This document shows, in pieces, positions 1 through 64,000 of a stretch of DNA of 64,000 nucleotides. This stretch comes from Anolis carolinensis. Lineage: Eukaryota. The notes beneath the pieces are model-generated. The model did no database searches. It had not been told where the DNA came from and saw only the letters and a list, made by a program, of their open reading frames with translations. A program made the translations under genes and the position numbers. The stretch covers positions 148,940,107 through 149,004,106 of the forward strand of contig NC_085844.1 of NCBI RefSeq assembly GCF_035594765.1, written 5' to 3'. How positions within the stretch are numbered: the first letter of the stretch is position 1; each line of letters starts with the position of its first letter.

Positions 1-592
1 TCAAGTATTTGTCTTTCTCTTTTGCTATTATAAGTTACCTTCTTTTTTTCTCAAAGCTTGAATAGCACTTGACTGGGAATACTCTAATGGTGGGGACACA
101 CTGTAATGTTTCGTTGTAACCTTATTTTTTTCAATATGTTCTAGAGTACAAAATGACAACATCACCTGTTTTCTGCTCCAGTGCTAGGGGTTTTTGATAT
201 GGAACCAAGTACTCTTACTTAATACTCCTTGTATTTATTTCATATATTTTGAATTTCTGATCTACTCAATGAGTGCTTGAGTGGACCTAAAGGAAAACAT
301 CATAAAATGCAAGAATTCTAAATAAAAACTAGTACAAAAGTGCTAAAATATAATATTACACCACAAGAAGGGCATCTTCTAACATTAAAGAGTAGTAACC
401 ATATGGCCAAAACCTGGTCTCAAAGTGCACTGCAGGTTTTATTTTTCCCATTTCTAAGAAAGATGTGCACCAGTGTTCCAGAGGTAGAGGAGGTGGGGAA
501 GGGGGAGTGAAAGTGACATTTAGGAGTGGAGTTAATCAATTATGCCTCCCAGGGGGGTCAGTTAGTCTCCTGCTAGCCAGACATACCCTTGG

Positions 593-692
593 CAGGGCCA
601 TAGCCAGAAAAAAAATTTTGGGAGGGGTTTTGAAAATTTGGGGGGGGGTGTTGAACCCCTAACCCCCCCCCCCCCCCCCAGCTACAGGCCTG
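593..692. mobile_element. Short hAT-like MITE remnant
   Basis: Ends CAGGGCCATAGC...GCTACAGGCCTG form an imperfect TIR around G/C runs; a similar end occurs at ~15248. Confidence 0.45.
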
Positions 693-2129
693 TCAATATC
701 TGCTTGAGATAGTGCCTGGAGGGACTCTTAATTTTTTGCATCTCATAGACTTAGCATGGGGATTTGGTTAACCAGTTAAAATTCATGAGTAAACCAGGTT
801 TTTTTAAATCTGAAATTTTGGAGGGCCTGACCCTTGGGGTATTTCTTGGTAGCCCCCTTGCCCCGTGTTCCAAATTCTACAAAGCATATCAGCAATGGTG
901 TTCTGTATTCTGGGTAGTCTATTTCACCCTGGGATCGGGAACATATTGGGACGTCTTGCAGTGCTTTAAAAGGTTTAACTTGGACTTTTCTGTGACTTTC
1001 GTTAATGCATGGTATATCCTTTAATCTGTGCTGCAGCACAAATAGGTGACATGTGTTTTGTGGCTGCCTCAGTTTCAAGTTGTCTTGAAGCCACATTATA
1101 TGGTCAGTATAGATTAGCTAAATAGAACGTATTCCTTTCTCAATACATTTCAATACTCTTCATCAAAAGAGGGCATAAGGTCCAAAGAATACACAAGGAG
1201 GGCATTGGGTTGCTTAGGCAAGCTCACTTTTGCTGAGCTTGACAGTGATGCCTCTAATACCTGGAACAGATAAGCAAGGTTTCTATTCAAATTCTGGTGT
1301 ACAAATCTATATCTGGGATGCCCCTTTGTGTGAAGGACACCTTTACATGTATTTTGAAACATATGATGGTCCCTTCTCTCATGCACCAAATGTATAGAAA
1401 GTGGGAAGGGACAATCACATGGAGTGTCAAGGGCAAAGATAGTGTTCATGTTCCCCATGGTCATCTGAACACCTCAACACAGCTAATGATAAAAACCCTA
1501 GTCTTGCTCCATGGCTGTCTTGCATAGTTAGCTGAGCTACAAACACTCAGAGTGACCTCCTGCTAGTTAATATAGATGGATACATTAAGAATGCCACTCT
1601 TTCCATGCTGGGTGTTTTTTGAAACCCAGACAAGTCATTCAAAACCCTACCTTCTAGCTGCAGCAGGCTGATTTCTTTGGTAGGGGAAAGCCTGTTGCAG
1701 ATACCGTGCAAGTTAATTTATTGAAGGGTTTACCATTCCCTTTGGTTCTGATCCCAAGTTATAAAGAAAATAATTTAGTTTAGTAAAGTGTCCTTCATGC
1801 TCAGTGCTCACAAAACCCTTTATATTATAGCAATGATTTAAATTTAAAAGGGGAGAAAAGACAGAATGGCACTGCTGTCCAACCTGCAGGTTCATGAAAA
1901 ACAATTAACTTTATCCAGCAATATATGTTCCAGCTGTCCAAATGACAATTACAAAAAAACCCCCAACTACACCTTCATTTTTATTGCTCTGTAGTGTAAT
2001 TTTTTTTGCAAGGAACTCAAATTAATTAATATTTACATGTCCAATTTTTGCCCTGAAAATCCTATGTGTGTGGGGGACAACTGATTTACAGGTTTAATTG
2101 AATTAAGGTAATTTTATAGATCTTTTCTG

Positions 2130-2290
2130 GTCTTTGTTTAGGCCTGATTTGGGAATACAAACAGCTTTGGTTGGTTTGTTGAATAACACATGCGAGGAAT
2201 TAGACAAGTAGGGGTGCCTATCTTCATTTTACTGAACCACTCAACAGCATTTGATAAGGTCTTCCATAGTATACTAGGATCTTACTCAGC
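2130..2290 (+). mobile_element. Old degenerate L2 RT fragment
   Basis: Decayed FRP..G..TALV....ELD....ILLNHSTAFDKVFHSIL, corresponding to the L2 RT LLDLSAAFDTVDH region. Confidence 0.6.
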
Positions 2291-2351
2291 GTGGGCTCAG
2301 GAATACTGTTCAGAACTATGTGTAAGTTTTGTGCAGACTACATACCCAAAT

Positions 2352-3636
2352 GTCGCCAGTCGCCAGTCTGATAGCGGCGGATCAGCGCTACTGGTACTTC
2401 TCGACCTTACCGCAGCGTTTGACACCGTTGACTATGATCTACTGATTCACCGTCTCGCCATGTCCGGAGTTTGCGGTCAGGCCCTCGATTGGTTCAACTC
2501 ATTTCTGCGAAACCGGAGCCAATGCGTGGAGTATATGGATCAAGTCTCTGACAGATCTCCCCTCCTATGTGGGGTACCCCAAGGTGCAATTCTCTCCCCT
2601 CTTCTCTTCAACATCTACATTAGACCCCTTGCGAGTTTGGTTCGGAGTTTCGGCCTAGACTGCTATCAATATGCGGACGACACCCAACTCCTTCTGCGCC
2701 TGGAGCCTGGAGCAACGTCAATACCAGACAATTTCACCTTATGTCTGGAGGCTCTGTCGAACTGGCTACGTGCTAGCAGACTGAAGGTGAACCCGGCAAA
2801 GACCGAGATTCTCTGGCATGGCCGCTCAACCGGTCTGACCCATTTGCTACCCACCTTCGATGGTGCTGCCCTATCTCCTTCGCCTACCGTTAAGAGCCTG
2901 GGTGTCGTTTTAGATTTGCAGCTGAAAATGGAAGTTCAGGTCGCTGCTGCTAGCAAACAGGCCTTTTTCCATCTACGACAAGCGAGGCAACTGACACCCT
3001 ATCTGATGAGGCGCTGGCAACGGTCATCCATGCCACGGTCACGTCTAGGCTGGACTATTGCAACGCCCTGTATGTTGGCCTTCCGATGTCCACGACCCGA
3101 AAGCTCCGTATTGTTCAGAATGCAGCAGCCAGGCTACTCACAAGAACACCCATGAAATGCCACATAACACCAGTGCTGCAGCATCTGCATTGGCTTCCAA
3201 CTGATTACCGTGGTCTATATAAGATGCTAGTTTTGACCTTCAAAACTCTTTATGGCCAGGGCCCATCGTACCTTAGGGACCGTCTCTCCTTCTCCCATCA
3301 TCGGAGGTCGCAACGACCGTCCCAACGAGACTTACTTTCTGTACCGGGTCCTAGAGAAGTGCACTTGGAAAGGACCAGACGCAGAGCTTTTTCTATTTCT
3401 GCCCCTGCCTTATGGAATGCCTTGCCGCCCTATATGAGAGCCATGCGTGAGTTAGGGCCTTTTACCCTCGCACTCAAGACCTGGCTCTTTACTAGAGCTT
3501 TTAATCTATGTTAATTTTATTAATATTTTTATGTATGTATTTTTATCCTTTACAATTTTATCTTGTAAATCGCCTAGAGCATCGTGGATGGAGGGCGATT
3601 AATAAGTTATTAAATGATGATGATGATGATGATGAT
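2352..3636 (+). mobile_element. 5'-truncated young L2-clade LINE (RT and C-terminus, one frameshift)
   Basis: LLDLTAAFDTVD, GVPQGAILSPLLFNIY, YADDTQL, SRLDYCN, QNAAARLL, LHWLP motifs. Frameshift near 3003, stop at 3514, 3' stem-loop and (TGA)n tail; CpG-rich. Confidence 0.92.
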
Positions 3637-3896
3637 ATTGTATTTTCTGTGCAGAAAGTAATATATCTGTTATTATCTACCCAAAATAAGAGTTTTGGGG
3701 GCAAAACAACTGCTTGCACATTTTGAATATAATAAATTCTGAATTGTGAAAATTCTCATCAATCGAAGGTCAAGTTTTCCTGATATGCAAGACAATGTAT
3801 TCTCCAAATATTTGAAAAGTGGTGGGATCCTCAAAGTTAAAGGCTCTGTTTTAAGTCATATGCTATCTGATATTCACATGAAATCACTATGTGGAT

Positions 3897-4159
3897 GGAG
3901 CCCCTAGTGGTGCAATGGGTTAAATCCTTGTGTTGGCAGGACTGCTGACCAAAACATCAGCAGTTCGAATCCAGGGAATGGGGTGAGCTCACGTCTCTCA
4001 GCTCTAGCCCCCCATGTGGGGACATGAGAGAAGCCTTTCATAGGATGGTAAAACATCAAACATCCGGGTGTCCACTGGGCAACATCCTCGCAGATGGCCA
4101 ATTCTCTCACACCAGAAGTGACTCGCAGTTTCTCAAGTCGTTCCTGACACACAAAAAAA
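3897..4159 (+). mobile_element. tRNA-derived Anolis SINE (AnolisSINE2-like)
   Basis: Pol III box A/B head (TGGTGCAATGGG, GTTCGAATCC), body shared with copies at 46294, 47805 and 49004, A-tail. Confidence 0.85.
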
Positions 4160-6188
4160 CCTGATGTGGATAATAAGCAGATCTGTCTTTTCTGGCCAGT
4201 AAGTGAGCTGCTGAAGTCTCTCAATGTAGCAGTGGATTGAATGCGAGCTGCAGAGAGAGGTGGGTAATTTATTATCATCATCATCATCATCATCATGCCT
4301 GTGTGATCAATGAAAAATGTTTCAATACTCATTATGAAATTAGCGGGTGCAGATAATCATTTCTAAACTGTTTCTAAAATATTGTTTGGGGTCTGTATGG
4401 TAACTATAACGATATTTGCTATTTTTCGTTAAGCAATTGTGCAAGGGAGGGGGTGTCCAACCCCCTCTATTCTGGCAGGCAGGGAAAGCATTGCCAAACC
4501 ACTCCCAACAGATGCCAATCCAGCCTTTGAAATAATAACAACAATAATAGGACTTCATTCCTGATCTACAAAATAATGTCTACTATAGATTTTTCTTCTT
4601 CCACAGAAAGCCGCAATCAAAAGGACTTTTAGACAGCACTCCATGCTGTGGTCTATCAAAACTTAAAATATGTTAAGGCAATGTATAGTCTTCTAAATGT
4701 TGGACTATGTTATGATTTCTAGCATCCTTCACCAATGAATATGCTGACTAGGGCTAATGAGAATTATAATCCATCTGAAGGAAGACAGATTGCACCCTCC
4801 TGACTTACAATGCAATAAAAACATTACTTAGTCTTTAAAGGATCAGAGCACTCTTGCAGTTGTTCTCCTATAGCAGAATAATATGACTACCTTCTTGGAA
4901 ATGAGAATGGTAGACATTAATCATAATGGTTTCTTTTCCTTTCGTGCATCTGAATTTATTAGTGTACTCGAGCATGGTTCTTGGTCCTTGACACAGCCTT
5001 TTTAAAGAGGAAGAATGCATGATGGATGCTTAGATGCTCTGAGACACACATTTTGCATCTTCAACTTCACTGGTGTGGTGGTCTACTTGCAGACACTGGT
5101 GCATTACACCATTGTGTTCAGTTTAGATTTTTGCATATACATCCAGATTATATATGGTACTATGGAAATGCCAAAAAAAGCTTTGTTGCTCTCCCATGGA
5201 TGATTATGGTTTTCTTGTTTTTAAAATGTATATGCTCTGCATATTTTAGGTTTTGAGCTGCATTATAAATAGCAAATCTCTTTGATAAATCTAGAGGTAA
5301 ACTCCCCCTTCTCTTGGTTCATATAACTCTTCCTGTGTTATACTAATAGATTACATAAATGCAAACCGTTGCTAATAATTCCTAAATAAACCTTCTTCCA
5401 CTTCAGCTTCACTGTAATCCATCTCTTATGTCAGATGAACTGTGGTACTTATCCTCCTTACTGCAAAGGCTATAATGCTTCTCCTTATTCATCTCTCATA
5501 CACAGTAATCCTTCCACCTCAACTTTACAGATTTCTAATTTAAATGTAAAATATTCATGGCAGACAAAGGAGCCCTAGTCTAAACAATAGCTCTTATAGC
5601 TAATACAAAGGATTCTGACATTGTCTTTGCCTAATCTTTTTAATAAAATAAGAAAACCCACAGGCTACATAGTGATTTTATTCATCATGATGATTATCTG
5701 TATGTGTGTGTGCGTGTGCATGCACAGAAATGCAGGCTATAATAACAGCAATTAAAAGGGGGGGGGGTCTTTATTCCATGGTGAAGGTAAAACACCTCTT
5801 CCAGAATACTCTGAAGGAAGTCTTCATGTCTGTAGTTTGCATTCTGCAAAGCCATGAGCATGCACAGAGTGTGTGCATGTAGGGTATAAATTAAATGAAT
5901 AAATGAAATCTCCCCACCTATTTTTTTTTAAAAAAATGTATGTGTCTACAGTCACATTAAGTGATCAAGGCCTCAAGCTTAGAAGGCTTTAAACAGGGCT
6001 TTAAAGCATTCCTGGAGGTCAGTCCTATCAAAGCTATTTGCTGGGTGTGATAACTAAACAGACCTTCCTCTTTGGATTTCTGGTGTCAAATGTAAGTAGG
6101 TTCAGTGTGCTGAAGCATGACCAGTTCTGTTTTTAATTCTTAAAGGTAAACAGTGTCAAACAGTTGTAGAAACCAAACCAGTTAAGAT

Positions 6189-6475
6189 GTAGAGTTGTCC
6201 TCCATATCCGTGGATTCCGCATCCATGGATTCAACCATCTTGAATGCAATTTTCCTGCTTCTTGGCAGGGGGTTGGACTGGATGGCCCATGAGGTCTCTT
6301 CCAACTCTATGATTCTATGACTTGAAAACTTATTAAAATAAAAACTCCAAAAAGCAAAGCTTGGTTTTGTCATTGTATATGGGGGACACCATTTCACTAT
6401 CCCATTGTATATAACAGGATTTGAGCATCCATGGGTTTTGCTATGCAAGGGCAGGTCCTGGAACCAAACCTTCCC
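6189..6475 (+). mobile_element. TcMar/Tigger-like MITE interrupted by a CR1 3' tail (6240-6320)
   Basis: ATCCGTGGATTCCGCATCCATGGATTCAACC subterminal motif. The inserted CR1 3'UTR ends in (ATTCTATG)n and is flanked by CTTGAA repeats. Related copies at ~16457-16695, ~60820-61025 and ~61830-62103. Confidence 0.7.
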
Positions 6476-7004
6476 AGATTAGGATAGCCATGAAGCCTTG
6501 GAACTTGTTCCTCATTCCCCCACCCCCTAAAAACCTATTCACATCACATCCATCTTAATCAGCATTACCCTCACTGACTGTCCTAACACTTTTAACTCTT
6601 TTCCCAAATAGCCCACTCTTCACACCATTATGAGGAGTGTGATTTGCTGGCTCTGTGTTTGCCCAGCTCGCAATGTCCAGACCTATCAGAAGTGGGCAAT
6701 GTTCAGACCTATCAATGTTGTTGGACAGCATCCTACTTGAGCCTTATTATTAGCTAAGGTAGCCAGGGTTGATGGGAGTGTAGTCCTACAACATCATGAT
6801 ACCTTTACACATGGATAGAACTAAGATTCTACATAATTGCCAAGGCTGTTTTTGGAGAGTTGCCAGTATTTAAAATGCCCCATCAGGCTACAAATGGTTG
6901 AATGAGAAATTCCAATATAATACAACTAGCTGTGCCCGGCCACGCGTTGCTGTGGCAAAGTATGGTGGTATGGGAAATAAAGTATTGAGGAATTGGTGGT
7001 AGTT

Positions 7005-7331
7005 AAGGTCAAGGGTAAAGGTTTTCCCCAGACATTAAGTCCAGTCGTGTCTGATTCTGGAGGTTGGTGCTCATCTCCATTTCTAAGCCGAAGAGCCGGC
7101 GTTGTCCGTAGACTCCTCCAAGGTCATGTGGGATGACTACATGGAGCGGCGTTACCTTCCCGCCGGAGCAGTACCTATTGATGCACTCACATTTGCATGT
7201 TTTCGAACTTCTGGGTTGGCAGAAGCTGGGGCTAACAGTGGGGGCTCTCTCCGCTCCCCCAATTCAAACCTGTGGCCTTTCGGTCCAGAAGTTCAGCAGC
7301 TCAGCGCTTTAACACGCTGCACCATCAGGGG
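7005..7331 (-). mobile_element. Sauria SINE inside Helitron 1
   Basis: (ACCTTT)-type tail, AATAGGTACTGCTCCGGCGGGAAGGTAA core, tRNA-like head. Confidence 0.8.
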
Positions 7332-7485
7332 ATATTATTTCCTAAAGGTTGTGAATATACAATATTTCTGATTGGTTTTTTTTTGTTTGTTGGAGGCAAG
7401 TATGAATGCTGCAATTAGGAAAAATGATTCGGATGTAATGGCCTTGCAGCTTTAAAGCCTGGCTGTTTCCTCCCTGAGTGAATTT

Positions 7486-7835
7486 TTTGTTGGGAGGTGT
7501 TAGCTGGCCCTGATTGTTTCCTGTCTGGAATTCCCTTGTTTTCAGAGTGGTGTTGTTTGCGATATTTTATGTGCTTCTACTGTCTGTGGCCCTGAGAAAA
7601 CAGAGGATTTTCCAGACTTTGATGATGGGAATACTTTGTTGGGAGGTGTTAGCTGGCCCTGATTGTTTCCTGTCTGGAATTCCCTTGTTTTCAGAGTGGT
7701 GTTGTTTGCGATATTTTATGTGCTTCTACTGTCTGTGGCCCTGAGAAAACAGGATTTGCCAGACTTTGATGATGGGAATACTTTGTTGGGAGGTGATAGC
7801 TGGCCCCGATTGTTTCCTGTGTGGAATTCCCCTGT
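7486..7835. repeat. ~148-bp tandem repeat (about 2.4 units) inside Helitron 1
   Basis: TTTGTTGGGAGGTGTTAGCTGGCCCTGATTGTTTCCTG recurs at ~7487, ~7636 and ~7782; homologous triplet in Helitron 2 (12800-13280). Confidence 0.9.
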
Positions 7836-8052
7836 TTATTTACTGTCCTGGTTTTAGAGATTATATTGTTCTGCATTATTCTATCCCAGTAATTATTTCA
7901 TATTAAAGAAGAATCTCACTTATCCAACATTCGCTTATACAATGTTCTGGATTATCCAACGCAGTCTGCCTTTTCATAATCAATGTTTTTGTAGTCAGTG
8001 TTTTAAATTCATTGTGATATTTTAGTGGTAAATTTGTAAATACAGTACAGTA

Positions 8053-8370
8053 CAGTAGAGTCTCACTTATCCAACATAAACGGGTCGGCAGAACGTTGGA
8101 TAAGCGCATATGTTGGATAATGAGGAATTAAGGATAACCCTATTAAACATCAAATTAAGTTATGATTTTACAAATTAAGCACCAAAACATCATGTTAGAC
8201 AACAAATTTGTCAGAAAAGTAGTTCAGTACACAGTAATGCTATATAGTAATTACTGTATTTATGAATTTAGCACCAAATATCACGATATATTGAAAGCAT
8301 TGACTACAAAAATGCGTTGGATAATCCAGAACGTTGGATAAACGAGTGTTGGATAAGTGAGACTCTACTG
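8053..8370 (+). mobile_element. Tc1/mariner MITE nested in an opposite-orientation copy of the same family (~7905-8568)
   Basis: TIR CAGTAGAGTCTCACTTATCCAAC / GTTGGATAAGTGAGACTCTACTG flanked by TA. Confidence 0.88.
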
Positions 8371-8583
8371 TAAATACTACATAGCATTACTGCGCATGGA
8401 ACTACTTCTTCTGTCAAATTTGTTGTATAATATGATGTTTTGGTGCTTAATTTGTATAACGATTACCTAATTTGATGTTTAATTGGCTTTTCCTAAATCC
8501 CTTCTTATTATCCAACATATCCACTTATCCTGCCGGCCTGTTTACGTTGGATAAGTGAGACTCTACTGTATATTGATAATCTT

Positions 8584-11129
8584 CTGAGGGAGATAATGGC
8601 GAAATATTATAAAAATCTATATAAGGAAGAGAGGGTAATGCAAGGGAACTTAAATATCAGAGAAAAAATTGCAGAGGAAGACAGAGAGTTATTAAACCAA
8701 CCAATAACGCAAGAGGAAACAATAAGGACAATTAAAGGGTTAAAGGGAGGCAAGTCACCAGGGCCAGATGGATTTCCAGCAGAATATTATAAAGCATTTA
8801 TGGAAGAGTTGGCACCACACCTAACAGAATTGTTCAATGAAATATACACTAAGCAAAAAGTCCCCCTAACATGGAAAGTATCAGAAATTATAACTATACC
8901 CAAAAAGGGGAGAGATTTAACACAACCAGGGTCATACAGACCCATTAGTCTATGCAATCAAGATTATAAAATATTTACAAAAATTTTAGCAAAAAGTTTG
9001 GAAACAATAATGCCAAAAATAATCAAAGAGGATCAATATGGATTTGTGAAGGGAAGAAAAATTGGGGATCCAATAAAAAATGTAGTAATTGCAATGAATC
9101 ATGCAAATTCGAATAAGAAAAAAATGGGAATTCTCAAATTGGATGTTTACAAAGCATTTGATAAAGTCAATCACAATTATCTGTTAGGATTATGTCAACA
9201 GTTGAATATGGGGGAAAACTTTTGCAAAACACTGCAACAATTGTACAGCAACTGTAAAGCAAAAATAAGGGTGAATAATGGAAGGACAGGAGAGATACCA
9301 ATTTTAAATGGTACAAAACAAGGTTGTCCATTATCCCCCACTTTATTTGTAATAGCGATAGAAATGCTAGCTGAAAGTATCAGGAATAGCACCAATTGGA
9401 CAGGGTACAAAATAGAAAAGGAAGGAGGACAAAAGGAAGAAATAAGGCTTAATTTCTTTGCCGATGATGCAATGATTATTACAAGTCAACCGTTAATTAT
9501 GGTAAAAGATATTATTAAAAAACTGGAAGAATTTAAAAATATATCAGGACTATTCGTTAATATTAAAAAGTCAGAGATACTATGTCTTAATACCCCACCA
9601 AGGGAACAACTGGAGATTAGGAAAATATCAGGGTTAAGATTAGGATTAAAGAAGCTGAAATACTTAGGAGTATGGATATATAAAAACCCAAAGAGTATAG
9701 TCAAGGGGAATTATAAACAAAAATGGAAGGTAATAGAGAAACAGTTTAAGAATTGGGAAGGAAAAACATTAACAAGAGTGGACAATAAGGGACAAATGGT
9801 TAAATGCAAAAGAGGAAGAGGGAGGCTGGGGGATTCCAAGTTTAGAAGTCTATCACGATGCGTTTCAAATCCAAAGATTATTGGAAATACAGTATACTAA
9901 AAAAAAATGGGCAAATATGGAGAAGATAATAAATAATACTAAAGAAAAAGAAATAATATTTAGGGAATGGAGTAGGAGAGAAGAAGCAGAATTTAAGGAA
10001 CCTTTTAAAGGAACAATAAAAGTGTGGAAAAAAAGAAAGAAGAAGCTAAGTCCAGGCAATGAGAATAAGATGGCAACTATATGGCAAATTAATTACAATA
10101 ACAACGAAATTATAGGCAGAACATTGAGATCAATTGAAAGTAGAGGGAAAAGGTTAGTGGAGGATTTGTACACAATAGATGGAGACCCTGTAGAACAAAA
10201 AGAAATTCAGAATTGGATAGGATCAGGGAATTGGATTCAAAGCTGGGCTATAAGACAGGAAATTTTTAGATTGAGAGAAAAAATTAGAGAACAGGACAGT
10301 CCATTTGAGAAGGTGATTAGGAAATGTTTGAGAGAGGAAAAGAAGGTGGCAGGAGATCTGTATGAACAAATTATAACGGTAAAAGAAGAAATAGAGGAAA
10401 TTTTCCAAACATGGAGAATGGACATGGAAATTGAGAGGGAAGATATACAAAGGGAAATAAGTAATATAGCAAAAGAAAAGTACAATGTATTAAGGGAAGC
10501 AAGAAGGAAAATGTTACAAAAATGGTACAGAACTCCTGCACAACTTTCACGGTTTTTACCAGGGATGAAAGATAGGTGTTGGCACGGTTGTGAACAAAGA
10601 GGGGTGTTCAATCATATGATATGGGAGTGCGATCGGGTGCAAGAATACTGGAGAATGATTGAAGGAGAAATCAATAGAATGCTAAATCTACAAATAGTAA
10701 TAGTTAATAGAAATGTACTACATGCAAGGATAACAGAAGTGAAGAATATACAAAAAGAAAAAATGATTGACAAATTAATAGCATGTGCACAAATTGTTTT
10801 AGTGAGCGGTTGGAAAGATAAAACAAAATGGACTCTGACGAATTGGTATAAGTATATAATTGATATGTTAAATGTAGAAATCACAAATTGCAAATGGAAT
10901 AATATAGATAAAATTGAAAATGTTGCAATAATCAAGGGGATGTGGGAACCAGTTAAGAACTATTTAGAGAATGTACTAAGATGTGGAGTGGAAAAATTAA
11001 GATTGAGATTGATATTTCAAATGTAACTTCTGTAGTTTGTTGTATAAAGTGTATGTACAAGGAGGGGAGGGTGGGAGGGTGGGAGTGGGATAAGATGACA
11101 AAACAACAATAAAAAAATTAAAAAAAAAA
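8584..11129 (+). mobile_element. 5'-truncated L1-clade LINE (ORF2 RT plus CCHC domain) inserted in Helitron 1
   Basis: KSPGPDGFPAEYYK, YRPISLCNQDYKI, GTKQGCPLSP, FFADD, KYLG, CWHGC..H....C motifs. G-rich 3'UTR, AATAAA, poly(A); 9-bp TSD GATAATCTT (8575-8583 / 11130-11138). Confidence 0.95.
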
Positions 11130-12618
11130 GATAATCTTAAATTATCTGCTTAGAACTGGATTATATGAGGCCCCTTCTTCACAGCTGTATAAAATGCACA
11201 CTGAAGTGGATTATATGGCAGTGTGGAGTCAAGATAATCCAGTGCAAAGCAGATAATATAAGATTATAAATGGGTTATATAGCTGTGTTGAAGGGCCTTG
11301 AGTCTACACTGCCATATAATCCAGTGCAAATTAGATAATCTGTGCAAGAAGTCTAAGTGAGGCCTAAATCTGCCTGTCCCCTAACTGAAACCTGGCTGTC
11401 CCTTGGTTGCTAGGCAACCAAGTGGGCAGAGATTAGCCTTCTAAACTGGCAGCAATTGGATAAAAAAAATTATTGCTCTCCCTCTAATTAGGACTTTATT
11501 TTTCTTTTCTTTTTGTTGTATCAACCTTGAGGCATGGATGATGGGTTGTGTTGTCAAATTTTGAGGTTGGGGGGCCTGTACTTTTGTTGTTTTGTGAATT
11601 GCCGTGATGCCATCACTCTTTTATATATATAGATGATGACAGTTAAAGTGGAATTATAGTGCTATCATAGTGTAATGTAAACAACCTGCCCATTATTGGA
11701 GCAGATGGATTTTTGGCCTCCTTTAGAGTTGAAATCTTTGTCATATTTTTGTGGATCTCTTATGCAATTATATCACTATTCTTCCTGAATTTCTTGGATT
11801 TTAATAAGCAGTCTTGTGATATTTTAAAAACTGTTTATGTTTATGCTGTAAATATCTGTTTATCTTCAAGGTGTTACATTATTTTTTCTCTTCATTGTTT
11901 TCACTACAGTAGTGTAATAGTCTCTCTTTTGGAAATTAGATTTTAATGATTTCCTCCTAGTGTTGTGAAATACAATATGTTAACACTGTTGTGCCCCCTT
12001 ACTGATAAGCAACTACTGAGAGTTAAAGAGGTCCATTTTCTTGTCAATTTTCTGTCTGAATTTTTTTATCTCTTCTCATGAGTGATCTCTAGTGTGGTGT
12101 GCAGGAAAAAAGACCCCTGTTGCAAATCCATACATCACTCATGGGAGAAGAGTTAGGAATGTTAAGCAATTGCTTCCCAAGCAGCAGAAGAATGGACCTC
12201 AAGTGATCCCAGAATCTGCTTACTAGTAAGTAGGGCTTAGAGGACCTCCATAGCTCCTACACAACCCCTAACCCTGGGTTTGCATGGGGATTGTAAATAC
12301 ATAGGATTTGCAAATGCATAGCTGTAGGATACATGCCCACAATTGCCTAACAGGATTCCAGTCAATATTTATTAAACCCTCCTATGAAACAGAGAAACAT
12401 CTGATTTTTTAAAATTATGAAGCACTAGCTGTGCCCGGCCACGCGTTGCTGTGGCTTTTTTTTAGTGGTGTTGGTCAATCTACATTAGGTTTTATTTTTG
12501 TTGTGACTGTCAACAAACATTATACAGTATTATTTTTTCATTTATTATTTTAAAGAAATATGATAGGATATTACACTATAATATATAATAGTATACGACT
12601 ATTTCACAATATTAGTAG

Positions 12619-12659
<41 letters not shown>

Positions 12660-13723
12660 TATTGTATTGTTATTAGTATTATATTGTAGTATATATATAA
12701 TTATATATATAATTATAATATTATTAGCAGTATTATATGTATATACAATGTATTATATTATTATATATATTAATATATTGCAAATTGGCCCCAGAGTATG
12801 GAATGGCCTTGCAGTTTCAAAGCCTGGGTAGTTCCGTGTGTTGGGGGGGGGGGGTGGGAATGCTTTGTTGGGAGGTGCTAGGTGGACCTGATTGTTTCCT
12901 GGATGGAATTCCAGTGTTTTCAGAGTGTTGCTTTTTATTTACTGTCCTGAGATGAGAAAGTGATGAGTACGGAATGGCCTTGTACCTTCAAAGCCTGGCT
13001 GCTTCTGTGCCTGGGGGGGGGGGGGAATCATTTGGTGGGAGGTGTTAGCTGGGTGTGGTTTCCTGGATGGAATTTGTGTGTTTTCAGAGTGTTGTTGTTT
13101 ATTTACTGTGCTGAGATGAGAGAGTGATGAGTACGGAATAGCCTTGTAGGTTCAAAGCGTGGGTGGTTTCCTGTGTGAAGGGGGGAATCGTTTGGTGGGA
13201 GGTGTTAGATGGCCCTGATTGTTTCCTGGATGGAATAGCTGTGTTTTTAGAGTGTTGATCTTTATTTACTGTCCTGAGATGATATTGTTGTGTATTATTG
13301 TACCAGAGTAATTATTTCATATTACAGTAGAATCTCACTTATCCAACATTCGTTTATGCAGTGTTCTGGATTATGCAATGGAGTCTGCCTTTTAATAGTC
13401 AATGTTTTTGGAGTGAGTGTTTTCAATTTATTGTGATATTTTGGTGGTAAATTTGTAAATACAGTAATTACTACATAGCATTACTGCGCATGGAACTACT
13501 TTTTGTGTCAAATTTGTTGTATAACATGATGTTTTGCTGTTTAATTTGTATAATGATTACCTAATTCGATGTGTAATTGGTTTTCCTGAATGCCTTCTTA
13601 TTATCCAACATATTTACTTATGCAACGTTCTGCCGGCTTGTTTATATTGGATAAGTGAGATTCTAGTGTATATTTATAATGTTATATTATTTGTTTAGAA
13701 GTGGATTATATGAGGTGCCTTCT

Positions 13724-13724
13724 G

Positions 13725-13777
<53 letters not shown>

Positions 13778-14212
13778 GTCTTGAATGATTATCATTGTTA
13801 TAAAAATAATAACGTACTATTATTAGTTGTTATTATATTGTTGAATGATTATTATCAATGTTATAATAATTATTAATTTGTGAATAATTCTCACTATAAT
13901 AATAATAATAATTTTCTATTATTACGAATTGTTAATACATTGTTGAATGATTGTCAGTGTTATAATAATTATTATTATGACAGCCTTGAATGTTTATTAT
14001 AGTTAATATAATAATTAGTTATTATTATTAGTTATTATTACATTGTTGAATGATTATCAGTGTTATAATAATAAGAACTGACTATTATTATGAATTATTA
14101 TGTTTTCGAATGATTATCAGTATTATAATAATAATAATAAATTAGTATTATTATTGGTTATTATTACATTCTTAACTGATAATCAGTTATTATTATATTA
14201 ATAATAATTATT
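13724..14212. repeat. (TTA)n plus AT-rich minisatellite inside Helitron 2
   Basis: About 7 copies of TTGAATGATTATCAGTGTTATAATAATA-like units. Confidence 0.85.
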
Positions 14213-14345
14213 ACTCACAGGGAAGGGAAAGGTGAGGGTGATAGGGTTTGAGAGGGAAAAAAGGGGGCTTCAGAGGCATTGGAGGGGTTGTAATTTGTGG
14301 GTGAGAACAACAACAACAATAACAACAACAAAAAAGGGGGGAGCT

Positions 14346-14530
14346 CAGCCTGGGCCAACTTGGGCCTTCCCTTGACTTGTTTTGGGCACCAACTTCCACC
14401 CTTCCTGGCCCGAGGCTCTTTCCTTTTCCCCGTCAGCCATTTAACCGGGTGAGGGGGAAAAGGAAGGGGCCTGAGGCCGGGAAGGGCAGGAGTTGGCGCC
14501 CCAAACAACTCAAGGGGAGGTCCAGGCCTG
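14346..14530. mobile_element. Palindromic hAT-like MITE inside Helitron 2
   Basis: ~70-bp imperfect arms (GGGCCTTCCCTTGA...TTCCTTTTCCCC / GGGGAAAAGGAA...TCAAGGGGAGGTCC); ends CAGCCTGGGCC / CAGGCCTG. Confidence 0.65.
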
Positions 14531-14563
14531 CTCAAGGGCCGTGCCCTCCTCTTCCCCCCTCAC

Positions 14564-14692
14564 CTTGAAGAGCTTGAAGACCTCCAAGAAGAACCGAGAA
14601 GGGAGGAGGAGAGAGGGTGAGGCGGGGGCCTTCCTTGCGCTGAGGGGAGGGGGGAGGGAGCCTGAATTGCGACTGGGGGCCCTCCATGGACC
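14564..14692 (-). pseudogene. Putative Helitron-captured exon (129 nt) of unknown origin
   Basis: Long pyrimidine tract + CAG|GGT acceptor and AAG|GTGAGG donor. Phase-0 translation GPWRAPSRNSGSLPPPLSARKAPASPSLLLPSRFFLEVFKLFK has no stop. Confidence 0.55.
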
Positions 14693-15294
14693 CTGAGGGG
14701 GGAGGAGATTGAGGGGGAGAGGGCAGAGAGCGACTTGAGGCCTGCACACCTCCCAGCACGGCCTCCTGCATCCCGCACCCACCAAGGAATCTGCCTTCCT
14801 ACCTTCCTTCCTTCAGCCCAGGCCCAGCTCTGAGGCGAGGTGTGTGTGTGCGCGTGGGAAGGGATGAGAGGGGAGTGTGCACGCAGGTGCACATCGCCTG
14901 TTGCGGTTTTTGGCCGTTTGTGACCCTGTGATTGTGTTTGTTATGTAAATGTGTTGTATCTTACTGGAGCCATGGATGATGGGTTGTCTTGTCAAATTTC
15001 GAGGTTGGGGGGCCTGTAGATTTGTTGTTTTGTGCGTCGCCGTGATGCCATCACTCATTTATATATATAGATTGTGAAAATAGGCCAAGATTATCCTGGT
15101 CTCTGAACTGTCACACCCAGCTTCTGGAATGATTCCATCAGCTTTGCCTCCGAAATATCCTGCATGTCTCTTGGGAAGACAGGTGGACAAATGTTAGTGT
15201 TCTGGAAGAAACAAAGACCACCAGCATGGAAGTGATGATCCTCTGCGCAGGCCTGTAGCCAGGATTTTGATTCGGGGGGGGGGGGGGGGCTGAC

Positions 15295-15445
15295 CAATGC
15301 CATAACATTGCCATATGGCATATGGCATAACATAGAACAGAGACAGAGAAAAGACGCAGGCACGGGCTGGCCTCGAACTCATGACCTCTTGGTCAGAGTG
15401 ATTTGTTGCAGCTGGCTGCTATCCAGCCTGCGCCACAGCCCGGCC
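15295..15445 (-). mobile_element. Internally deleted copy of the SINE at 43581
   Basis: Head GGCCGGGCTGTGGCGCAGGCTGG...GAGTTCGAGGCCAG joined directly to the tail segment TGTCTCTGTTCTATGTTAT..GGCATTG. Confidence 0.75.
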
Positions 15446-15860
15446 TATGACAAACATTTAATGTCATTATACAGTTAACAAGGACAGACAATTCATAGAC
15501 ATTGCCTAGACAGAGGTAAAGGTTTTTCCCGTCTTTTCCATTTCCGGCAGCTGGAGGCTATGCTCAACTCCAGCCGGGGGGGGGGGGGGGGGGGTTGTCG
15601 CACCATCTTCCATGCCAAGGAGCTTTGTCATCCTTAGATGTCTTCCAGATCAAATTGCTTTATGGGCACCTTTTATAATCTCCCCACTTTTTTTTAAGTA
15701 CCTTTTTATCTACTCATATTTCTTCTTTTGATCTGCCAGGTGGCCAGGGAGTTGGGTCTGATGGTGGTTGCTCTCTCTGACTCAGGCTTGAACTGCCAAC
15801 CTTGCAATGGGCAGGATTTTTTTTTACAGCTAAGGAGTTTAGCCCACTGAGCTAATTCCC
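15446..15860 (-). mobile_element. Older tRNA-derived SINE (Sauria-related)
   Basis: Minus strand TTAGCTCAGTGGGCTAAA (box A), GGCAGTTCAAGCC (box B), GTAGATAAAAAGGTAC core. Confidence 0.55.
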
Positions 15861-18659
15861 CAAGATAATATTTGTATGGTCCCTTTGCCTTAGAGAATTC
15901 CTTGATATACAATTCAACATCCTTATTTTTAGTTTGCTATAATATGATTATGTTTACTTTGATTTGGAATTTGTCATCTCCTTTTGGCGAACTGATCTAA
16001 CGTAACCATCTATCTATTTCCATTTTTGATAAAAGCATTTGCCAGAATCCCACAGCTCTGTTACAAATGCATAACCTACATTTACGCATCCATAAAAGCT
16101 AAGTATTTACGATACTTACATAGCTCCCAGTTTAGGGCTACATAGGATCTGTGAAAACCTCCAAAATTTCATTTACTGGGAAGCAACTGCTGGGATTGAT
16201 CTGGGCTCATTCTTTTGTTGATTGAAGAGTAGCTGCCTGAAGTTGCAGCTTCTCCCACCATGCAAGCATTTTCTGCTTCAAAGAGGATTAGTGTTGGGGT
16301 CTTTTTTCTGCCTGTTGCACTAGAAATTGCTCACAGGAGGGATGGGAACATTAGGGAGCTATCGATCTCATTGACTGCTTCCTAGTAAGTAAGATCAGGG
16401 GAGGGGGGGGAGTTGGCTAGAATCACACAGATCACACAGGATTCTGCCAGTTGAAAGTACAATGGACCCTTGGTATCTACTGGGGTTCTATTCAAGGACC
16501 TCACGTGGATACTAAATTCTTGGATGCTCATATCTTGTTATATACAATGGTGTAAGAAATCATGTGTGTTTTTAAAATATAAATGGGAAAAAAATCATGG
16601 ATTAAAAAAAATTGCAGGGAGGAGAGGAATATTTTTAAGCCATGGGTAGTTGAATCAATGGATGTAGACTCTTTGGATAAGGAGGGCTAACTTTTCCTTA
16701 AGCAACATTTTAAACCTGTAAGTAAAAACTATGAGTTTAACTCCCACATTTAGAACATTATATGTATTATGGACTATATCTTGAATATATTTAGCATTCA
16801 TACAAATGACTCCAAGAAAAGTGTCTTTGAACTTAACTGCATTCATTTAGTCTAGCCTACCTGCCTATATTCACCTGGATAGAAAATGAAATTTTTGCTA
16901 CGCGGGATGCTCTGCTTAAAATGACAGTCTCATCTCCATCTTGTCTATACTCAAATAGCTTCCAAATAATATGTTTTTTTTCAGATGAGTGATTAGAGAG
17001 ATTGTGTAATGCTTGTGTATTCAGGAATATGATGCCTCATTCAAAGCATCATCGTCACAATACATTTTCAATGAACATGCAGAAAATGAAATATTTCTTA
17101 TTTACTTCATTCTTTTTTAATATGCACATTTTTGAAGTTGTGATAGGCACCTAAAAGTACTATATTTTGCCTCTTTTACATTGTTGTCACTACCTTGATC
17201 AGACATTGGCTTTTTATACATTTGTTTTATATAACAAATGAAGTTGCTAGGTCATCCTCGCATTTGTCACAAAACTTTTACCCTCCCAAATGCACCTTCA
17301 TGCATGCTAAGTAATACCGTTCATCTCTAGTAGGGGCTCTATTATTAGAAGTCAGGAAATGGGACAAGGGTTGGGAACCCTATCTAAGCAGGAACATTTT
17401 AATAACCTTACCAAACACTGGAATGCTTCAACTACAAAAACAAACACTAAGGCCCTGCCCTGGATTTCAGTCCGCTTCACAGTGGTGGAATGCACATAGA
17501 AAATCAAATTCATAAAATAGATCTGGGATGTATAAAGGAAATGGGAATAGAAACGCTGTTTCTATTCATAACCATCATACTTGATCCAGTCCCATTCCCT
17601 CCACCTAACCTGATTTGGCAAGTTCAGTCCCTATTCTATTTTAAACCTTCCAAAAATCCTGAACTTGGAAAATCTGATTCTGATAAAGCAAAATAAAACA
17701 GCATTTGGCTTTTTGTTGTTGCTAAAGCATCATACTGCTGGTTCATGGTATATGTATGGTCTACAATCATTCCAAGGTCCCTTTCACATCTAGATTATGG
17801 AGCTATGTATTGCTGATCCTATACCTGTGAACTTGAGCTTTGTGGCCTAAATAAATAATTTTACATTTGTCTCCAATGAATTTCATTTTCTTAATTTTTG
17901 TCCGATTTTCTAGTTTATCTAACTATTTTTTGCAATCTGTACTTTTCTTTCAATGTGTTAGCCACCCTTCCACATTCCAGTGGATGTAATATTTGTCTTT
18001 GCTTGTTCAGTAGCAATGATTTCCTTTCAGTTTGCACAGCTAAAAAATGTGGAAAGAATCAATAAAATAGTGAGAGGTAGCATCAATGGGTTAGATTCCC
18101 TTCCTGGCTCATTAAAAAGGACAGAACATTGTTTGATAGTGGACTGGTTTCTTCCTGGGCGGAAAAACTCAAAAGGTGATGCTGAGTTAACCCTGTTTGA
18201 TTCCTTGGCCAACAGCTTGCAGGGTTCCTTGGGCTTTGGTTTTGTCTCCTAAGCTATTTAACATATAAATTAAATCACTAGGAAATGCCATTTTGAGTTT
18301 TGGATTTCAGTGCCCTTAAAATAGAGCTACATAACTTCAGACAAACTCTTATAGTGTTTTCATCCATGTGTCAATTAATAATAGTGGCTGCTTTCAGAGT
18401 GGTTGCACTTTAGAGACCTGTGTTTTGTAAAAGAAGATGATCATTACTTCAAATTACTTGTCACAATTCAGTCTCAGCCTGCTGTTCTGTTATGGAACAT
18501 AGGGCAAGACACCCTTTTCATAGCTATGTATGCTATCCGATTTAGGTTGGTTATAGTTGACCATTACTCTATGATGGACTTCCCAAGATTGTGTGTATGG
18601 CTGCTTCCATTGGGATGCCATCCCAGCCTTGGTGCAGGGCTCCACTATTTTGTGAGCCG

Positions 18660-18760
18660 GGTTGTTATGTATTTTCCAGGCAGTATGGCCATGTTCCAGA
18701 AGTATTCTCTCCTGATGTTTCGCCCACATATATGGCAAGAATCCTCAGAGGTTGTGAGGT
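18660..18760 (-). mobile_element. Penelope-like element terminal fragment with a hammerhead core
   Basis: Minus strand CCT-CTGAGGA-...-GAAAC-ATC-AGG followed by GAACATGGCCATACTGCC; similar to 20529-20620. Confidence 0.7.
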
Positions 18761-20528
18761 ATTTTGTGAGCCTCTTTTTGACTTTTCAGAGGCTGGGCAT
18801 TCCTCCTGCTTGCATAAGCTGCACTCTTTTTTAAAAAAACACAGTGATACTTTAAGCTAAAAGTTTAGTTCATTCTGTGATTGAGCTCTTAACTCAAATT
18901 GCTCTTATCTCAAAGCAAATTTCCACACTGAAATGAAATTAATCTGTTCCACCCCCTGAAAACCACAGTAATTTTTGTTATGTGTTTTTAAATAAGAAAA
19001 TATGCTTTATACATAACAAGTAATATATAAATGCACATTCACGTGGAACAATAAAAAAAAAGAAAGATCAACTTTAAAATGGTAGAAGCACAAAGTTGTG
19101 GCGAGGAAGCACAAAGTGAATATGCAAAAGCATCATTTTCTTCATATTATACTCATTCCAGCCTGCCTCCCTCTCTTGCTCTCTCTCTTTTCCTCTCTCT
19201 CTTCAAACAGATCAAGAATAAAAACTGCACAAAATCAACTAACCCAAAGTTCCTCAAAGCGGACAAGAGCAAAACAGATAGCAATCCCTCAAAACAGACA
19301 AAAGCACGAGGCATGGACGTTGCTCCCTTAAAGCCCTAAAGCCCCGTAATCTTGCACTGGTGCTCCCTCTCATGCTAGCACTCCCTTTCACGCTAGTTCT
19401 TAACTCAAAGTCCTGCTCACAGCTCAAAACAAATAGAGAAACTGAGCAGATTTGTGGGAAAAACCTACACTTCTTGGCTTGACTTTGGTGCTTTGAACAT
19501 TGCAGAAACCAAACGTTACATGTCAAGAAAAGAAACTCTGAGTTAGTTGCAGTTTTTGATAGTTTTGGTGTTGTGCAGCTCAAATGTTCTGTGGCAAGGA
19601 AAGAAAGTCAGGATGACCAGAGCTCCACCCTTTGCTTGAATGTGGAACAATTTCTTTTCTATACAAAAAGTTGCATTTATAGTTTCTGTGGTAAAAACTT
19701 TGCAGTTGCTGAAAAACTATGCAAATTTCTGGACAATGCTGTGCCACCTTCATACAAAAGTGGTGCAGTTTTTTGTCATTGTGAAAAAACAAATTCCTAA
19801 GAGTCTTGGAACAAAAAATATTTCATTGTTCTTGAAATTGGTAATCAGAAAAACATGCATGCTGCAAACTGCCTTGTAGGTCCGTGCCCTGACAGGCAGT
19901 GTAAAAATGGTCCTGGTCCACAGATAACTGCTTGACCTTCTTTGATTTAAACATGGGATCTGTGTTGGATTTATTAGATGGTGTCTAAACTTCCTATTCT
20001 AATTGGTTGAAACACTTGGCCACTGTACCTCACACTGATGTCTTGACAGAAGGTGCTAAATAGGACAAATAATAAATCCTTTGTTATAAATGCAGACTGA
20101 AGCAAAGCTTAAAGGAAAATCAATGTTGCAATTTTAATTTAGTATATCAGCTTGTGCACTAAAGTTTTCTTTGGCATAGTAACCAATTCCTATCAAACAT
20201 ACCACACAGAAAAGAATTGCACTTTGAGGCTGTATTCTATTCTACACCTCAATAACATGCCCTATATTTTCTTAACTTTGTCAAAGAAACAAGCTTTGAA
20301 CATGAGAGACTACACATATTGTAACTACTTTCTCTGTGTGATTTCAGTACTATGGGCACTGTACTAGGGACATTATTATTATTTAAACAGAATCCATCAA
20401 ATCCTGAACATCACAGCTGAAGTTTTATGGCCTTCATAAAATAACTTTTGGCTTGAGCATGTAAGGAATAAAACAAATACAAACTCAAACACAGCTGCAT
20501 AGTGAAACCTGCTTTAAAATGCATTGTG

Positions 20529-20620
20529 CTGAAGATGCCAGCCAAAGATGCAGGCGAAACGTCAGAAAAAAATGCTACTATAACACAGCCATACAGCCCA
20601 GAAACCAAACAGCACCCCAG
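20529..20620 (+). mobile_element. Penelope-like element terminal fragment with a hammerhead core
   Basis: CTGAAGA-TGCCAGCCAAAGATGCAGGC-GAAAC-GTC-AG...CAGCCATACAGCCCAGAAA. Confidence 0.7.
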
Positions 20621-20794
20621 CATGCTAATAGTTCATTGAGACGTTTTAAAGCAACAGTTTTAAGCAAGCACAATAAAACTAAATAAAATTCTAAGATATC
20701 AATCATGATGGGCTAGAACATTTCCAGTTATTGTATTGCTTTAATGATATTGTGAGTACTAGATTGGACCAAAAGTGTAATTCTATGTAGGGAA

Positions 20795-21987
20795 AGTTGG
20801 GTCGATACAGGGAACGCCGTGGATGTAGCGTACCTAGATTGGAGTAAGGCTTTTGACAAAGTCCCTCACAACCTTCTGGCAAACAAACTAGTAAAATGTG
20901 GGGTAGACAAAACTACGGTTAGGTGGATCTGTAATTGGGTAAGCAAACGAACCCAAAGGGTGCTCACTAATGCGTCGTCTTCATCTTGGAAAGAAGTCAC
21001 AAGTGGAGTGCCGCAGGGTTCTGTCCTGGGCCCGGTTCTGTTTAACATCTTTATTAACGACTTAGACGATGGGTTAGAAGGCACGATCATCAAGTTTGCA
21101 GATGACACCAAACTGGGAGGGATAGCCAACACTCCAGAAGACAGGAGCAGAATTCAAAACGATCTTAACAGATTAGAGAGATGGGCCGAAACTAACAAAA
21201 TGAAGTTCAACAGGGACAAATGCAAGATACTTCACTTCGGCAGAAAAAATGGAATACAAAGATACAGAATGGGGGACGCCTGGCAAGACAGCAGTACATG
21301 TGAAAAAGATCTTGGAGTCCTTGTGGGCAACAAGTTAAACATGAGCCAGCAATGTGATGCGGCTGCTAAGAAAGCCAATGGGATTTTGGCCTGCATCAAT
21401 AGGGATATAGCGTCTAGATCCAGGGAAGTCATGCTCCCCCTCTATTCTGCCTTGGTCAGGCCACACCTGGAATACTGTGTCCAATTTTGGGCACCGCAGT
21501 TGAAGGGAGATGTTGACAAGCTGGAAAGCGTCCAGAGGAGGGCAACTAAAATGATCAAAGGTCTGGAGAACAAGCCCTATGAGGAGCGGCTTACAGAACT
21601 GGGCATGTTTAGCCTGCAGAAGAGAAGGCTAAGAGGAGACATGACAGCCATGTACAAATATGTGAGGGGAAGTCATAGGGAGGAGGGAGCAAGCTTGTTT
21701 TCTGCTGCCCCGCAGACTAGGACGCGGAACAATGGCTTCAAACTACAGGAAAGGAGATTCCACCTGAACAACAGGAAGAACTTCCTCACTGTGAGGGCTG
21801 TTCGGCAGTGGAACTCTTTGCCCCGGACTGTGATGGAGGCTCCTTCCTTGGAGGCTTTTAAGCAGAGGCTGAATTGCCAACTGTCGGGAGTGCTTTGAAT
21901 GCGATTTCCTGCTTCTTGGCAGGGGGTTGGACTAGATGGCCCATGAGTTCTCTTCCAACTCTATTCTATGATCCTATGATTCTATGA
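20795..21987 (+). mobile_element. 5'-truncated young CR1 LINE with an uninterrupted RT ORF (20819-21898)
   Basis: YLDWSKAFDKVPH, SGVPQGSVLGPVLFNIFINDLD, KFADDTKL, LYSALVRPHLEYCVQFW motifs; CR1 3'UTR hairpin and (ATTCTATG)n tail. Confidence 0.96.
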
Positions 21988-22257
21988 AAGGGAACAATAT
22001 TTCCCAGGCCAAAACCCTCTAATTTTATGAATGTTAGGAGAATCTGACAAGAAGAATCATGAATTGACAAACATCTTCACAACTTGGGTCTCACACTCCA
22101 CAAAATTCACACTTGGATGATTTCTGTGCATGAAGCAGCACTTTCTGTGCAAGAACTAATACTTCTACATACAGACATTTTTAGTCAACATTAAATGCGT
22201 GGCTATGTTTTAACCTCCCACCTGTACCCTGAAGTCCATCTTAGAAACTATCCATAG

Positions 22258-23170
22258 TGTTATAGCCCAGCCTGCACCTGAGCTGTCAGGTGAGCCTTGT
22301 GCGCCTTGGGTTGGGCCTGTTCAGCCTGTGATTGTACCTGCACCTGACTTGCCAGAAGACTCTGGGTTGGAGCCTAGCATTCCCATGCTACCAGATAGGT
22401 CTGCTGGTTCTAGACAGCCAGAGTTAGAGGAAGCTGCTGCTCCTGAAGATTCTGGGAACAGGCACACAATGGTTTCAAGCAGGCAACTTGAACCATATTC
22501 TTTGGGAGAGTCAAGGTCGAACTTTCTTCCCAGATGGGCATTTCAGTTGTGATAAGACTAATGAGGTCAACAAAGACAAGAAAGGGAGGTTTTGAGATGC
22601 AGCAAAAGGCTGTTAATGAGAAAAGGTTTTGAACAAACTTCCCACGGAAAGAGGCCTTGATTTCAGCTTTAAGAGGAACTACTTCTGAGAGAGATTTTCA
22701 ATGGTGGTAATTTGTTCATCGAGCGTGGTTCCTGTTCATGGACTCAAAAATCTTGTTTTCATCTTCCTGTGGATTTCCATGCCAAGTTCATGTAGCCTTG
22801 TATCCTGAGTTTTGTTCCAGTCTTTGTTCTTGCTCTTGGGGATTTTTGGATTATCAAGTCATTGTTCCTGGAAGTTTTGCAGTTTAGATTCCTTGTTCCA
22901 GTCAAAGATCCTGTTATCTGTTCCAGTTTTGTTCCTGTTCCGTGGACTAATTTTGATACTTTTTTGAAGTTTATTCTTGTGTTTGATTCTCTTGGACCCT
23001 TGCTTCAAGACTCTCAAGTATCTTGTACTTGGTAGACTAAAACCTTGTTCATTGACTTTGAACTTTGATTTGCTATTGCTTACATATATTCTTCAATAAT
23101 ATACTTGCTTTGCTTATAATCTGGGGCTCCAGTGTGGTTTTGAGGTGTCTCTGCAGCCACAGAGTGATGT
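22258..23170 (+). mobile_element. Probable solo LTR
   Basis: Starts TGTTATAG; purine-rich U3-like part, TATA-like TTTAAG, T-rich R/U5-like part, decayed AATAA. Right end and TSD are not clear. Confidence 0.5.
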
Positions 23171-25477
23171 TTGTTTTTCTGACAAGCAAAGCATGGCAGG
23201 ATGATAGGACCAGTCTCCTCCCACAAATGAATGATGCTGTAAGGACAAGAAATAGGGACTCTTGCAAGACCTATCATAATTCTTTATCAGAGTGTCACTC
23301 TCTGGCATGAGTGGTCTAGTCACATAATTCTACAGCTTCCTGCTTGAAAGCAGTGGAGACCTCAATTGATTCAGGAAGCTGCCTATAAATGTGGTCTTCA
23401 GGATCATTCATGGTCCATAAGCACAACTGAGAATATGAAGCAGTTGTGAGGTCCTGACTTATGACATCATAACAGACGAATATGATATGAACTACAAAAT
23501 TTATGCGGAAAGATTATTTTTTGCACAAAAAAAAGCTATTTATTGCAATTGAAGTGCTGTTTTCTATTAAAATCAATGAAATGTGAATTTCATATTCACA
23601 ATTCAGAATGAGTACTGAATTGTGAATAGGCTTCAGAAACTGTGTGGTTTTCAAAGACTTTTTCACATCAGGGAAAAAATTGCTTAAATTACTCATTTGG
23701 GAAGAAAATGAGTAAAGAACTACATTCTCATTCTATGTATACCTTTTTGGAAGCAAGTACCTTTGAAGGAATGGGAAAGTCCTGTTTAAATGATTCCCCT
23801 GCATTCATTTTTAAAGTTCCATTCTTTCCATCCTGAATAGGTTTCCAAGTTTGATAAACGAAAATTCTCATTTGTCTGCTTAGAATCAAAAAATGATGTA
23901 TGTGTGTGTGCCGCACTAGCATGAGGTTTACTTGGCAACATTTGCTCAGAGTCTCCCTTTGAGAATGAACAAGAGTGACTTGCTAAGATCATCCAGTGGG
24001 CTTCCATGGTTATTTGGGAATTCATAACCTGTTCTCTAGAGTCCTAGTCCAAAACTCAAACCACTATATCACACGGTGTTCCATTTCTTAGTCCATGTAA
24101 TAAACTTGTCAGACTTTTGCAACCTGAATATAATAAATACTGTATGCTCTGACCACACAGAAGGAGACAAAATTTCTTGTTCAGCTTCCCTGTATAAGAA
24201 ATGGAGCATATGATGTACTGGGTTAACTATCTTCAGTGACTGGAACTATACGGTCAATGCGGTTAATTAATCTGCAGAAAGATGCTTGTGGACTCACATA
24301 TGCATGTCTCAAGCTATTAATTATGGTTGCAAGAAATGAAGATTGTATGTGAAATCTTGAAGAAATGAGATACAGATACAGACATTAAATTAATCGATTT
24401 CAACTACTGGTGCATCTCTTCTACATTTTAAAAAAAAGTTTACTAGAATACTTTAAAATCCTTTTAATGGATTAATTGCAAAGTTATTACTATAGAAACA
24501 CGAGAAAAAAATGTTATCTTGGATGATAGGATGCCTCTGCTAAGATGTAAACACAGATACCTACTACAGTACACTCCTGAATTAGTTTTATTTTATGAAA
24601 AACTATATGCAAATGTGATTAGCTTATCAATTACATGATTCATGATTACAATAGGAAAAGTCTGTTTTTTTAAAGCAAACTTCCTAAATAAGTACTTCCA
24701 TTTCTTTTACTGTTCTAAATTATTTTTTAAAATAAGCAGTTGACTACAAAGTCATCTTTAAATATACTCAACAGATTTAACTATTTTTGCAGATTTCTCT
24801 ATCTGGTTTGACTTGTGTTCCTCACAAGCAGTAACCAGACCTCAGGGATGCTTTTTTTTTGTCATCTGTTCCTTTGGATTCCCAAATAATTTTGTTTATA
24901 AGGGAAAAACACCCTGGTCAATTGTCTCTTCAGAAGCTTCCAGGAGCATTAATTTCCTTTTAAAATAGGTCACTAGGTACTTTAACGTTTTAACATTTTA
25001 AATCCCCTGGTTTTCAAAATCAGAAGTGGATTTTTGGGCACTTTCCTTTTCATTCTTCAGGGCTTTTTTGCGATGGAATTCTTTAGAGTCTTGGATGTTC
25101 CTAGGGCAGAAATGTATCCTTCTGAACCATCTAGATTTCACCTCTGTTTATGTGGCTATCCTGCTTTCCCCAGGTTCAATGGCCCGAGAATAGGGGATGA
25201 GACTTACCATGGTCATCTTGTCACTATAGTCACAACAACCATGAAGCAGCAGCCACAGAAGCCCAAAGTGCTCTTGGTCACCGCTCATCGTCCCCCCCCC
25301 CCACCTTAGTCATGCTGGCATGTTTGCAAACATTGGCAAAGGTGACGAGTGACAACCAGGTGCCAGCACTAAGATGCCAAGCTGGTTCAGACCTGCTGGA
25401 CAGTGTGGATTTACTCCTACCACTATGGTAGAATACAGGTGGCCAGTGTGGAGTCCTCTGGGGCTGATCCAGAGTAC

Positions 25478-26200
25478 CAAAAAAGAAAATGGGTTCCCTG
25501 GAACTACAAAGACAAGTATCCACTATTACAGTAATACAGAAATCATTAAACCTAAATTTAGTTCAATACATCAATATGAAAACAGATACAAAAGGCGTTG
25601 CTAAACAATCAAACAAAGGACTGTTACATTCACAGTAAAAACAATATTTTAAACATGCATACTCTGCAAACAGTTTGATTCCAATGCGTTTGCAGAGTAT
25701 GCGTGTTTAAAACTTAGATCTTTCTGTGAGCATGGCTTTTACATTATCTTTGTTGTGTATAGTGTATGTCTCATGTAACTATATGTATTGTAAATAACTG
25801 GTAGCCACTATATATGTTCCCTATAGGATCCACATTTTAAAAACTCAAAAAAAAAAACTGAAAAAAGGACTACAATCCACCTGATGAAGATTCTTTTGAG
25901 TTGAAACTGGTTGTGGTTTTGGAGTCTACTATTTATAATAAAGAAACAAGAACAATCATTATATATAAGAAGAGGACTCAATTTGTGTATGTGGAACAAT
26001 TAAAGAACTAAAGAACATTTATTGTTTATGAGAAGAGAAGTAAATTCATGCTTCAAGAGAAAAATATTTTTACTGTGAATGTAACAGTCCTTTGTTTGAT
26101 TGTTTAGCAACACCTTTTGTATCTGTTTTCATATTGATGTATTGAACTAAATTTAGGTTTAATGATTTCTGTATTACTGTAATAGTGGATACTTGTCTTT
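25478..26200 (+). mobile_element. Foldback (inverted-repeat) Penelope-like insertion
   Basis: 15-bp direct flank GCTGATCCAGAGTAC (25463-25477 / 26201-26215). ~135-bp near-perfect inverted arms 25507-25641 / 26067-26201. Internal hammerhead followed by AATAAA. Confidence 0.7.
25868..25926 (+). ncRNA. Minimal type I hammerhead ribozyme motif
   Basis: Stem I CCAC/GTGG (extending to GACT/AGTC), core CTGATGA 25881-25887, stem II GATTC-TTTT-GAGTT, GAAAC 25903-25907, short stem III, cleavage triplet GUU ending at 25912. Confidence 0.75.
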
Positions 26201-27240
26201 GCTGATCCAGAGTACTCCACTCCAGATCAGCCCTGGGATAGTTGACATGTGTAGAGGTGCCCCCAGGTATCCATTTGTACAGGTAAGGCAGGACATTGGC
26301 ATAGACTAATAAAATTGACGAATGACTATGCTAGCACAGTAAGATCCTGAAAATGTGTTTCACATGTAGTGGAAAAACTTTTGAATTACTTTATAAATCT
26401 AAGTGTGGACAAGAATGAGGAAAAATGGAAGCAAAATAGGAGCCCTGTTCTGAATTTTAAGGCAATAGCCTTCTACACCATGGATAAAAATTCTTTCACC
26501 AGCAAATTCTAACTTTATCACAAAAATCCAGGCTCCATTTAAAGCCGAGATTGTCATTCTTCTCCTGACCTCTTTGAACACCAAATTTTGGGGTCTTCCA
26601 TAATGAAACAAATGTCCAATAAGAAACCCTCTCGAGGATGGTCAGTAGCGTAATATCTCCAACCTCTTTATAATCACAGCAGGAGTTGGAAAAATCTACC
26701 TCTAAAGGTTATTTCACACTTAAGCCATTTTCGGATAAGAAGTTACTTTTAATTATGTGACATTAGGAATGCTGCTTTTCAATTTCAGGACAGTTGGGAA
26801 AGAGGATATATGTTTCAAAAAGACTTGAAACTACATGCCAGGATGAGCAAAGGTGAAGAATTACACAGCTAGTAATCGCTTTGCCGATTTCCTGAGTAAG
26901 CTTGTCACAGTAGGACAGGTGAAGAATTTTAACCTCATTTGAATTTTGAGCAATTTTGACCAACTGCATATTCTAAATTCAAATCGTATTCACCTTGCAG
27001 CTGCTTTAGCAAAATAATTTCTCCCCAAAAAAGTGAAGAAAAGAAGCATTTATGACAAGTTTTCTATTGGCACTATTCAAGGAAGAATGGTAAAGTGGCA
27101 TTGGAAAACTTGCCATAAATTTTATTAATAAAGATACAATGCTGGTCCTATTATTGTTCTACAGAGAACATCTAATCATGTTTCAGCCCTTGATCAACTT
27201 AACTTATAGTTTACTATTTGTTTGTTCCACATATAACTGA

Positions 27241-27468
27241 AGGTGCATCTACACCATAGAATTAATGAAGTTTAACACTATTTTAACTGTCACAACTTGA
27301 TGCGATGGAATTCTGGGAGTTGTGGTTTTACAAGGTTTCTCTGCCAAAGCTTTCTTTGCCAAAGAGTGCTGGTGGTTCATCAAACTCCAACTCTTGTGAT
27401 TTCACAGCATTGAGGCATGACACTTAGTGGTGTCAATCTGCATCAATTCTATAGTGTAGCTATAGCCC
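27241..27468. mobile_element. Palindromic MITE (PIF/Harbinger-like)
   Basis: GGTGCATCTACACCATAGAATTAATGAAGTTTAACAC versus GTGTCAATCTGCATCAATTCTATAGTGTAG; a decayed relative lies at ~36900-37082. Confidence 0.7.
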
Positions 27469-27474
27469 CCCTCA

Positions 27475-27805
27475 ATGGATTGTCACCTTGTCGTGGTGAT
27501 GGGGCTTGCGTGTTCCAATGAACCTGCAGGCGTAACCACCGGAGTCAAGCACTCCCAGGCAGGGCCGCAGGGGAGGTTCCAGAACAAGCACAAACTGAAG
27601 ACCTCAAAGGCAGATCAGGCAGAAGGTAATATTGTACATGTTTTAATGGCTGTGAAGGCGGAAAAAGGATGCAACAGATTGAGAAGCCACCGTTGTCGTA
27701 TTAACCACACCACTGGCTGGAACCCTCATTTTGTGAAGACTGTGTTGATTGGCTGTGCTCTGGCCTCCACACATTAAAAAACTCACGCAAAAGGCATCTT
27801 CTAAG
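27475..27805 (+). mobile_element. RTE-clade 5'UTR-derived non-autonomous element
   Basis: GGATTGTCACCTTGTCGTGGTGATGGGGCTTGCGTGTTCCAATGAACCT resembles the conserved 5' end of BovB/Expander-type RTEs; no RT follows. Confidence 0.55.
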
Positions 27806-28764
27806 AACTTGGAAGGCCATCATACTTAGACAACAAGGGATTGCCGAAGTGAAGTAGCTACAGCCCAAGGGAATCATCTCTAGCTATGCATTTTCAGACT
27901 TTCACCTTGAAACTTCCTCTACTATGACATTATCAAACTCCAATTACAGCTTCTAGAATTGTCATTGGTTATGCTAGCTGAAGGATTCTGGGAAATATTG
28001 TTATAATATAAAAGGTAACAGTTCCAAGCTCTGAAAGTTACTAAGACAGCTACAAGTGTCTTAAGCCTAGGATATGGAAAGCAGTCAGTCCACTCTTGCT
28101 AGGTTTTTCATTAGTTCCTCATTAGGCTACATTGTTCCTTTTCTCTCATGTGGAAATTCAAATATATTTTTAAAGGGAAAACATGTGAACAGACATTGCT
28201 TTCACAAACCAACAATGACTGACCACTGTCAAGATCGGAAAGAAATGTATTACCTTATGAAGCCCTCATAAAAGGGGGCTTACTAGAAGTAACATGGGGA
28301 ACAGACATAATTCATCGGGAAATCGTCAAAGATATCTCAAAATTTGACAAAATGTTCAAGCTTGCCATCAGAATTCCTCTAGCCAGTTTCAATTAACCAA
28401 TCCTAAAAATACAAAGGGGAGTCATTGAGGCATCATGATGATTGCTTCAAAATGCTTTTGCTTGTCATCTAAGTTTCAGTGGGCACCTGCAAGTTAAACT
28501 TACAAATGGGGAGTTTTTTAGAATCAAAAAAATGAAGGCTGTCATAACCTGCCTGGAAATATTTTAGAGGTCTAGAAAGTAGGAGAGGGTTCTTTGTCGT
28601 ACTGCTGCTGAAATTCTTGAGGGAGGAAATTGGGTGCAATATGTTAAAATGTCAGTATTTCTAAGGTTTAAAAAGGATTGAAAATAGGAGGGGGATTGCT
28701 GAGGTAATACTGGCAAGATTGAGGAAAGTAGGGTGTTGGAAAACAGGAGCCATCATAGAAGCCT

Positions 28765-28961
28765 TTTGAGAGCTGTTCGACAGTGGAACTCTCTCCCCGG
28801 GGCCATGGTGGAGGCTCCTTCTTTGGAGGCTTTTAAGCAGAGGCTGGATGGCCATCTGTCGGGGGTGCTTTGAATGCGATTTCCTGCTTCTTAGCAGGGG
28901 GTTGGACTGGATGGCCCATGTGGTCTCTTCCAACTCTACTATTCTATGATTCTATGATTCT
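28765..28961 (+). mobile_element. CR1 3' end fragment
   Basis: Near-identical to 21790-21987, including the (ATTCTATG)n tail. Confidence 0.92.
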
Positions 28962-30400
28962 AGGTATTAACTATGGACTTAGGCAGTGCTGGTACAGCTT
29001 AGCTAGTACATTTTGGAAATTATACAATGACTAAGAAGTAAAAAATAGCCCTTTCTGCACAAAGGATAACAATTTAATATTTGTGAAAGAAAAAAGATGG
29101 AGAGAAATGAGTAACCAAGCAATTTCAGACACAAATTCTTCATAAATATATGTATGCTTTTAATGAGCAAGCGGAACAGCCCCTGAGAATGACACTGCCA
29201 AGAGAAGAGGAATCAAATGGCATTTGGATTATCCATGCCGAAGGAGTAGGCCTACTGCACTACCTCCCCCTTGGCATAAGCCCAGTAGCCGCCATGTTTA
29301 CACCAGGAGCTAGCGATTGGATCAGGTGGCTGCTAATTCATTTGAGGCAGGGAGGGCATGAGTCAAATGGCAGATGGTCCCAACAGAGTTGATGGATTGT
29401 AAGTAATAAGGACAAGCAGTCATGTTCTGGGATGCTCTAAAAAAAGCAGTCATACTTATTTAATGCAGGCTGACCATGCAAGTGAATGGGTATCCATTTC
29501 CAGCATCCTCTGCTGACTAGTGCATAGTTAAGAGCTTTGGGACTTAAATCACTCACTCTCTCACACACACACCAATTAAAATGAGTAGGTATTATGTTCA
29601 AGAAAATTATTACAGGCCCACTACCTATGAACTTCATGAGTGGCCAACAAAAAGGTCCAATAAGTGATTGATTTGCTCCACTGATATTTTTTCCATGTGG
29701 CCATACACATGGTGACCCACTATTCCATGGACAGAGCTACTGGATTAAAAGAAATAGCTAGGCAACGGAAGGATACTGGGTTTGTGATTACCCACAGAAA
29801 TCCAGTAATGAAGTCTCACAGTAAATGCATTCATGAAAACTAGTGGCAGAAGGCTTGACTACATCAGTCATCTGTTTCCCTGCATTTGCATCATGACTAC
29901 TCTTCCTGACAGTGTGACTTACAAAGTTCTCTGAAGTCTAACCTTAAGTCTCATGTGAAAACATATATACACATAACCCAACAAGGCAGGAGGAAAATGG
30001 ATTGAATGAAGCCACAATAATGTGAAGGGGTTGATGGAACATACAGAGATGTAATGTTTGGCATGAAGGAGAGGGGAAAGGGTTGGTCGTTAATAGGAAA
30101 AGATGTCAAAAAAATTGAAACATAATAATAGTGCAATTTATCCTTGCTAAACGTACTGCGGTGCGCTATAATTAAATATGAAAACCTAAATTTATCTCTG
30201 TGTTCGGCTGTCATTAATTTAACAGGGAATGCACATGTTGTAATCTAATGGCTCATTCCACCCCCCACCCCATGTGCAGCATATTAAAATGTATATTAGC
30301 CTCAAGGTGCATAAACACACAATAATGGGCCAAAGGTTTTGGCATGTGGCAGAGAGGAGGGGGGATCCACGCTCAAAGGCCGTCAAGTAGCTGGTGATGC

Positions 30401-30748
30401 NNNNNNNNNNNNNNNNNNNNNNNNNNNNNNNNNNNNNNNNNNNNNNNNNNNNNNNNNNNNNNNNNNNNNNNNNNNNNNNNNNNNNNNNNNNNNNNNNNNN
30501 NNNNNNNNNNNNNNNNNNNNNNNNNNNNNNNNNNNNNNNNNNNNNNNNNNNNNNNNNNNNNNNNNNNNNNNNNNNNNNNNNNNNNNNNTAGGCAATCACA
30601 GAGCGCTGCAGCCAGCNNNNNNNNNNNNNNNNNNNNNNNNNNNNNNNNNNNNNNNNNNNNNNNNNNNNNNNNNNNNNNNNNNNNNNNNNNNNNNNNNNNN
30701 NNNNNNNNNNNNNNNNNNNNNNNNNNNNNNNNNNNNNNNNNNNNNNNN
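30401..30748. other. Assembly gaps (30401-30588 and 30617-30748) around a 28-bp island
   Basis: Runs of N. Confidence 1.
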
Positions 30749-32034
30749 GGGTATGACCAGGGCGTTGTTGTAAGTAAAACAAACTGGAGAGTACAAAAAA
30801 GAATTATGTATTTTTGGCAGCGCTTGACTTATTTTTAAATCCTTTTGCATTAGGAGCGGGATTTTTTTTTTGGCAGAGTATCCAATGCCAGAAGCGAACA
30901 TGCTGAAACTGCCAAAGCTAAAGAGTTAACTGGAATATATTGCTGTTCAACTTTAAAAAATATTAAAATTGCTATGTTTACTAGCTGAGGAAAAAGGACA
31001 AACCCTTAAATTTGTGCATACAACACATGTTAACATCCAACACATTAAAAAAGTTCAGAGATTAATTCGTTTTAAACATCTTTCACCATCATCTTAGAAT
31101 CCTTTGTTGAAATAAGTTTGACTGAAACATGCTTCACAAATTTCTGTAGATAAACACAGTTTTATGAAAGGAGCCTAGTCAAGAACAGTGTGCAATATTT
31201 TTTGATACAGAACCCACACACAGGTTTCAGGTACAGGTTTCAGGGCAGAGAAACCGTGGTCCTTTGTATGTTTTGAATTATATTTCCTTTAATAGATTTA
31301 CATAGTAATTTCGGTTTCTGCTTTAAAGGTAAATAAGTGAATTAAACTATTTACCACAATCATGACAACATTTTTCTCTTGCACTTGAATCAACTGTTAT
31401 CATTTTTTTTGCAAATAATCAATTCTAATCATTCTAATTCTAAAAACAACAACAACAACAACAACAAGATTTTTAAATATCTACTGCAATTTCAGTTTTA
31501 GGTGGCCAAAGGTATTGGGTTTCCCCTTGATCTCTACCTAGCTGGAAATTATTTAGAAGTACTAGTGAAAGAACAACGAAGAAGCAGTGTAGTGCTTCTG
31601 CAATAAATAGTGCAATAAGACTAATACTATAATAACCAGATATAGCCTGTTGTAGCAATTGCTTCCAGAATGTCTTGCTAAGCATTACGAATGAAAATAA
31701 AAATGAAAATATTCAAATAATGGTCAAAACCTCACATCTTTTAAGTGTTGAGCTTGATGAGAAATATTCCGGACTGGTGGGAATCTTGGCCATTTGGGAC
31801 ATATTCTGGACAAAGTTTGACATTGTTCTTTTGTGTGGAAAATATCATTTTCTATGCAAGAATCAGCATTTTCAGCACAGAAAACAATATTTCAATCCAA
31901 AAATATTAATTATTGAACAGAAAATAGTGTAATAGGAGATTTACTTTGCATACAATTTGCACCTGACTGATTTTCACTGAAAACATTGGATTATTATATG
32001 CTAAAAATGCTGTTTTCAGTGATATAAATTGCAT

Positions 32035-32149
32035 GTTCAGGCCTAGCCTACTTGAGGGACTGTATCTCCTACCAGCCCACTCATGCCCTGAGATCATCAG
32101 GAAAGGCCCTTCTCTTGGTCCCACCACTGTCACAAGTACAATTGGTGGG

Positions 32150-32211
<62 letters not shown>

Positions 32212-32670
32212 TTCTCAGTGATGGCCCTGAAGGCTCTGGAACTCCCTTCCTAGAAAGATACTATCGGCCCCCTCCTTGCTGGCCTTTCGATCTCAAATCA
32301 AGACATTCTTGTGGAGCCAGGCCTTCCCAGATGAATTATAATAGGTAACTTCCAATTAGTGACCCAGTAATGTTTACCTCTTAATTACTATATTGGTCCT
32401 GGCAATGTTACATGGCCTAATGAAAATGGAGTCTTTTAGGATCTTGGATAATCTATTTTATGAATAACCTCAGTGGCCTCAGGAATTTTTCAATGGTATA
32501 TGTTGTAAGTTATTAATTTATTGCTTATGATCTAGGTAATTAGGTATTTGTGTTAGTTATAGTATTATGTCTTGTTGAATGTATATTTTATGTAAATTCT
32601 GTTTTTAATCCACTATATGCCTCTTTGAGTCCCACCCGTTTTAGGTGAGACTCAATATAATAATAATAAT
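32035..32670 (+). mobile_element. L2 3' fragment containing a (GA)n expansion
   Basis: AYLRDCISYQPTHALRSSGKALLLVPP...VGTRE(RE)n.AFSV.AP..WNSLP, then an AT-rich 3'UTR, GAGTCCC..GGTGAGA stem and (TAA)n tail. Confidence 0.8.
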
Positions 32671-32678
32671 AATAATAT

Positions 32679-32978
32679 AAAAAACTCAGCCGGTATCAGG
32701 ACCTCAAGGTTGAACTTCAAAGAATCTGGCAGAAACCAGTGTAGGTGGTCCCGGTGGTGATTGGCATACTGGGTGCCGTGCCAAAAGATCTCAGCCGGCG
32801 TTTGGAAACAATAGGCATTGACAAAATTATGATCTGTCAACTGCAAAAGGCCACCCTACTGGGATCTGCGCGCATCATCCGAAAATACATCACACAGTCC
32901 TAGACACTTGGGAAGTGTTCGACTTGTGATTTTGTGATACGAAATCCAGCATATATATCTTGTTTGCTGTGTCATAAA

Positions 32979-32980
<2 letters not shown>
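32679..32980 (+). mobile_element. R4/Dong-clade non-LTR retrotransposon 3' fragment, copy A
   Basis: KLSRYQDLKVELQRIWQKPV...LQKATLLGSARIIRKYITQS* (REL endonuclease end), bounded by (TAA)n. Confidence 0.85.
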
Positions 32981-33038
<58 letters not shown>

Positions 33039-33039
33039 T

Positions 33040-33670
33040 AAACCGACGAGCCCATTGATCAGCTGCTGTAAGAATATTGCATAGACAGACTACAAACAGA
33101 GGCACAACTATGTGGCCCAAATGATTCATTGGAACTTATGCGGCATGCCTCAAGTACTACCTGCCAGCATTAAAAAACTGGTGGGATCACAAAACTGCAA
33201 AAGTATTGGAAAATGAGCACACAAAGATACTGTGGGACTTCTGAATCCAGACTGACAAAGTTCTGGATCACAGCAGAACAGACATCACAACTGTGGAAAA
33301 GAAAAAGGTTTGGATCATTAATGTTGCTATCCCAGGTGACAGTCGCATTGACAAAAAATAACAGGAAAAACTCAGCCGCTATCAGGACCTCAAGATTGAA
33401 CTTCAAAGACTCTGGCAGAAACCAGTGCAGGTGGTCCCAGTGGTGATGGGCACACTGGGTGCCGTGCCAAAAGATCTCAACCGGCATTTGGAAACAATAG
33501 GCATTGACAAAATGACGATCTGTCAACTGCAAAAGGCCACCCTACTGGGATCTGCACGCATCATCCAAAAATACATCACACAGTCCTAGACACTTGGGAA
33601 GTGTTTGACTTGTGATTTTGTGATATGAAATCCAGCATATCTATCTTGTTTGCTGTGTCATACAATAAAA
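33040..33670 (+). mobile_element. R4/Dong-clade non-LTR retrotransposon 3' fragment, copy B
   Basis: Decayed CC..IA.TDYKQRHNYVAQMIHWNLC, LWDF.IQTDK, DIT.VEKKKVWII.VAIPGDSRI (RHN and PD..D REL motifs); same 3'UTR as copy A. Confidence 0.87.
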
Positions 33671-36600
33671 TAATAAATATAATAATAATAAATATAATAC
33701 ATATAATAATAATACTGTAAATTTTGTGTAGAGTAAGTTCCAAACTGCGAACAGTTTTCAAAAACTGTGTGGGCTTTGAGGACTTTCTTGCAGCAGAAAG
33801 AACATTTTTGAAATTACTCATCACTCATCAAGAAGAAGCTTAGTGAGGGATGACATCCCTACTGAGCATTCAGGAACATCAAAATAGAGAGAAAGAGGGA
33901 GAGGAAATCAGCCTGCTTCACCAAATACCTGCAAAATGTTAAAAGGAGGCATGTTTTTAAAAGAAAGCACAGAACAATGAGTTTGGCACCCAAAATAGAC
34001 ATCACAAGAAAAGTGGAAGTTGGTAAAAGAAAAAAAACCCTTTGATGTATTTTGGAATAACCCCATAAGTGGTTTCTAGAAAGTTAAAAATGTTTGCTTA
34101 TGCAAGGTTAAGCTGACCTAATTGTTTCATTTAACACTGAACTTCTCTATCTTTTATTTTTCTTTCATTTTTCTTTTCCCTTTCTTTTGGATTCTCTATC
34201 TGGAGTAACACTTCCAACACTCTGAAATATTTTGGTGCATCATGCAATTAATTAAAAATTTCTGCATGGTGAGTTCAAATTGATGTTGTGCCTTAATTTA
34301 CCGGTTTAACAAGAAATGCTTGCCAGTGGGGGTGCAAGTGATAAGTGAGAGACAGGCTTTATTGACATATTTTTTGTATTCTGGCCTCTGTGTAAGATAT
34401 AGAATTTGTCTTACATGACATTAACTTTTAAAGCATAGACATTAGAACATTTCTCTTACCCTCAAATGACCTAAGTGTATTACTGGGACATAAATACTCG
34501 AAGCCTCTGGAGAAAGATGAAGTAAGCCATCAATGATAGGTGCTTGGAAGAAAAAGAAAGCACCAGAGAGTGACTACATGCCAATTAAACTGTACCGGGG
34601 GAATCTGACATTTTTTGCAATATATTTTGAAGACATTTCTGCAATATATTGTGAACAAACACCTTTTTAATACAACTGTCTTTGTTTGGCCATTTCATTT
34701 TTTTTTTTACAAAAGAATGTGGTTTCTTTTAATTGTATAATTTATTTCCTTTTTTAGGATTTAATGTGAAAAACCTATATCATTGTGAAAGATTTCCACA
34801 AGGAAGATTCCCAGAAGGAATATCTTGTTTCTCATAGCTAGTTGTCTCCATTCAGATAAAGGTTTCAAGATTAGGCCTTCTCCAAAAGATCTTAAATTAC
34901 ATGGATGAAACATTCACATTGAAGGCTCAAAATAGCTTCCTTCCAAAAAAAAACAAAAAAAAAACTAAACAGCTAATAAGATCAAAATACTTGTGACAAT
35001 TTACTTTTTGAGTACAATTAATGTGAACAGATTGTTTGCTTGTTTTTGTGGTACAAACTTTTTAAAAGCTTAGGAACAATTTTTTTTAAAAAAATTAATG
35101 ATTGAAAAATAGCTTTTCAAGTTTTGGGGAATACCAATGTATGGAATTCTATATGGATGAATATTTTCACAATTCAGACATTATTTTGCATTAAAAATAC
35201 ATATATTCTATGTACAGAAAATGCTGGCTTATTGTTTGCCCAGAAATATTATTTTCTGTGTGGGAAATCCTGCATTGTGTATAGGAAACTGGACACACAG
35301 AAAAATTCAGTGTGGTCCCCTTAGGTTTAAGGTGGACTCTGGGAGGTATTTATAATAGTGACAATCATGCTATTATTGTGAATACATAGCATAGATGAAT
35401 ATTGAGGAATTTTCAGATCTGTAACTGAAATATAGACTGGCAGCTAATAAAATATATAAAGCAACTATGCTCTGTTTGTCTCATTCTCTGCATTGATGCA
35501 TGGAACAGCACATGTGCAAGGAGAACAAAGAACTGAAAAAACTGATAGACAGAATGAGAGGATGCCTTCTACTTTCCCATCCACTATTGCTGGTTTCTCC
35601 CTTGCATGATATATGTGTTCCAACAACAAGTAAGTTGTAGCAGGCAGAGAAGGACCACACAATGAATATAATACTTTCCTTGAAACACAGGCAAGCAGGT
35701 TGGTCATTGGTGTTTAAATAATAAGCCTTTAAAGGCAGTGAGAATAAAGAAGCAAATTCAATATGCAAAAACCACAACTGTGTATGGAGACCGAAATAAT
35801 GGGGAGAGTTAGGGTTGCTACCTTAAGCCTAGATTAAAAGAAAAGACAACAGAGACAAAGTAATGCAGCTTGGATTAAGACATGTTTTGTTAGTAATATA
35901 TTTAAAGTTCACCAGACTCTGATAGCTAGCGTCTCCCTTCCAGCACTACCAAAATGTATAAAACAGCGAATAGCTCTTCTGGACAGCAATGTTCAAAGAC
36001 CCATCTAAATGTTATCCATAACAAAAAATAATCTAATCTATATAATTAGCTTGATACACTATATGATAGTTTGTCTGCAAGGAGGAAATGAAAGAAAAGG
36101 TTTCTATCAGAATTGTTCAGTTGTACAAACATCACCAAAGAAAGAAAGAAAATAAAATAATATCATTTTATCAGTTTTCTCATTCTTTAAAAATGAGAAA
36201 ATCATGAAAACCATCCAGTGTTCGAAGAAGTTTTCAAATCAATCACAGCAGTTATTAATGATCAGAACCTTTGAGTGGAAAGAGTAACCAATTTATGGAA
36301 GATAAAACGGAATCAGATAATTCTGTTTTATGGCTAGGTATAACTAATCTGACAGGTTTTTAAATCACAGCTGTGAGCTTGAAAATTCTGTCAATGTTTT
36401 TGTTCATCTTCTCCTAGCAAATGACCTACGTTGCGAGGTCAAATTAACATGGAAGGGAAATTTGGATAACATCTGTCAAATGTTTACTTGTGGCTAGAGG
36501 CATGCAAAACATTCCAGATTTATTGGGTACTTTCCAGACAAAGTTAAACAAGTCACTGGCACCTAATTATGCCCTTACATTCCATGATTGCTACAACATA

Positions 36601-37276
36601 TGAACATAATAAGAACTCAAAAGGATCAGATGAAAAGTCTATCTGGTTCATCATCCTGTTCTCATGGTCAGGTGCAAATGGGAAACATGCAAGCATATAA
36701 GTGCACTAGCATCCCCTGCTCACTGTCTCCAGTTCCTGGTATATAGATGTATAAATGGGAATTAATGTTTAGATTTCTGTAATGTTTAGAATTACATTTC
36801 ATAAATGCTTGTATTTGATGAGGAGATTGGTTGGATTTATGAGTTAGCCTGCAATATTAGACATGCCTTCTATACTTAGTAGGGCTGGCATTTTAATAAA
36901 TTACAAGGTTATGATTCCACTTGCCAGGATTTCATCCAGTAGAATTTTGGGACTGTGATTTGGTGAGTCACCAGAGGTTTCCAGACACCGCCAAACTGAA
37001 AATCCCAGGATTCCAGATGTGAATATCATAGCAGTTAAAATGGAGTCATAGTGCTATAGTTGCATAGTGTGAAAGGGTCCCAGAATTTTTGAGATTCTAG
37101 GACAACACACTCTTGCTTGGGCTATATTACTTCCTGATTCTGCTTTTCAGTATATTTCAAGGTAACACTCACATATGGATTTTGCTACCTACTTACTTAT
37201 CCTGTCTTCTTTATTTTAGATTGTGTAATACTTAGGTACGATGATTAAACAGTTAGGGAAGCTAGCAATAGTCTTT

Positions 37277-38943
37277 TGTTACAAGTCCTACCCACGGCCG
37301 GCCCAACACGGAGGCCACGTGAGGCTGCCGCCTCGGGCGCAGGCCCGGGGGGGGGCGCCGTCAGGCGCCCTGGCCCCGCCTCCCACGCTGCGTGAGGGGC
37401 GGGGTCAGGGTGAGCTGCACGGGAGGCTCCCGCGCAGCTCAGCCTCGCCGGCCTGGCCTTTTCCAGGGGGCCAGACTGCAGCAAAGGTCCTTGCAGGCCG
37501 CGATCGCGGCCTGAAAGGACCTTTGCTGCAGTCTGGCCGCCTGGAAAAGGCCAGAGCGCGCTGGAAGGGAGGCAAGGCCCCGTCTGGGCGGAGCCTCGCC
37601 TCCCGGCCTGAGCGCCCTGGCCCCGCCTCTCACGCTGCGTGAGAGGCGGGGCCAGGATGAGTTGCGTGGGGGGCGGGGCCAGGGTTGGCCTCGCCTCCCG
37701 CGCAGCTCAGCTTGCCAGTCTGGCCTTTTCCAGGGGGCCAGACTGCAGCAAAGGTCCTTGCAGGCCGCAACCCTGGCCCTGCCTCCCACGCAGCTCACCC
37801 TGGCCCCGCCTCTCACGCTGCGTGAGAGGCGGGGCCAGGGCGCGGGAGGCGGGGCCCGCCGGCGGGGCGCAGGAGGCGGGGGGGCGCAATTTCCCCTCCC
37901 CGCTTTATATAAAAAAATATGTCCGGCCGGCCCTGGTCCTACCTTATGTCAGAGGTTTGACAGCACAGATTAAAATCTAGCAAGGCATTTTACTCAACAC
38001 TATTATGATATAGAGTGGTATTCCAAAAACCAGGCCAGCTTACACTTGTTATGGTTAACAGCTCTTTATGCAAGGAGCCAGGAAAAAAACCCAAAACTGA
38101 CCTACTAGACACTGTTGCATTAGAGCCCCGAAACACCCTTTCACCACAAACCACACTCTGTCCAGATATTTAAAAATTATATAAAGATAAGCAAATTCAA
38201 AAGAGAGAAAGTTCAAAAGATTATTTTCAAGATAGCTGAGAGTCCAAAATCTTTTCATATACAGTCTCCAGAGTCAATCCACAAAAATATCCATAAACAA
38301 GATAGCATGAATCGAAGGCAGGCAACCTATGCCACACATGAACTAGAAGCAAAAACAAACTTAGAAAGCTGAATGCATGAATTCCAAGAACATTGGACCA
38401 AAAACGGAGAGATGTTCACCTGAATACAACAGTACTCTCACAAACGATTGCACCAGCAGGAACCACTTTAAAAGGCCTCAATCCCTCCCATAACATCATT
38501 TCTCACACACCTGCTTTTCATTTCCTTATCTCTAAGCCTCTGGAAAAGTGGTCTGTCTTTGTTGCATGCTCTGTCTCCGCAATTCCAAGTGCCTTGACCT
38601 AGACAAGCATTCATCTCCCACATTTCTCTCAGCCTGCACTTCTGGCAGGTTCTCATGAGAACTGATATTGCTTTCTCCAGTCTCATGGGAACTGCCAGGA
38701 GCTTCCAAAACAACTCTCACTAGGCCACTTCTATCCTTCTTTGAGCCATCTAAATCTATCCCAGCATCCCTTCCTCATCTTCTGAACACTCAGAATCTGA
38801 CCAGGCTACAACAGACACAATCACCTTTTTGGTGGCATGTACCAGTTCAACACTTCTCTCCCCCCTCCCCTCCAATAGGATGGGGCAATGTGTAAGTCAG
38901 GCAATGCAGAGTGTGGGGTGACAGGTTCCCCTCACCTCCGACA
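37277..38943 (-). mobile_element. Possible solo LTR interrupted by the hAT element
   Basis: TGTTACA...GACA termini with A/C-rich, LTR-like skew on the plus strand; no TSD found. Confidence 0.4.
37293..37935. mobile_element. CpG-rich non-autonomous hAT transposon
   Basis: Perfect 8-bp TSD GTCCTACC (37285-37292 / 37936-37943); TIR CACGGCCGGCC / GGCCGGCCCTG. Confidence 0.93.
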
Positions 38944-39752
38944 AGCACCACTAGGATGTGTAGTGATACTAGCAGCTCATATGATTAGGCTGTAACTGGG
39001 GAAATGACCACAAACTAGGATAGCCATAGTCTCCCACCAGATTAACACAAAGTATCTTAATTTCAATTAGTGGGAGTTACTGAGAGCCAAGATGATGGGA
39101 TTCCCATTCTACCCCACTTCACTCTGCTTTATTCTTTTATTTCGTGTGTGTGAGGTTAATTAAGATATTTCTGTGTTCTGAAATATTTATTTTCAACAGC
39201 TTTGCACATAATATTTTCATATACAGTTAACTGTTGATAGAGCAACATGCTAAGAAAATAATGAATTTCAATTTCTCCTTTTCATTCAAATAAACACAGT
39301 TATAACAAAAACCTTATGACAATGACTATGTGCACATGTATTGCATAAGGCCCTGAAGTTTCTTTAGAATATTGCATTAGGAAAATGTAAATGAGGTGTA
39401 CATGTTTATGAAAATACTCATAAAAGGAGGGGATAGGGAAAGGGAGATGAAAATCAAAACTAACCTCTTGAACACAAGTTTAACCACACTGCATTAGTAC
39501 TTGAAACAAAAACTATTAATTTTTTTAAACTCAGAAATACTGTATTCTCTAGAGCTTAGCGATAGGATTGTCTTTACAGCGGAAAGGTAATGTTACAATT
39601 TTCAGAGCTTCACAGAGAACAAAGAAACCTCCTCTAACCTCTTACTGAAAAGAACTCCAGTCTTCAGCAATGATAAGCAGAGATTTGGAGGTATCTGACA
39701 TGCCAAATCCTATTCTTTTGTAAATCTTGGCTTTATACAACATTTTCAACCA

Positions 39753-40500
39753 TGTTATATTAGATTTCTCGAAGGATAATCAATAGGCATGATGTATAAC
39801 TGAAAGCACTGTTCAAAGCAAATCTCTTCCACAAGCCAGAAACAAAAGCTCAGGTTTTGTTGCTAGAAATCTACTCTGAACTGTTAGGGTGGGGAAGGCA
39901 AGAGCCGCCAGGGAGCAAATTAAAAAAGCCCGTTCTGACCATGGCTCTCTTTGCTGAAAGCAAAAGTCACCCTGAGCCTGCTGTAACTTATTCCAGCTGG
40001 CGATGGTCCCCGAGGAATCCTGTTGCAAATTGGGAATGCTTAAGCATGGAAGCTACGTGGAGAGAATTCCTACATGGTTACAGAGTGGGAGGCATTCTGG
40101 GTTCTTGGCACCACCGGATTAGTGAGAAGTGAGGTGCGGATCCTCCAGAGGATAAGACTCAACATTCAGATCATAAGGCTATGACCCAAACTCTAAATCT
40201 GTTTAATTGGTATGACATTTTCAAAGACATTAATAAACTTGCTAATAGGGAAGCTGTGAGGAAACAAGGATCTGCCTTGTGCAAAGTCAAACCCTTGTCT
40301 GAGCTGGAGATTTCCCATGGAATGCTGGAAGGCTTGGCTCTAGCATAGCTGGGATTCTGTCCCTTCTTGTCCATGCTGCATGTCATTCAAACCTTATCAC
40401 AAATACCTTCTAAAATGGACTGTATTTTGTCACGCTCCTAAATTTGTGTAATAAAAAGGCTTTAAGCTTTCCTGAACTCTGGGGGTGGGGGAAAGCTTTA
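39753..40500 (+). mobile_element. Possible LTR remnant
   Basis: TGTTAT start, raised GC and CpG, AATAAA near 40449; boundaries uncertain. Confidence 0.3.
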
Positions 40501-40649
40501 AATCAGAACCCCACCCAAGTCTTCTGCAATTCCTCCTTCTCTCAGGTTTGCTTTAATATTTTTGGTTAAGTTTGCAGGCAGTTACTCTAAATTTTGGAAC
40601 TCCATAAACCTCAGAATTCCTGTAGGGATAAATACAGCCCAAAAAAGCC

Positions 40650-42560
40650 TCAGTTTTCAGTTCCAACATTATTGGTTTTGTACACTCCTGCTTCTTGTGG
40701 ACTCTTGTTTGCAAGAATATCATGGGGAAACCTGTCATAGGGTTTACTGAAATCAAGATATGCTATAACTACAGTACCTGTATAAAAAAGATACAATTAT
40801 CTTGGCATGACTTGTTTTTGAGAAACCCATGTTGCCTTTTAGTGATCACAACATTCACAATTTCTATGCAAGTGCTTACAATCTATTTAATGAGCGGCTT
40901 CAATATCTTTCCTGGGATTGAAATCAGGCTGATTGGGCAATAATGGCATGCATTCAGGTAGAAGCTTGTTCCGTTTCATTTCCGGCTTTCGTTGTGGGGC
41001 TTGATCCCTTTCCAGAAAGCCGCCTGAAATTGAGGGGTGTGTGTTTTCGATTGTTTAGTTTTGGGGACTGAAAATTAGCCCATTATTTGGGGGGGGGGGG
41101 CTTCCCACCCACTGGCTCCCCTTCCGGAGGCGCTCAGCTGTCTGGCAGGCACTGCGCTTCTTCTCTTCCTTCTTCCTTACCTCATGCCTGCAATGCCCTG
41201 CATTCACTCACGGGGAGTGTGGTGGGCAGTGGGGTGTGTGTGTGTTTGTGATGTGTGTGACTGTGCAGATGCTCATCTGCAGGTAGGCACTAAGAGGCAC
41301 ACACAAGCTTTCCAGGCCTGTCTGCACACCCGACACCAAACACACACACACACTCTCCTTGGAAAGAGAGTGTGTATGTGGCTGGGTGCAGACAGGCCTG
41401 GAAAACACACACACGCCATTCAGTGCCTGCCTGCAGCCGAGTGCCAGCACAGTCACACACCCCCACACACATGCCTGGAAAGGAGGAAAGAGAGGTGGTT
41501 CCTTCCGCCCTGATGCTGACATCCGGATGTGGGGCTGCACGACCGTGACTCCCATGTGGGGCATTGTGGGCACAAGGGAGGGAGGGAGAACAAAGAGAAG
41601 TGTGCGCATGAAAGGAGGCTTTTGTGTTGAGCTGAGTTTCATGTGAGGAGGGGGCTTCCTGTTTTGTGCTTCTGAATAAACGGAAGACACAAAAGACACA
41701 GAAGAAATGGTAAGAATGAATTTTGTGCACACGTCTATTGGGCAGTAATTGTTTGGGTCCTCTCTTCCCCCACTTTTTTGAAGATAGGGACAACATTTGC
41801 CCTTCTCCAAACTACTGGGAATCCTCCTGTTTTCCAGGAATTCTCAAAGATGATTGTCATTGGTTCTGAAATTACTTCTACCAGTTCTTTTAATACACTT
41901 GGATGTAATTCATCTGGCCCAGGAGACTTGAATTCATTTAGAATAGACAGGTATTGCTGTAGTGCCTCTTTATCTGTACTGTGCTGCATTTCCCCAAATG
42001 CATCATCTGTTCCATTTTCCACAGGCCGAACACAGGTTTCTTTTTGGGAGAAAGTAGGCGTTGAGCAGTTGTGTTCCCTTTTAGCACTTTGCCATCTTCT
42101 GGTGGCCCTAACCTTCCCTTGTTCTTTCTTGTGCCACAAGCATCACCAAAAAACATTTTTATTATTTTTGAACTACCCAGCAAGCCTTAGTTAAGCTTTT
42201 CTGACATTCTATCTACATACACTGGCTAATCATTTGAATTCTTCTTGGGTAATTTTCACATTTTCCATTTCTTCCACATTTCCCTTGTAAATGATTTTTC
42301 AGTTGCAAGTTCTTTAGACATCCATCCTAGTTTCTTTAAACACCTTCCACTTTTCCTTCTAATTTGAACTGTTTGAAATTATGCCTTCAATATTTTCCTT
42401 GCAAGAAGCTCTCATATATCTCGAACTTCCTTCTCTTTGTGTATTCCTGACTACAAGATCACAACTAATCTTAAGTTGATTGAATTCAGCTTTCCTGAAG
42501 TCAGACATACATCTAGAATGACAGCTTTCAGAAAGTCTAGATAATGCCAACCATCATGTT
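40650..42560 (-). mobile_element. Old CR1 RT fragment split by an insertion (40945-41736)
   Basis: Minus strand FKSPGPDELHPSVLKEL, WRRANVVPIFKK, DPNNYCPI|ISLISIPG, QHGFLKNKSCQ. Confidence 0.85.
40945..41736. mobile_element. Unclassified non-autonomous element with CA/TG-rich internal inverted repeats
   Basis: Interrupts CR1; flanked by ATTGGGCA(A/G)TAAT; internal inverted repeat TTCCAGGCCTGTCTGCAC / GTGCAGACAGGCCTGGAA. Confidence 0.6.
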
Positions 42561-42776
42561 ATAGCCCTAGAGTAGCCAGAGGGTTAAACTAGACAATGTG
42601 CTTAGCATGTAATAAGAAGTGAGGCTTCTTTAAATAGTGAAATGTGTTTGTTTTTCTTAACATGTACTTTCTTTTGCTCTATATCTTGCAGTTCAATATG
42701 TTCTGTATTGTGATTAACTGTTAAAAGATAAACCTGGGTTTAATTTGCAAGTCTGACTTCTGAGGCATGAAACTCT

Positions 42777-42927
42777 GGCCCTTTCTACATTGCCATATAC
42801 GGTAATCCAGATTCTCAAAACAGATCATCCACATTATCTGCATTGAACTGGATTATGAGTCTACACTGACATATAATCCAGTTCAACACAGATAATCTAG
42901 ATTTTATATGGCAGTGTAGATGAGGCC
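42777..42927. mobile_element. Palindromic MITE (GGCC..CTACACTGCCATATA ends)
   Basis: Terminal inverted repeats; the same module is carried inside Helitrons 1 and 3. Confidence 0.8.
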
Positions 42928-43580
42928 TACAAGGAAGTCCTGTTGCTGGAAGGGAAAATATGCTTATCACTGGAAATGTGCAATAATTGTAATGTTAGAT
43001 CTTAAAGACTATTTTACGTATGTTTTCTTTCAGTAACAAATAAATAGTTTCTAGGTAAAACAACATCTTTAACCCACCACATGTTTCCTCAGCTAGAAAG
43101 ACTTAAGGAGATGCTAAAATGCTGGCAGATCTCCTCTATAAGAAGCAAAGCATCGCAGATTATATTCTAACAGTGGCATGGCTATCATACTGGCAGAAAT
43201 TTCATGCAAAAAACACTCTCTGGTACTTTCAAATGGCTTCCCAGACATCTAGGTGCATATAAAAATTAAGCATAAATATTGCAACAATAAAACTTTAGTC
43301 CTGATTTAAAATAAGGCAGAAATTAAAACCAAATAAATAATAAGAATCTATAATGGACTATTACTGGGTGTAATCAAAATGCATTATTTTGCAGTAATAA
43401 ATTATTTGATTGATCAGCAAACTATGAGTTTCTGAAATGACATCACAGCATTGTCTTACCATATCAGCACACCATATGATGAGCCAACTCAAGAGGAGTT
43501 TTTCAGCATAGGAGAAGTCCTGTTATTAATCTGGCAAAGGGAAAAGTTAGGAATCTGACATAGTTCAGGTTGTGAGATTA

Positions 43581-44080
43581 GGCCGGGCTGTGGGCCGGAC
43601 GGTGGTGCAGGCTGGTTAGCAGCCTGCTGCAATAAATCACTCTGACCAAGAGGTCATGAGTTCGAGGCCAGTCCATGTCGGGGTGAGCTCCTGACAATTA
43701 AAAATAAAATATAGCCCCTGATCGTTGTTGACCTATGCAACCCGAAAGATAGTTGCATCTATCAAGTAGGAAATTTAGGTACCACTTATATGTGGGAGGC
43801 TAATTTACGACACCATAAAAATCATCCAGCCGCCGTTGGAATGAGGAAGTGCCGTCGCAGTAGATGATGAAGCAGCTGCTCCCCCTGTGGCCGGAATCAA
43901 GTATACCCTCAGGAAGCTGGAAGCTGGAGACAGTTTAAATTGCCTCTGCGTCTGTCTCTGTTCTATGTTATATGGCATTGAATGTTTGCCTTATATGTGT
44001 ACAATGTGATCTGCCCCAAGTCCCCTTCGGGGTGAGAAGGGCGGAATATAAATACTGTAAATAAATGAATAAATAATAAA
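43581..44080 (+). mobile_element. Full-length tRNA-derived SINE with an L2-type 3' tail
   Basis: Box A/B head (GAGTTCGAGGCC), Sauria-like core, tail GCCCC..GTCCCCTTCGGGGTGAGAAGGGCGG + (TAAA)n. Confidence 0.8.
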
Positions 44081-44454
44081 ATTTGACACATTTGCTTAAT
44101 AGTAGTACAGTAGCAGTGTTCTTTTATATCCTGCTGTGAATGTGTATGCTGAAATCTGGTATAAAACTCTGTAAGTAAGTAAGTAAGTAAGTAAATAATA
44201 ACAAAATAAAAAGCCCTCTACAAAAGTTTCACTTTTGTAGATTTGATCAATGTGTTCTTACTAGGAATTTCTAGATTCTCCAGAACAACAGAACTTGACC
44301 ATGACGTTACACTGGAGGACTTAGAAATTGCTAGTAAATCTTTGCCTCTTTCTTCTGCAGAGGTGTGAATTTTTGCAAGTTCTTTTAAATGATTTACTCT
44401 CTCTCTCCCTCTTTCTGCATGGTCCAGTAAGAAAAAGATGTTTCTGTAACATAC

Positions 44455-44634
44455 CTTCCCCACTAAGTCAGCAACTGAGGGCACAGGTTTTCCTTTCTGG
44501 TGTCTTATAGTCGGTGGACTCTGTCCATCCCAGTCTTGAAGTTCTTCTATGCTCTTCAGATAAAGCAAAGCCTTCAGCCCAGTGCAGTAGTCTTCGATCA
44601 CAGTAAAGTCTTGATTCTGTATTGCACTGCATAC
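44455..44634 (-). CDS. DPYD: Dihydropyrimidine dehydrogenase coding exon (equivalent to human exon 20)
   Basis: Translates [60 protein letters not shown]. Acceptor ATATAG|GTATGC, donor AAG|GTATGT, 180 nt, phase 0-0, in frame with the 61400-61542 exon. Confidence 0.97.
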
Positions 44635-45424
44635 CTATATAAGACATACAATCTCTATATATAAAAGGATAAAAACATTTCGGCCTAGGACAAAACAACA
44701 AAACTACACATCCCAGAAACAATAAACTTGGCAACACAACCCCTCATCCATGCCTCTACGTTCATACAACAAAAAGAAAAGAAAAATAAAGTCCTAATTA
44801 GAGGGAGAGGAATAATTGTTTTAGCCTCTTCCCCACTGCCTATAAAATACAGATTATCTTATTTGAACTGGATTATATGGCAGTGTAGACTCAAGGCACT
44901 TCCACACAGCTATATTACCCACTTATAATCTTATATTATCTGCTTTGAACGGGATTATCTTGAGTTCACACTGCCAAATAATTCACTTCAGTGTACATTT
45001 TATACAGCTGTGTAGAAGGCCCCTCATATAATCCAGTTCTAAGCAGATAATATAAGATTATAAATATACAGTAGAGTCTCACTTATCCAACATAAACAGG
45101 CCGGCAGAATGTTGGATAAGTTGGATTATAAGAAGGGATTCAGGAAAAGCCGATTAAACATCAAATTAGGTAATGATTATACAAATTAAGCACCAAACAT
45201 CATGTTATACAACAAATTTGACAGTAAAAGTAGTTCAATGCTCAGTAATGCTATGTTGTAATTACTGTATTTACAAATTTAGCACCAAAATATCACAATG
45301 AATTTAAAACATTGACTACAAAAACATTGACTACTAAAAGGCAGACTGCGTTGGATAATCCAGAACACTGTATAAGCGAATGTTGGATAAGTGAGATTCT
45401 ACTGTAATATGAAATAATTACTGT

Positions 45425-46148
45425 GGTAATCCAGTCCAACCCAATTCTGCCAGGGATTCACGCCCAACAGATGGCCACCCAGCCTCTCAATAATAATACA
45501 GTAGAGTCTCACTTATCCAACACTCACTTATCCAATGTTCTGGATTATCCAACGCATTTTTGTAGTCAATGTTTTCAATATATCATGATATTTTGGTGCT
45601 AAATTCGTAAATACAGACAGACAGTTAAAGACACCCCTAAAGGCCATCCAGTCCAACCCAACTCTGCCATTGGACGATACAATCCAAGCACTCCCAACAG
45701 ATGGGCAGCCAGCCTCTCAATAAGAATAAGAATAAAAATATCATACAATCCTAAGGTTAGCAGATACCCCTAAGGATCATCCAGTTCAACTTCCTTATAT
45801 CATGCAGGAGGACACAATCCAACCACTCCTGACAGATGGCCATCCAATATCTGCACAATAATAATACACATCGAATCATAGCACCAGACAGTTAGGAGAC
45901 ACCCCTAAAAGCCATCCAGTCCAACCCAATTCTGCCATGCAGGACACAATCCAAGCAGATGGCCACCCAGCCTCTCAATACTAGTACTAATAATAATAAT
46001 AACAACAACAACAACAACATACAGTCCTAAGATTTAGAGTGACCCCTAAGGATCATCCAGCTCAACTTCCTTCTACCATGCAAGAGGACACAATCCAAGC
46101 ACTCCTGACAGATGGCCATCCAGCCTCTACATAATAATGATGATGAAG

Positions 46149-46196
<48 letters not shown>

Positions 46197-46290
46197 GAAG
46201 CATAGAATCCAAGAGTTTGGAGAGACCCCTAAGGGCCATCTGGCCCAACCCTTTCTACTATGCAGCAGGACACAATCCAAGCATTCACAA
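45425..46290 (-). repeat. About 6 tandem units derived from a CR1-like 3'UTR inside Helitron 3
   Basis: GGCCATCCAGTCCAACCC...CAGATGGCCA.CCAGCCTCT (reverse complement of the CR1 tail) at ~45429, 45645, 45779, 45913, 46053 and 46237. Confidence 0.8.
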
Positions 46291-46293
46291 CAC

Positions 46294-46559
46294 TTTTTTT
46301 TTTCATGTCAGGAGCAACCGGAGTTGCTTCTGGAGTGAGAGAATTGGCCGTCTGCAAGGACGTTGCCCAGGGGACGCCCGGATGTTTTTTGATGTTTTTA
46401 CCATCCTTGTGGGAAGCTTCTCTCATGTCCCCGCATGGAGCTGGAGCTGATAGAGGGAGCTCATCCACACTCTCCCCAGGTGGGATTCGAACCTGGCAGC
46501 TTTCAGGTCAGCAACCCAACCTTCAAGTCACTTAGTCCACTACGCCATCTGGGGGCTCC
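46294..46559 (-). mobile_element. AnolisSINE2-like SINE inside Helitron 3
   Basis: Reverse-complement match to 3897-4159. Confidence 0.85.
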
Positions 46560-46966
46560 AGTTAGGGTTAGGGTTATGGATAACGTATAAATACTATACA
46601 ATACTACACAGGGACATAGAGCCCCTCTACCCTCACCACTACAGTACACAAACAACCAAATGCATACTAAACATAAAGACAACCATACAACAGACATTCA
46701 ATACCACCACTACCTCAACAATTTCTCACCAACACCACCAGACAATGCCACAGCAATGCGTGGCCAGGCACAGCTAGTGAATTATTATAAAATGAGAGGC
46801 AGAAGGGTGATCAAAGATGACAGTTGCTCAGAACACTGGTTTTTCAATCTCCCCTCACAATGGTTTAACTGTTGTAAACTTTCAGTTAACTTATCTATTA
46901 ATTTGTTATATTTTTAGACTTTCTGGGTCACCCACAAAGTACAACTCAAATCATGTAGCCATAGAC

Positions 46967-47101
46967 CAGTGGTTCTCAACCTGTGGGTCCTCAGGTGTTT
47001 TGGCCTATAACTCCCAGAACTCCCAGCCAGTTTACTAGCTGTTAGGATTTCTGGGAGTTGAAGGCCAAAACATCTCGGGACCCACTGATTGATAACCACT
47101 G
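46967..47101. mobile_element. hAT MITE
   Basis: TIR CAGTGGTTCTCAA / TTGATAACCACTG; 8-bp TSD CCATAGAC / CAATAGAC; palindromic body. Confidence 0.9.
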
Positions 47102-47804
47102 CAATAGACTGTCAAACTCTTTTTTAAAAAACCCACAAACCCCCGCTACAAAATAAAACCATCAACAGAATTTAGGACTATAAAGCATAGATACAAAGAG
47201 ACAAAATACTAAAAACTCTGGGGAAAAGGGGGAGGGGGGAAGATCCCACTAGAAGGATCATAATGTAGTCATCAAATACTATTCTCCCGGGAAATCAATC
47301 AGTATTGGTAAGGAAATCAAAACAAACCAGAGGATTGTGTCATTCTATACATTTTGAAAAGAGAGGCATATTACTAATATGACAGCCAGTCCAGTCATCA
47401 AGATTCCATAGGTTCAAGGTCAAGCATTTAAATGTCCTGATTTTTTATCAGTTTTATTCCTGTACAGCTGCACAATAATGCATGCACTTAGTCCCTTATA
47501 TTTACGTTCCAGAGGACAGATATTACAAACATTTTTTGAATTGGGGCATGACATAATTGTACCTTTCTTGAATAGAAAACTTGAAGGTCAGCCCCAGCTA
47601 TAACATTAGAGACTCCTGCCACTTACTATTTCCAGTTACTGTCCTGCAGCCTATTCAGATCTTAAATGGGAAATGAAAAATTAGATTAAGCCCTTGAAAC
47701 TGGGAAAATAACTGTATAATGCATCTGGATCTGAGGGAATGTATTATAGAAGCGGATGATGTTGCCATGGAATGGGATGAGGGAATAATAAGAGCATAAA
47801 ATAT

Positions 47805-48085
47805 GTTTTTTTATCTTGTCAGATGCAATTTGAGAACATACTGCAAGTCACTTCTAGTGTGAGAAAATTGGCCATCCACAGATATGTTTCCCAGGGGACG
47901 ACCAGATGTGCTGCCATCCTGTTGGGAGGTTTCTCTTATGTTCCTGCAAGCTAGAGCTGACAGATGGGAGTTCACCCTGCCTTGCGGATTCGAACAGGCA
48001 ACCTTCAGGTCAGCAACCCAACCTTCAAGTCAGTAGTCCTGCATACATAAGTGTTTGTGTATGGTTTAACACTGGTTTAACACTG
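47805..48085 (-). mobile_element. AnolisSINE2-like SINE (diverged)
   Basis: Reverse-complement match to the 3897 and 49004 copies. Confidence 0.8.
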
Positions 48086-49003
48086 CATCTCCGCAATGTT
48101 AATTTTATAATGTCAATATAGGTTTTGATGTTTGATTGCAATGATAATACTCACTGATTTATTCCCAAATGTTATCTGTTTAGAATATTTTTAAAATGTA
48201 TTTTTATACATTTTTATACTTTTATACATCATTGTATCATTTTATACAGCCACTTTTATACATCATTATTTTCTGCTACTATGTATTACCAGATTATTGC
48301 TATGGTTTTGCATCACCTACTTCATGTCAGAATGTGTAAATTACTCAGCATTTCTTTAAATGCTAATAGAATCAATGTTTCAAGATTAACCACAGGTGTC
48401 ACTGTAATTGGGGTTTGATAGCAGAGAGCGGAAACTGTTGCATATAAGTTTGTAGTAAGTAACCTATGAGGTTTGATGAGGGTTGGAGGAGGAAGATAGG
48501 AGAGAGAAAAATTAGTTTGTATATGCTGTAAATATTTTGTTAGTATTTGTACTATTAATGCGTGTTGTTTTTGTTCCTGTTCACTTCACTGCAAGAAGGT
48601 ATTTGGCTCCCTAACAGGAGTGAAGCATCTCCGCTATACAACAGGGAAGTTAATGCTGATTTGAACCCCTATTATTTCACTACATAACCACCTTGGTTAC
48701 ACATTGAAACAATGTCTCCAGGCCCACCCCTTCCTAGTCCTCACATAATTTTGGGGGGGGGGGGGGTGACAAGAGTTTGTTCATGTGGACAATCTCTTGT
48801 GCAATAGTAAGAACCAGGGTTATCACTGCAATGTGAAAGTTAGTGGGTGGGCAGGAACATCAATCTGCCACTTCCTAATGGACTGGAGAACAGACCCCTT
48901 TTGCCTGCAGAAATTGCAGCCCAATAAGTAGGGATTGGGCAACATTGGAGTTCCTATGTGTCCCTAAACAAGGGAATTCACAGGAATTGGGAATACAAAA
49001 ATT

Positions 49004-49275
49004 GGAGCTCCCAATGGCACAGTGAGTTAAACCCTTGTGATGGCAGGACTGCTGACTTGAAGGTTGGGTTGCTCCCCAACACAGGGAGAGCGCGGATGAG
49101 CTCCCGCTATCAGCTCCAGCTCCATGTGGAGACATGAGAGAAGCCTCCCACAAGGATGGTAAAAACATCAAAACATCTGGGCATCCCCTGAGCAATGTCC
49201 TTGCAGACGGCCAATTCTCTCACATCAGAAGTGACTTGCAGTTTCTCAAGCCGCTCCTGACATGAGAAAAAAAAA
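49004..49275 (+). mobile_element. AnolisSINE2-like SINE
   Basis: Same head, body and A-tail as the 3897 copy; box B region partly deleted. Confidence 0.85.
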
Positions 49276-52200
49276 TTAAAATTTGGTATTTCTAGATTGC
49301 ACATTTGTTGATGCGTCGGATGATTCCAGCCTACATCTCAAGGAATGAGTTTGAGTAAAGATGAACAGTAACATATTACTATTTAACCACAATATTAAAA
49401 ACTTTGATTTGCCTTCTGTGTTTATTAGTAACAATCTCCCATTTCACATTTTTCAAAGGCAAGTTAAGCTCTGTTTGAAAATAGAAAATTGTCAACTACC
49501 AAGAAAAAAAGGAAGTCTCACACAGATGTTCCCATATGAACTTCCAAAATTAATTCACTCAGTTTGTGAGGTTGCATGTGATAAAACCCCACATAACATT
49601 ATCAGACTTTTATTCTTGTTGTCACATACTGTATTACAAGCAGTTGTTCGGGAGGAAGAAAGCACACGTTACCTTTTGAAATACTGTACACTGCAGCTGC
49701 ACAAGAAGAAACAAGGAATTCGTATAAAATATGCCCAAGAACATTTCCTATGCAGCCCATTTACATTACATAAAATCTGTTTCTCTGGAGGAATAGTGTG
49801 AGCATTAATTAGGTCTGTTATGTCTTCCATAGATTTAAGCTCTTTCACTCTCTCTTTTCCTCCAGAACAATTATAGAGAACATCATTATAATTTCCTCCA
49901 CAGGTTATTTAACTGTAAAACTCAAGCAATGCTTTATTTAAATTTCTTTGTTCACTAAGGGCTTCTAATTTTTAAACATATGAGTAACACTTTTCCTAGT
50001 TAGTCAGAAAATGAAAGGAGGCATTGAAAATTCAGGTTACAAATATGCTGGTTTATATAATCCAAATAAACCACATTTCATTGCTGAAACCTTGCACTGT
50101 TTTGATAATGTGTGCAGTTGAGCTATGCAAGAACATTATGTTTAATCGTATAAATAATCTATCTATTAATGTGTGTCACCTTATCTTGGCAGCATGATAT
50201 CAGAATGCAACCAATTTATGTATTAAAAAAGAAACACAATCCAGTCTAATTCTCCGTTGTACATCAAACATATCCCCAGAGTACCATGGTGAGCTTTAGT
50301 CAAAACCCTGCACTGGAGCAAGAAGTCAAGCAATGGAGCACAGCAAAATACTTGTACTAAGCCATACTTGTACTAAGTAATGTGGGTGGGTGTGTCAAGT
50401 GGTGTACTGAAAAACCTGAGTCAGTTGTATAGGACAGCAGGAGTTGATGCAATCAAATTTGAAGCATAATTATATGCTGAGATAGTATTGCTTCGTGCCA
50501 AAGTCTTTCATTTCAGCATTTGCAATATACTCATCAAAGGGGCCACCAGGCTTGAAGCTATACACTATGATGGGGAGGTTGAGAGTTTCCTATGCCAGTG
50601 GAGAAATTAATCCATTCTAACTATGTCTCTTTTAAAGGAGTTGTGCAAGTTGCTGAACCTATTTGGGGGCTGGGTTTCAGTACTTTGGATAGTTCCTCCA
50701 AGTCTAAACTAACCTAACACTTCAATCATGCCATAGAAACTACTGGCTGCCACTGATGGCACTTCTGAATGATCTCTGTTTGAATTCCCTGATTTCTTCA
50801 AGGCTGTTTCTTGATTTGATATGATTCTTCAACTAAAAGGCCTATTTTGCAACCTTTAGAAATGGCAGCTGGTACCAGCTGCCCTTCTCCCAGAGATGTT
50901 TGAACATCTCATCTGAAGATATGAAAATCCTGGGAAGATACAGGTCTTGTTTCTTCCTTAAGCACAGTTACAGTTTGTCTTTCCTTCAGGAGCTAAATAT
51001 TGTGCATGTGGTCCTCTGCTCCATTTTTATCCTGATAGCTAGGTAGCTATCAGGATGACAAAGGTTATGCTGAGATATTGTGATTAAAGGTAGTGTATTA
51101 GTGGGATCTTGGTGCTGAATTATATTACGACTATACCATTGCTTCTTTACAGATGAACCTGCCACTTAAACCTCAAGATTATGCCTCTTTTATTAAATAC
51201 TCAAAAGTGTAGAGAAGATGAACTCTCTTGTCTGCTCTCTTTATTTCTGCTTTACTGGCCCCTTTTTGAGGGCCAACAATTTTGCAGATTCACCAGTCAC
51301 CAGGTGTATCAGGATATAAATAACCAGCAAAGACTGACTATTCTATCATACTCGCCCCCATATGTTGCATCTATCTAACACCAAAACAGTGATATTTCTA
51401 TGTACTGCATTTAGTAATAACGTGAACAGACAATCAGAGGAGATCAAAGTGAGTTTCAAAGTAGTTTCCAGGCAATCAGACAGCAGCCGCTTTCATCTGT
51501 GCTGTTACAGTGGCAGCACACTCTTTGGAGATCACAAATGTTTCATTCTTCTATCTTTTTTTCTCTTTCTTTGTCGAAGTCATACAATTCCAGCATTTAC
51601 CAGAATGCCATCTTCTTTACCCAAAAGATAGGGACTTAGTTATGTTATTACTGAACGGCAAGAGATTGCTAAGTAAAAAATGCTTTCCAAATGCCATCCT
51701 ATTAGGCAAGCAGCCTTTGACCTCAAGCTTCTAATTTTCTGATCATATCAATGGGATAAGCAATGAAAATGAAGTGGTTGGTGTCTTTGAAAGTTCCAGT
51801 GACAGACAGGCTGTTTTGCATTTCTGCTTTTAATTTGGCTGACTTTTCTTTGAAACATTCTTCAGTAGTAAAGCACCACAGGTGTACAAAACATTACATA
51901 TGCAGCCCCTTTGATTCTTCATTGCATTATACTTTTCTTATTTCATTTTGGCAGTGATAAACACAACATAAATTAACCTCTTCTTTCAGCATTAGAAAAC
52001 AAAATCCCTTGATTACATTTTGAAAATAGCTTTTGTTGTATTTTTGGCAATATAGAAAACCAGATGAACATACTTCATGGAGCTCATACAATGCCTTCTA
52101 CTAGATACAAAGTCTTCATTTGTGTCTAATATGTATAAACACATTTGAAAAACAAATAATTAAAGTTTGGACAGAAAGTTTAGTTTAGCTTATTCCACAA

Positions 52201-53415
52201 TATATTTTTTTTCAATTTATTGCAACACACTATTAAAATTTAGGGAAATGCTTCAAGCTCTATACAGTATTCACACTCAGTGATACACACTGCAACACAT
52301 TTGTTTGTTTGTTTTTCTCAAAACGTTCTTAAACAACTAAAATGTGGCAAAGGACTGTAAAGCAAAGCATTTGATTGGTGAATGTATGGCCCTTCGAAAT
52401 ACTGTCCAGAAAAGCTTTTCTTCCTGATTCTGCCAAACATACCAAGTGGCCAAAAGTCTAAAATTGATGTCCAAAGTGAAGAAGACAACTGGAATGCCTA
52501 GAGACCCATCTATCTGAAAACTAAACATTTACGCCAAAAACACTAGGGAGATGGGGAGGAAAGAAGCTAGGAAGCAAGGATTTTCTTTCTTTTTGGCATC
52601 ATTCAGGACAGACTTTCTGTGGTCCATAGAGACCACACTCCGAGCAGACAGAGAACTGTAATGAACAATATCATTAAAGCTGGAGTCGGTTGTTCCCTTG
52701 AGGCGCATTCCCATGGGGCCATACTTTTGTAAGCTGCAAGTCTATCAAAACCAGCCAGCAAAACAATTTTTCTGTCTTGGGACCTCAATTTAGTCCTGGA
52801 GTGATTAACCTCTCATCCTTTTGAGCTTCTTCCTTCAATACTGCTATATTTTCTTTCCGTTAAAATTGCTTTCGGGTTCCATCAGCTTGGCTATAAGAAT
52901 TTGTGAACTCAATTTTGTGTCCACGAGAGAAACTTATTTGTGATCTATGAAAGGAGAAAGTTCTCTGACCCCTAGAGTACTCCAGGAATAATGCAGAAAA
53001 CCCACTTCCACAATACCCTAAGAGACCGCTACTTCTTGTCTTCTCCATATAATAACTTTCAAGCAGGATGTGCCACATGTAGATTGTTGGGTCATTTCTG
53101 GAAAACAATGTAGTGTCTAATATTTCTTCCATTGCTTCCAAAAAATACTTTTTTAACCATGCAGTTCACATTGTGGGTCATGCCAATTTTGGTTATCTTG
53201 CAATATAAATCATTAATTCCTCTTTCGTAGAAAACACCTCAATGGTACAGAGTCAGCCTTTAGCCATACAGTGAAAATTGATCCACAACTAGTGAAATAA
53301 GCATTACTTTATGAAGTTATAAAATTGAAGCATTCTTAACAATAGACTCCACCCTACCCAACTAAGATTTTTTTCTTTGTATCTCTGTAAAGAAATATGA
53401 ATTTTAGTTTACAGA

Positions 53416-54342
53416 TGTCATGTTTAATTGTGTTTTAAAAGTCATGTTTAACTGTGTTTTAAAAGAGTCAGTATTTCAGTTACTCTGCACTCATGAGTGG
53501 TTGCCATGGAGAAGGGGGCGGAGCCAACTGCGTTTAGCTGAAGAGAGAGCCGAATTTGGAGGGAAACTCAGTCTGTGGTCAAAGAACCACAGGGAAGGTT
53601 GATTTTAGAGCCTGTGTTCTTATGAGACACAGAGAAGACTGATTCTCAGTGAAGGGATCAGGGAGGCTCAAATGTTTGATTTTGAGTCAATTTTAAAACA
53701 AGTTTGGTGACTTATTTTATGTAGTCTGTGCCCTGATAAGGTACAGGGAAATCTGATTCTCAGTTGAGGGGATCAGGGAGACTCAAGAGTTTATTTGAGT
53801 CATTTTAAAAATAAGTTTGGTGACTTATTTTAAGGTAACCTGTTTCCAGATAAGGAACAGATAGGCTGTGATTGTAATTCACAGGGTGACTGCAGGTTAA
53901 AGCAGAAGAGAGAAAGAAGTGGCATTTTAAAGTTTGAAACACCTCAATATAGCATTGCAACTGTTAATCTAAGTGCCTCAAACAAGAAGAAAAGTTATTG
54001 TAACCATTAAGCTTGTGCCTGAATAAACGTATTATTGTTATTTTTAACATCTCAGTCTCTGTCATATACACACTCATTAAGAATAAACAAGAAAAAGAAG
54101 AAAAATAAAGATTTAAAAGTCTCCTCTCTAAGTAGCCAGTGGCTACATCTTCTATAGTGGTGGCAAGAGTTGATAATCCCCTTGACATCTGGTGGCCGCA
54201 TTATAAACATCTTTACCTCTGGTGGCAGGGTAAATAAACATCTTTAATAACTGGCGGCAGTGGATATAACAATAATAATATAATATATAATTAAAACAAC
54301 CTCCATCTCCACATCTCCGCAAATTGGTGTCAGAGGTGGAAT
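53416..54342 (+). mobile_element. Probable LTR with an internal ~114-bp duplication and PBS-like repeats
   Basis: TGTCAT start, direct repeat 53639-53746 / 53753-53860, AATAAA at ~54022, repeated TGGTGGCAG motifs and TGGTGTCAGAGGTGGAAT. Confidence 0.55.
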
Positions 54343-54774
54343 TAAAAAGTATTCCCCCCTGCCTGAAAGAACCTCAGTCGTTCTTAGATCTTTACAATCT
54401 CTTACTCCTTTTGCAAATGTAGCTTCAAAGATGGTATTTCTAATATTATTTTATAAAGAGTCTGAAGGAAATCCAGCCTTAAAGACCGAATACTCTTTTT
54501 CTCCACCACCACCACAATACCTCCTCCTGCTTTGATAGTTGAAAAACAATATTCATGGTAAAATCATCAAAGCTTTCCACAGAAGAAACCTACCATTGAT
54601 GCAAAAGAGAAGCATGTCGTTAGGACTTCATATTTATAAGACATTTCGTAATGCGTTATCAGAAAAGACAAATGCATTATTCAACTCAGAAAATAAATTC
54701 CCAAACTATTCTAAAGCTAAAATGAGCTAGATTCCACATTCAAAAACTGTGGCTATAGATACACAGAGAAAAGG

Positions 54775-54823
<49 letters not shown>

Positions 54824-57724
54824 GACAAAAACACACATATATGGTCCACATTGTTGAAAGCAACTCGTGCATTCTTTTCCTGGTTACAGCTGCTAGAAAT
54901 AATGATTGCAGAATCCTTTTCAACAAAAGGTCATTTATGTCAATGGACAGCACATAGAGGATCAGATCACCCACGGTAATTGCAAATTAATGCTCTACTG
55001 CTAATGCATTAACTACACACTATTGATCTACAATTGAATCATACGGGCTGCTGTGAAGTGATTTTTACTTTAATATTTTTGTGCTTTATGGCATATTCCA
55101 TAATGCATTTTCTCTTTCAACTGGAGTTTTCTATAATTGTCTCCATTTTTAATTTTCTACAGTGAGATGACTTCTAAAAATGCATGTGTTTGCCTCAAAA
55201 GTCACACAAATATACACACACAACAACGGGAAAGATGTGACATGGTAGATGGCATATGTGAAAGAAGAGACCTGTGAAAAGATGGAAAATCTTATTTGCC
55301 AACCAAATAATGAAAACAGGCTCAATTAAAAATAAAGAAGACATATGTTGCAGTGGAATGCTACAATTGTACAACAAGTGTAACTAACAGTTAATTTGAC
55401 TTTCATCAAAGAAGTGTCGTGAATTTGGAATAATGCTTCTGCCAGTTGTTGTATGTCTAACACTAATATGTTTCAAAGTTTTTTTAAACAACTACTATCC
55501 ACCCAAAACCTCATCTCATCCCACTAATTAGAAAAAGTAAGAATCAGCTATGTTCAGAACGAGTCAGAGGTTAGCTTTGGTTTCATTTTTCCACCCACAT
55601 CAGCACGGAACACTCTTGTTTAATTAAAATGTTCAAATTGGCTATTGAATACATTTAAAATTAATGGTATTTACATTTATTCAGACCCTGGTTACATAAG
55701 CAAGGGGGGGGGGGAAGCTAAGACCATTTTATTTCTTTATTTTTATAAAACCCTCAGAGAAGGCCATAGCTAAATTATGGAGGTGAAATAGGTCTATAGA
55801 AGTTCCATCTCAGTAAAACCGCAGCTCTTTTCCATAAGACAAATTATAACTAATCATGCTACCTTACTTTGTCTTAAGGGTTTTTTAAAAGGTGTATTCA
55901 TGTTTATTTATTCATTATGCTTATTTCCTCCTTTATTAGGTGAATTTTATTAGGGTACAGGCATTTTATTTTAGCTACTTAAAATTTCTTGAACCATACT
56001 TCAGGATAAGAAAACCTTAAGGAGGCATGCAAAATAAAAATAACAATGCAACAATAACTTTCTGAATGACAAGGAAAATAATAAAATAGGAAACCCAATC
56101 CCCAAAATTAATTGCTACTATTCAGAGTTGAGGGGAAGAAAACATCAAAGGATTGTATATTCTTCTTCTGAATGTTAGAACAGGCGAAATATTTGATAAG
56201 GAATTCTAGCCAAAATGAAGTGTTTTTTATAGCCCATTTGTATCAAGTGGTATCAAGGACTAAGTGTCCTTTCCATTCTTTCCTGTTGAATACTATCTGG
56301 AAAAAAGCTTGATTTTAATTAGACCACATGTGTCAAACTGAATTCCACTACTGAACAGCTAGTACCATCACGAGGTTTTTTCTAATGTTTAGGTGGGATT
56401 TCTTTCTTTCTTTCTTTTTCTTTCTTTCTTTCTTTTCTTTTGCAATTTGACGTATTGCTCCATGCTCTCGTGTATACAGCAGTGGTAAAAAAAAGGCTTG
56501 CTCCATCAAGAAAAATTATATAGTTGGAATCCTGTTGATGTCATCTACATGTTTCCCTATATGAGGGCTTGTACCGTTCTGGAAATTTAGCAACCATTCA
56601 GTTCATGGTTGCATATGCAGAGGTCCACAAATGTAACCATTTCACATGTGGCTAAACCCCATGATGTCTGCTGGGCTTACTTAGGTGTTCTCTCACCATA
56701 CAATATTTGATTGGGCAGATCTATGCTCATTGGGGTTAGCAACAGGATTCCACTCATGCAGTTGAATGTTCTTGAATGGTGTGCAACTATTTGCCAGTGC
56801 CTTTGTTCAATGGGATTGCTATCTCATTGTTTCATGGGATTGTCGAAACAGCCATCCCGATCTCCTGATTGTACAAAGGGGCTGATAAGCAGATGAAATT
56901 GGTAGATACACAACAATTTGAAAAAAACCCAACAAAAACAAAACAGATTTACAGAAGCTAGTTTGGGTTACACGAAACATGGTAAAATCACCTGTACACT
57001 ATATAGGTCCTTTCAGCTCTTCCGTCTGCCACACACGCACATACACACACAAATATAATTAAACACAGGTTTCTCCCAAAAGGAATAACAATAGACCTAT
57101 CTGCCTTTCTAATCATTTTAACTATGTCTTAATAAAGTAATCAAGACCTCAATTTTTGAAGTCATATCAAAGTCCTTAAGTAAGTTAGAAAGAACATTGC
57201 AATATATTTTAAGCTAATACATCACTTTAATGGAAATCTTCAGAGGCTCAGTGACAAATTGTGGGAAGTTATATATTCCTTCAGTTGAAGTTCGGTTCTA
57301 ATTAGCAGTCATAAATGAAATCAGTGGAACATTCCCCTGTTGATCATGCTTCTTTTCTTTTATGCTTTTTTGTGGAAATAAATACTCTTCCAGATTCAGG
57401 AAGGCAATGCAAGAAAGAAAAGCATTGTTTACAATAAAATCAAGACGCAAGTGACAGGCAGAGAAGTGGAGACGATTTGGAACTTTTTCCCCATTCTCAA
57501 CAAGAGAGTATTTCAAGAAATTGCCAGCCTCACCAGATAGTTTTGCCCCCAGTTGGAGAGCAAGACAGTCCACTTTCCTGCTCTGAAGTTTCTATAATAA
57601 AAAAGTCTCCATGTAAAATGTAGTTTCCCTTTGTGAAGCAAAGCAGACACACACAACAAGCACAGAATAAGTGCTTAAGTAATGGGAAGCTGGAAGGAAA
57701 GCCAGTGAGGAGAAGTATTTTGTG

Positions 57725-57885
57725 TGCCCAGGACTCTGAAAGACCAGGCTTCAAATAGCTACTTGATCATGGAAGCCACACAATGTGACCATGAGCAAGT
57801 CATATTCTTTCAGCTTCAGAGGAAAACAATGATAATGCTGAAAAACCCTTTGGCAAATTTGCCTTAGGGTCACCATAAGTCATAC
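57725..57885 (+). mobile_element. Old CORE/MIR-like SINE
   Basis: TGTGACCATGAGCAAGTCA core; similar pieces at ~62750-62925 (+) and ~23900-24070 (-). Confidence 0.5.
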
Positions 57886-58565
57886 AGTAACAACATAATG
57901 GGGTGGTGGTGGAAAACAACCCATACAATGTTTCTGATTTGTAAAAGTCCATGTAACAAGAAAGCAATTATCATATTTTGGTGCTAATTGCACCAAAAAT
58001 ATTCCACAAAATAACATTCCTTATTAATACCTCTAGAAAATATCTCATGTGACCTCATCAGAGGAGCCCATCACATGATGCAGGGCTACTTCCAGTGGAG
58101 CTCCATGCTAGCAGCGTAGCCCAGGGAAATCGGGTGTACATCCAAAACATCCAAAAAAGGCAGAGCAGCCAAAGAGAGAGCGAGGACAGCACAGAAATGC
58201 AGTGAGAAGGCAGAAAATGGACCCTGACAGCTGGGAACACAGCCAGATGGGTTCTCTATACTGCCCCATGATTTCTCTTGCTTTATAAAGGGTCATCGAA
58301 TGAGGTTCATAGTTTTGCATGTGAGACAAAACACGTGTAGTGTCTTGTCTTTTTGCATGAGAATGAAAGAAAGAAAATTTACATTACCATTTTTCTTAGA
58401 TGTGAGGTTTGTATCATATAATGCAAATTTCTCAGTGACTGTAAAACAATACTAATTGATGCCTTATAGAGTGACCTGGGAGTGGAAAAGAGCATCACAC
58501 ATGCAAAAGAGAGACTTAAGGATTAAATTCTACTACAAGTCTTATGCTGTTTTATGTTTTTGGGT

Positions 58566-58750
58566 TTTATTTATTTATTTTGTGTCAAAAGCATTGCATA
58601 ATAACTAAGTTTAAAAGTGATGAAATAAAGAAATCACAGGCAGCTAAATAGTTTTAGACCAAAAGCGGGCAACAGCAACCGCATTGTCCATAGCTCTAAA
58701 CAACTCCTCCTCCGTACATGAGGCAGGGCATTGTGGGCAAGCATACATAT
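58566..58750 (-). mobile_element. Vingi-type LINE 3' end
   Basis: Minus strand YACPQCPASCTEEELFRAMDNAVAVARFWSKTI*, short 3'UTR and (TAAA)n tail. Confidence 0.65.
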
Positions 58751-59831
58751 GCAGAGTTGTTTGTTCTGTTCCACAGTCACACAAGGTGGAGGATACCCCC
58801 AGGTAGTGCCATCTTGCCAAGTTGTCTTTTGATTTTTTTTAGGTTATCTGAATTGTATAATACATTTTATTTTGTTAAAAATATTTTTTATTATAATCTG
58901 CAATTGTCTAAATTTGTTTTGGTTTTCTTTTGGGTTTGTCATGAGACCTCAATAGAGATGGGTGGGATAAATATATTGTAATAAATTAATGAATAATAAT
59001 CAATGGGATTTACCAATCCATTGACTCATGATTTAATCATTGATTCAAAGAGTTGCTCTAATGGAGATTAACCAACACAATTCAGTCTCTAATTTCAACT
59101 CCCTTTCTCATCCTTTACCAAAGTATTTGAAAATTGGCTCAAAAGCACGATATTTAAGTATTGAGAAAGTCTGATAAGAAGAATCTTGGACTAAGAAGAG
59201 CCTTCATAGTTTGAGACATATTCTGAATAAAATTTGCACTTCTTAATTTGGCACAGAAAAATTTCTGGAGAAGAAACAGCAGATTCTGCACAGAAAATAA
59301 TATTTCTACACAGCAATGTTATTTTCTGTCCAGACAACCCTGTTTCCTGCAGAGAGAATGCTTTGTTTGCAAACTGGTTTTGAAAGTATCTGGTTTTTGA
59401 AAACCTTCTTGCAGTGGGAAGAAACTCACTAAAATTTCTCATTATTTCTTTTAACAAGAACATTAGAACAGGGAAAATCATATCCCTATTAGTCAATTAT
59501 TATTAACTTAACCCACGTATTGAATTATGGAGGAATAATAGTCATGTATGGTACCAGCACATATCTGTCTATATCTTATCAACAAGCTCTCTTGTATTAA
59601 TACCATTTCAATAAACAGAAGCTGAAGAATTAAGCTATTGTGGAACATACTTGACAAACATCATCACTTTGCTTAATTATTATTATAGAGTCCCTGATAC
59701 GCCCTAGTATTCAGCAAATCATAACTCTTCCATAGCTTTCTAATAACCAAAGAATCAAAGAACAGATCTCAACTACTATTTGATGCAACCCCACTGGTGA
59801 AAGAAATTGATTTCTGCAGCATTTTGATAGG

Positions 59832-60273
59832 CAGTGGCATCACTAGTAGGCTGCGGTGGGTGTGAACTGCGTTGGATGACACCATCAGAGCTGGTGATAG
59901 CAAAATGACTGTCTGTAAAATGACAGTGTTTCATAAGAAATGCAATATTTTTATATTAAAATATCCCTTTAATTCGATATCACCACAAAAACATTTTTGA
60001 AAACCCAGCTTATACATACTGCATCAATATACCCACAAAGCTAAAACTCTGTGCTGATTTACTTTTTGAAACTTCTAATGTGCATGCGCTCTAGTCAAAG
60101 TGGTTATTCTTCTTCTTTTACAATGATGTTTTCAATTATGTGGTTTTGTCTGCATGTACTACATGCTTTTGTTGCAGTTAATTTTTTAAATTGTCACTGA
60201 TTCTGTCAATTTTTCTGCTACTTTAGCAATAATATTGCAGTATGGGTTAGAATGAATCCTAGTGATGCCACTG
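59832..60273. mobile_element. hAT-like MITE
   Basis: Perfect 15-bp TIR CAGTGGCATCACTAG / CTAGTGATGCCACTG; decayed 8-bp flanks TTGATAGG / ATGAGAGA. Confidence 0.8.
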
Positions 60274-61399
60274 ATGAGAGATGGTCTTTTTATCCTTTAT
60301 TTAAATAATTTTACTAAGGGACTGTCCATCTCCTTTTGATGCAGCTTGTTTCAACAGGATGGTATTGCTAATTTTGGCTTGAATTTTTTTTCTTTTGAAA
60401 TTTAAACCCATTGATTTATCCCTACACTTTGGACACACTGCACATTAATATGCTACAGCATTATGTGAAAAATCTTACGGTGTGGATGATGACTTCCCGA
60501 TTGCTTTTTCAGTGTCTTTTCCTAGATGAAACTAGTTTGGAAAAATGCAATTTTTACTTCAAGTCTCACAGGGGTAGCTTAGCTTGTTTAAAGGAGAACC
60601 ATTTTTATTGAAGGCTTCCAGGAGGATTAACCTTCTTATCTTTCTGACAGTTGGAAGGGAAGTCATATATGGGGTGTGAGTGTGTACCAGCTGCAAAAAC
60701 ATATGAGAGAGCCTGTGGCCTGGAGACCCAGGGTATTTCACCCTAGTTTATATTATCCAGTTTGCAGAACCCAATTACTTTTTCACAGCTCAGTCAGTTG
60801 TAATTCATTGCCATTTATAGTGAGCTCTCGATATTTGTTGGGGTTTGTTTCTAGGAACTATTGTGGATACCAAAATCCATGGATGCTCACATCCCATTAC
60901 ACAAAATGGTGTCCTTTATATATATATGACAAAAATCAAGGTTTTTTTTATTTTTGAAAAAAAATATTTGCATGCTCTGCATGATTAAATCTGTGGACAA
61001 GGAATCCACGGATATGGAGTTTGGTTGTGTCATTTGTAGTTTTATTCAAAATATTTTGGAACTGCTTTTTTACTTTTAAAACAAACAGAACCTTAACCTG
61101 GTGATCTTTTTTAAAAAGTGTTGTTCATGTTGTCTAGGGATCAACAGGCCAGATCCAACTAGAACTTCCAGCATAGAATTTATCTCCCCCCCCCCCCCGC
61201 CTAAATGTACTGTTCTTGCATTTATTTTCATACCAGTTATGTCCTAGAAACAACGAAGAGAATAAGGGATGCATGCATATCTACTCCTGGCATATCACTC
61301 TTCCTCACCTTTTAGTTAATTTGTTTTTTTCCTGTTTAAATACGGAATTAAAAACAGATTTTGACAGCTTTATTTTAAAAGTACAAGTAAAATAGATAC

Positions 61400-61542
61400 C
61401 TGTAAAACAGAAGCACCACAATGAAGAAACTGCAAGCCACTTTCAGCAGAGTCAATGCCTCCTGTAGCCAGGACAGGGAATCCTGGAAGAGCATGAGCAA
61501 TTGCAGAAACAGCTCGAAGAGCTATTGGTCTGATGGCATTTC
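61400..61542 (-). CDS. DPYD: Dihydropyrimidine dehydrogenase coding exon (equivalent to human exon 19; FMN/pyrimidine-binding barrel region)
   Basis: Translates (G)[47 protein letters not shown], near-identical to vertebrate DPD. Acceptor TTTTTTTGCAG|GA, donor CAG|GTATCT, 143 nt, phase 1 in and phase 0 out. Confidence 0.97.

Positions 61543-64000: not shown

Follow-up and report, generated by a model that had tools for sequence, protein, structure and literature searches.

The block at 13301..13723 (+) of the 64,000-nucleotide stretch of Anolis carolinensis DNA analyzed here (the window) lies within a Helitron and differs from related copies largely by loss of cytosine from one strand, which raises the question of when, in which molecule and on which strand these changes arose. 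A preliminary description of the locus proposed that they record hypermutation of this individual copy, through cytosine deamination and abasic-site bypass on a displaced single-stranded rolling-circle intermediate, possibly as a host defense. It put the changes at about ten C>G and ten C>T against about three G>A or G>C; our count, from the window copy that it called copy 3 to the focal copy, is 12, 9 and 3 (2 G>A and 1 G>C), the remaining classes being 3 T>G, 3 A>T, 3 A>G, 2 A>C, 1 G>T and 1 T>C. Most of the changes lie outside CpG, as had been stated, and the three sequence examples quoted are all present in the window.

Identity and anatomy of the focal element

The focal element (12425..15071, minus strand; 2.6 kb; copy 2 of the preliminary description) is a canonical non-autonomous Helitron, here assigned to subfamily B, as judged by its TC/CTRR termini (5' TC at 15071-15070, CTAG ending at 12425, both on the minus strand), 3' hairpin, A|T target and an autonomous partner with shared ends; its initial identification as a Helitron was thus correct. 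Among 107 B loci, the target A is present at 74 of 74 readable 3' ends and the T at 82 of 87 readable 5' ends, three of those lacking the T abutting another Helitron. Ahead of the CTAG, the sequence of the 3' terminus (12425..12507, minus strand) shows a hairpin-forming inverted repeat (about 12438-12455), and the 83 bp of this terminus are 96-98% identical to the 3' ends of autonomous Rep/Hel Helitrons; over 164 bp, the 5' terminus (14908..15071, minus strand) matches an autonomous copy with 86% identity. The 5' TC, 3' hairpin, CTAG, A|T target, cargo capture, head-to-tail tandems and an autonomous Rep (PF14214) and PIF1 (PF05970) partner with common ends are features shared with canonical Helitrons, for which Helraiser is the experimental model (PMC5876387).

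Searching the 1.85 Gb genome identified autonomous Rep/Hel frames of 1511, 1484 and 1381 aa, with PF14214 (Rep) and PF05970 (PIF1). Three near-identical autonomous Helitrons (L304-L306, at C1:182.09 Mb, C4:43.64 Mb and C6:44.43 Mb) have open Rep/Hel frames of 1381-1511 aa; since two of them are 99.8% identical over the frame, the autonomous family is likely still, or was recently, active. The common ends, together with the near-identical dispersed copies, suggest that B is mobilized by the transposase of this partner.

Inward from its 3' end, the focal element comprises an AT-rich low-complexity tract (12500..12778), common to B copies; three tandem units of ~164 bp (12794..13282), which comparison with free copies derives from a dispersed repeat that we take to be Penelope-like; and a Tc1/mariner-type MITE (13325..13668), which forms the core of the block. 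The insertion of the MITE into a Helitron ancestor is evidenced by its TIRs, by TA on both sides, by 29 free copies with TA flanks, and by the empty site in Helitron subfamily D. Beyond the block are a B-specific AT-rich tandem array beginning with (TTA)n (13724..14213) and a captured GC-rich segment (14214..14910) containing a palindrome at about 14361-14524. A protein search with the GC-rich segment gave no match and its source gene was not found; an open frame and a splice-donor-like motif are present on its Helitron plus strand.

Relationships of the Helitron copies in the window

The three copies in the window represent three subfamilies, each well supported in the tree. Subfamilies A (44652..46777, plus strand; copy 3) and C (6926..11633, minus strand; copy 1) serve as comparison lineages; the block is 89% identical to 45014-45428 in A and matches 7887-8583 in C in two pieces. 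The B stem has a length of 0.063 compared with 0.013 and 0.022 for the neighboring stems, and the focal copy is an early branch within B. Two incomplete loci (L152, L153) were excluded from the B tree, one (L033) had no anchor and six group C loci were skipped; five B rows had no anchor in the stem polarization.

The C copy carries a second MITE (8051-8392), reverse-nested in the first, which is fixed in the subfamily (52 copies) rather than being a private insertion. It also contains a private 5'-truncated LINE (8586-11130) with two long frames (8587-9897 and 9773-11023) and an A-rich tail, which is missing from sister copies, e.g. L062, which matches copy 1 without a difference (100%) over 218 bp. 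Subfamily A carries tandem units at 45429-46290 that resemble CR1 3' tails; the corresponding comparison was unusable because the 'free' set turned out to be Helitron-borne.

The changes are inherited marks of subfamily B

The block shares 96-97% identity with its 29 best other matches, which are spread over many contigs. Ten of the 12 C>G and all nine C>T changes are the majority state (mostly 28-29 of 29) in these sister copies on other chromosomes. A diagnostic 22-mer holding three of the changes has 119 exact matches genome-wide, and of 50 further loci, 48 have 22 or 23 of the 23 stem changes; partial deletion or gaps affect the remaining two. These C>G and C>T differences are marks of the subfamily that became fixed in its founder lineage prior to the focal insertion and reached the focal copy by inheritance. 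Looking for the changes in sister copies, as the preliminary description had advised, thus reveals them to be common to a subfamily of more than 100 copies, and its proposal that the focal copy was itself hypermutated does not survive: 19 of 21 C changes are common to sister copies, while the private changes of the focal copy over about 1.7 kb (2 from C, 16 from G) are CpG-rich and are ordinary G>A/CpG decay.

Contigs from four independent studies carry the B letters across the block with at least 94% identity, in short pieces of which the longest listed is 164 bp and none covers the whole block. Base-calling error, which had been named as a possible undoing of the observation, is excluded by this agreement, and a sequencing or assembly artefact was rejected on the same grounds. 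Hypermutation specific to the focal copy, at or after its insertion, was rejected as well, because the changes are common to sister copies and the private changes run the opposite way. An explanation by copy-specific hypermutation or artefact would suit a pairwise comparison within the window only; in view of the 119 exact matches, the identical letters in the four studies and the direction of the private changes, we give it almost no credence.

Polarized spectra of the B stem and the tandem units

To polarize the changes on the B stem, the 29 free MITE copies served as outgroups for positions within the MITE, and beyond 13670 this role fell to subfamilies A and C; the yardsticks are column majorities of free copies, from which the exact source subfamily may differ. 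In the block, the stem holds 10 C>G, 9 C>T, 2 T>G, 1 T>C, 1 A>T, one deleted C and no change from G, such that C was lost at 19 of 74 positions as against 0 of 61 for G (Fisher p=5e-6). The block had been chosen for its asymmetry, and the upstream tandem units (12794-13282), polarized against 12/19 free copies of their source repeat, provide a replication: 21 of 29 C columns are changed versus 3 of 34 G columns (p=2e-7; block and units pooled, p=2e-10). After polarization, the asymmetry exceeds chance; the strand-biased B stem is real and is not accounted for by ordinary decay.

The changes in the units (15 C>G, 7 C>T, 5 C>A) are distributed such that four occur in all three units, six in two and 27 in one. 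Because unit-common and unit-specific layers coexist, the mutating process must have acted more than once or over a period. A further 2 C>G, 1 C>T, 1 T>G and 1 A>G fall on the stem common to B and C, and the older stem has 6 C>T versus 1 G>A. These layers, in the units and on the successive BC and B stems, do not conform to a single event in one molecule.

Two mixed-state probes were used to search for intermediates on the B stem. All 15 matches to the first were scattered single changes with at most 4 of 23 B letters, some of them from misalignment; the 30 of 217 matches to the second that were considered are mostly copies of the MITE-less subfamily D or C/A-like copies, with high B-letter scores arising only from poor alignments. 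Other intermediates may lie beyond the reach of these two probes.

Strand, sequence context and folding

The lost cytosines are on the window plus strand, which is the minus, i.e. template, strand of the Helitron. In Helraiser it is the plus strand that is nicked and transposed, leading-strand synthesis rebuilding the donor (PMC5876387); the lost cytosines are assigned to the template strand because the plus strand is the one transposed. Deamination of the peeled-off strand would give the opposite pattern, namely C>T on the plus strand, whereas 0 of 61 window G positions are changed on the stem. Damage to a displaced single-stranded intermediate, as originally envisaged, is accordingly at odds with the data, the strand that lost C being minus and the peeled strand being plus (PMC5876387). 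Damage to C on the minus strand and damage to G on the plus strand do, however, leave the same counts in sequence.

No context preference was apparent. TpC cytosines were changed at 17 of 34 positions versus 26 of 68 in other contexts (p=0.29), and the changed cytosines have no CpG preference and no 5' or 3' preference; TpC is the deaminase motif of mammalian APOBEC enzymes, and the motif of the host enzymes may differ. Nor are changed cytosines more often paired than unchanged ones in the predicted folding. The original reading thus stands only in part: the excess of C>G and C>T fits deamination with abasic-site bypass, but the changes lack a deaminase-type context and are placed on a subfamily stem, not on a copy.

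The GC skew is 0.27 inside the focal Helitron versus 0.00 and 0.04 in its flanks, so that the bias does stop at the Helitron ends, a check also advised in the preliminary description. All three window copies have G over C on the minus strand (skew 0.11-0.27); their flanks have no such excess.

Extent of the bias beyond the B stem

The bias extends beyond B only partly. Common branches outside B have 17 C>G versus 4 G>C (p=0.008), while later B branches have 2 versus 2, and the young clade has 2 versus 4 within it; with all of these pooled, after de-duplication of nested clades and removal of two segments affected by unit shuffling and by a replaced 5' end, the counts are 21 versus 10 (p=0.07). 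The A and C stems in the block are without bias, and the subfamily D units, with 12 C versus 7 G events, do not differ significantly. Private changes are symmetric, with C:G hits of 40:27, 14:17 and 13:12 for A, C and free MITE copies, respectively, and likewise in nested MITE copies. In the 80 young B copies, 47 private changes are from C and 84 from G, as composition predicts (p=0.53), with 7 C>G versus 16 G>C. Because these changes are symmetric, a single round of transposition would leave little mark, and the B stem would consequently need many rounds or special episodes.

The autonomous partner has a G-poor plus strand. Its fourfold sites comprise A331, C130, T116 and G44, codon boxes free of CpG at positions 2-3 have C64 versus G31 (p=0.0009), and the GC skew of its non-coding DNA is -0.27 to -0.52; the LINE in the window has G over C in the same kind of comparison. 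One well-sampled autonomous stem was hit at similar rates at G (26 of 477) and C (37 of 662; p=1.0), although it leans in the expected direction (G>C 8 versus C>G 5; A>C 17 versus T>G 2), and the same codon boxes of a distant Helitron family show no excess of C over G (30 versus 25). In the GC-rich palindrome of B, G.T mismatches outnumber A.C ones (three copies have 8-10 versus 1, two old copies 9:7 and 6:4), but G.G mismatches are no more numerous than C.C.

Discussion

The explanation that we favor, while placing it somewhat short of an even chance, is that cytosines of the template strand were damaged, and abasic sites bypassed, as the founder lineage of B went through round after round of rolling-circle copying. 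Its observed parts are the sharing of the changes across the subfamily, their polarity, their strand, their accumulation in several steps, and a direction that is the same as that of the G-poor plus strand of the autonomous partner. After nicking of the plus strand, unwinding by a Pif1-like helicase would expose the minus strand for a short time in single-stranded form, while it serves as the template for displacement synthesis. Opposite uracil or abasic sites on it, A or, by a REV1-type polymerase, C would be inserted, so that G>A and G>C would appear on the newly made plus strand, the one that is passed on. The insertion of C opposite abasic sites by REV1-type polymerases is well established. 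Donors are reused and double-stranded circles replicate in the Helraiser system (PMC5876387); if one donor were copied many times over, or circles kept replicating, with no surviving integrations in between, a long one-sided stem lacking intermediates would result. The closest mechanistic parallel is yeast break-induced replication (BIR), in which dU lesions arise on the leading-strand template and lead to G>A and G>C in equal proportion (PMC9262586). Counting against template damage over repeated rounds are the symmetric mutation of recent copies and later branches, the unbiased A and C stems in the block, the equal rates on the autonomous stem, the distant family without skew, and the palindrome in which G.G does not exceed C.C.

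The rival explanations all appear less probable to us. One or a few episodes of long ssDNA exposure in a chromosomal founder, independent of transposition (by BIR, resection or an R-loop) and leaving kataegis-like clusters that were later amplified, would account for the confinement of the strong bias to the B stem, for the symmetry of later and private changes, for the failure of the two probes (15 matches; 30 of 217 matches) to reveal intermediates, and for the tandem duplications gained by B, as from template switching. Changes both before and after the unit duplication would, however, require several such episodes on the same strand, and the direction agrees with a family-wide deficit of G on the plus strand; we regard this explanation as unlikely, though the best of the alternatives. 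Ranked next, and more doubtful, is editing of the exposed minus strand of the founder by a host cytidine deaminase of the APOBEC1/AID type, followed by UNG/REV1 processing. The changes are C-centered and one-stranded, with C>G about equal to C>T, and lizard APOBEC1 is a DNA mutator, G-to-A edited L1 copies having been reported in an anole genome (PMC3880073). Such L1 editing likewise removes G from the sense strand of the element, but as reported it comprises G-to-A transitions only, in single copies (PMC3880073), whereas the B pattern is a G>C-dominant subfamily trait of a DNA transposon; deaminase editing is also opposed by the absence of 5' or 3' context preference, by T>G and T>A on the same strand, and by the later prosperity of the mutated lineage.

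If guanines (and adenines) of the displaced plus strand were the damaged bases, or if bases were misinserted opposite them in second-strand synthesis, giving G>C, G>A, G>T and A>C, the counts would be formally identical. G>T, the usual oxidative product of guanine, is nevertheless the rarest class, and the plus-strand C>T (window G>A) expected with such lesions is found at 0 of 61 positions in the block and once in the units. That the displaced strand is the plus strand (PMC5876387) speaks for this possibility, which we place just after deaminase editing. Selection among competing non-autonomous copies for a G-poor, weakly folding plus strand seems improbable. The B plus strand does fold less (-30 to -32 versus -46 kcal/mol for A), and captured pieces are oriented with their A/C-rich strand as the Helitron plus strand; yet random placement of the spectrum, or its mirror image, unfolds the plus strand equally (-31.6 and -30.6 versus -34.8 observed; 150 placements each), and changed cytosines have no excess of pairing over unchanged ones.

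A defensive role, as suggested for the single copy, is unsupported: the mutated lineage made at least 119 copies, the number of exact 22-mer matches, and about 80 of those sampled are very young (median 0.34%), so that the mutated copies were not dead ends.

Diagnostic substitutions of transposon subfamilies are changes of the master lineage. The B set resembles these in that copies differ through descent from different source elements, but is unusual in being almost purely pyrimidine loss on one strand and rich in transversions. Like kataegis and APOBEC clusters processed by UNG/REV1, B combines C>T and C>G on one strand, in about equal number or with C>G in excess; it differs from these, as from BIR, by its lack of a TpC motif, its several layers, its T>G changes and its setting in a germline mobile-element lineage. 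The asymmetry of vertebrate mitochondrial DNA, which is linked to strand displacement, is transition-driven and affects the displaced strand; its fourfold ranking (A>C>T>G on one strand) and its linkage to replication are the same as for the autonomous partner, whereas in the Helitron C>G leads and the template strand is affected. Lesions of the leading-strand template are the feature in common with BIR D-loops (PMC9262586). We found no report of a strand-specific substitution signature in a Helitron lineage in searches of the open-access literature, and the available part of a review of transposon base composition (PMC9099904) makes no mention of one.

A broader, speculative and in our judgment doubtful proposal is that Helitron rolling-circle replication has a signature of its own (loss of template C, with C>G dominant) that pushes captured DNA towards a G-poor plus strand, and that B records long extrachromosomal or donor-site copying in the germline, its stem asymmetry counting the cycles. 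If the signature is mechanistic, it would be a sequence fossil of Helitron replication in the vertebrate germline, revealing which strand was exposed, and would imply that a founder can pass through many rounds of replication from one surviving insertion to the next; Helitron dating based on divergence would be biased, and the signature would also be of relevance to Helitron-based vectors. It is directly testable, since both intact Rep/Hel frames and very young B copies are present in this genome.

Young B copies and Helitron arrays

The very young B clade (L043-L060, L122-L145 and L253-L302, on many contigs) comprises 80 copies at a median of 0.34% from the column majority. Its 5' end, unlike that of older B copies, is identical to one autonomous copy at 213 of 218 bp (97.7%), and the clade likely acquired this new 5' end before it expanded. 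At L033, L037, L045, L049 and L321-L322, different Helitron subfamilies are arrayed head to tail, a 5' end adjoining the next CTAG, and some such arrays also adjoin autonomous copies.

What the first reader, a model, noticed from the sequence alone, without database searches (positions are those of the whole stretch)
14564..14692. Helitron-delivered exon, sense and in frame with DPYD intron 20
Helitron 2 holds a GC-rich block absent from copies 1 and 3. It has a textbook 3' splice site (CTCTCTGCCCTCTCCCCCTCAATCTCCTCCCCCCTCAG|), a strong donor (AAG|GTGAGG) and 129 nt (43 codons) between them. It is on the DPYD strand, intron 20 is phase 0, and the phase-0 frame is open (ending ...PSRFFLEVFKLFK). 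Inclusion would add 43 aa after ...LVGK with no frameshift. This looks like exon capture and shuffling by a vertebrate Helitron, well known in maize and bats; I cannot identify the donor gene. Caveat: all three frames are open because of the GC content.
Basis: partly seen in the sequence, partly recalled or inferred. Interest (0 to 1): 0.8.

Follow-up and report, generated by a model that had tools for sequence, protein, structure and literature searches.

The report
Pseudo-exon in repeated Helitron cargo
A 129-base stretch with very good splice-site look-alikes lies inside a transposon in a huge intron of a lizard DPYD gene, but it is part of a many-copy repeat with no recognisable protein relative and no sign of being spliced, so it is best read as an unused pseudo-exon.

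Summary
On the minus (DPYD) strand a long C/T tract ends in CAG at 14693/14694. Then come 129 nt (14692 to 14564) and AAG|GTGAGG. Exon 20 (44455-44634) ends in phase 0, and all three frames are open. The GC-rich block 14214-14951 is missing from the two sibling repeat copies in the window.

Contigs of public DNA runs show that the block is a high-copy repeat in this species and a close relative. It is therefore a recurrent cargo of a transposon subfamily, not a private capture.

No protein relative was found. Pfam, two word searches, one exhaustive HMMER search of frame 0 and the ESM Atlas were all blank. No junction or loose end was listed at either splice site, but no run is on record as RNA, so use is untested.

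An open frame is expected by chance about half the time at this composition.

Other notes of this scan, on other DNA of the same genome, describe Helitron cargo with a TESK1-like first-exon end. Here I could confirm only a 7-residue remnant, FFSEVFK once the family's majority letter is used, next to the donor.

Verdict: a strong but probably silent pseudo-exon, of low to moderate interest.

The parts
14564..14692 (-). Candidate pseudo-exon, 129 nt, open in all three frames. Frame 0 would add 43 residues after DPD residue 874.
   Evidence: It lies in repeated sequence: summed depth in X1 is 465,070 at 14586 and 924 at 14674, against 10-50 in the unique intron.
14693..14730 (-). Acceptor look-alike: a C/T-rich tract ending in CAG.
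   Evidence: score 14.6 bits, third of 2796 AG sites. Diverged paralogous contigs cover it (records 1 and 2 of X1, 14642-14848 and 14669-14834).
14555..14563 (-). Donor look-alike GTGAGGGGG after AAG.
   Evidence: 11.9 bits, best of 2135 GT sites. It is predicted to be paired with the exon's own C/U-rich part in the RNA fold.
14361..14524 (.). Imperfect 164-nt palindrome (foldback) just downstream of the donor in the DPYD sense.
   Evidence: 79% self-complementary; arms 14332-14438 and 14447-14553; -80 kcal/mol, z -9. One search gave only sub-threshold generic miRNA-hairpin matches. This is the highest-copy part of the block (995,000 summed depth in X1).
14214..14951 (.). GC-rich cargo block (GC 0.59, CpG observed/expected 0.32). 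It is multi-copy in the genome.
13728..14213 (.). TTA microsatellite and AT-rich 60/99-nt minisatellite that precede the GC-rich block inside copy 2.
12794..15077 (+). Helitron-like repeat copy 2, which carries the block. The 3' part from 14952 is shared with copies 1 and 3.
   Evidence: The 3' end is very high-copy (bins 14914-15113).
7480..11640 (+). Helitron-like repeat copy 1, without the block.
44651..45600 (-). Helitron-like repeat copy 3 (inverted, and extending further to the right), without the block. It ends about 17 nt from the exon 20 acceptor.
44455..44634 (-). DPYD exon 20 (DPD residues 815-874), followed by a phase-0 donor.

Best explanation
The 129-nt stretch is a pseudo-exon inside the cargo of a non-autonomous Helitron-like transposon. 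That cargo is a GC-rich, CpG-decayed, partly palindromic segment carried by many copies of a transposon subfamily in this lizard genome and in a close relative. The copy in DPYD intron 20 is one decayed member of that subfamily. It happens to lie antisense to the transposon and sense to DPYD. Its donor may be inherited from a captured first-exon/intron-1 boundary of a TESK-like kinase gene; this is inferred. Its acceptor is a by-product of the C/T-rich sequence just upstream. The open frames follow from base composition. It is most likely skipped, or included at trace level only, in DPYD mRNA. Shown here: the anatomy, the absence from the sibling copies, the multi-copy status and the lack of protein relatives. 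Inferred: non-use, and the origin of the donor.
For:: contigs of DNA run X1 (organism A) laid at 80% likeness or more give summed depths of 35,000-995,000 across 14214-14913. The exon bins give 570,300 and 114,700, against 10-50 in the unique intron 15914-17200. Run X7 (organism B) gives 1,900-265,000 against 12-74. At 14411, 14488, 14512, 14534, 14586 and 14735, dozens of distinct contigs (29-77 in X1) carry a letter different from the window's, so the window copy departs from a family majority. Several of these differences are CpG-to-CpA decay. Loose ends at 14952 and 14927 show where other family members diverge; the block replaces an internal part of copies 1 and 3, which fits an alternative internal region of a subfamily and not a nested insertion with a target duplication; no Pfam family in nine ORFs of the block, no word-search hit for frames 0 and 2, 0 hits at E<=0.001 among 1.84 billion representatives for the 100-aa frame-0 ORF, and no usable ESM Atlas hit, with low recognition; frame 0 stays open in 48% of shuffles; 43 pseudo-exon pairs in the same intron score at least as well as exon 20's real sites; the donor is predicted to be base-paired; no joint or loose end is listed at 14692 or 14564. 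The two runs guessed to be RNA (X8, X17) have almost nothing on 14614-14813.
Against: The two splice-site look-alikes are the strongest pair in 44 kb of intron by my matrix, so some inclusion is plausible. The RNA test is weak. No run is on record as RNA, X17 behaves like DNA (unique intron at depth 10-14), contigs drop rare forms, and only the best-supported rows of a long table are shown. Summed contig depth is not a copy number. No listed contig spans the whole 129 nt: record 24 stops at 14625 and records 1 and 2 start at 14642 and 14669. It is therefore not shown that the complete pseudo-exon exists elsewhere. Only frame 0 had the exhaustive protein search, and frame 1 had none.
Confidence: 0.7

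Rival explanations
1. It is a true exonization. The Helitron-borne stretch is used as an alternative cassette exon of DPYD in some tissue and adds 43 residues between DPD residues 874 and 875.
For: It has the best donor and the third-best acceptor of the intron, a length divisible by three and an open frame 0. TE exonization and deep-intronic cryptic exons are established. The human DPYD c.1129-5923C>G pseudo-exon is an example from my own knowledge, not checked here.
Against: No junction or loose end is listed at either site, and the runs guessed to be RNA hold almost nothing on 14614-14813. The donor is predicted to be paired. The C/U-rich body has no recognisable coding character. Frame 0 stays open by chance in about 48% of shuffles. 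The insert would fall in a conserved part of DPD. Pseudo-exons as good as real exons are common in this intron.
Confidence: 0.12
2. The cargo is a genuine host-gene capture. It would be the end of the first coding exon and the start of intron 1 of a TESK1/TESK2-like kinase, picked up once by a Helitron and then amplified, as with NUBPL in HelibatN3. The donor would then be the native exon-1 donor. This concerns the origin and is compatible with the best explanation on function.
For: Notes of this scan on other pieces of the same genome report Helitron cargo with a TESK1 first-exon fragment. Here frame 0 ends FFLEVFK..K|GT. The family-majority letter at 14586 (47 contigs in X1) changes TTG (Leu) to TCG (Ser), giving FFSEVFK. 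From my memory that is the glycine-loop end of TESK2; TESK1 has FFSEVYK. The family majority restores CpGs, as expected for a former CpG-island first exon. An ATG lies at 14685 in frame 2.
Against: The match is 7 residues and the reference motif is from memory. I could not obtain any TESK sequence with the tools. Residues upstream of FF show no kinase likeness in any frame. The exhaustive HMMER search of frame 0 found nothing, and PDB and paper searches for the motif were blank. Parts of the block (14414-14477) continue in many copies into an unrelated abundant repeat (loose end at 14477), so the block is at least partly a mosaic of other repeats.
Confidence: 0.4
3. The block holds no host-gene DNA. 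It is a mosaic of fragments of other repeats (SINE, Penelope-like, foldback) and simple sequence, as published for the composite anole family Helitron-2N3_AC. On this reading the kinase-like heptapeptide is chance.
For: Novick et al. 2011 (PMC3014272) report that Helitron-2N3 contains Poseidon and SINE fragments. The depth profile is very uneven along the block, from 924 to 995,000 in X1. Many contigs leave the block at 14477 into another abundant repeat. There is a 164-nt palindrome. No protein relatives were found.
Against: The independent notes on TESK-like cargo in other copies, and the improvement of the motif by the family-majority letter. I could not compare the block with Repbase or Dfam consensus sequences.
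Confidence: 0.35

Closest known systems
HelibatN3 with the NUBPL promoter and first exon (Pritham and Feschotte 2007, as cited in PMC2997563)
   Same: A non-autonomous Helitron subfamily carries a GC-rich, promoter/first-exon-like cargo with a splice donor, amplified to many copies and scattered in introns.
   Different: There the parental single-copy gene is identified. Here no parental locus could be shown; only a 7-residue kinase-like remnant was found. The host is a lizard, not a bat.
Composite anole Helitron-2N families, especially Helitron-2N3_AC (Novick et al. 2011, PMC3014272)
   Same: Abundant non-autonomous elements of about 2 kb in an anole genome share their ends, and one family carries extraneous DNA.
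   Different: The published cargo is Poseidon and SINE fragments, and no gene capture is reported. I could not align the window copies to those consensus sequences, and the species is coded in the run table.
Intronic pseudo-exons in long vertebrate introns, and TE exonization such as Alu (established knowledge, from memory)
   Same: Good acceptor and donor look-alikes at exon-like spacing that are normally not spliced, with TE sequence supplying the pyrimidine tracts and donors.
   Different: This one scores above the gene's own exon 20 sites and sits in a multi-copy Helitron cargo, so the same cassette is offered to many genes.
Human DPYD deep-intronic cryptic exon, c.1129-5923C>G in intron 10 (from memory, not checked here)
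   Same: It is a precedent that a pseudo-exon in a DPYD intron can be activated and can matter for enzyme activity.
   Different: It lies in a different intron and species, needs a point mutation to be activated, shifts the frame and is not TE cargo.

Membership tests
Helitron (non-autonomous) | Short hairpin close to the 3' end | tested here: inconclusive
   Copies 1 and 2 have GTGAT-GCC-ATCAC (5-6 bp) about 17 nt before the end of similarity. It is degenerate in copy 3. This is shorter than the classic 16-20 nt palindrome.
Helitron (non-autonomous) | 3' terminus CTRR and 5' terminus TC, inserted between A and T without a target duplication | tested here: inconclusive
   Similarity among the three copies ends at ...TATATAGA|T, or ...TATAGAGA|T in copy 3. 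That is an A/T-rich target but not a clean CTRR. The 5' boundary could not be fixed: the shared TATACAAT lies upstream of the tandem 149-164-nt units.
Helitron (non-autonomous) | No terminal inverted repeats, no Rep/helicase ORF, multi-copy | tested here: met
   No inverted repeat joins the two ends of copy 2. There is no long ORF or Pfam hit. The 3' end has summed depth 1.4-2.3 million in X1.
Helitron (non-autonomous) | Similarity to a described Helitron consensus (Repbase or Dfam) | not testable with these tools
No repeat library is on hand.
Helitron gene capture (captured host exon) | Cargo absent from sibling copies that share the ends | tested here: met
   13728-14951 has no counterpart in copies 1 and 3.
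Helitron gene capture (captured host exon) | Cargo homologous to a host gene (parental locus or protein) | tested here: inconclusive
   No hit in Pfam, two word searches, the exhaustive HMMER search of frame 0, the Atlas or PDB. The only sign is FFSEVFK plus the donor, compared with a TESK motif from memory (and notes). The genome itself could not be searched.
Helitron gene capture (captured host exon) | Both splice sites coincide with those of the parental exon | not testable with these tools
   No parental locus is available. If the source is a first exon, it had no acceptor.
Expressed cassette exon (exonized TE) | Consensus acceptor and donor, in-frame length, open frame | tested here: met
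   The open frame is uninformative.
Expressed cassette exon (exonized TE) | Spliced reads or transcripts across both junctions | tested here: inconclusive
   no holder is on record as RNA; no joint or loose end is listed at 14692 or 14564. X8 holds only an unspliced 127-nt contig (14705-14831) and one paralogous contig (14344-14625). X17 has depth 0 on 14614-14813. These are contigs only, so absence is not shown.

The most novel reading that the evidence does not exclude
A Helitron subfamily of this lizard carries a cassette derived from the CpG-island first exon and donor of a TESK-like kinase gene. It has spread the cassette to hundreds or more introns. There its strong donor, and the fortuitous acceptor in the C/T-rich part, are spliced at low level into many host mRNAs, DPYD among them. 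That would be a reptile counterpart of the bat NUBPL-Helitron story with real transcript consequences.
Probability: 0.1. Interest if true: 0.55.

Novelty: new member of a known kind. Interest (0 to 1): 0.25.

Why it matters
If the cassette were spliced, a transposon would be remodelling a conserved metabolic enzyme, DPD. It would also be offering the same exon to many genes at once, which is how Helitrons are thought to shuffle exons. As it stands, the result is mainly a caution. GC-rich, C/T-rich transposon cargo will look like an in-frame exon in whatever gene it lands in, because its frames are open by composition. The same cargo has been flagged several times in this genome by first readers. 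The useful residue is a lead: an abundant anole Helitron subfamily may carry a kinase first-exon fragment. I did not find this reported in the two anole Helitron papers I read (PMC3014272, PMC2997563).

Tried and rejected
- BLAST of the block against the rest of the window found no second copy, only its own palindrome.
- The search of earlier findings by sequence was blank.
- Rfam gave only generic, sub-threshold miRNA-hairpin matches on the palindrome. I do not read it as a miRNA gene.
- The bacterial promoter/terminator scan is irrelevant for a vertebrate and is ignored.
- A paper search for Helitron plus TESK1 and for the heptapeptide motifs found nothing.
- A PDB search with the exon-end peptide found nothing.
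- The ESM Atlas gave no usable hit.
- A nested TE insertion with a target duplication is rejected, because the block replaces sequence present in copies 1 and 3.
- A CpG island at the block is rejected for the present sequence (observed/expected 0.32), although the family majority is richer in CpG.
- I ran no further search on frame 1.
- I could not obtain a TESK reference by any tool, and I did not type one from memory into a tool.
- The joined model (exon 20 plus the candidate exon) was not searched.
- The N runs at 30401-30588 and 30617-30748 were left as they are.

Full report
**1. Observation**

The letters are as described. Read on the minus strand, a 38-nt C/T-rich tract ends in CAG, with the AG at 14694/14693. 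Next come 129 nt (14692 to 14564) and then AAG|GTGAGG, with the GT at 14563/14562. Frame 0 gives 43 codons ending ...PSRFFLEVFKLFK. The other two frames are open too.

DPYD exon 20 lies at 44455-44634 on the minus strand. Its 60 codons align to residues 815-874 of solved dihydropyrimidine dehydrogenase at E 3e-30. It ends ...ADLVGK followed by GT, so intron 20 is phase 0. No exon 21 motif is in the window, so 1-44454 is all intron 20.

**2. The repeat copies**

The window holds three copies of one repeat:
- Copy 1 at about 7480-11640.
- Copy 2 at about 12794-15077.
- Copy 3, inverted, from 44651 rightwards. It ends about 17 nt from the exon 20 acceptor.

In copy 2 the stretch 13728-14951 takes the place of an internal, itself palindromic, segment that copies 1 and 3 share. 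This stretch is a TTA microsatellite, an AT-rich minisatellite to 14213, and then a GC-rich block. So "absent from copies 1 and 3" is right, but it is a replacement and not a clean insertion with a target duplication.

The block has these properties:
- GC is 0.59 and CpG observed/expected is 0.32.
- It contains a 164-nt imperfect palindrome at 14361-14524, which folds at -80 kcal/mol with z -9.
- Rfam gives only sub-threshold generic hairpin matches there.

**3. Is it more than chance?**

- The donor is the best of 2135 GT sites and the acceptor the third best of 2796 AG sites on the minus strand of the intron part. As a pair it is the strongest.
- The real exon 20 scores only 5.0 and 8.8 bits.
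- 43 pseudo-exon pairs of 50-300 nt reach those values, and 5 of them are in frame and open.
- One of these is a second strong pair, 21613 to 21467.

The open frame says nothing. At this composition (43% C, 13% A) frame 0 stays open in 48% of shuffles and all three frames in 9%. Together with the one-in-three chance of a length divisible by three, "in frame and open" has a prior of about 0.16 once the two sites are given.

**4. The block is a repeat family**

The stretch was 2987 letters, 14214-17200, at 80% likeness or more. All runs are kept as contigs.

Summed contig depth:

| Region | X1 (DNA, organism A) | X7 (DNA, organism B) |
|---|---|---|
| Unique intron 15914-17200 | 10-50, from contigs with 0-1 differences | 12-74 |
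| Block 14214-14913 | 35,000-995,000 | 1,900-265,000 |
| Bin 14514-14613 | 570,300 | 16,006 |
| Bin 14614-14713 | 114,700 | 5,839 |

Organism B's orthologous intron is about 95-98% identical.

At 14411, 14488, 14512, 14534, 14586 and 14735, between 29 and 77 different X1 contigs carry a letter other than the window's. So there is a family majority from which the window copy departs, often by CpG to CpA decay.

Inside the pseudo-exon the depth is uneven: 465,070 at 14586 and 924 at 14674.
- Diverged contigs cover the acceptor side (X1 records 1 and 2, 14642-14848 and 14669-14834, depth about 206 each).
- A paralogous contig covers the donor side (X8 record 24, 14344-14625, 10 differences and 3 gaps).
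- No listed contig spans all 129 nt.

Loose ends show how family members differ:
- Most family members are preceded at 14952 by the T-rich sequence seen in copies 1 and 3.
- Others share a diverged form of 14897-14926.
- Many copies leave the block at 14477 into another abundant repeat.

Summed contig depth is not a copy number. Even so, the contrast with the unique flank and the many distinct variant contigs show that the block is multi-copy and partly a mosaic. This is what a cargo-bearing subfamily looks like, not a private capture.

**5. Protein relatives**

All protein tests were blank:
- Nine ORFs of the block, on both strands, have no Pfam family apart from one sub-threshold chance match outside the block.
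- The word search found nothing for the 100-aa frame-0 ORF or for the 88-aa frame-2 ORF that holds an ATG at 14685.
- The exhaustive HMMER search of the frame-0 ORF against 1.84 billion representatives gave 0 hits at E<=0.001.
- The ESM Atlas gave no usable hit, with low recognition.

Frame 1 was not searched. Frames 1 and 2 were not searched against long proteins.

**6. The lead from the scan's own notes**

Notes on other pieces of this genome (AI notes, not evidence) describe Helitron cargo with a decayed first coding exon and the start of intron 1 of TESK1. They also describe a "TESK-kinase-like end" read as in frame with other genes.

I tested what I could. Frame 0 ends FFLEVFK, followed by what looks like a 9-nt duplication (LFK) and the donor. 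The family-majority letter at 14586 turns Leu (TTG) into Ser (TCG), giving FFSEVFK. From my memory, FFSEVFK(VR) and FFSEVYK(VR) are the glycine-loop ends of TESK2 and TESK1.

That is 7 residues. Nothing upstream looks kinase-like in any frame. I could not obtain a TESK reference through any tool. I therefore give this origin 0.4.

If it is right, the donor is the native exon-1 donor. The acceptor then lies inside a former first exon, so it was never an acceptor.

**7. Use in DPYD**

- No run is on record as RNA.
- X17, guessed to be RNA, covers the unique intron at depth 10-14 and so behaves like DNA.
- X8 has no unique-intron coverage. On the block it holds only an unspliced 127-nt contig (14705-14831) and the paralogous contig.
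- Neither a joint nor a loose end is listed at 14692 or 14564. The table shows only the best-supported rows, and contigs drop rare forms.
- The minus-strand RNA fold pairs the donor with the exon's own C/U-rich part, and the stable foldback follows directly downstream. This is a prediction.

I infer that the stretch is not used or is used at trace level, but this is not shown.

**8. Comparison with what is known**

- The closest case is HelibatN3 with the NUBPL promoter and first exon, amplified more than 1000 times (cited in PMC2997563).
- Next are the anole Helitron-2N families of about 2 kb. One of them, 2N3, is a composite with Poseidon and SINE fragments (PMC3014272).
- Whether the repeat here is a Helitron by the classic criteria is only partly testable. 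The hairpin is short, the 3' end is ...TAGA before a T rather than a clean CTRR, and the 5' end could not be fixed.
- It has no terminal inverted repeats and no ORF, and it is very abundant.

**9. Verdict**

It is a strong but probably silent pseudo-exon in a multi-copy transposon cargo. The scan has met the same kind of cargo before on other DNA of this genome.

Noticed in passing
window 37300-37900: A true CpG island inside DPYD intron 20 (GC 0.75, CpG observed/expected 0.65). It is built of direct and inverted repeat units of about 70-80 nt (D11, D18, I12, I15). It could be an intronic promoter or a GC-rich transposon.
   Followed up: partly
window 21467-21613 (minus strand): A second in-frame, open pseudo-exon of 147 nt with a strong acceptor (14.3 bits) and donor (9.8 bits) on the DPYD strand. 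It lies next to a repeat that is also present at 28767-28938.
   Followed up: partly
window 14914-15113: In run X8 (guessed to be RNA) the shared 3' end of the Helitron-like repeat has summed depth 263,000-432,000, against 36,000 for the SINE at 15314-15413. In DNA run X1 the SINE is the deeper of the two. The 3' end of this repeat family may be strongly transcribed, or the library may be biased.
   Followed up: no
window 14411-14923: Most listed differences between the window copy and the family majority are A in the window where the family has G on the + strand (14488, 14512, 14534, 14586, 14881, 14923). Some are CpG decay. Other notes of the scan (s1-555036, s1-517356) speak of strand-biased mutation in Helitron cargo.
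   Followed up: no
window 15340-15445 and 43593-43684: Two inverted copies (88% complementary) of a very abundant tRNA-derived-looking SINE (I10; summed depth 3.4 million in X1).
   Followed up: no
window 8523-11131: Copy 1 of the repeat is interrupted by about 2.6 kb of strongly G- and A-skewed sequence (GC skew 0.34-0.45, AT skew 0.31). This may be another cargo or a nested element.
   Followed up: no
window 44635-44651: Repeat copy 3 ends only about 17 nt upstream of the exon 20 acceptor, so the native branch-point region of exon 20 lies in or at the edge of the transposon. It was also noted as s1-555037.
   Followed up: partly

What the first reader, a model, noticed from the sequence alone, without database searches (positions are those of the whole stretch)
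25463..26215. Foldback retro-insertion with a 15-bp TSD, 135-bp inverted arms and a well-formed hammerhead ribozyme
The 723-bp insert is bounded by an exact 15-bp duplication and has no poly(A) tail or ORF. Architecture: 29 unique nt, arm, a second 66-bp palindrome (25647-25712), hammerhead (25868-25926; intact CUGAUGA/GAAA core, extended stem I, stem III ACTGGT as a likely CpG-decayed ACCGGT palindrome, GUU site), AATAAA (25937), then the inverted arm. It landed in the loop of a host hairpin (GGGCTGATC...GATCAGCCC). Minimal hammerheads and inverted terminal repeats are hallmarks of Penelope-like elements, but this sequence does not resemble the other two Penelope pieces here. It may be an uncatalogued non-autonomous ribozyme-bearing (retrozyme-like) family whose RNA folds into a long rod.
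Basis: partly seen in the sequence, partly recalled or inferred. Interest (0 to 1): 0.75.

Follow-up and report, generated by a model that had tools for sequence, protein, structure and literature searches.

The report
Penelope-like retroelement, two ends head-to-head
This is one truncated copy of a high-copy lizard repeat that carries a minimal hammerhead ribozyme, and its fold-back shape is the ordinary inverted-end-plus-tail layout of Penelope-like retrotransposons, likely made when both cut DNA strands primed copying of the element's RNA.

Summary
In detail: exact 15-bp duplication, 135-bp arms (134/135), central palindrome, minimal hammerhead, no ORF. The interpretation needs correcting. 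Contigs from public runs show a high-copy dispersed family (577 and 599 contigs laid in two DNA runs). The 29 'unique' bases are the family's optional 3' tail. The central 'loop' is family sequence that normally lies upstream of the direct copy. So the insert is two 5'-truncated 3' ends joined head-to-head; the inverted one carries the tail and lacks about 350 nt. An inverted end, a 30-40 nt tail on one side, a junction palindrome and a target duplication are the published layout of Penelope-like elements. It is not a retrozyme as defined (no tandem units), and the fold-back is not the family's fixed form. Two details remain open: the target resembles the tail (10/15, background 0.0005) and lies in a host hairpin. 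The autonomous partner, the empty site, expression and Repbase/Dfam status were not established. Verdict: new member of a known kind; interest 0.27.

The parts
25463..25477 (+). left target-site duplication (15 bp); also covers the left arm of the host hairpin
   Evidence: exact repeat
25478..25506 (-). 29-nt tail of the inverted copy: the optional 3' extension of the family
   Evidence: continues the arm on the minus strand; family depth rises here and family ends cluster at 25481 and 25503
25507..25641 (-). inverted copy of the element's 3' arm, 135 bp
   Evidence: 134/135 to the right arm
25642..25646 (-). joint in the inverted copy, where about 350 nt (equivalent of 25713-26064, with the hammerhead) are missing; 4-nt A microhomology and 3 extra bases
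   Evidence: comparison of the two copies
25647..25687 (-). 5' segment of the inverted copy: left half of the central palindrome (25647-25671) plus 16 nt of upstream family sequence that forms the apparent loop
   Evidence: loose ends at 25686 and 25688
25688..26200 (+). direct, 5'-truncated, tail-less copy of the element's 3' end (513 nt, no ORF)
   Evidence: continuous family cover over 25688-26065 and body-to-arm joints; no ORF
25868..25926 (+). minimal type I hammerhead motif; predicted cut after 25912; differs from the family majority at 25891 and 25908
   Evidence: not matched by Rfam
25937..25942 (+). AATAAA hexamer in a 70% A+T insert; function untested
26067..26201 (+). 3' arm of the direct copy; its last base is shared with the right duplication
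26201..26215 (+). right target-site duplication; matches the first 15 nt of the tail at 10 of 15
26219..26233 (+). right arm of the host hairpin (13/15 complementary to 25461-25475)
   Evidence: pair I13

Best explanation
The insert is two 5'-truncated copies of the 3' end of a high-copy, hammerhead-bearing repeat, joined head-to-head between a 15-bp duplication, and it was likely inserted by a Penelope-like retrotransposon's enzyme priming reverse transcription from both cut strands. Shown: the duplication, the two copies, the tail on the inverted copy only, the family and its two clusters of 3' ends. Inferred steps: (1) a GIY-YIG endonuclease/reverse transcriptase nicks the two strands 15 bp apart; (2) one strand primes at the tail-less start site (right junction) and the other at the start site about 29 nt further out (left junction); (3) both cDNAs stop at nearly the same place, 16 nt apart, and are joined, which gives the central palindrome; (4) the inverted copy loses about 350 nt, by a template jump or by later deletion from an unstable long palindrome; (5) CpG decay follows. 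The hammerhead is the pseudo-LTR motif of the parent. Here it is single and predicted to need a partner copy for helix III, so this locus is most likely inert. Confidence is about 0.9 for the Penelope-type origin and about 0.6 for two-strand priming.
For: (4 of the 24 runs listed; stretch 25280-26065): 577 and 599 contigs laid in X2 and X14; summed depth 476-13,861 over the element against 7.26 on the left flank in X14, highest at the 3' end. Loose ends with unrelated flanks (agreement 0.43-0.48, median about 250 nt) cluster at 25481 (13 and 16 contigs) and 25503 (7 and 7): tailed and tail-less ends. Contigs run on past 25686/25688 with shared upstream letters (5 and 6 in X2, 3 in X14, 3 in X18), and an X18 loose end puts the 'loop' letters directly before 25688 in direct orientation. 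Family majority is C at 25891 (over 99%) and at 25908 (79% and 78%), which improves helix II and makes helix III palindromic. The tail and the 16 upstream bases are absent from the direct copy, and the middle 350 nt are absent from the inverted copy, so neither half can be a plain snap-back copy of the other. Literature: inverted 5'-truncated copy and 30-40 bp tail at one end (PMC8557442); inverted pseudo-LTR, 31-bp tail, 8-10 bp duplication and junction palindromes (PMC3846280); minimal hammerheads with an unpaired base before helix II and palindromic helix III in pseudo-LTRs (PMC4209133); an anole element cleaves and extends both strands and starts at two sites that bound the tail (PMC11167929). 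One of two metagenome loci with the same hammerhead pattern encodes an RT with a GIY-YIG-type C-terminus (L002).
Against: No RT or endonuclease ORF is linked to this family by DNA: none in the window (tblastn) and no genome held. The L002 likeness is largely built in: the search pattern covers 25 of the 38 aligned letters. The other locus (L001) showed no RT in the ORF scanned. The 15-bp duplication is longer than the 8-10 bp seen, and the target is not AT-rich as reported for the anole Poseidon enzyme. About 290 nt lie between hammerhead and 3' end with no ORF start, unlike that element. No both-sided change in 10 pairs on the three-sequence alignment (500 of 500 shuffles equal). Only 24 of 352 loose-end rows, 40 of 66 variant rows and 15 of 27 joints were shown, X2 and X14 probably share many loci, and summed contig depth is not a copy number. 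PMC3846280 reads such junction palindromes as self-priming rather than two-strand priming.
Confidence: 0.85

Rival explanations
1. Still Penelope-type, but the family is a non-autonomous unit of about 550-600 nt with its own fixed 5' end, moved in trans like a SINE, rather than truncated ends of an ORF-bearing element.
For: No ORF. Some contigs leave the family within about 10 letters upstream of 25688 into long unrelated flanks (6 in X2, 3 in X14; median 131 and 246 nt), and depth over 25685-25870 shows no steady fall towards the 5' side. Non-autonomous Penelope-like elements are in print (PMC8557442).
Against: Other contigs continue at least 30 letters upstream with good agreement (0.73 in X2, 0.97 in X18). 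A preferred 5' end is also what a parent's pseudo-LTR boundary would give. The tool prints only 30 loose letters.
Confidence: 0.3
2. The inverted half arose by self-priming (snap-back) of one cDNA or of an antisense RNA, not by priming from the second target strand.
For: Centred palindrome with 25-bp arms; both arms share the family-minority base at 25601, so they come from one source; PMC3846280 favours self-priming.
Against: Each half holds family sequence that the other lacks, so a snap-back would need further template switches back to the RNA. A single RNA read twice also explains the shared base.
Confidence: 0.25
3. One reading: a retrozyme-like family whose unit is the whole fold-back, transcribed as a rod-shaped self-cleaving or circular RNA.
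For: Very stable predicted rod; intact catalytic core; multi-copy. Whether the exact deletion joint at 25642-25646 recurs elsewhere could not be resolved.
Against: One hammerhead only, no tandem units. Family contigs carry the centre in direct orientation, among them one at depth 136 in X18. Non-LTR retrozymes are defined by tandem units each with a hammerhead (preprint 10.64898/2026.07.22.740005).
Confidence: 0.07
4. A fold-back or MITE-type DNA transposon, or a DIRS-type element, with a chance or captured hammerhead.
For: Long, nearly perfect terminal inverted repeats of unequal length.
Against: 15-bp duplication (DIRS have none, PMC8969392); no internal region complementary to the ends; two alternative end points and 3'-biased depth; family-wide hammerhead.
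Confidence: 0.03

Closest known systems
Endonuclease-bearing Penelope-like elements (Penelope/Poseidon, Neptune, Nematis, Hydra): inverted pseudo-LTR insertions
   Same: Inverted 5'-truncated copy next to the direct one, tail of about 30 nt at one end only, palindrome at the junction, target duplication, minimal hammerhead near the 3' end (PMC8557442, PMC3846280, PMC4209133).
   Different: No ORF seen or linked; duplication 15 bp against 8-10 bp in the rotifer examples; inverted copy has an internal 350-nt gap; clade not determined.
Poseidon_Ac (PAc) of the green anole (PMC11167929)
   Same: Two 3' end points bounding a tail; both-strand cleavage and extension in vitro would give this layout; a PAc-like piece lies in the same window near 18600-18760 (-).
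   Different: No sequence similarity; different hammerhead; no ORF start in the hammerhead; target here is not AT-rich and partly resembles the tail, whereas PAc starts at sites not homologous to the cut DNA.
Two-ORF, probably Neptune-like element in metagenome locus L002
   Same: Hammerhead 32 of 38 identical, placed between the end of the RT-endonuclease ORF and a long non-coding leader.
   Different: Found by a pattern that covers 25 of those letters; no similarity outside the hammerhead; unknown host. A lead for the clade, not an assignment.
Animal non-LTR retrozymes (preprint 10.64898/2026.07.22.740005)
   Same: Non-coding, type I hammerhead, derived from Penelope pseudo-LTRs, present in reptiles; dispersed monomers are described.
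   Different: Defined by tandem units each with a hammerhead; here one hammerhead, an inverted layout, a tail and a target duplication.

Membership tests
Penelope-like element (endonuclease-bearing) | Minimal type I hammerhead near the 3' end: conserved core, unpaired base before helix II, palindromic helix III | tested here: met
   Core and unpaired A in this copy; palindromic helix III in 78-79% of family depth. G10.1 pairs with U, not C, in this copy. Rfam does not match it.
Penelope-like element (endonuclease-bearing) | 5'-truncated copies with an inverted copy adjacent at the 5' end | tested here: met
   family continues upstream of the junction.
Penelope-like element (endonuclease-bearing) | Optional 30-40 nt tail at one end | tested here: met
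   29 nt here; two end clusters at 25481 and 25503.
Penelope-like element (endonuclease-bearing) | Target-site duplication confirmed by an empty site | tested here: inconclusive
   Exact 15-mer repeat; no empty-site contig among the 24 of 352 loose-end rows shown; the right flank was not in the stretch laid.
Penelope-like element (endonuclease-bearing) | Telomerase-like RT plus GIY-YIG endonuclease ORF in full-length members | not testable with these tools
   No genome held; none in the window; only the indirect L002 link.
Penelope-like element (endonuclease-bearing) | Identity with a catalogued Repbase or Dfam family | not testable with these tools
   Neither library is available; it differs from the PAc-like piece in the window.
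Non-LTR retrozyme | Tandem units, each with a type I hammerhead | tested here: not met
   Single hammerhead, no second copy in 64 kb. Tandems elsewhere in the genome not testable.
Non-LTR retrozyme | Self-cleaved or circular RNA | not testable with these tools
   Only contigs were available.
LTR retrozyme | Direct LTRs with type III hammerheads and a 4-bp duplication | tested here: not met
   Inverted arms without hammerhead, type I motif, 15-bp duplication (definition).
DIRS-type retroelement | No target duplication; internal region complementary to the ends | tested here: not met
   15-bp duplication; no such internal region (definition).
MITE or fold-back DNA transposon | One fixed terminus shared by both ends and by all copies | tested here: not met
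   Ends differ by 29 nt at this locus; two end clusters in the family.

The most novel reading that the evidence does not exclude
This family chooses and primes its targets by pairing: the first 15-17 nt of its RNA tail pair with the nicked target strand (10/15 identical, 12/15 with wobble pairs), preferably at host hairpins, and both strands then prime, leaving head-to-head fossils. That would be a homology-guided mode of Penelope integration, opposite to the homology-free start shown in vitro for the anole Poseidon element, testable at once on hundreds of junctions, possibly in a non-autonomous hammerhead-bearing passenger of about 550 nt.
Probability: 0.12. Interest if true: 0.6.

Novelty: new member of a known kind. 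Interest (0 to 1): 0.27.

Why it matters
Mostly it does not: the layout is in print for Penelope-like elements. The modest value is mechanistic. How these elements make inverted ends and tails is still open, and this locus is a clean, young example in which neither half can be a plain copy of the other, which fits the both-strand priming seen in vitro. With hundreds of related ends in the same genome, two-strand priming, target-tail pairing and hairpin preference can all be tested by computation alone. If target-tail pairing held across the family it would add a targeting rule not described in the papers read here.

Tried and rejected
Own genome: none held, so no direct copy count, empty site or ORF link. 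Rfam: no hammerhead at E up to 5 (14 hits: 13 to microRNA hairpin models, all far below gathering score, and one lncRNA) or at gathering score; the microRNA hits are rejected as generic hairpin matches. Hammerhead pattern scans: 0 loci in viral contigs, 0 in prokaryote genomes, 2 in metagenome contigs; of these L002 has an RT, and the one long L001 ORF scanned had no Pfam match. Covariation on three hammerheads: no both-sided change; the aligner gapped L001's helix II, and helices I and III were fixed by the pattern, so the test is uninformative. Expression: no RNA holder listed; X17 and X18 are only guessed to be RNA, so nothing is concluded. X2 has no cover over part of the left flank: no finding. 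A stem-loop around the tail is not supported by folding (z 0.95; 169 of 200 shuffles as good). The majority letters of the 7 + 7 flanks at 25503 do not resemble the tail, which gives no support for general target-tail homology, although tail-like flanks would end elsewhere in such an alignment. Earlier findings of this scan: three look-ups, nothing. Eight paper searches found no description of this family; Repbase and Dfam could not be searched, so this does not show that it is uncatalogued.

Full report
Observation. The 15-mer at 25463-25477 recurs exactly at 26201-26215. The arms 25507-25641 and 26067-26201 are complementary at 134 of 135 positions. The central palindrome has 25-bp arms with one mismatch; both mismatches are at CpG sites. 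The hammerhead core lies at 25881-25887 and 25903-25906, with an unpaired A before helix II and a 2-bp helix III. There is no ORF (longest stop-free run 63 codons; 70% A+T). The rod fold follows from the arms. Rfam does not match the hammerhead, and alone it folds no better than shuffles, as expected for a minimal motif that needs a partner.

Setting. The window is animal DNA rich in retroelements. A piece near 18600-18760 (-) matches by eye the PAc RNA letters in supplementary figure 1 of PMC11167929, so the host is probably an anole lizard; this is my inference. The insert resembles neither that piece nor the one at 20529, and it has no second copy in the window. No genome was held.

Family evidence. 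One search listed 24 runs, all under one organism label and all kept as contigs. I laid 4 of them on 25280-26065, a stretch with the left flank, tail, one arm, the centre and the body. In the two probable DNA runs 577 and 599 contigs were laid, most at 90% identity or more. Summed depth in X14 is 7.26 on the flank and 476 to 13,861 on the element (ratios 66 to 1,909), highest at the 3' end. The tool warns that this is no copy number; it does show a family of many copies with an excess of 3' ends. One X14 contig of 1,479 nt runs from the flank into the tail with one difference, so the left junction is real in that run.

The 29 'unique' bases are family sequence. Read on the minus strand they continue the arm. 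Family contigs leave the reference into unrelated flanks at two clusters, 25481 (13 and 16 contigs) and 25503 (7 and 7), close to this locus's tailed left end (25478) and tail-less right end (mirror position 25507). Only 24 of 352 loose-end rows were shown, and the two runs probably share loci.

The central palindrome is a head-to-head junction. The 16-nt 'loop' is family sequence in reverse: an X18 loose end places it directly upstream of 25688 in direct orientation, and contigs in X2, X14 and X18 run on beyond it with shared letters. So the left part is an inverted, 5'-truncated copy that starts 16 nt further upstream than the direct copy, skips about 350 nt at a 4-nt microhomology, and ends in the tail.

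Ribozyme. None of the 40 variant rows shown (of 66) falls in the two core boxes. This copy's hexamer can still self-pair through wobble pairs. PMC4209133 reports no cleavage for a single minimal motif and low cleavage for dimers; PMC11167929 reports that the PAc ribozyme needs protein and is dispensable for insertion in vitro. This locus has one motif, so it is likely inert. The function of such motifs is still unclear in print (PMC8557442).

Mechanism. Shown: duplication, two copies, tail on one, two end clusters. Inferred: staggered nicks 15 bp apart, each strand priming reverse transcription at one of the two start sites, truncation at nearly the same place, joining, and loss of 350 nt from the inverted half. 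The main argument is that each half holds sequence the other lacks, so neither is a plain snap-back copy of the other, while PAc protein cleaves and extends both strands and uses two start sites that bound the tail. Against: PMC3846280 reads junction palindromes as self-priming, and no ORF has been tied to this family.

Comparison. PMC8557442 describes an inverted 5'-truncated copy next to the direct one and a 30-40 bp tail at one end as general features. PMC3846280 gives an example with inverted pseudo-LTR, 31-bp tail and 9-bp duplication. Retrozymes as defined in the 2026 preprint are tandem, which this is not. A metagenome scan for the hammerhead pattern gave 2 loci. L002 is a 5.4-kb unit with a 127-nt terminal overlap, an RT (Pfam RVT_1, E 3.5e-10), a C-terminus whose nearest clusters carry GIY-YIG, and an upstream ORF with NADAR and a weak GDSL match. 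Esterases in Neptune-like elements are in print (PMC5408684). The likeness to our motif is mostly set by the pattern, so the clade stays open.

Open details. The duplicated target matches the first 15 nt of the tail at 10 positions; 69 of 125,672 window positions on both strands do as well (0.00055), and 44 of 125,660 for 11 of 17. The target also lies in a hairpin of a kind that covers about 1% of the window. Both were noticed after the fact at a single locus. The flanks at 25503 give no support, and PAc starts at sites without homology to the cut DNA. PMC11167929 also cites that the Drosophila endonuclease needs the tail sequence for recognition, so a tail-like target could reflect enzyme preference instead of pairing. 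I give the pairing reading 0.12.

What I saw of each paper. PMC11167929: parts 1-2 of 4, passages, and the scant text of supplements 1 and 2; its sequence file could not be read. PMC4209133: parts 1-2 of 4 and a supplement search in which file 1 was not searched; its reptile hammerhead figures may bear on whether this motif is already listed. Preprint 10.64898/2026.07.22.740005: parts 1-3 of 5; its supplementary family tables were not seen and may include this family. PMC3846280: passages and the Discussion. PMC8557442, PMC7561263, PMC8969392, PMC5408684: passages only. Other papers: search listings only. The labels Sauria SINE, CR1, L1, L2 and Harbinger for neighbouring repeats, and the instability of long palindromes, are recalled and come from no call.

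Verdict. A real feature, correctly observed; an ordinary inverted-end insertion of a Penelope-like family, perhaps uncatalogued. New member of a known kind; interest 0.27.

Noticed in passing
L002 1-5434: Circular or tandem 5.4-kb Penelope-like unit with a hammerhead, an upstream 708-codon frame holding a NADAR domain (E 1e-15) and a weak GDSL esterase match, then RT and a GIY-YIG-type end. A NADAR domain in such an ORF did not appear in my one paper search (listing only).
   Followed up: partly
L001 793-2690 (-): The same hammerhead pattern about 100 nt upstream of a 585-codon proline-rich frame with no Pfam match and no clear similarity to the L002 upstream ORF; possibly the 5' part of a related two-ORF element.
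   Followed up: partly
window 25640-25652 joined to 25802, 25995 and 26038 (joints): Other contigs at single-copy depth (4-9) also jump from different points of the body to almost the same arm start as the inverted copy here; a possible hot spot for template jumps or deletions. The stretch laid ended at 26065, so some may be artefacts. A 101-nt skip at 25725-25827 has depth 64-88, suggesting a shorter subfamily.
   Followed up: no
window 25686-25702: The upstream letters seen in family contigs are complementary to about 7 bases near 25696-25702, so the parent RNA may have a short stem right where both copies were truncated.
   Followed up: no
window 18600-18760 (-) and 20529-20620 (+): Two other Penelope-type 3' ends with hammerhead cores; the first matches the published PAc RNA letters by eye.
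   Followed up: partly
window 25400-25477 and 26216-26270: The host site is low-copy at 80% identity (depth about 7 in X14) but has short motifs that recall decayed Harbinger-type MITE ends (recalled, untested); the host hairpin may be such a remnant.
   Followed up: no
window 8497-11026 (+): Two overlapping long frames (467 and 417 codons) of an L1-like RT, apparently split by one frameshift; other RT fragments at 2187-3514 and 20756-21898.
   Followed up: no
window 25939-25983 and 26001-26046: A 76% identical direct repeat of about 45 nt inside the element, just downstream of the hammerhead.
   Followed up: no
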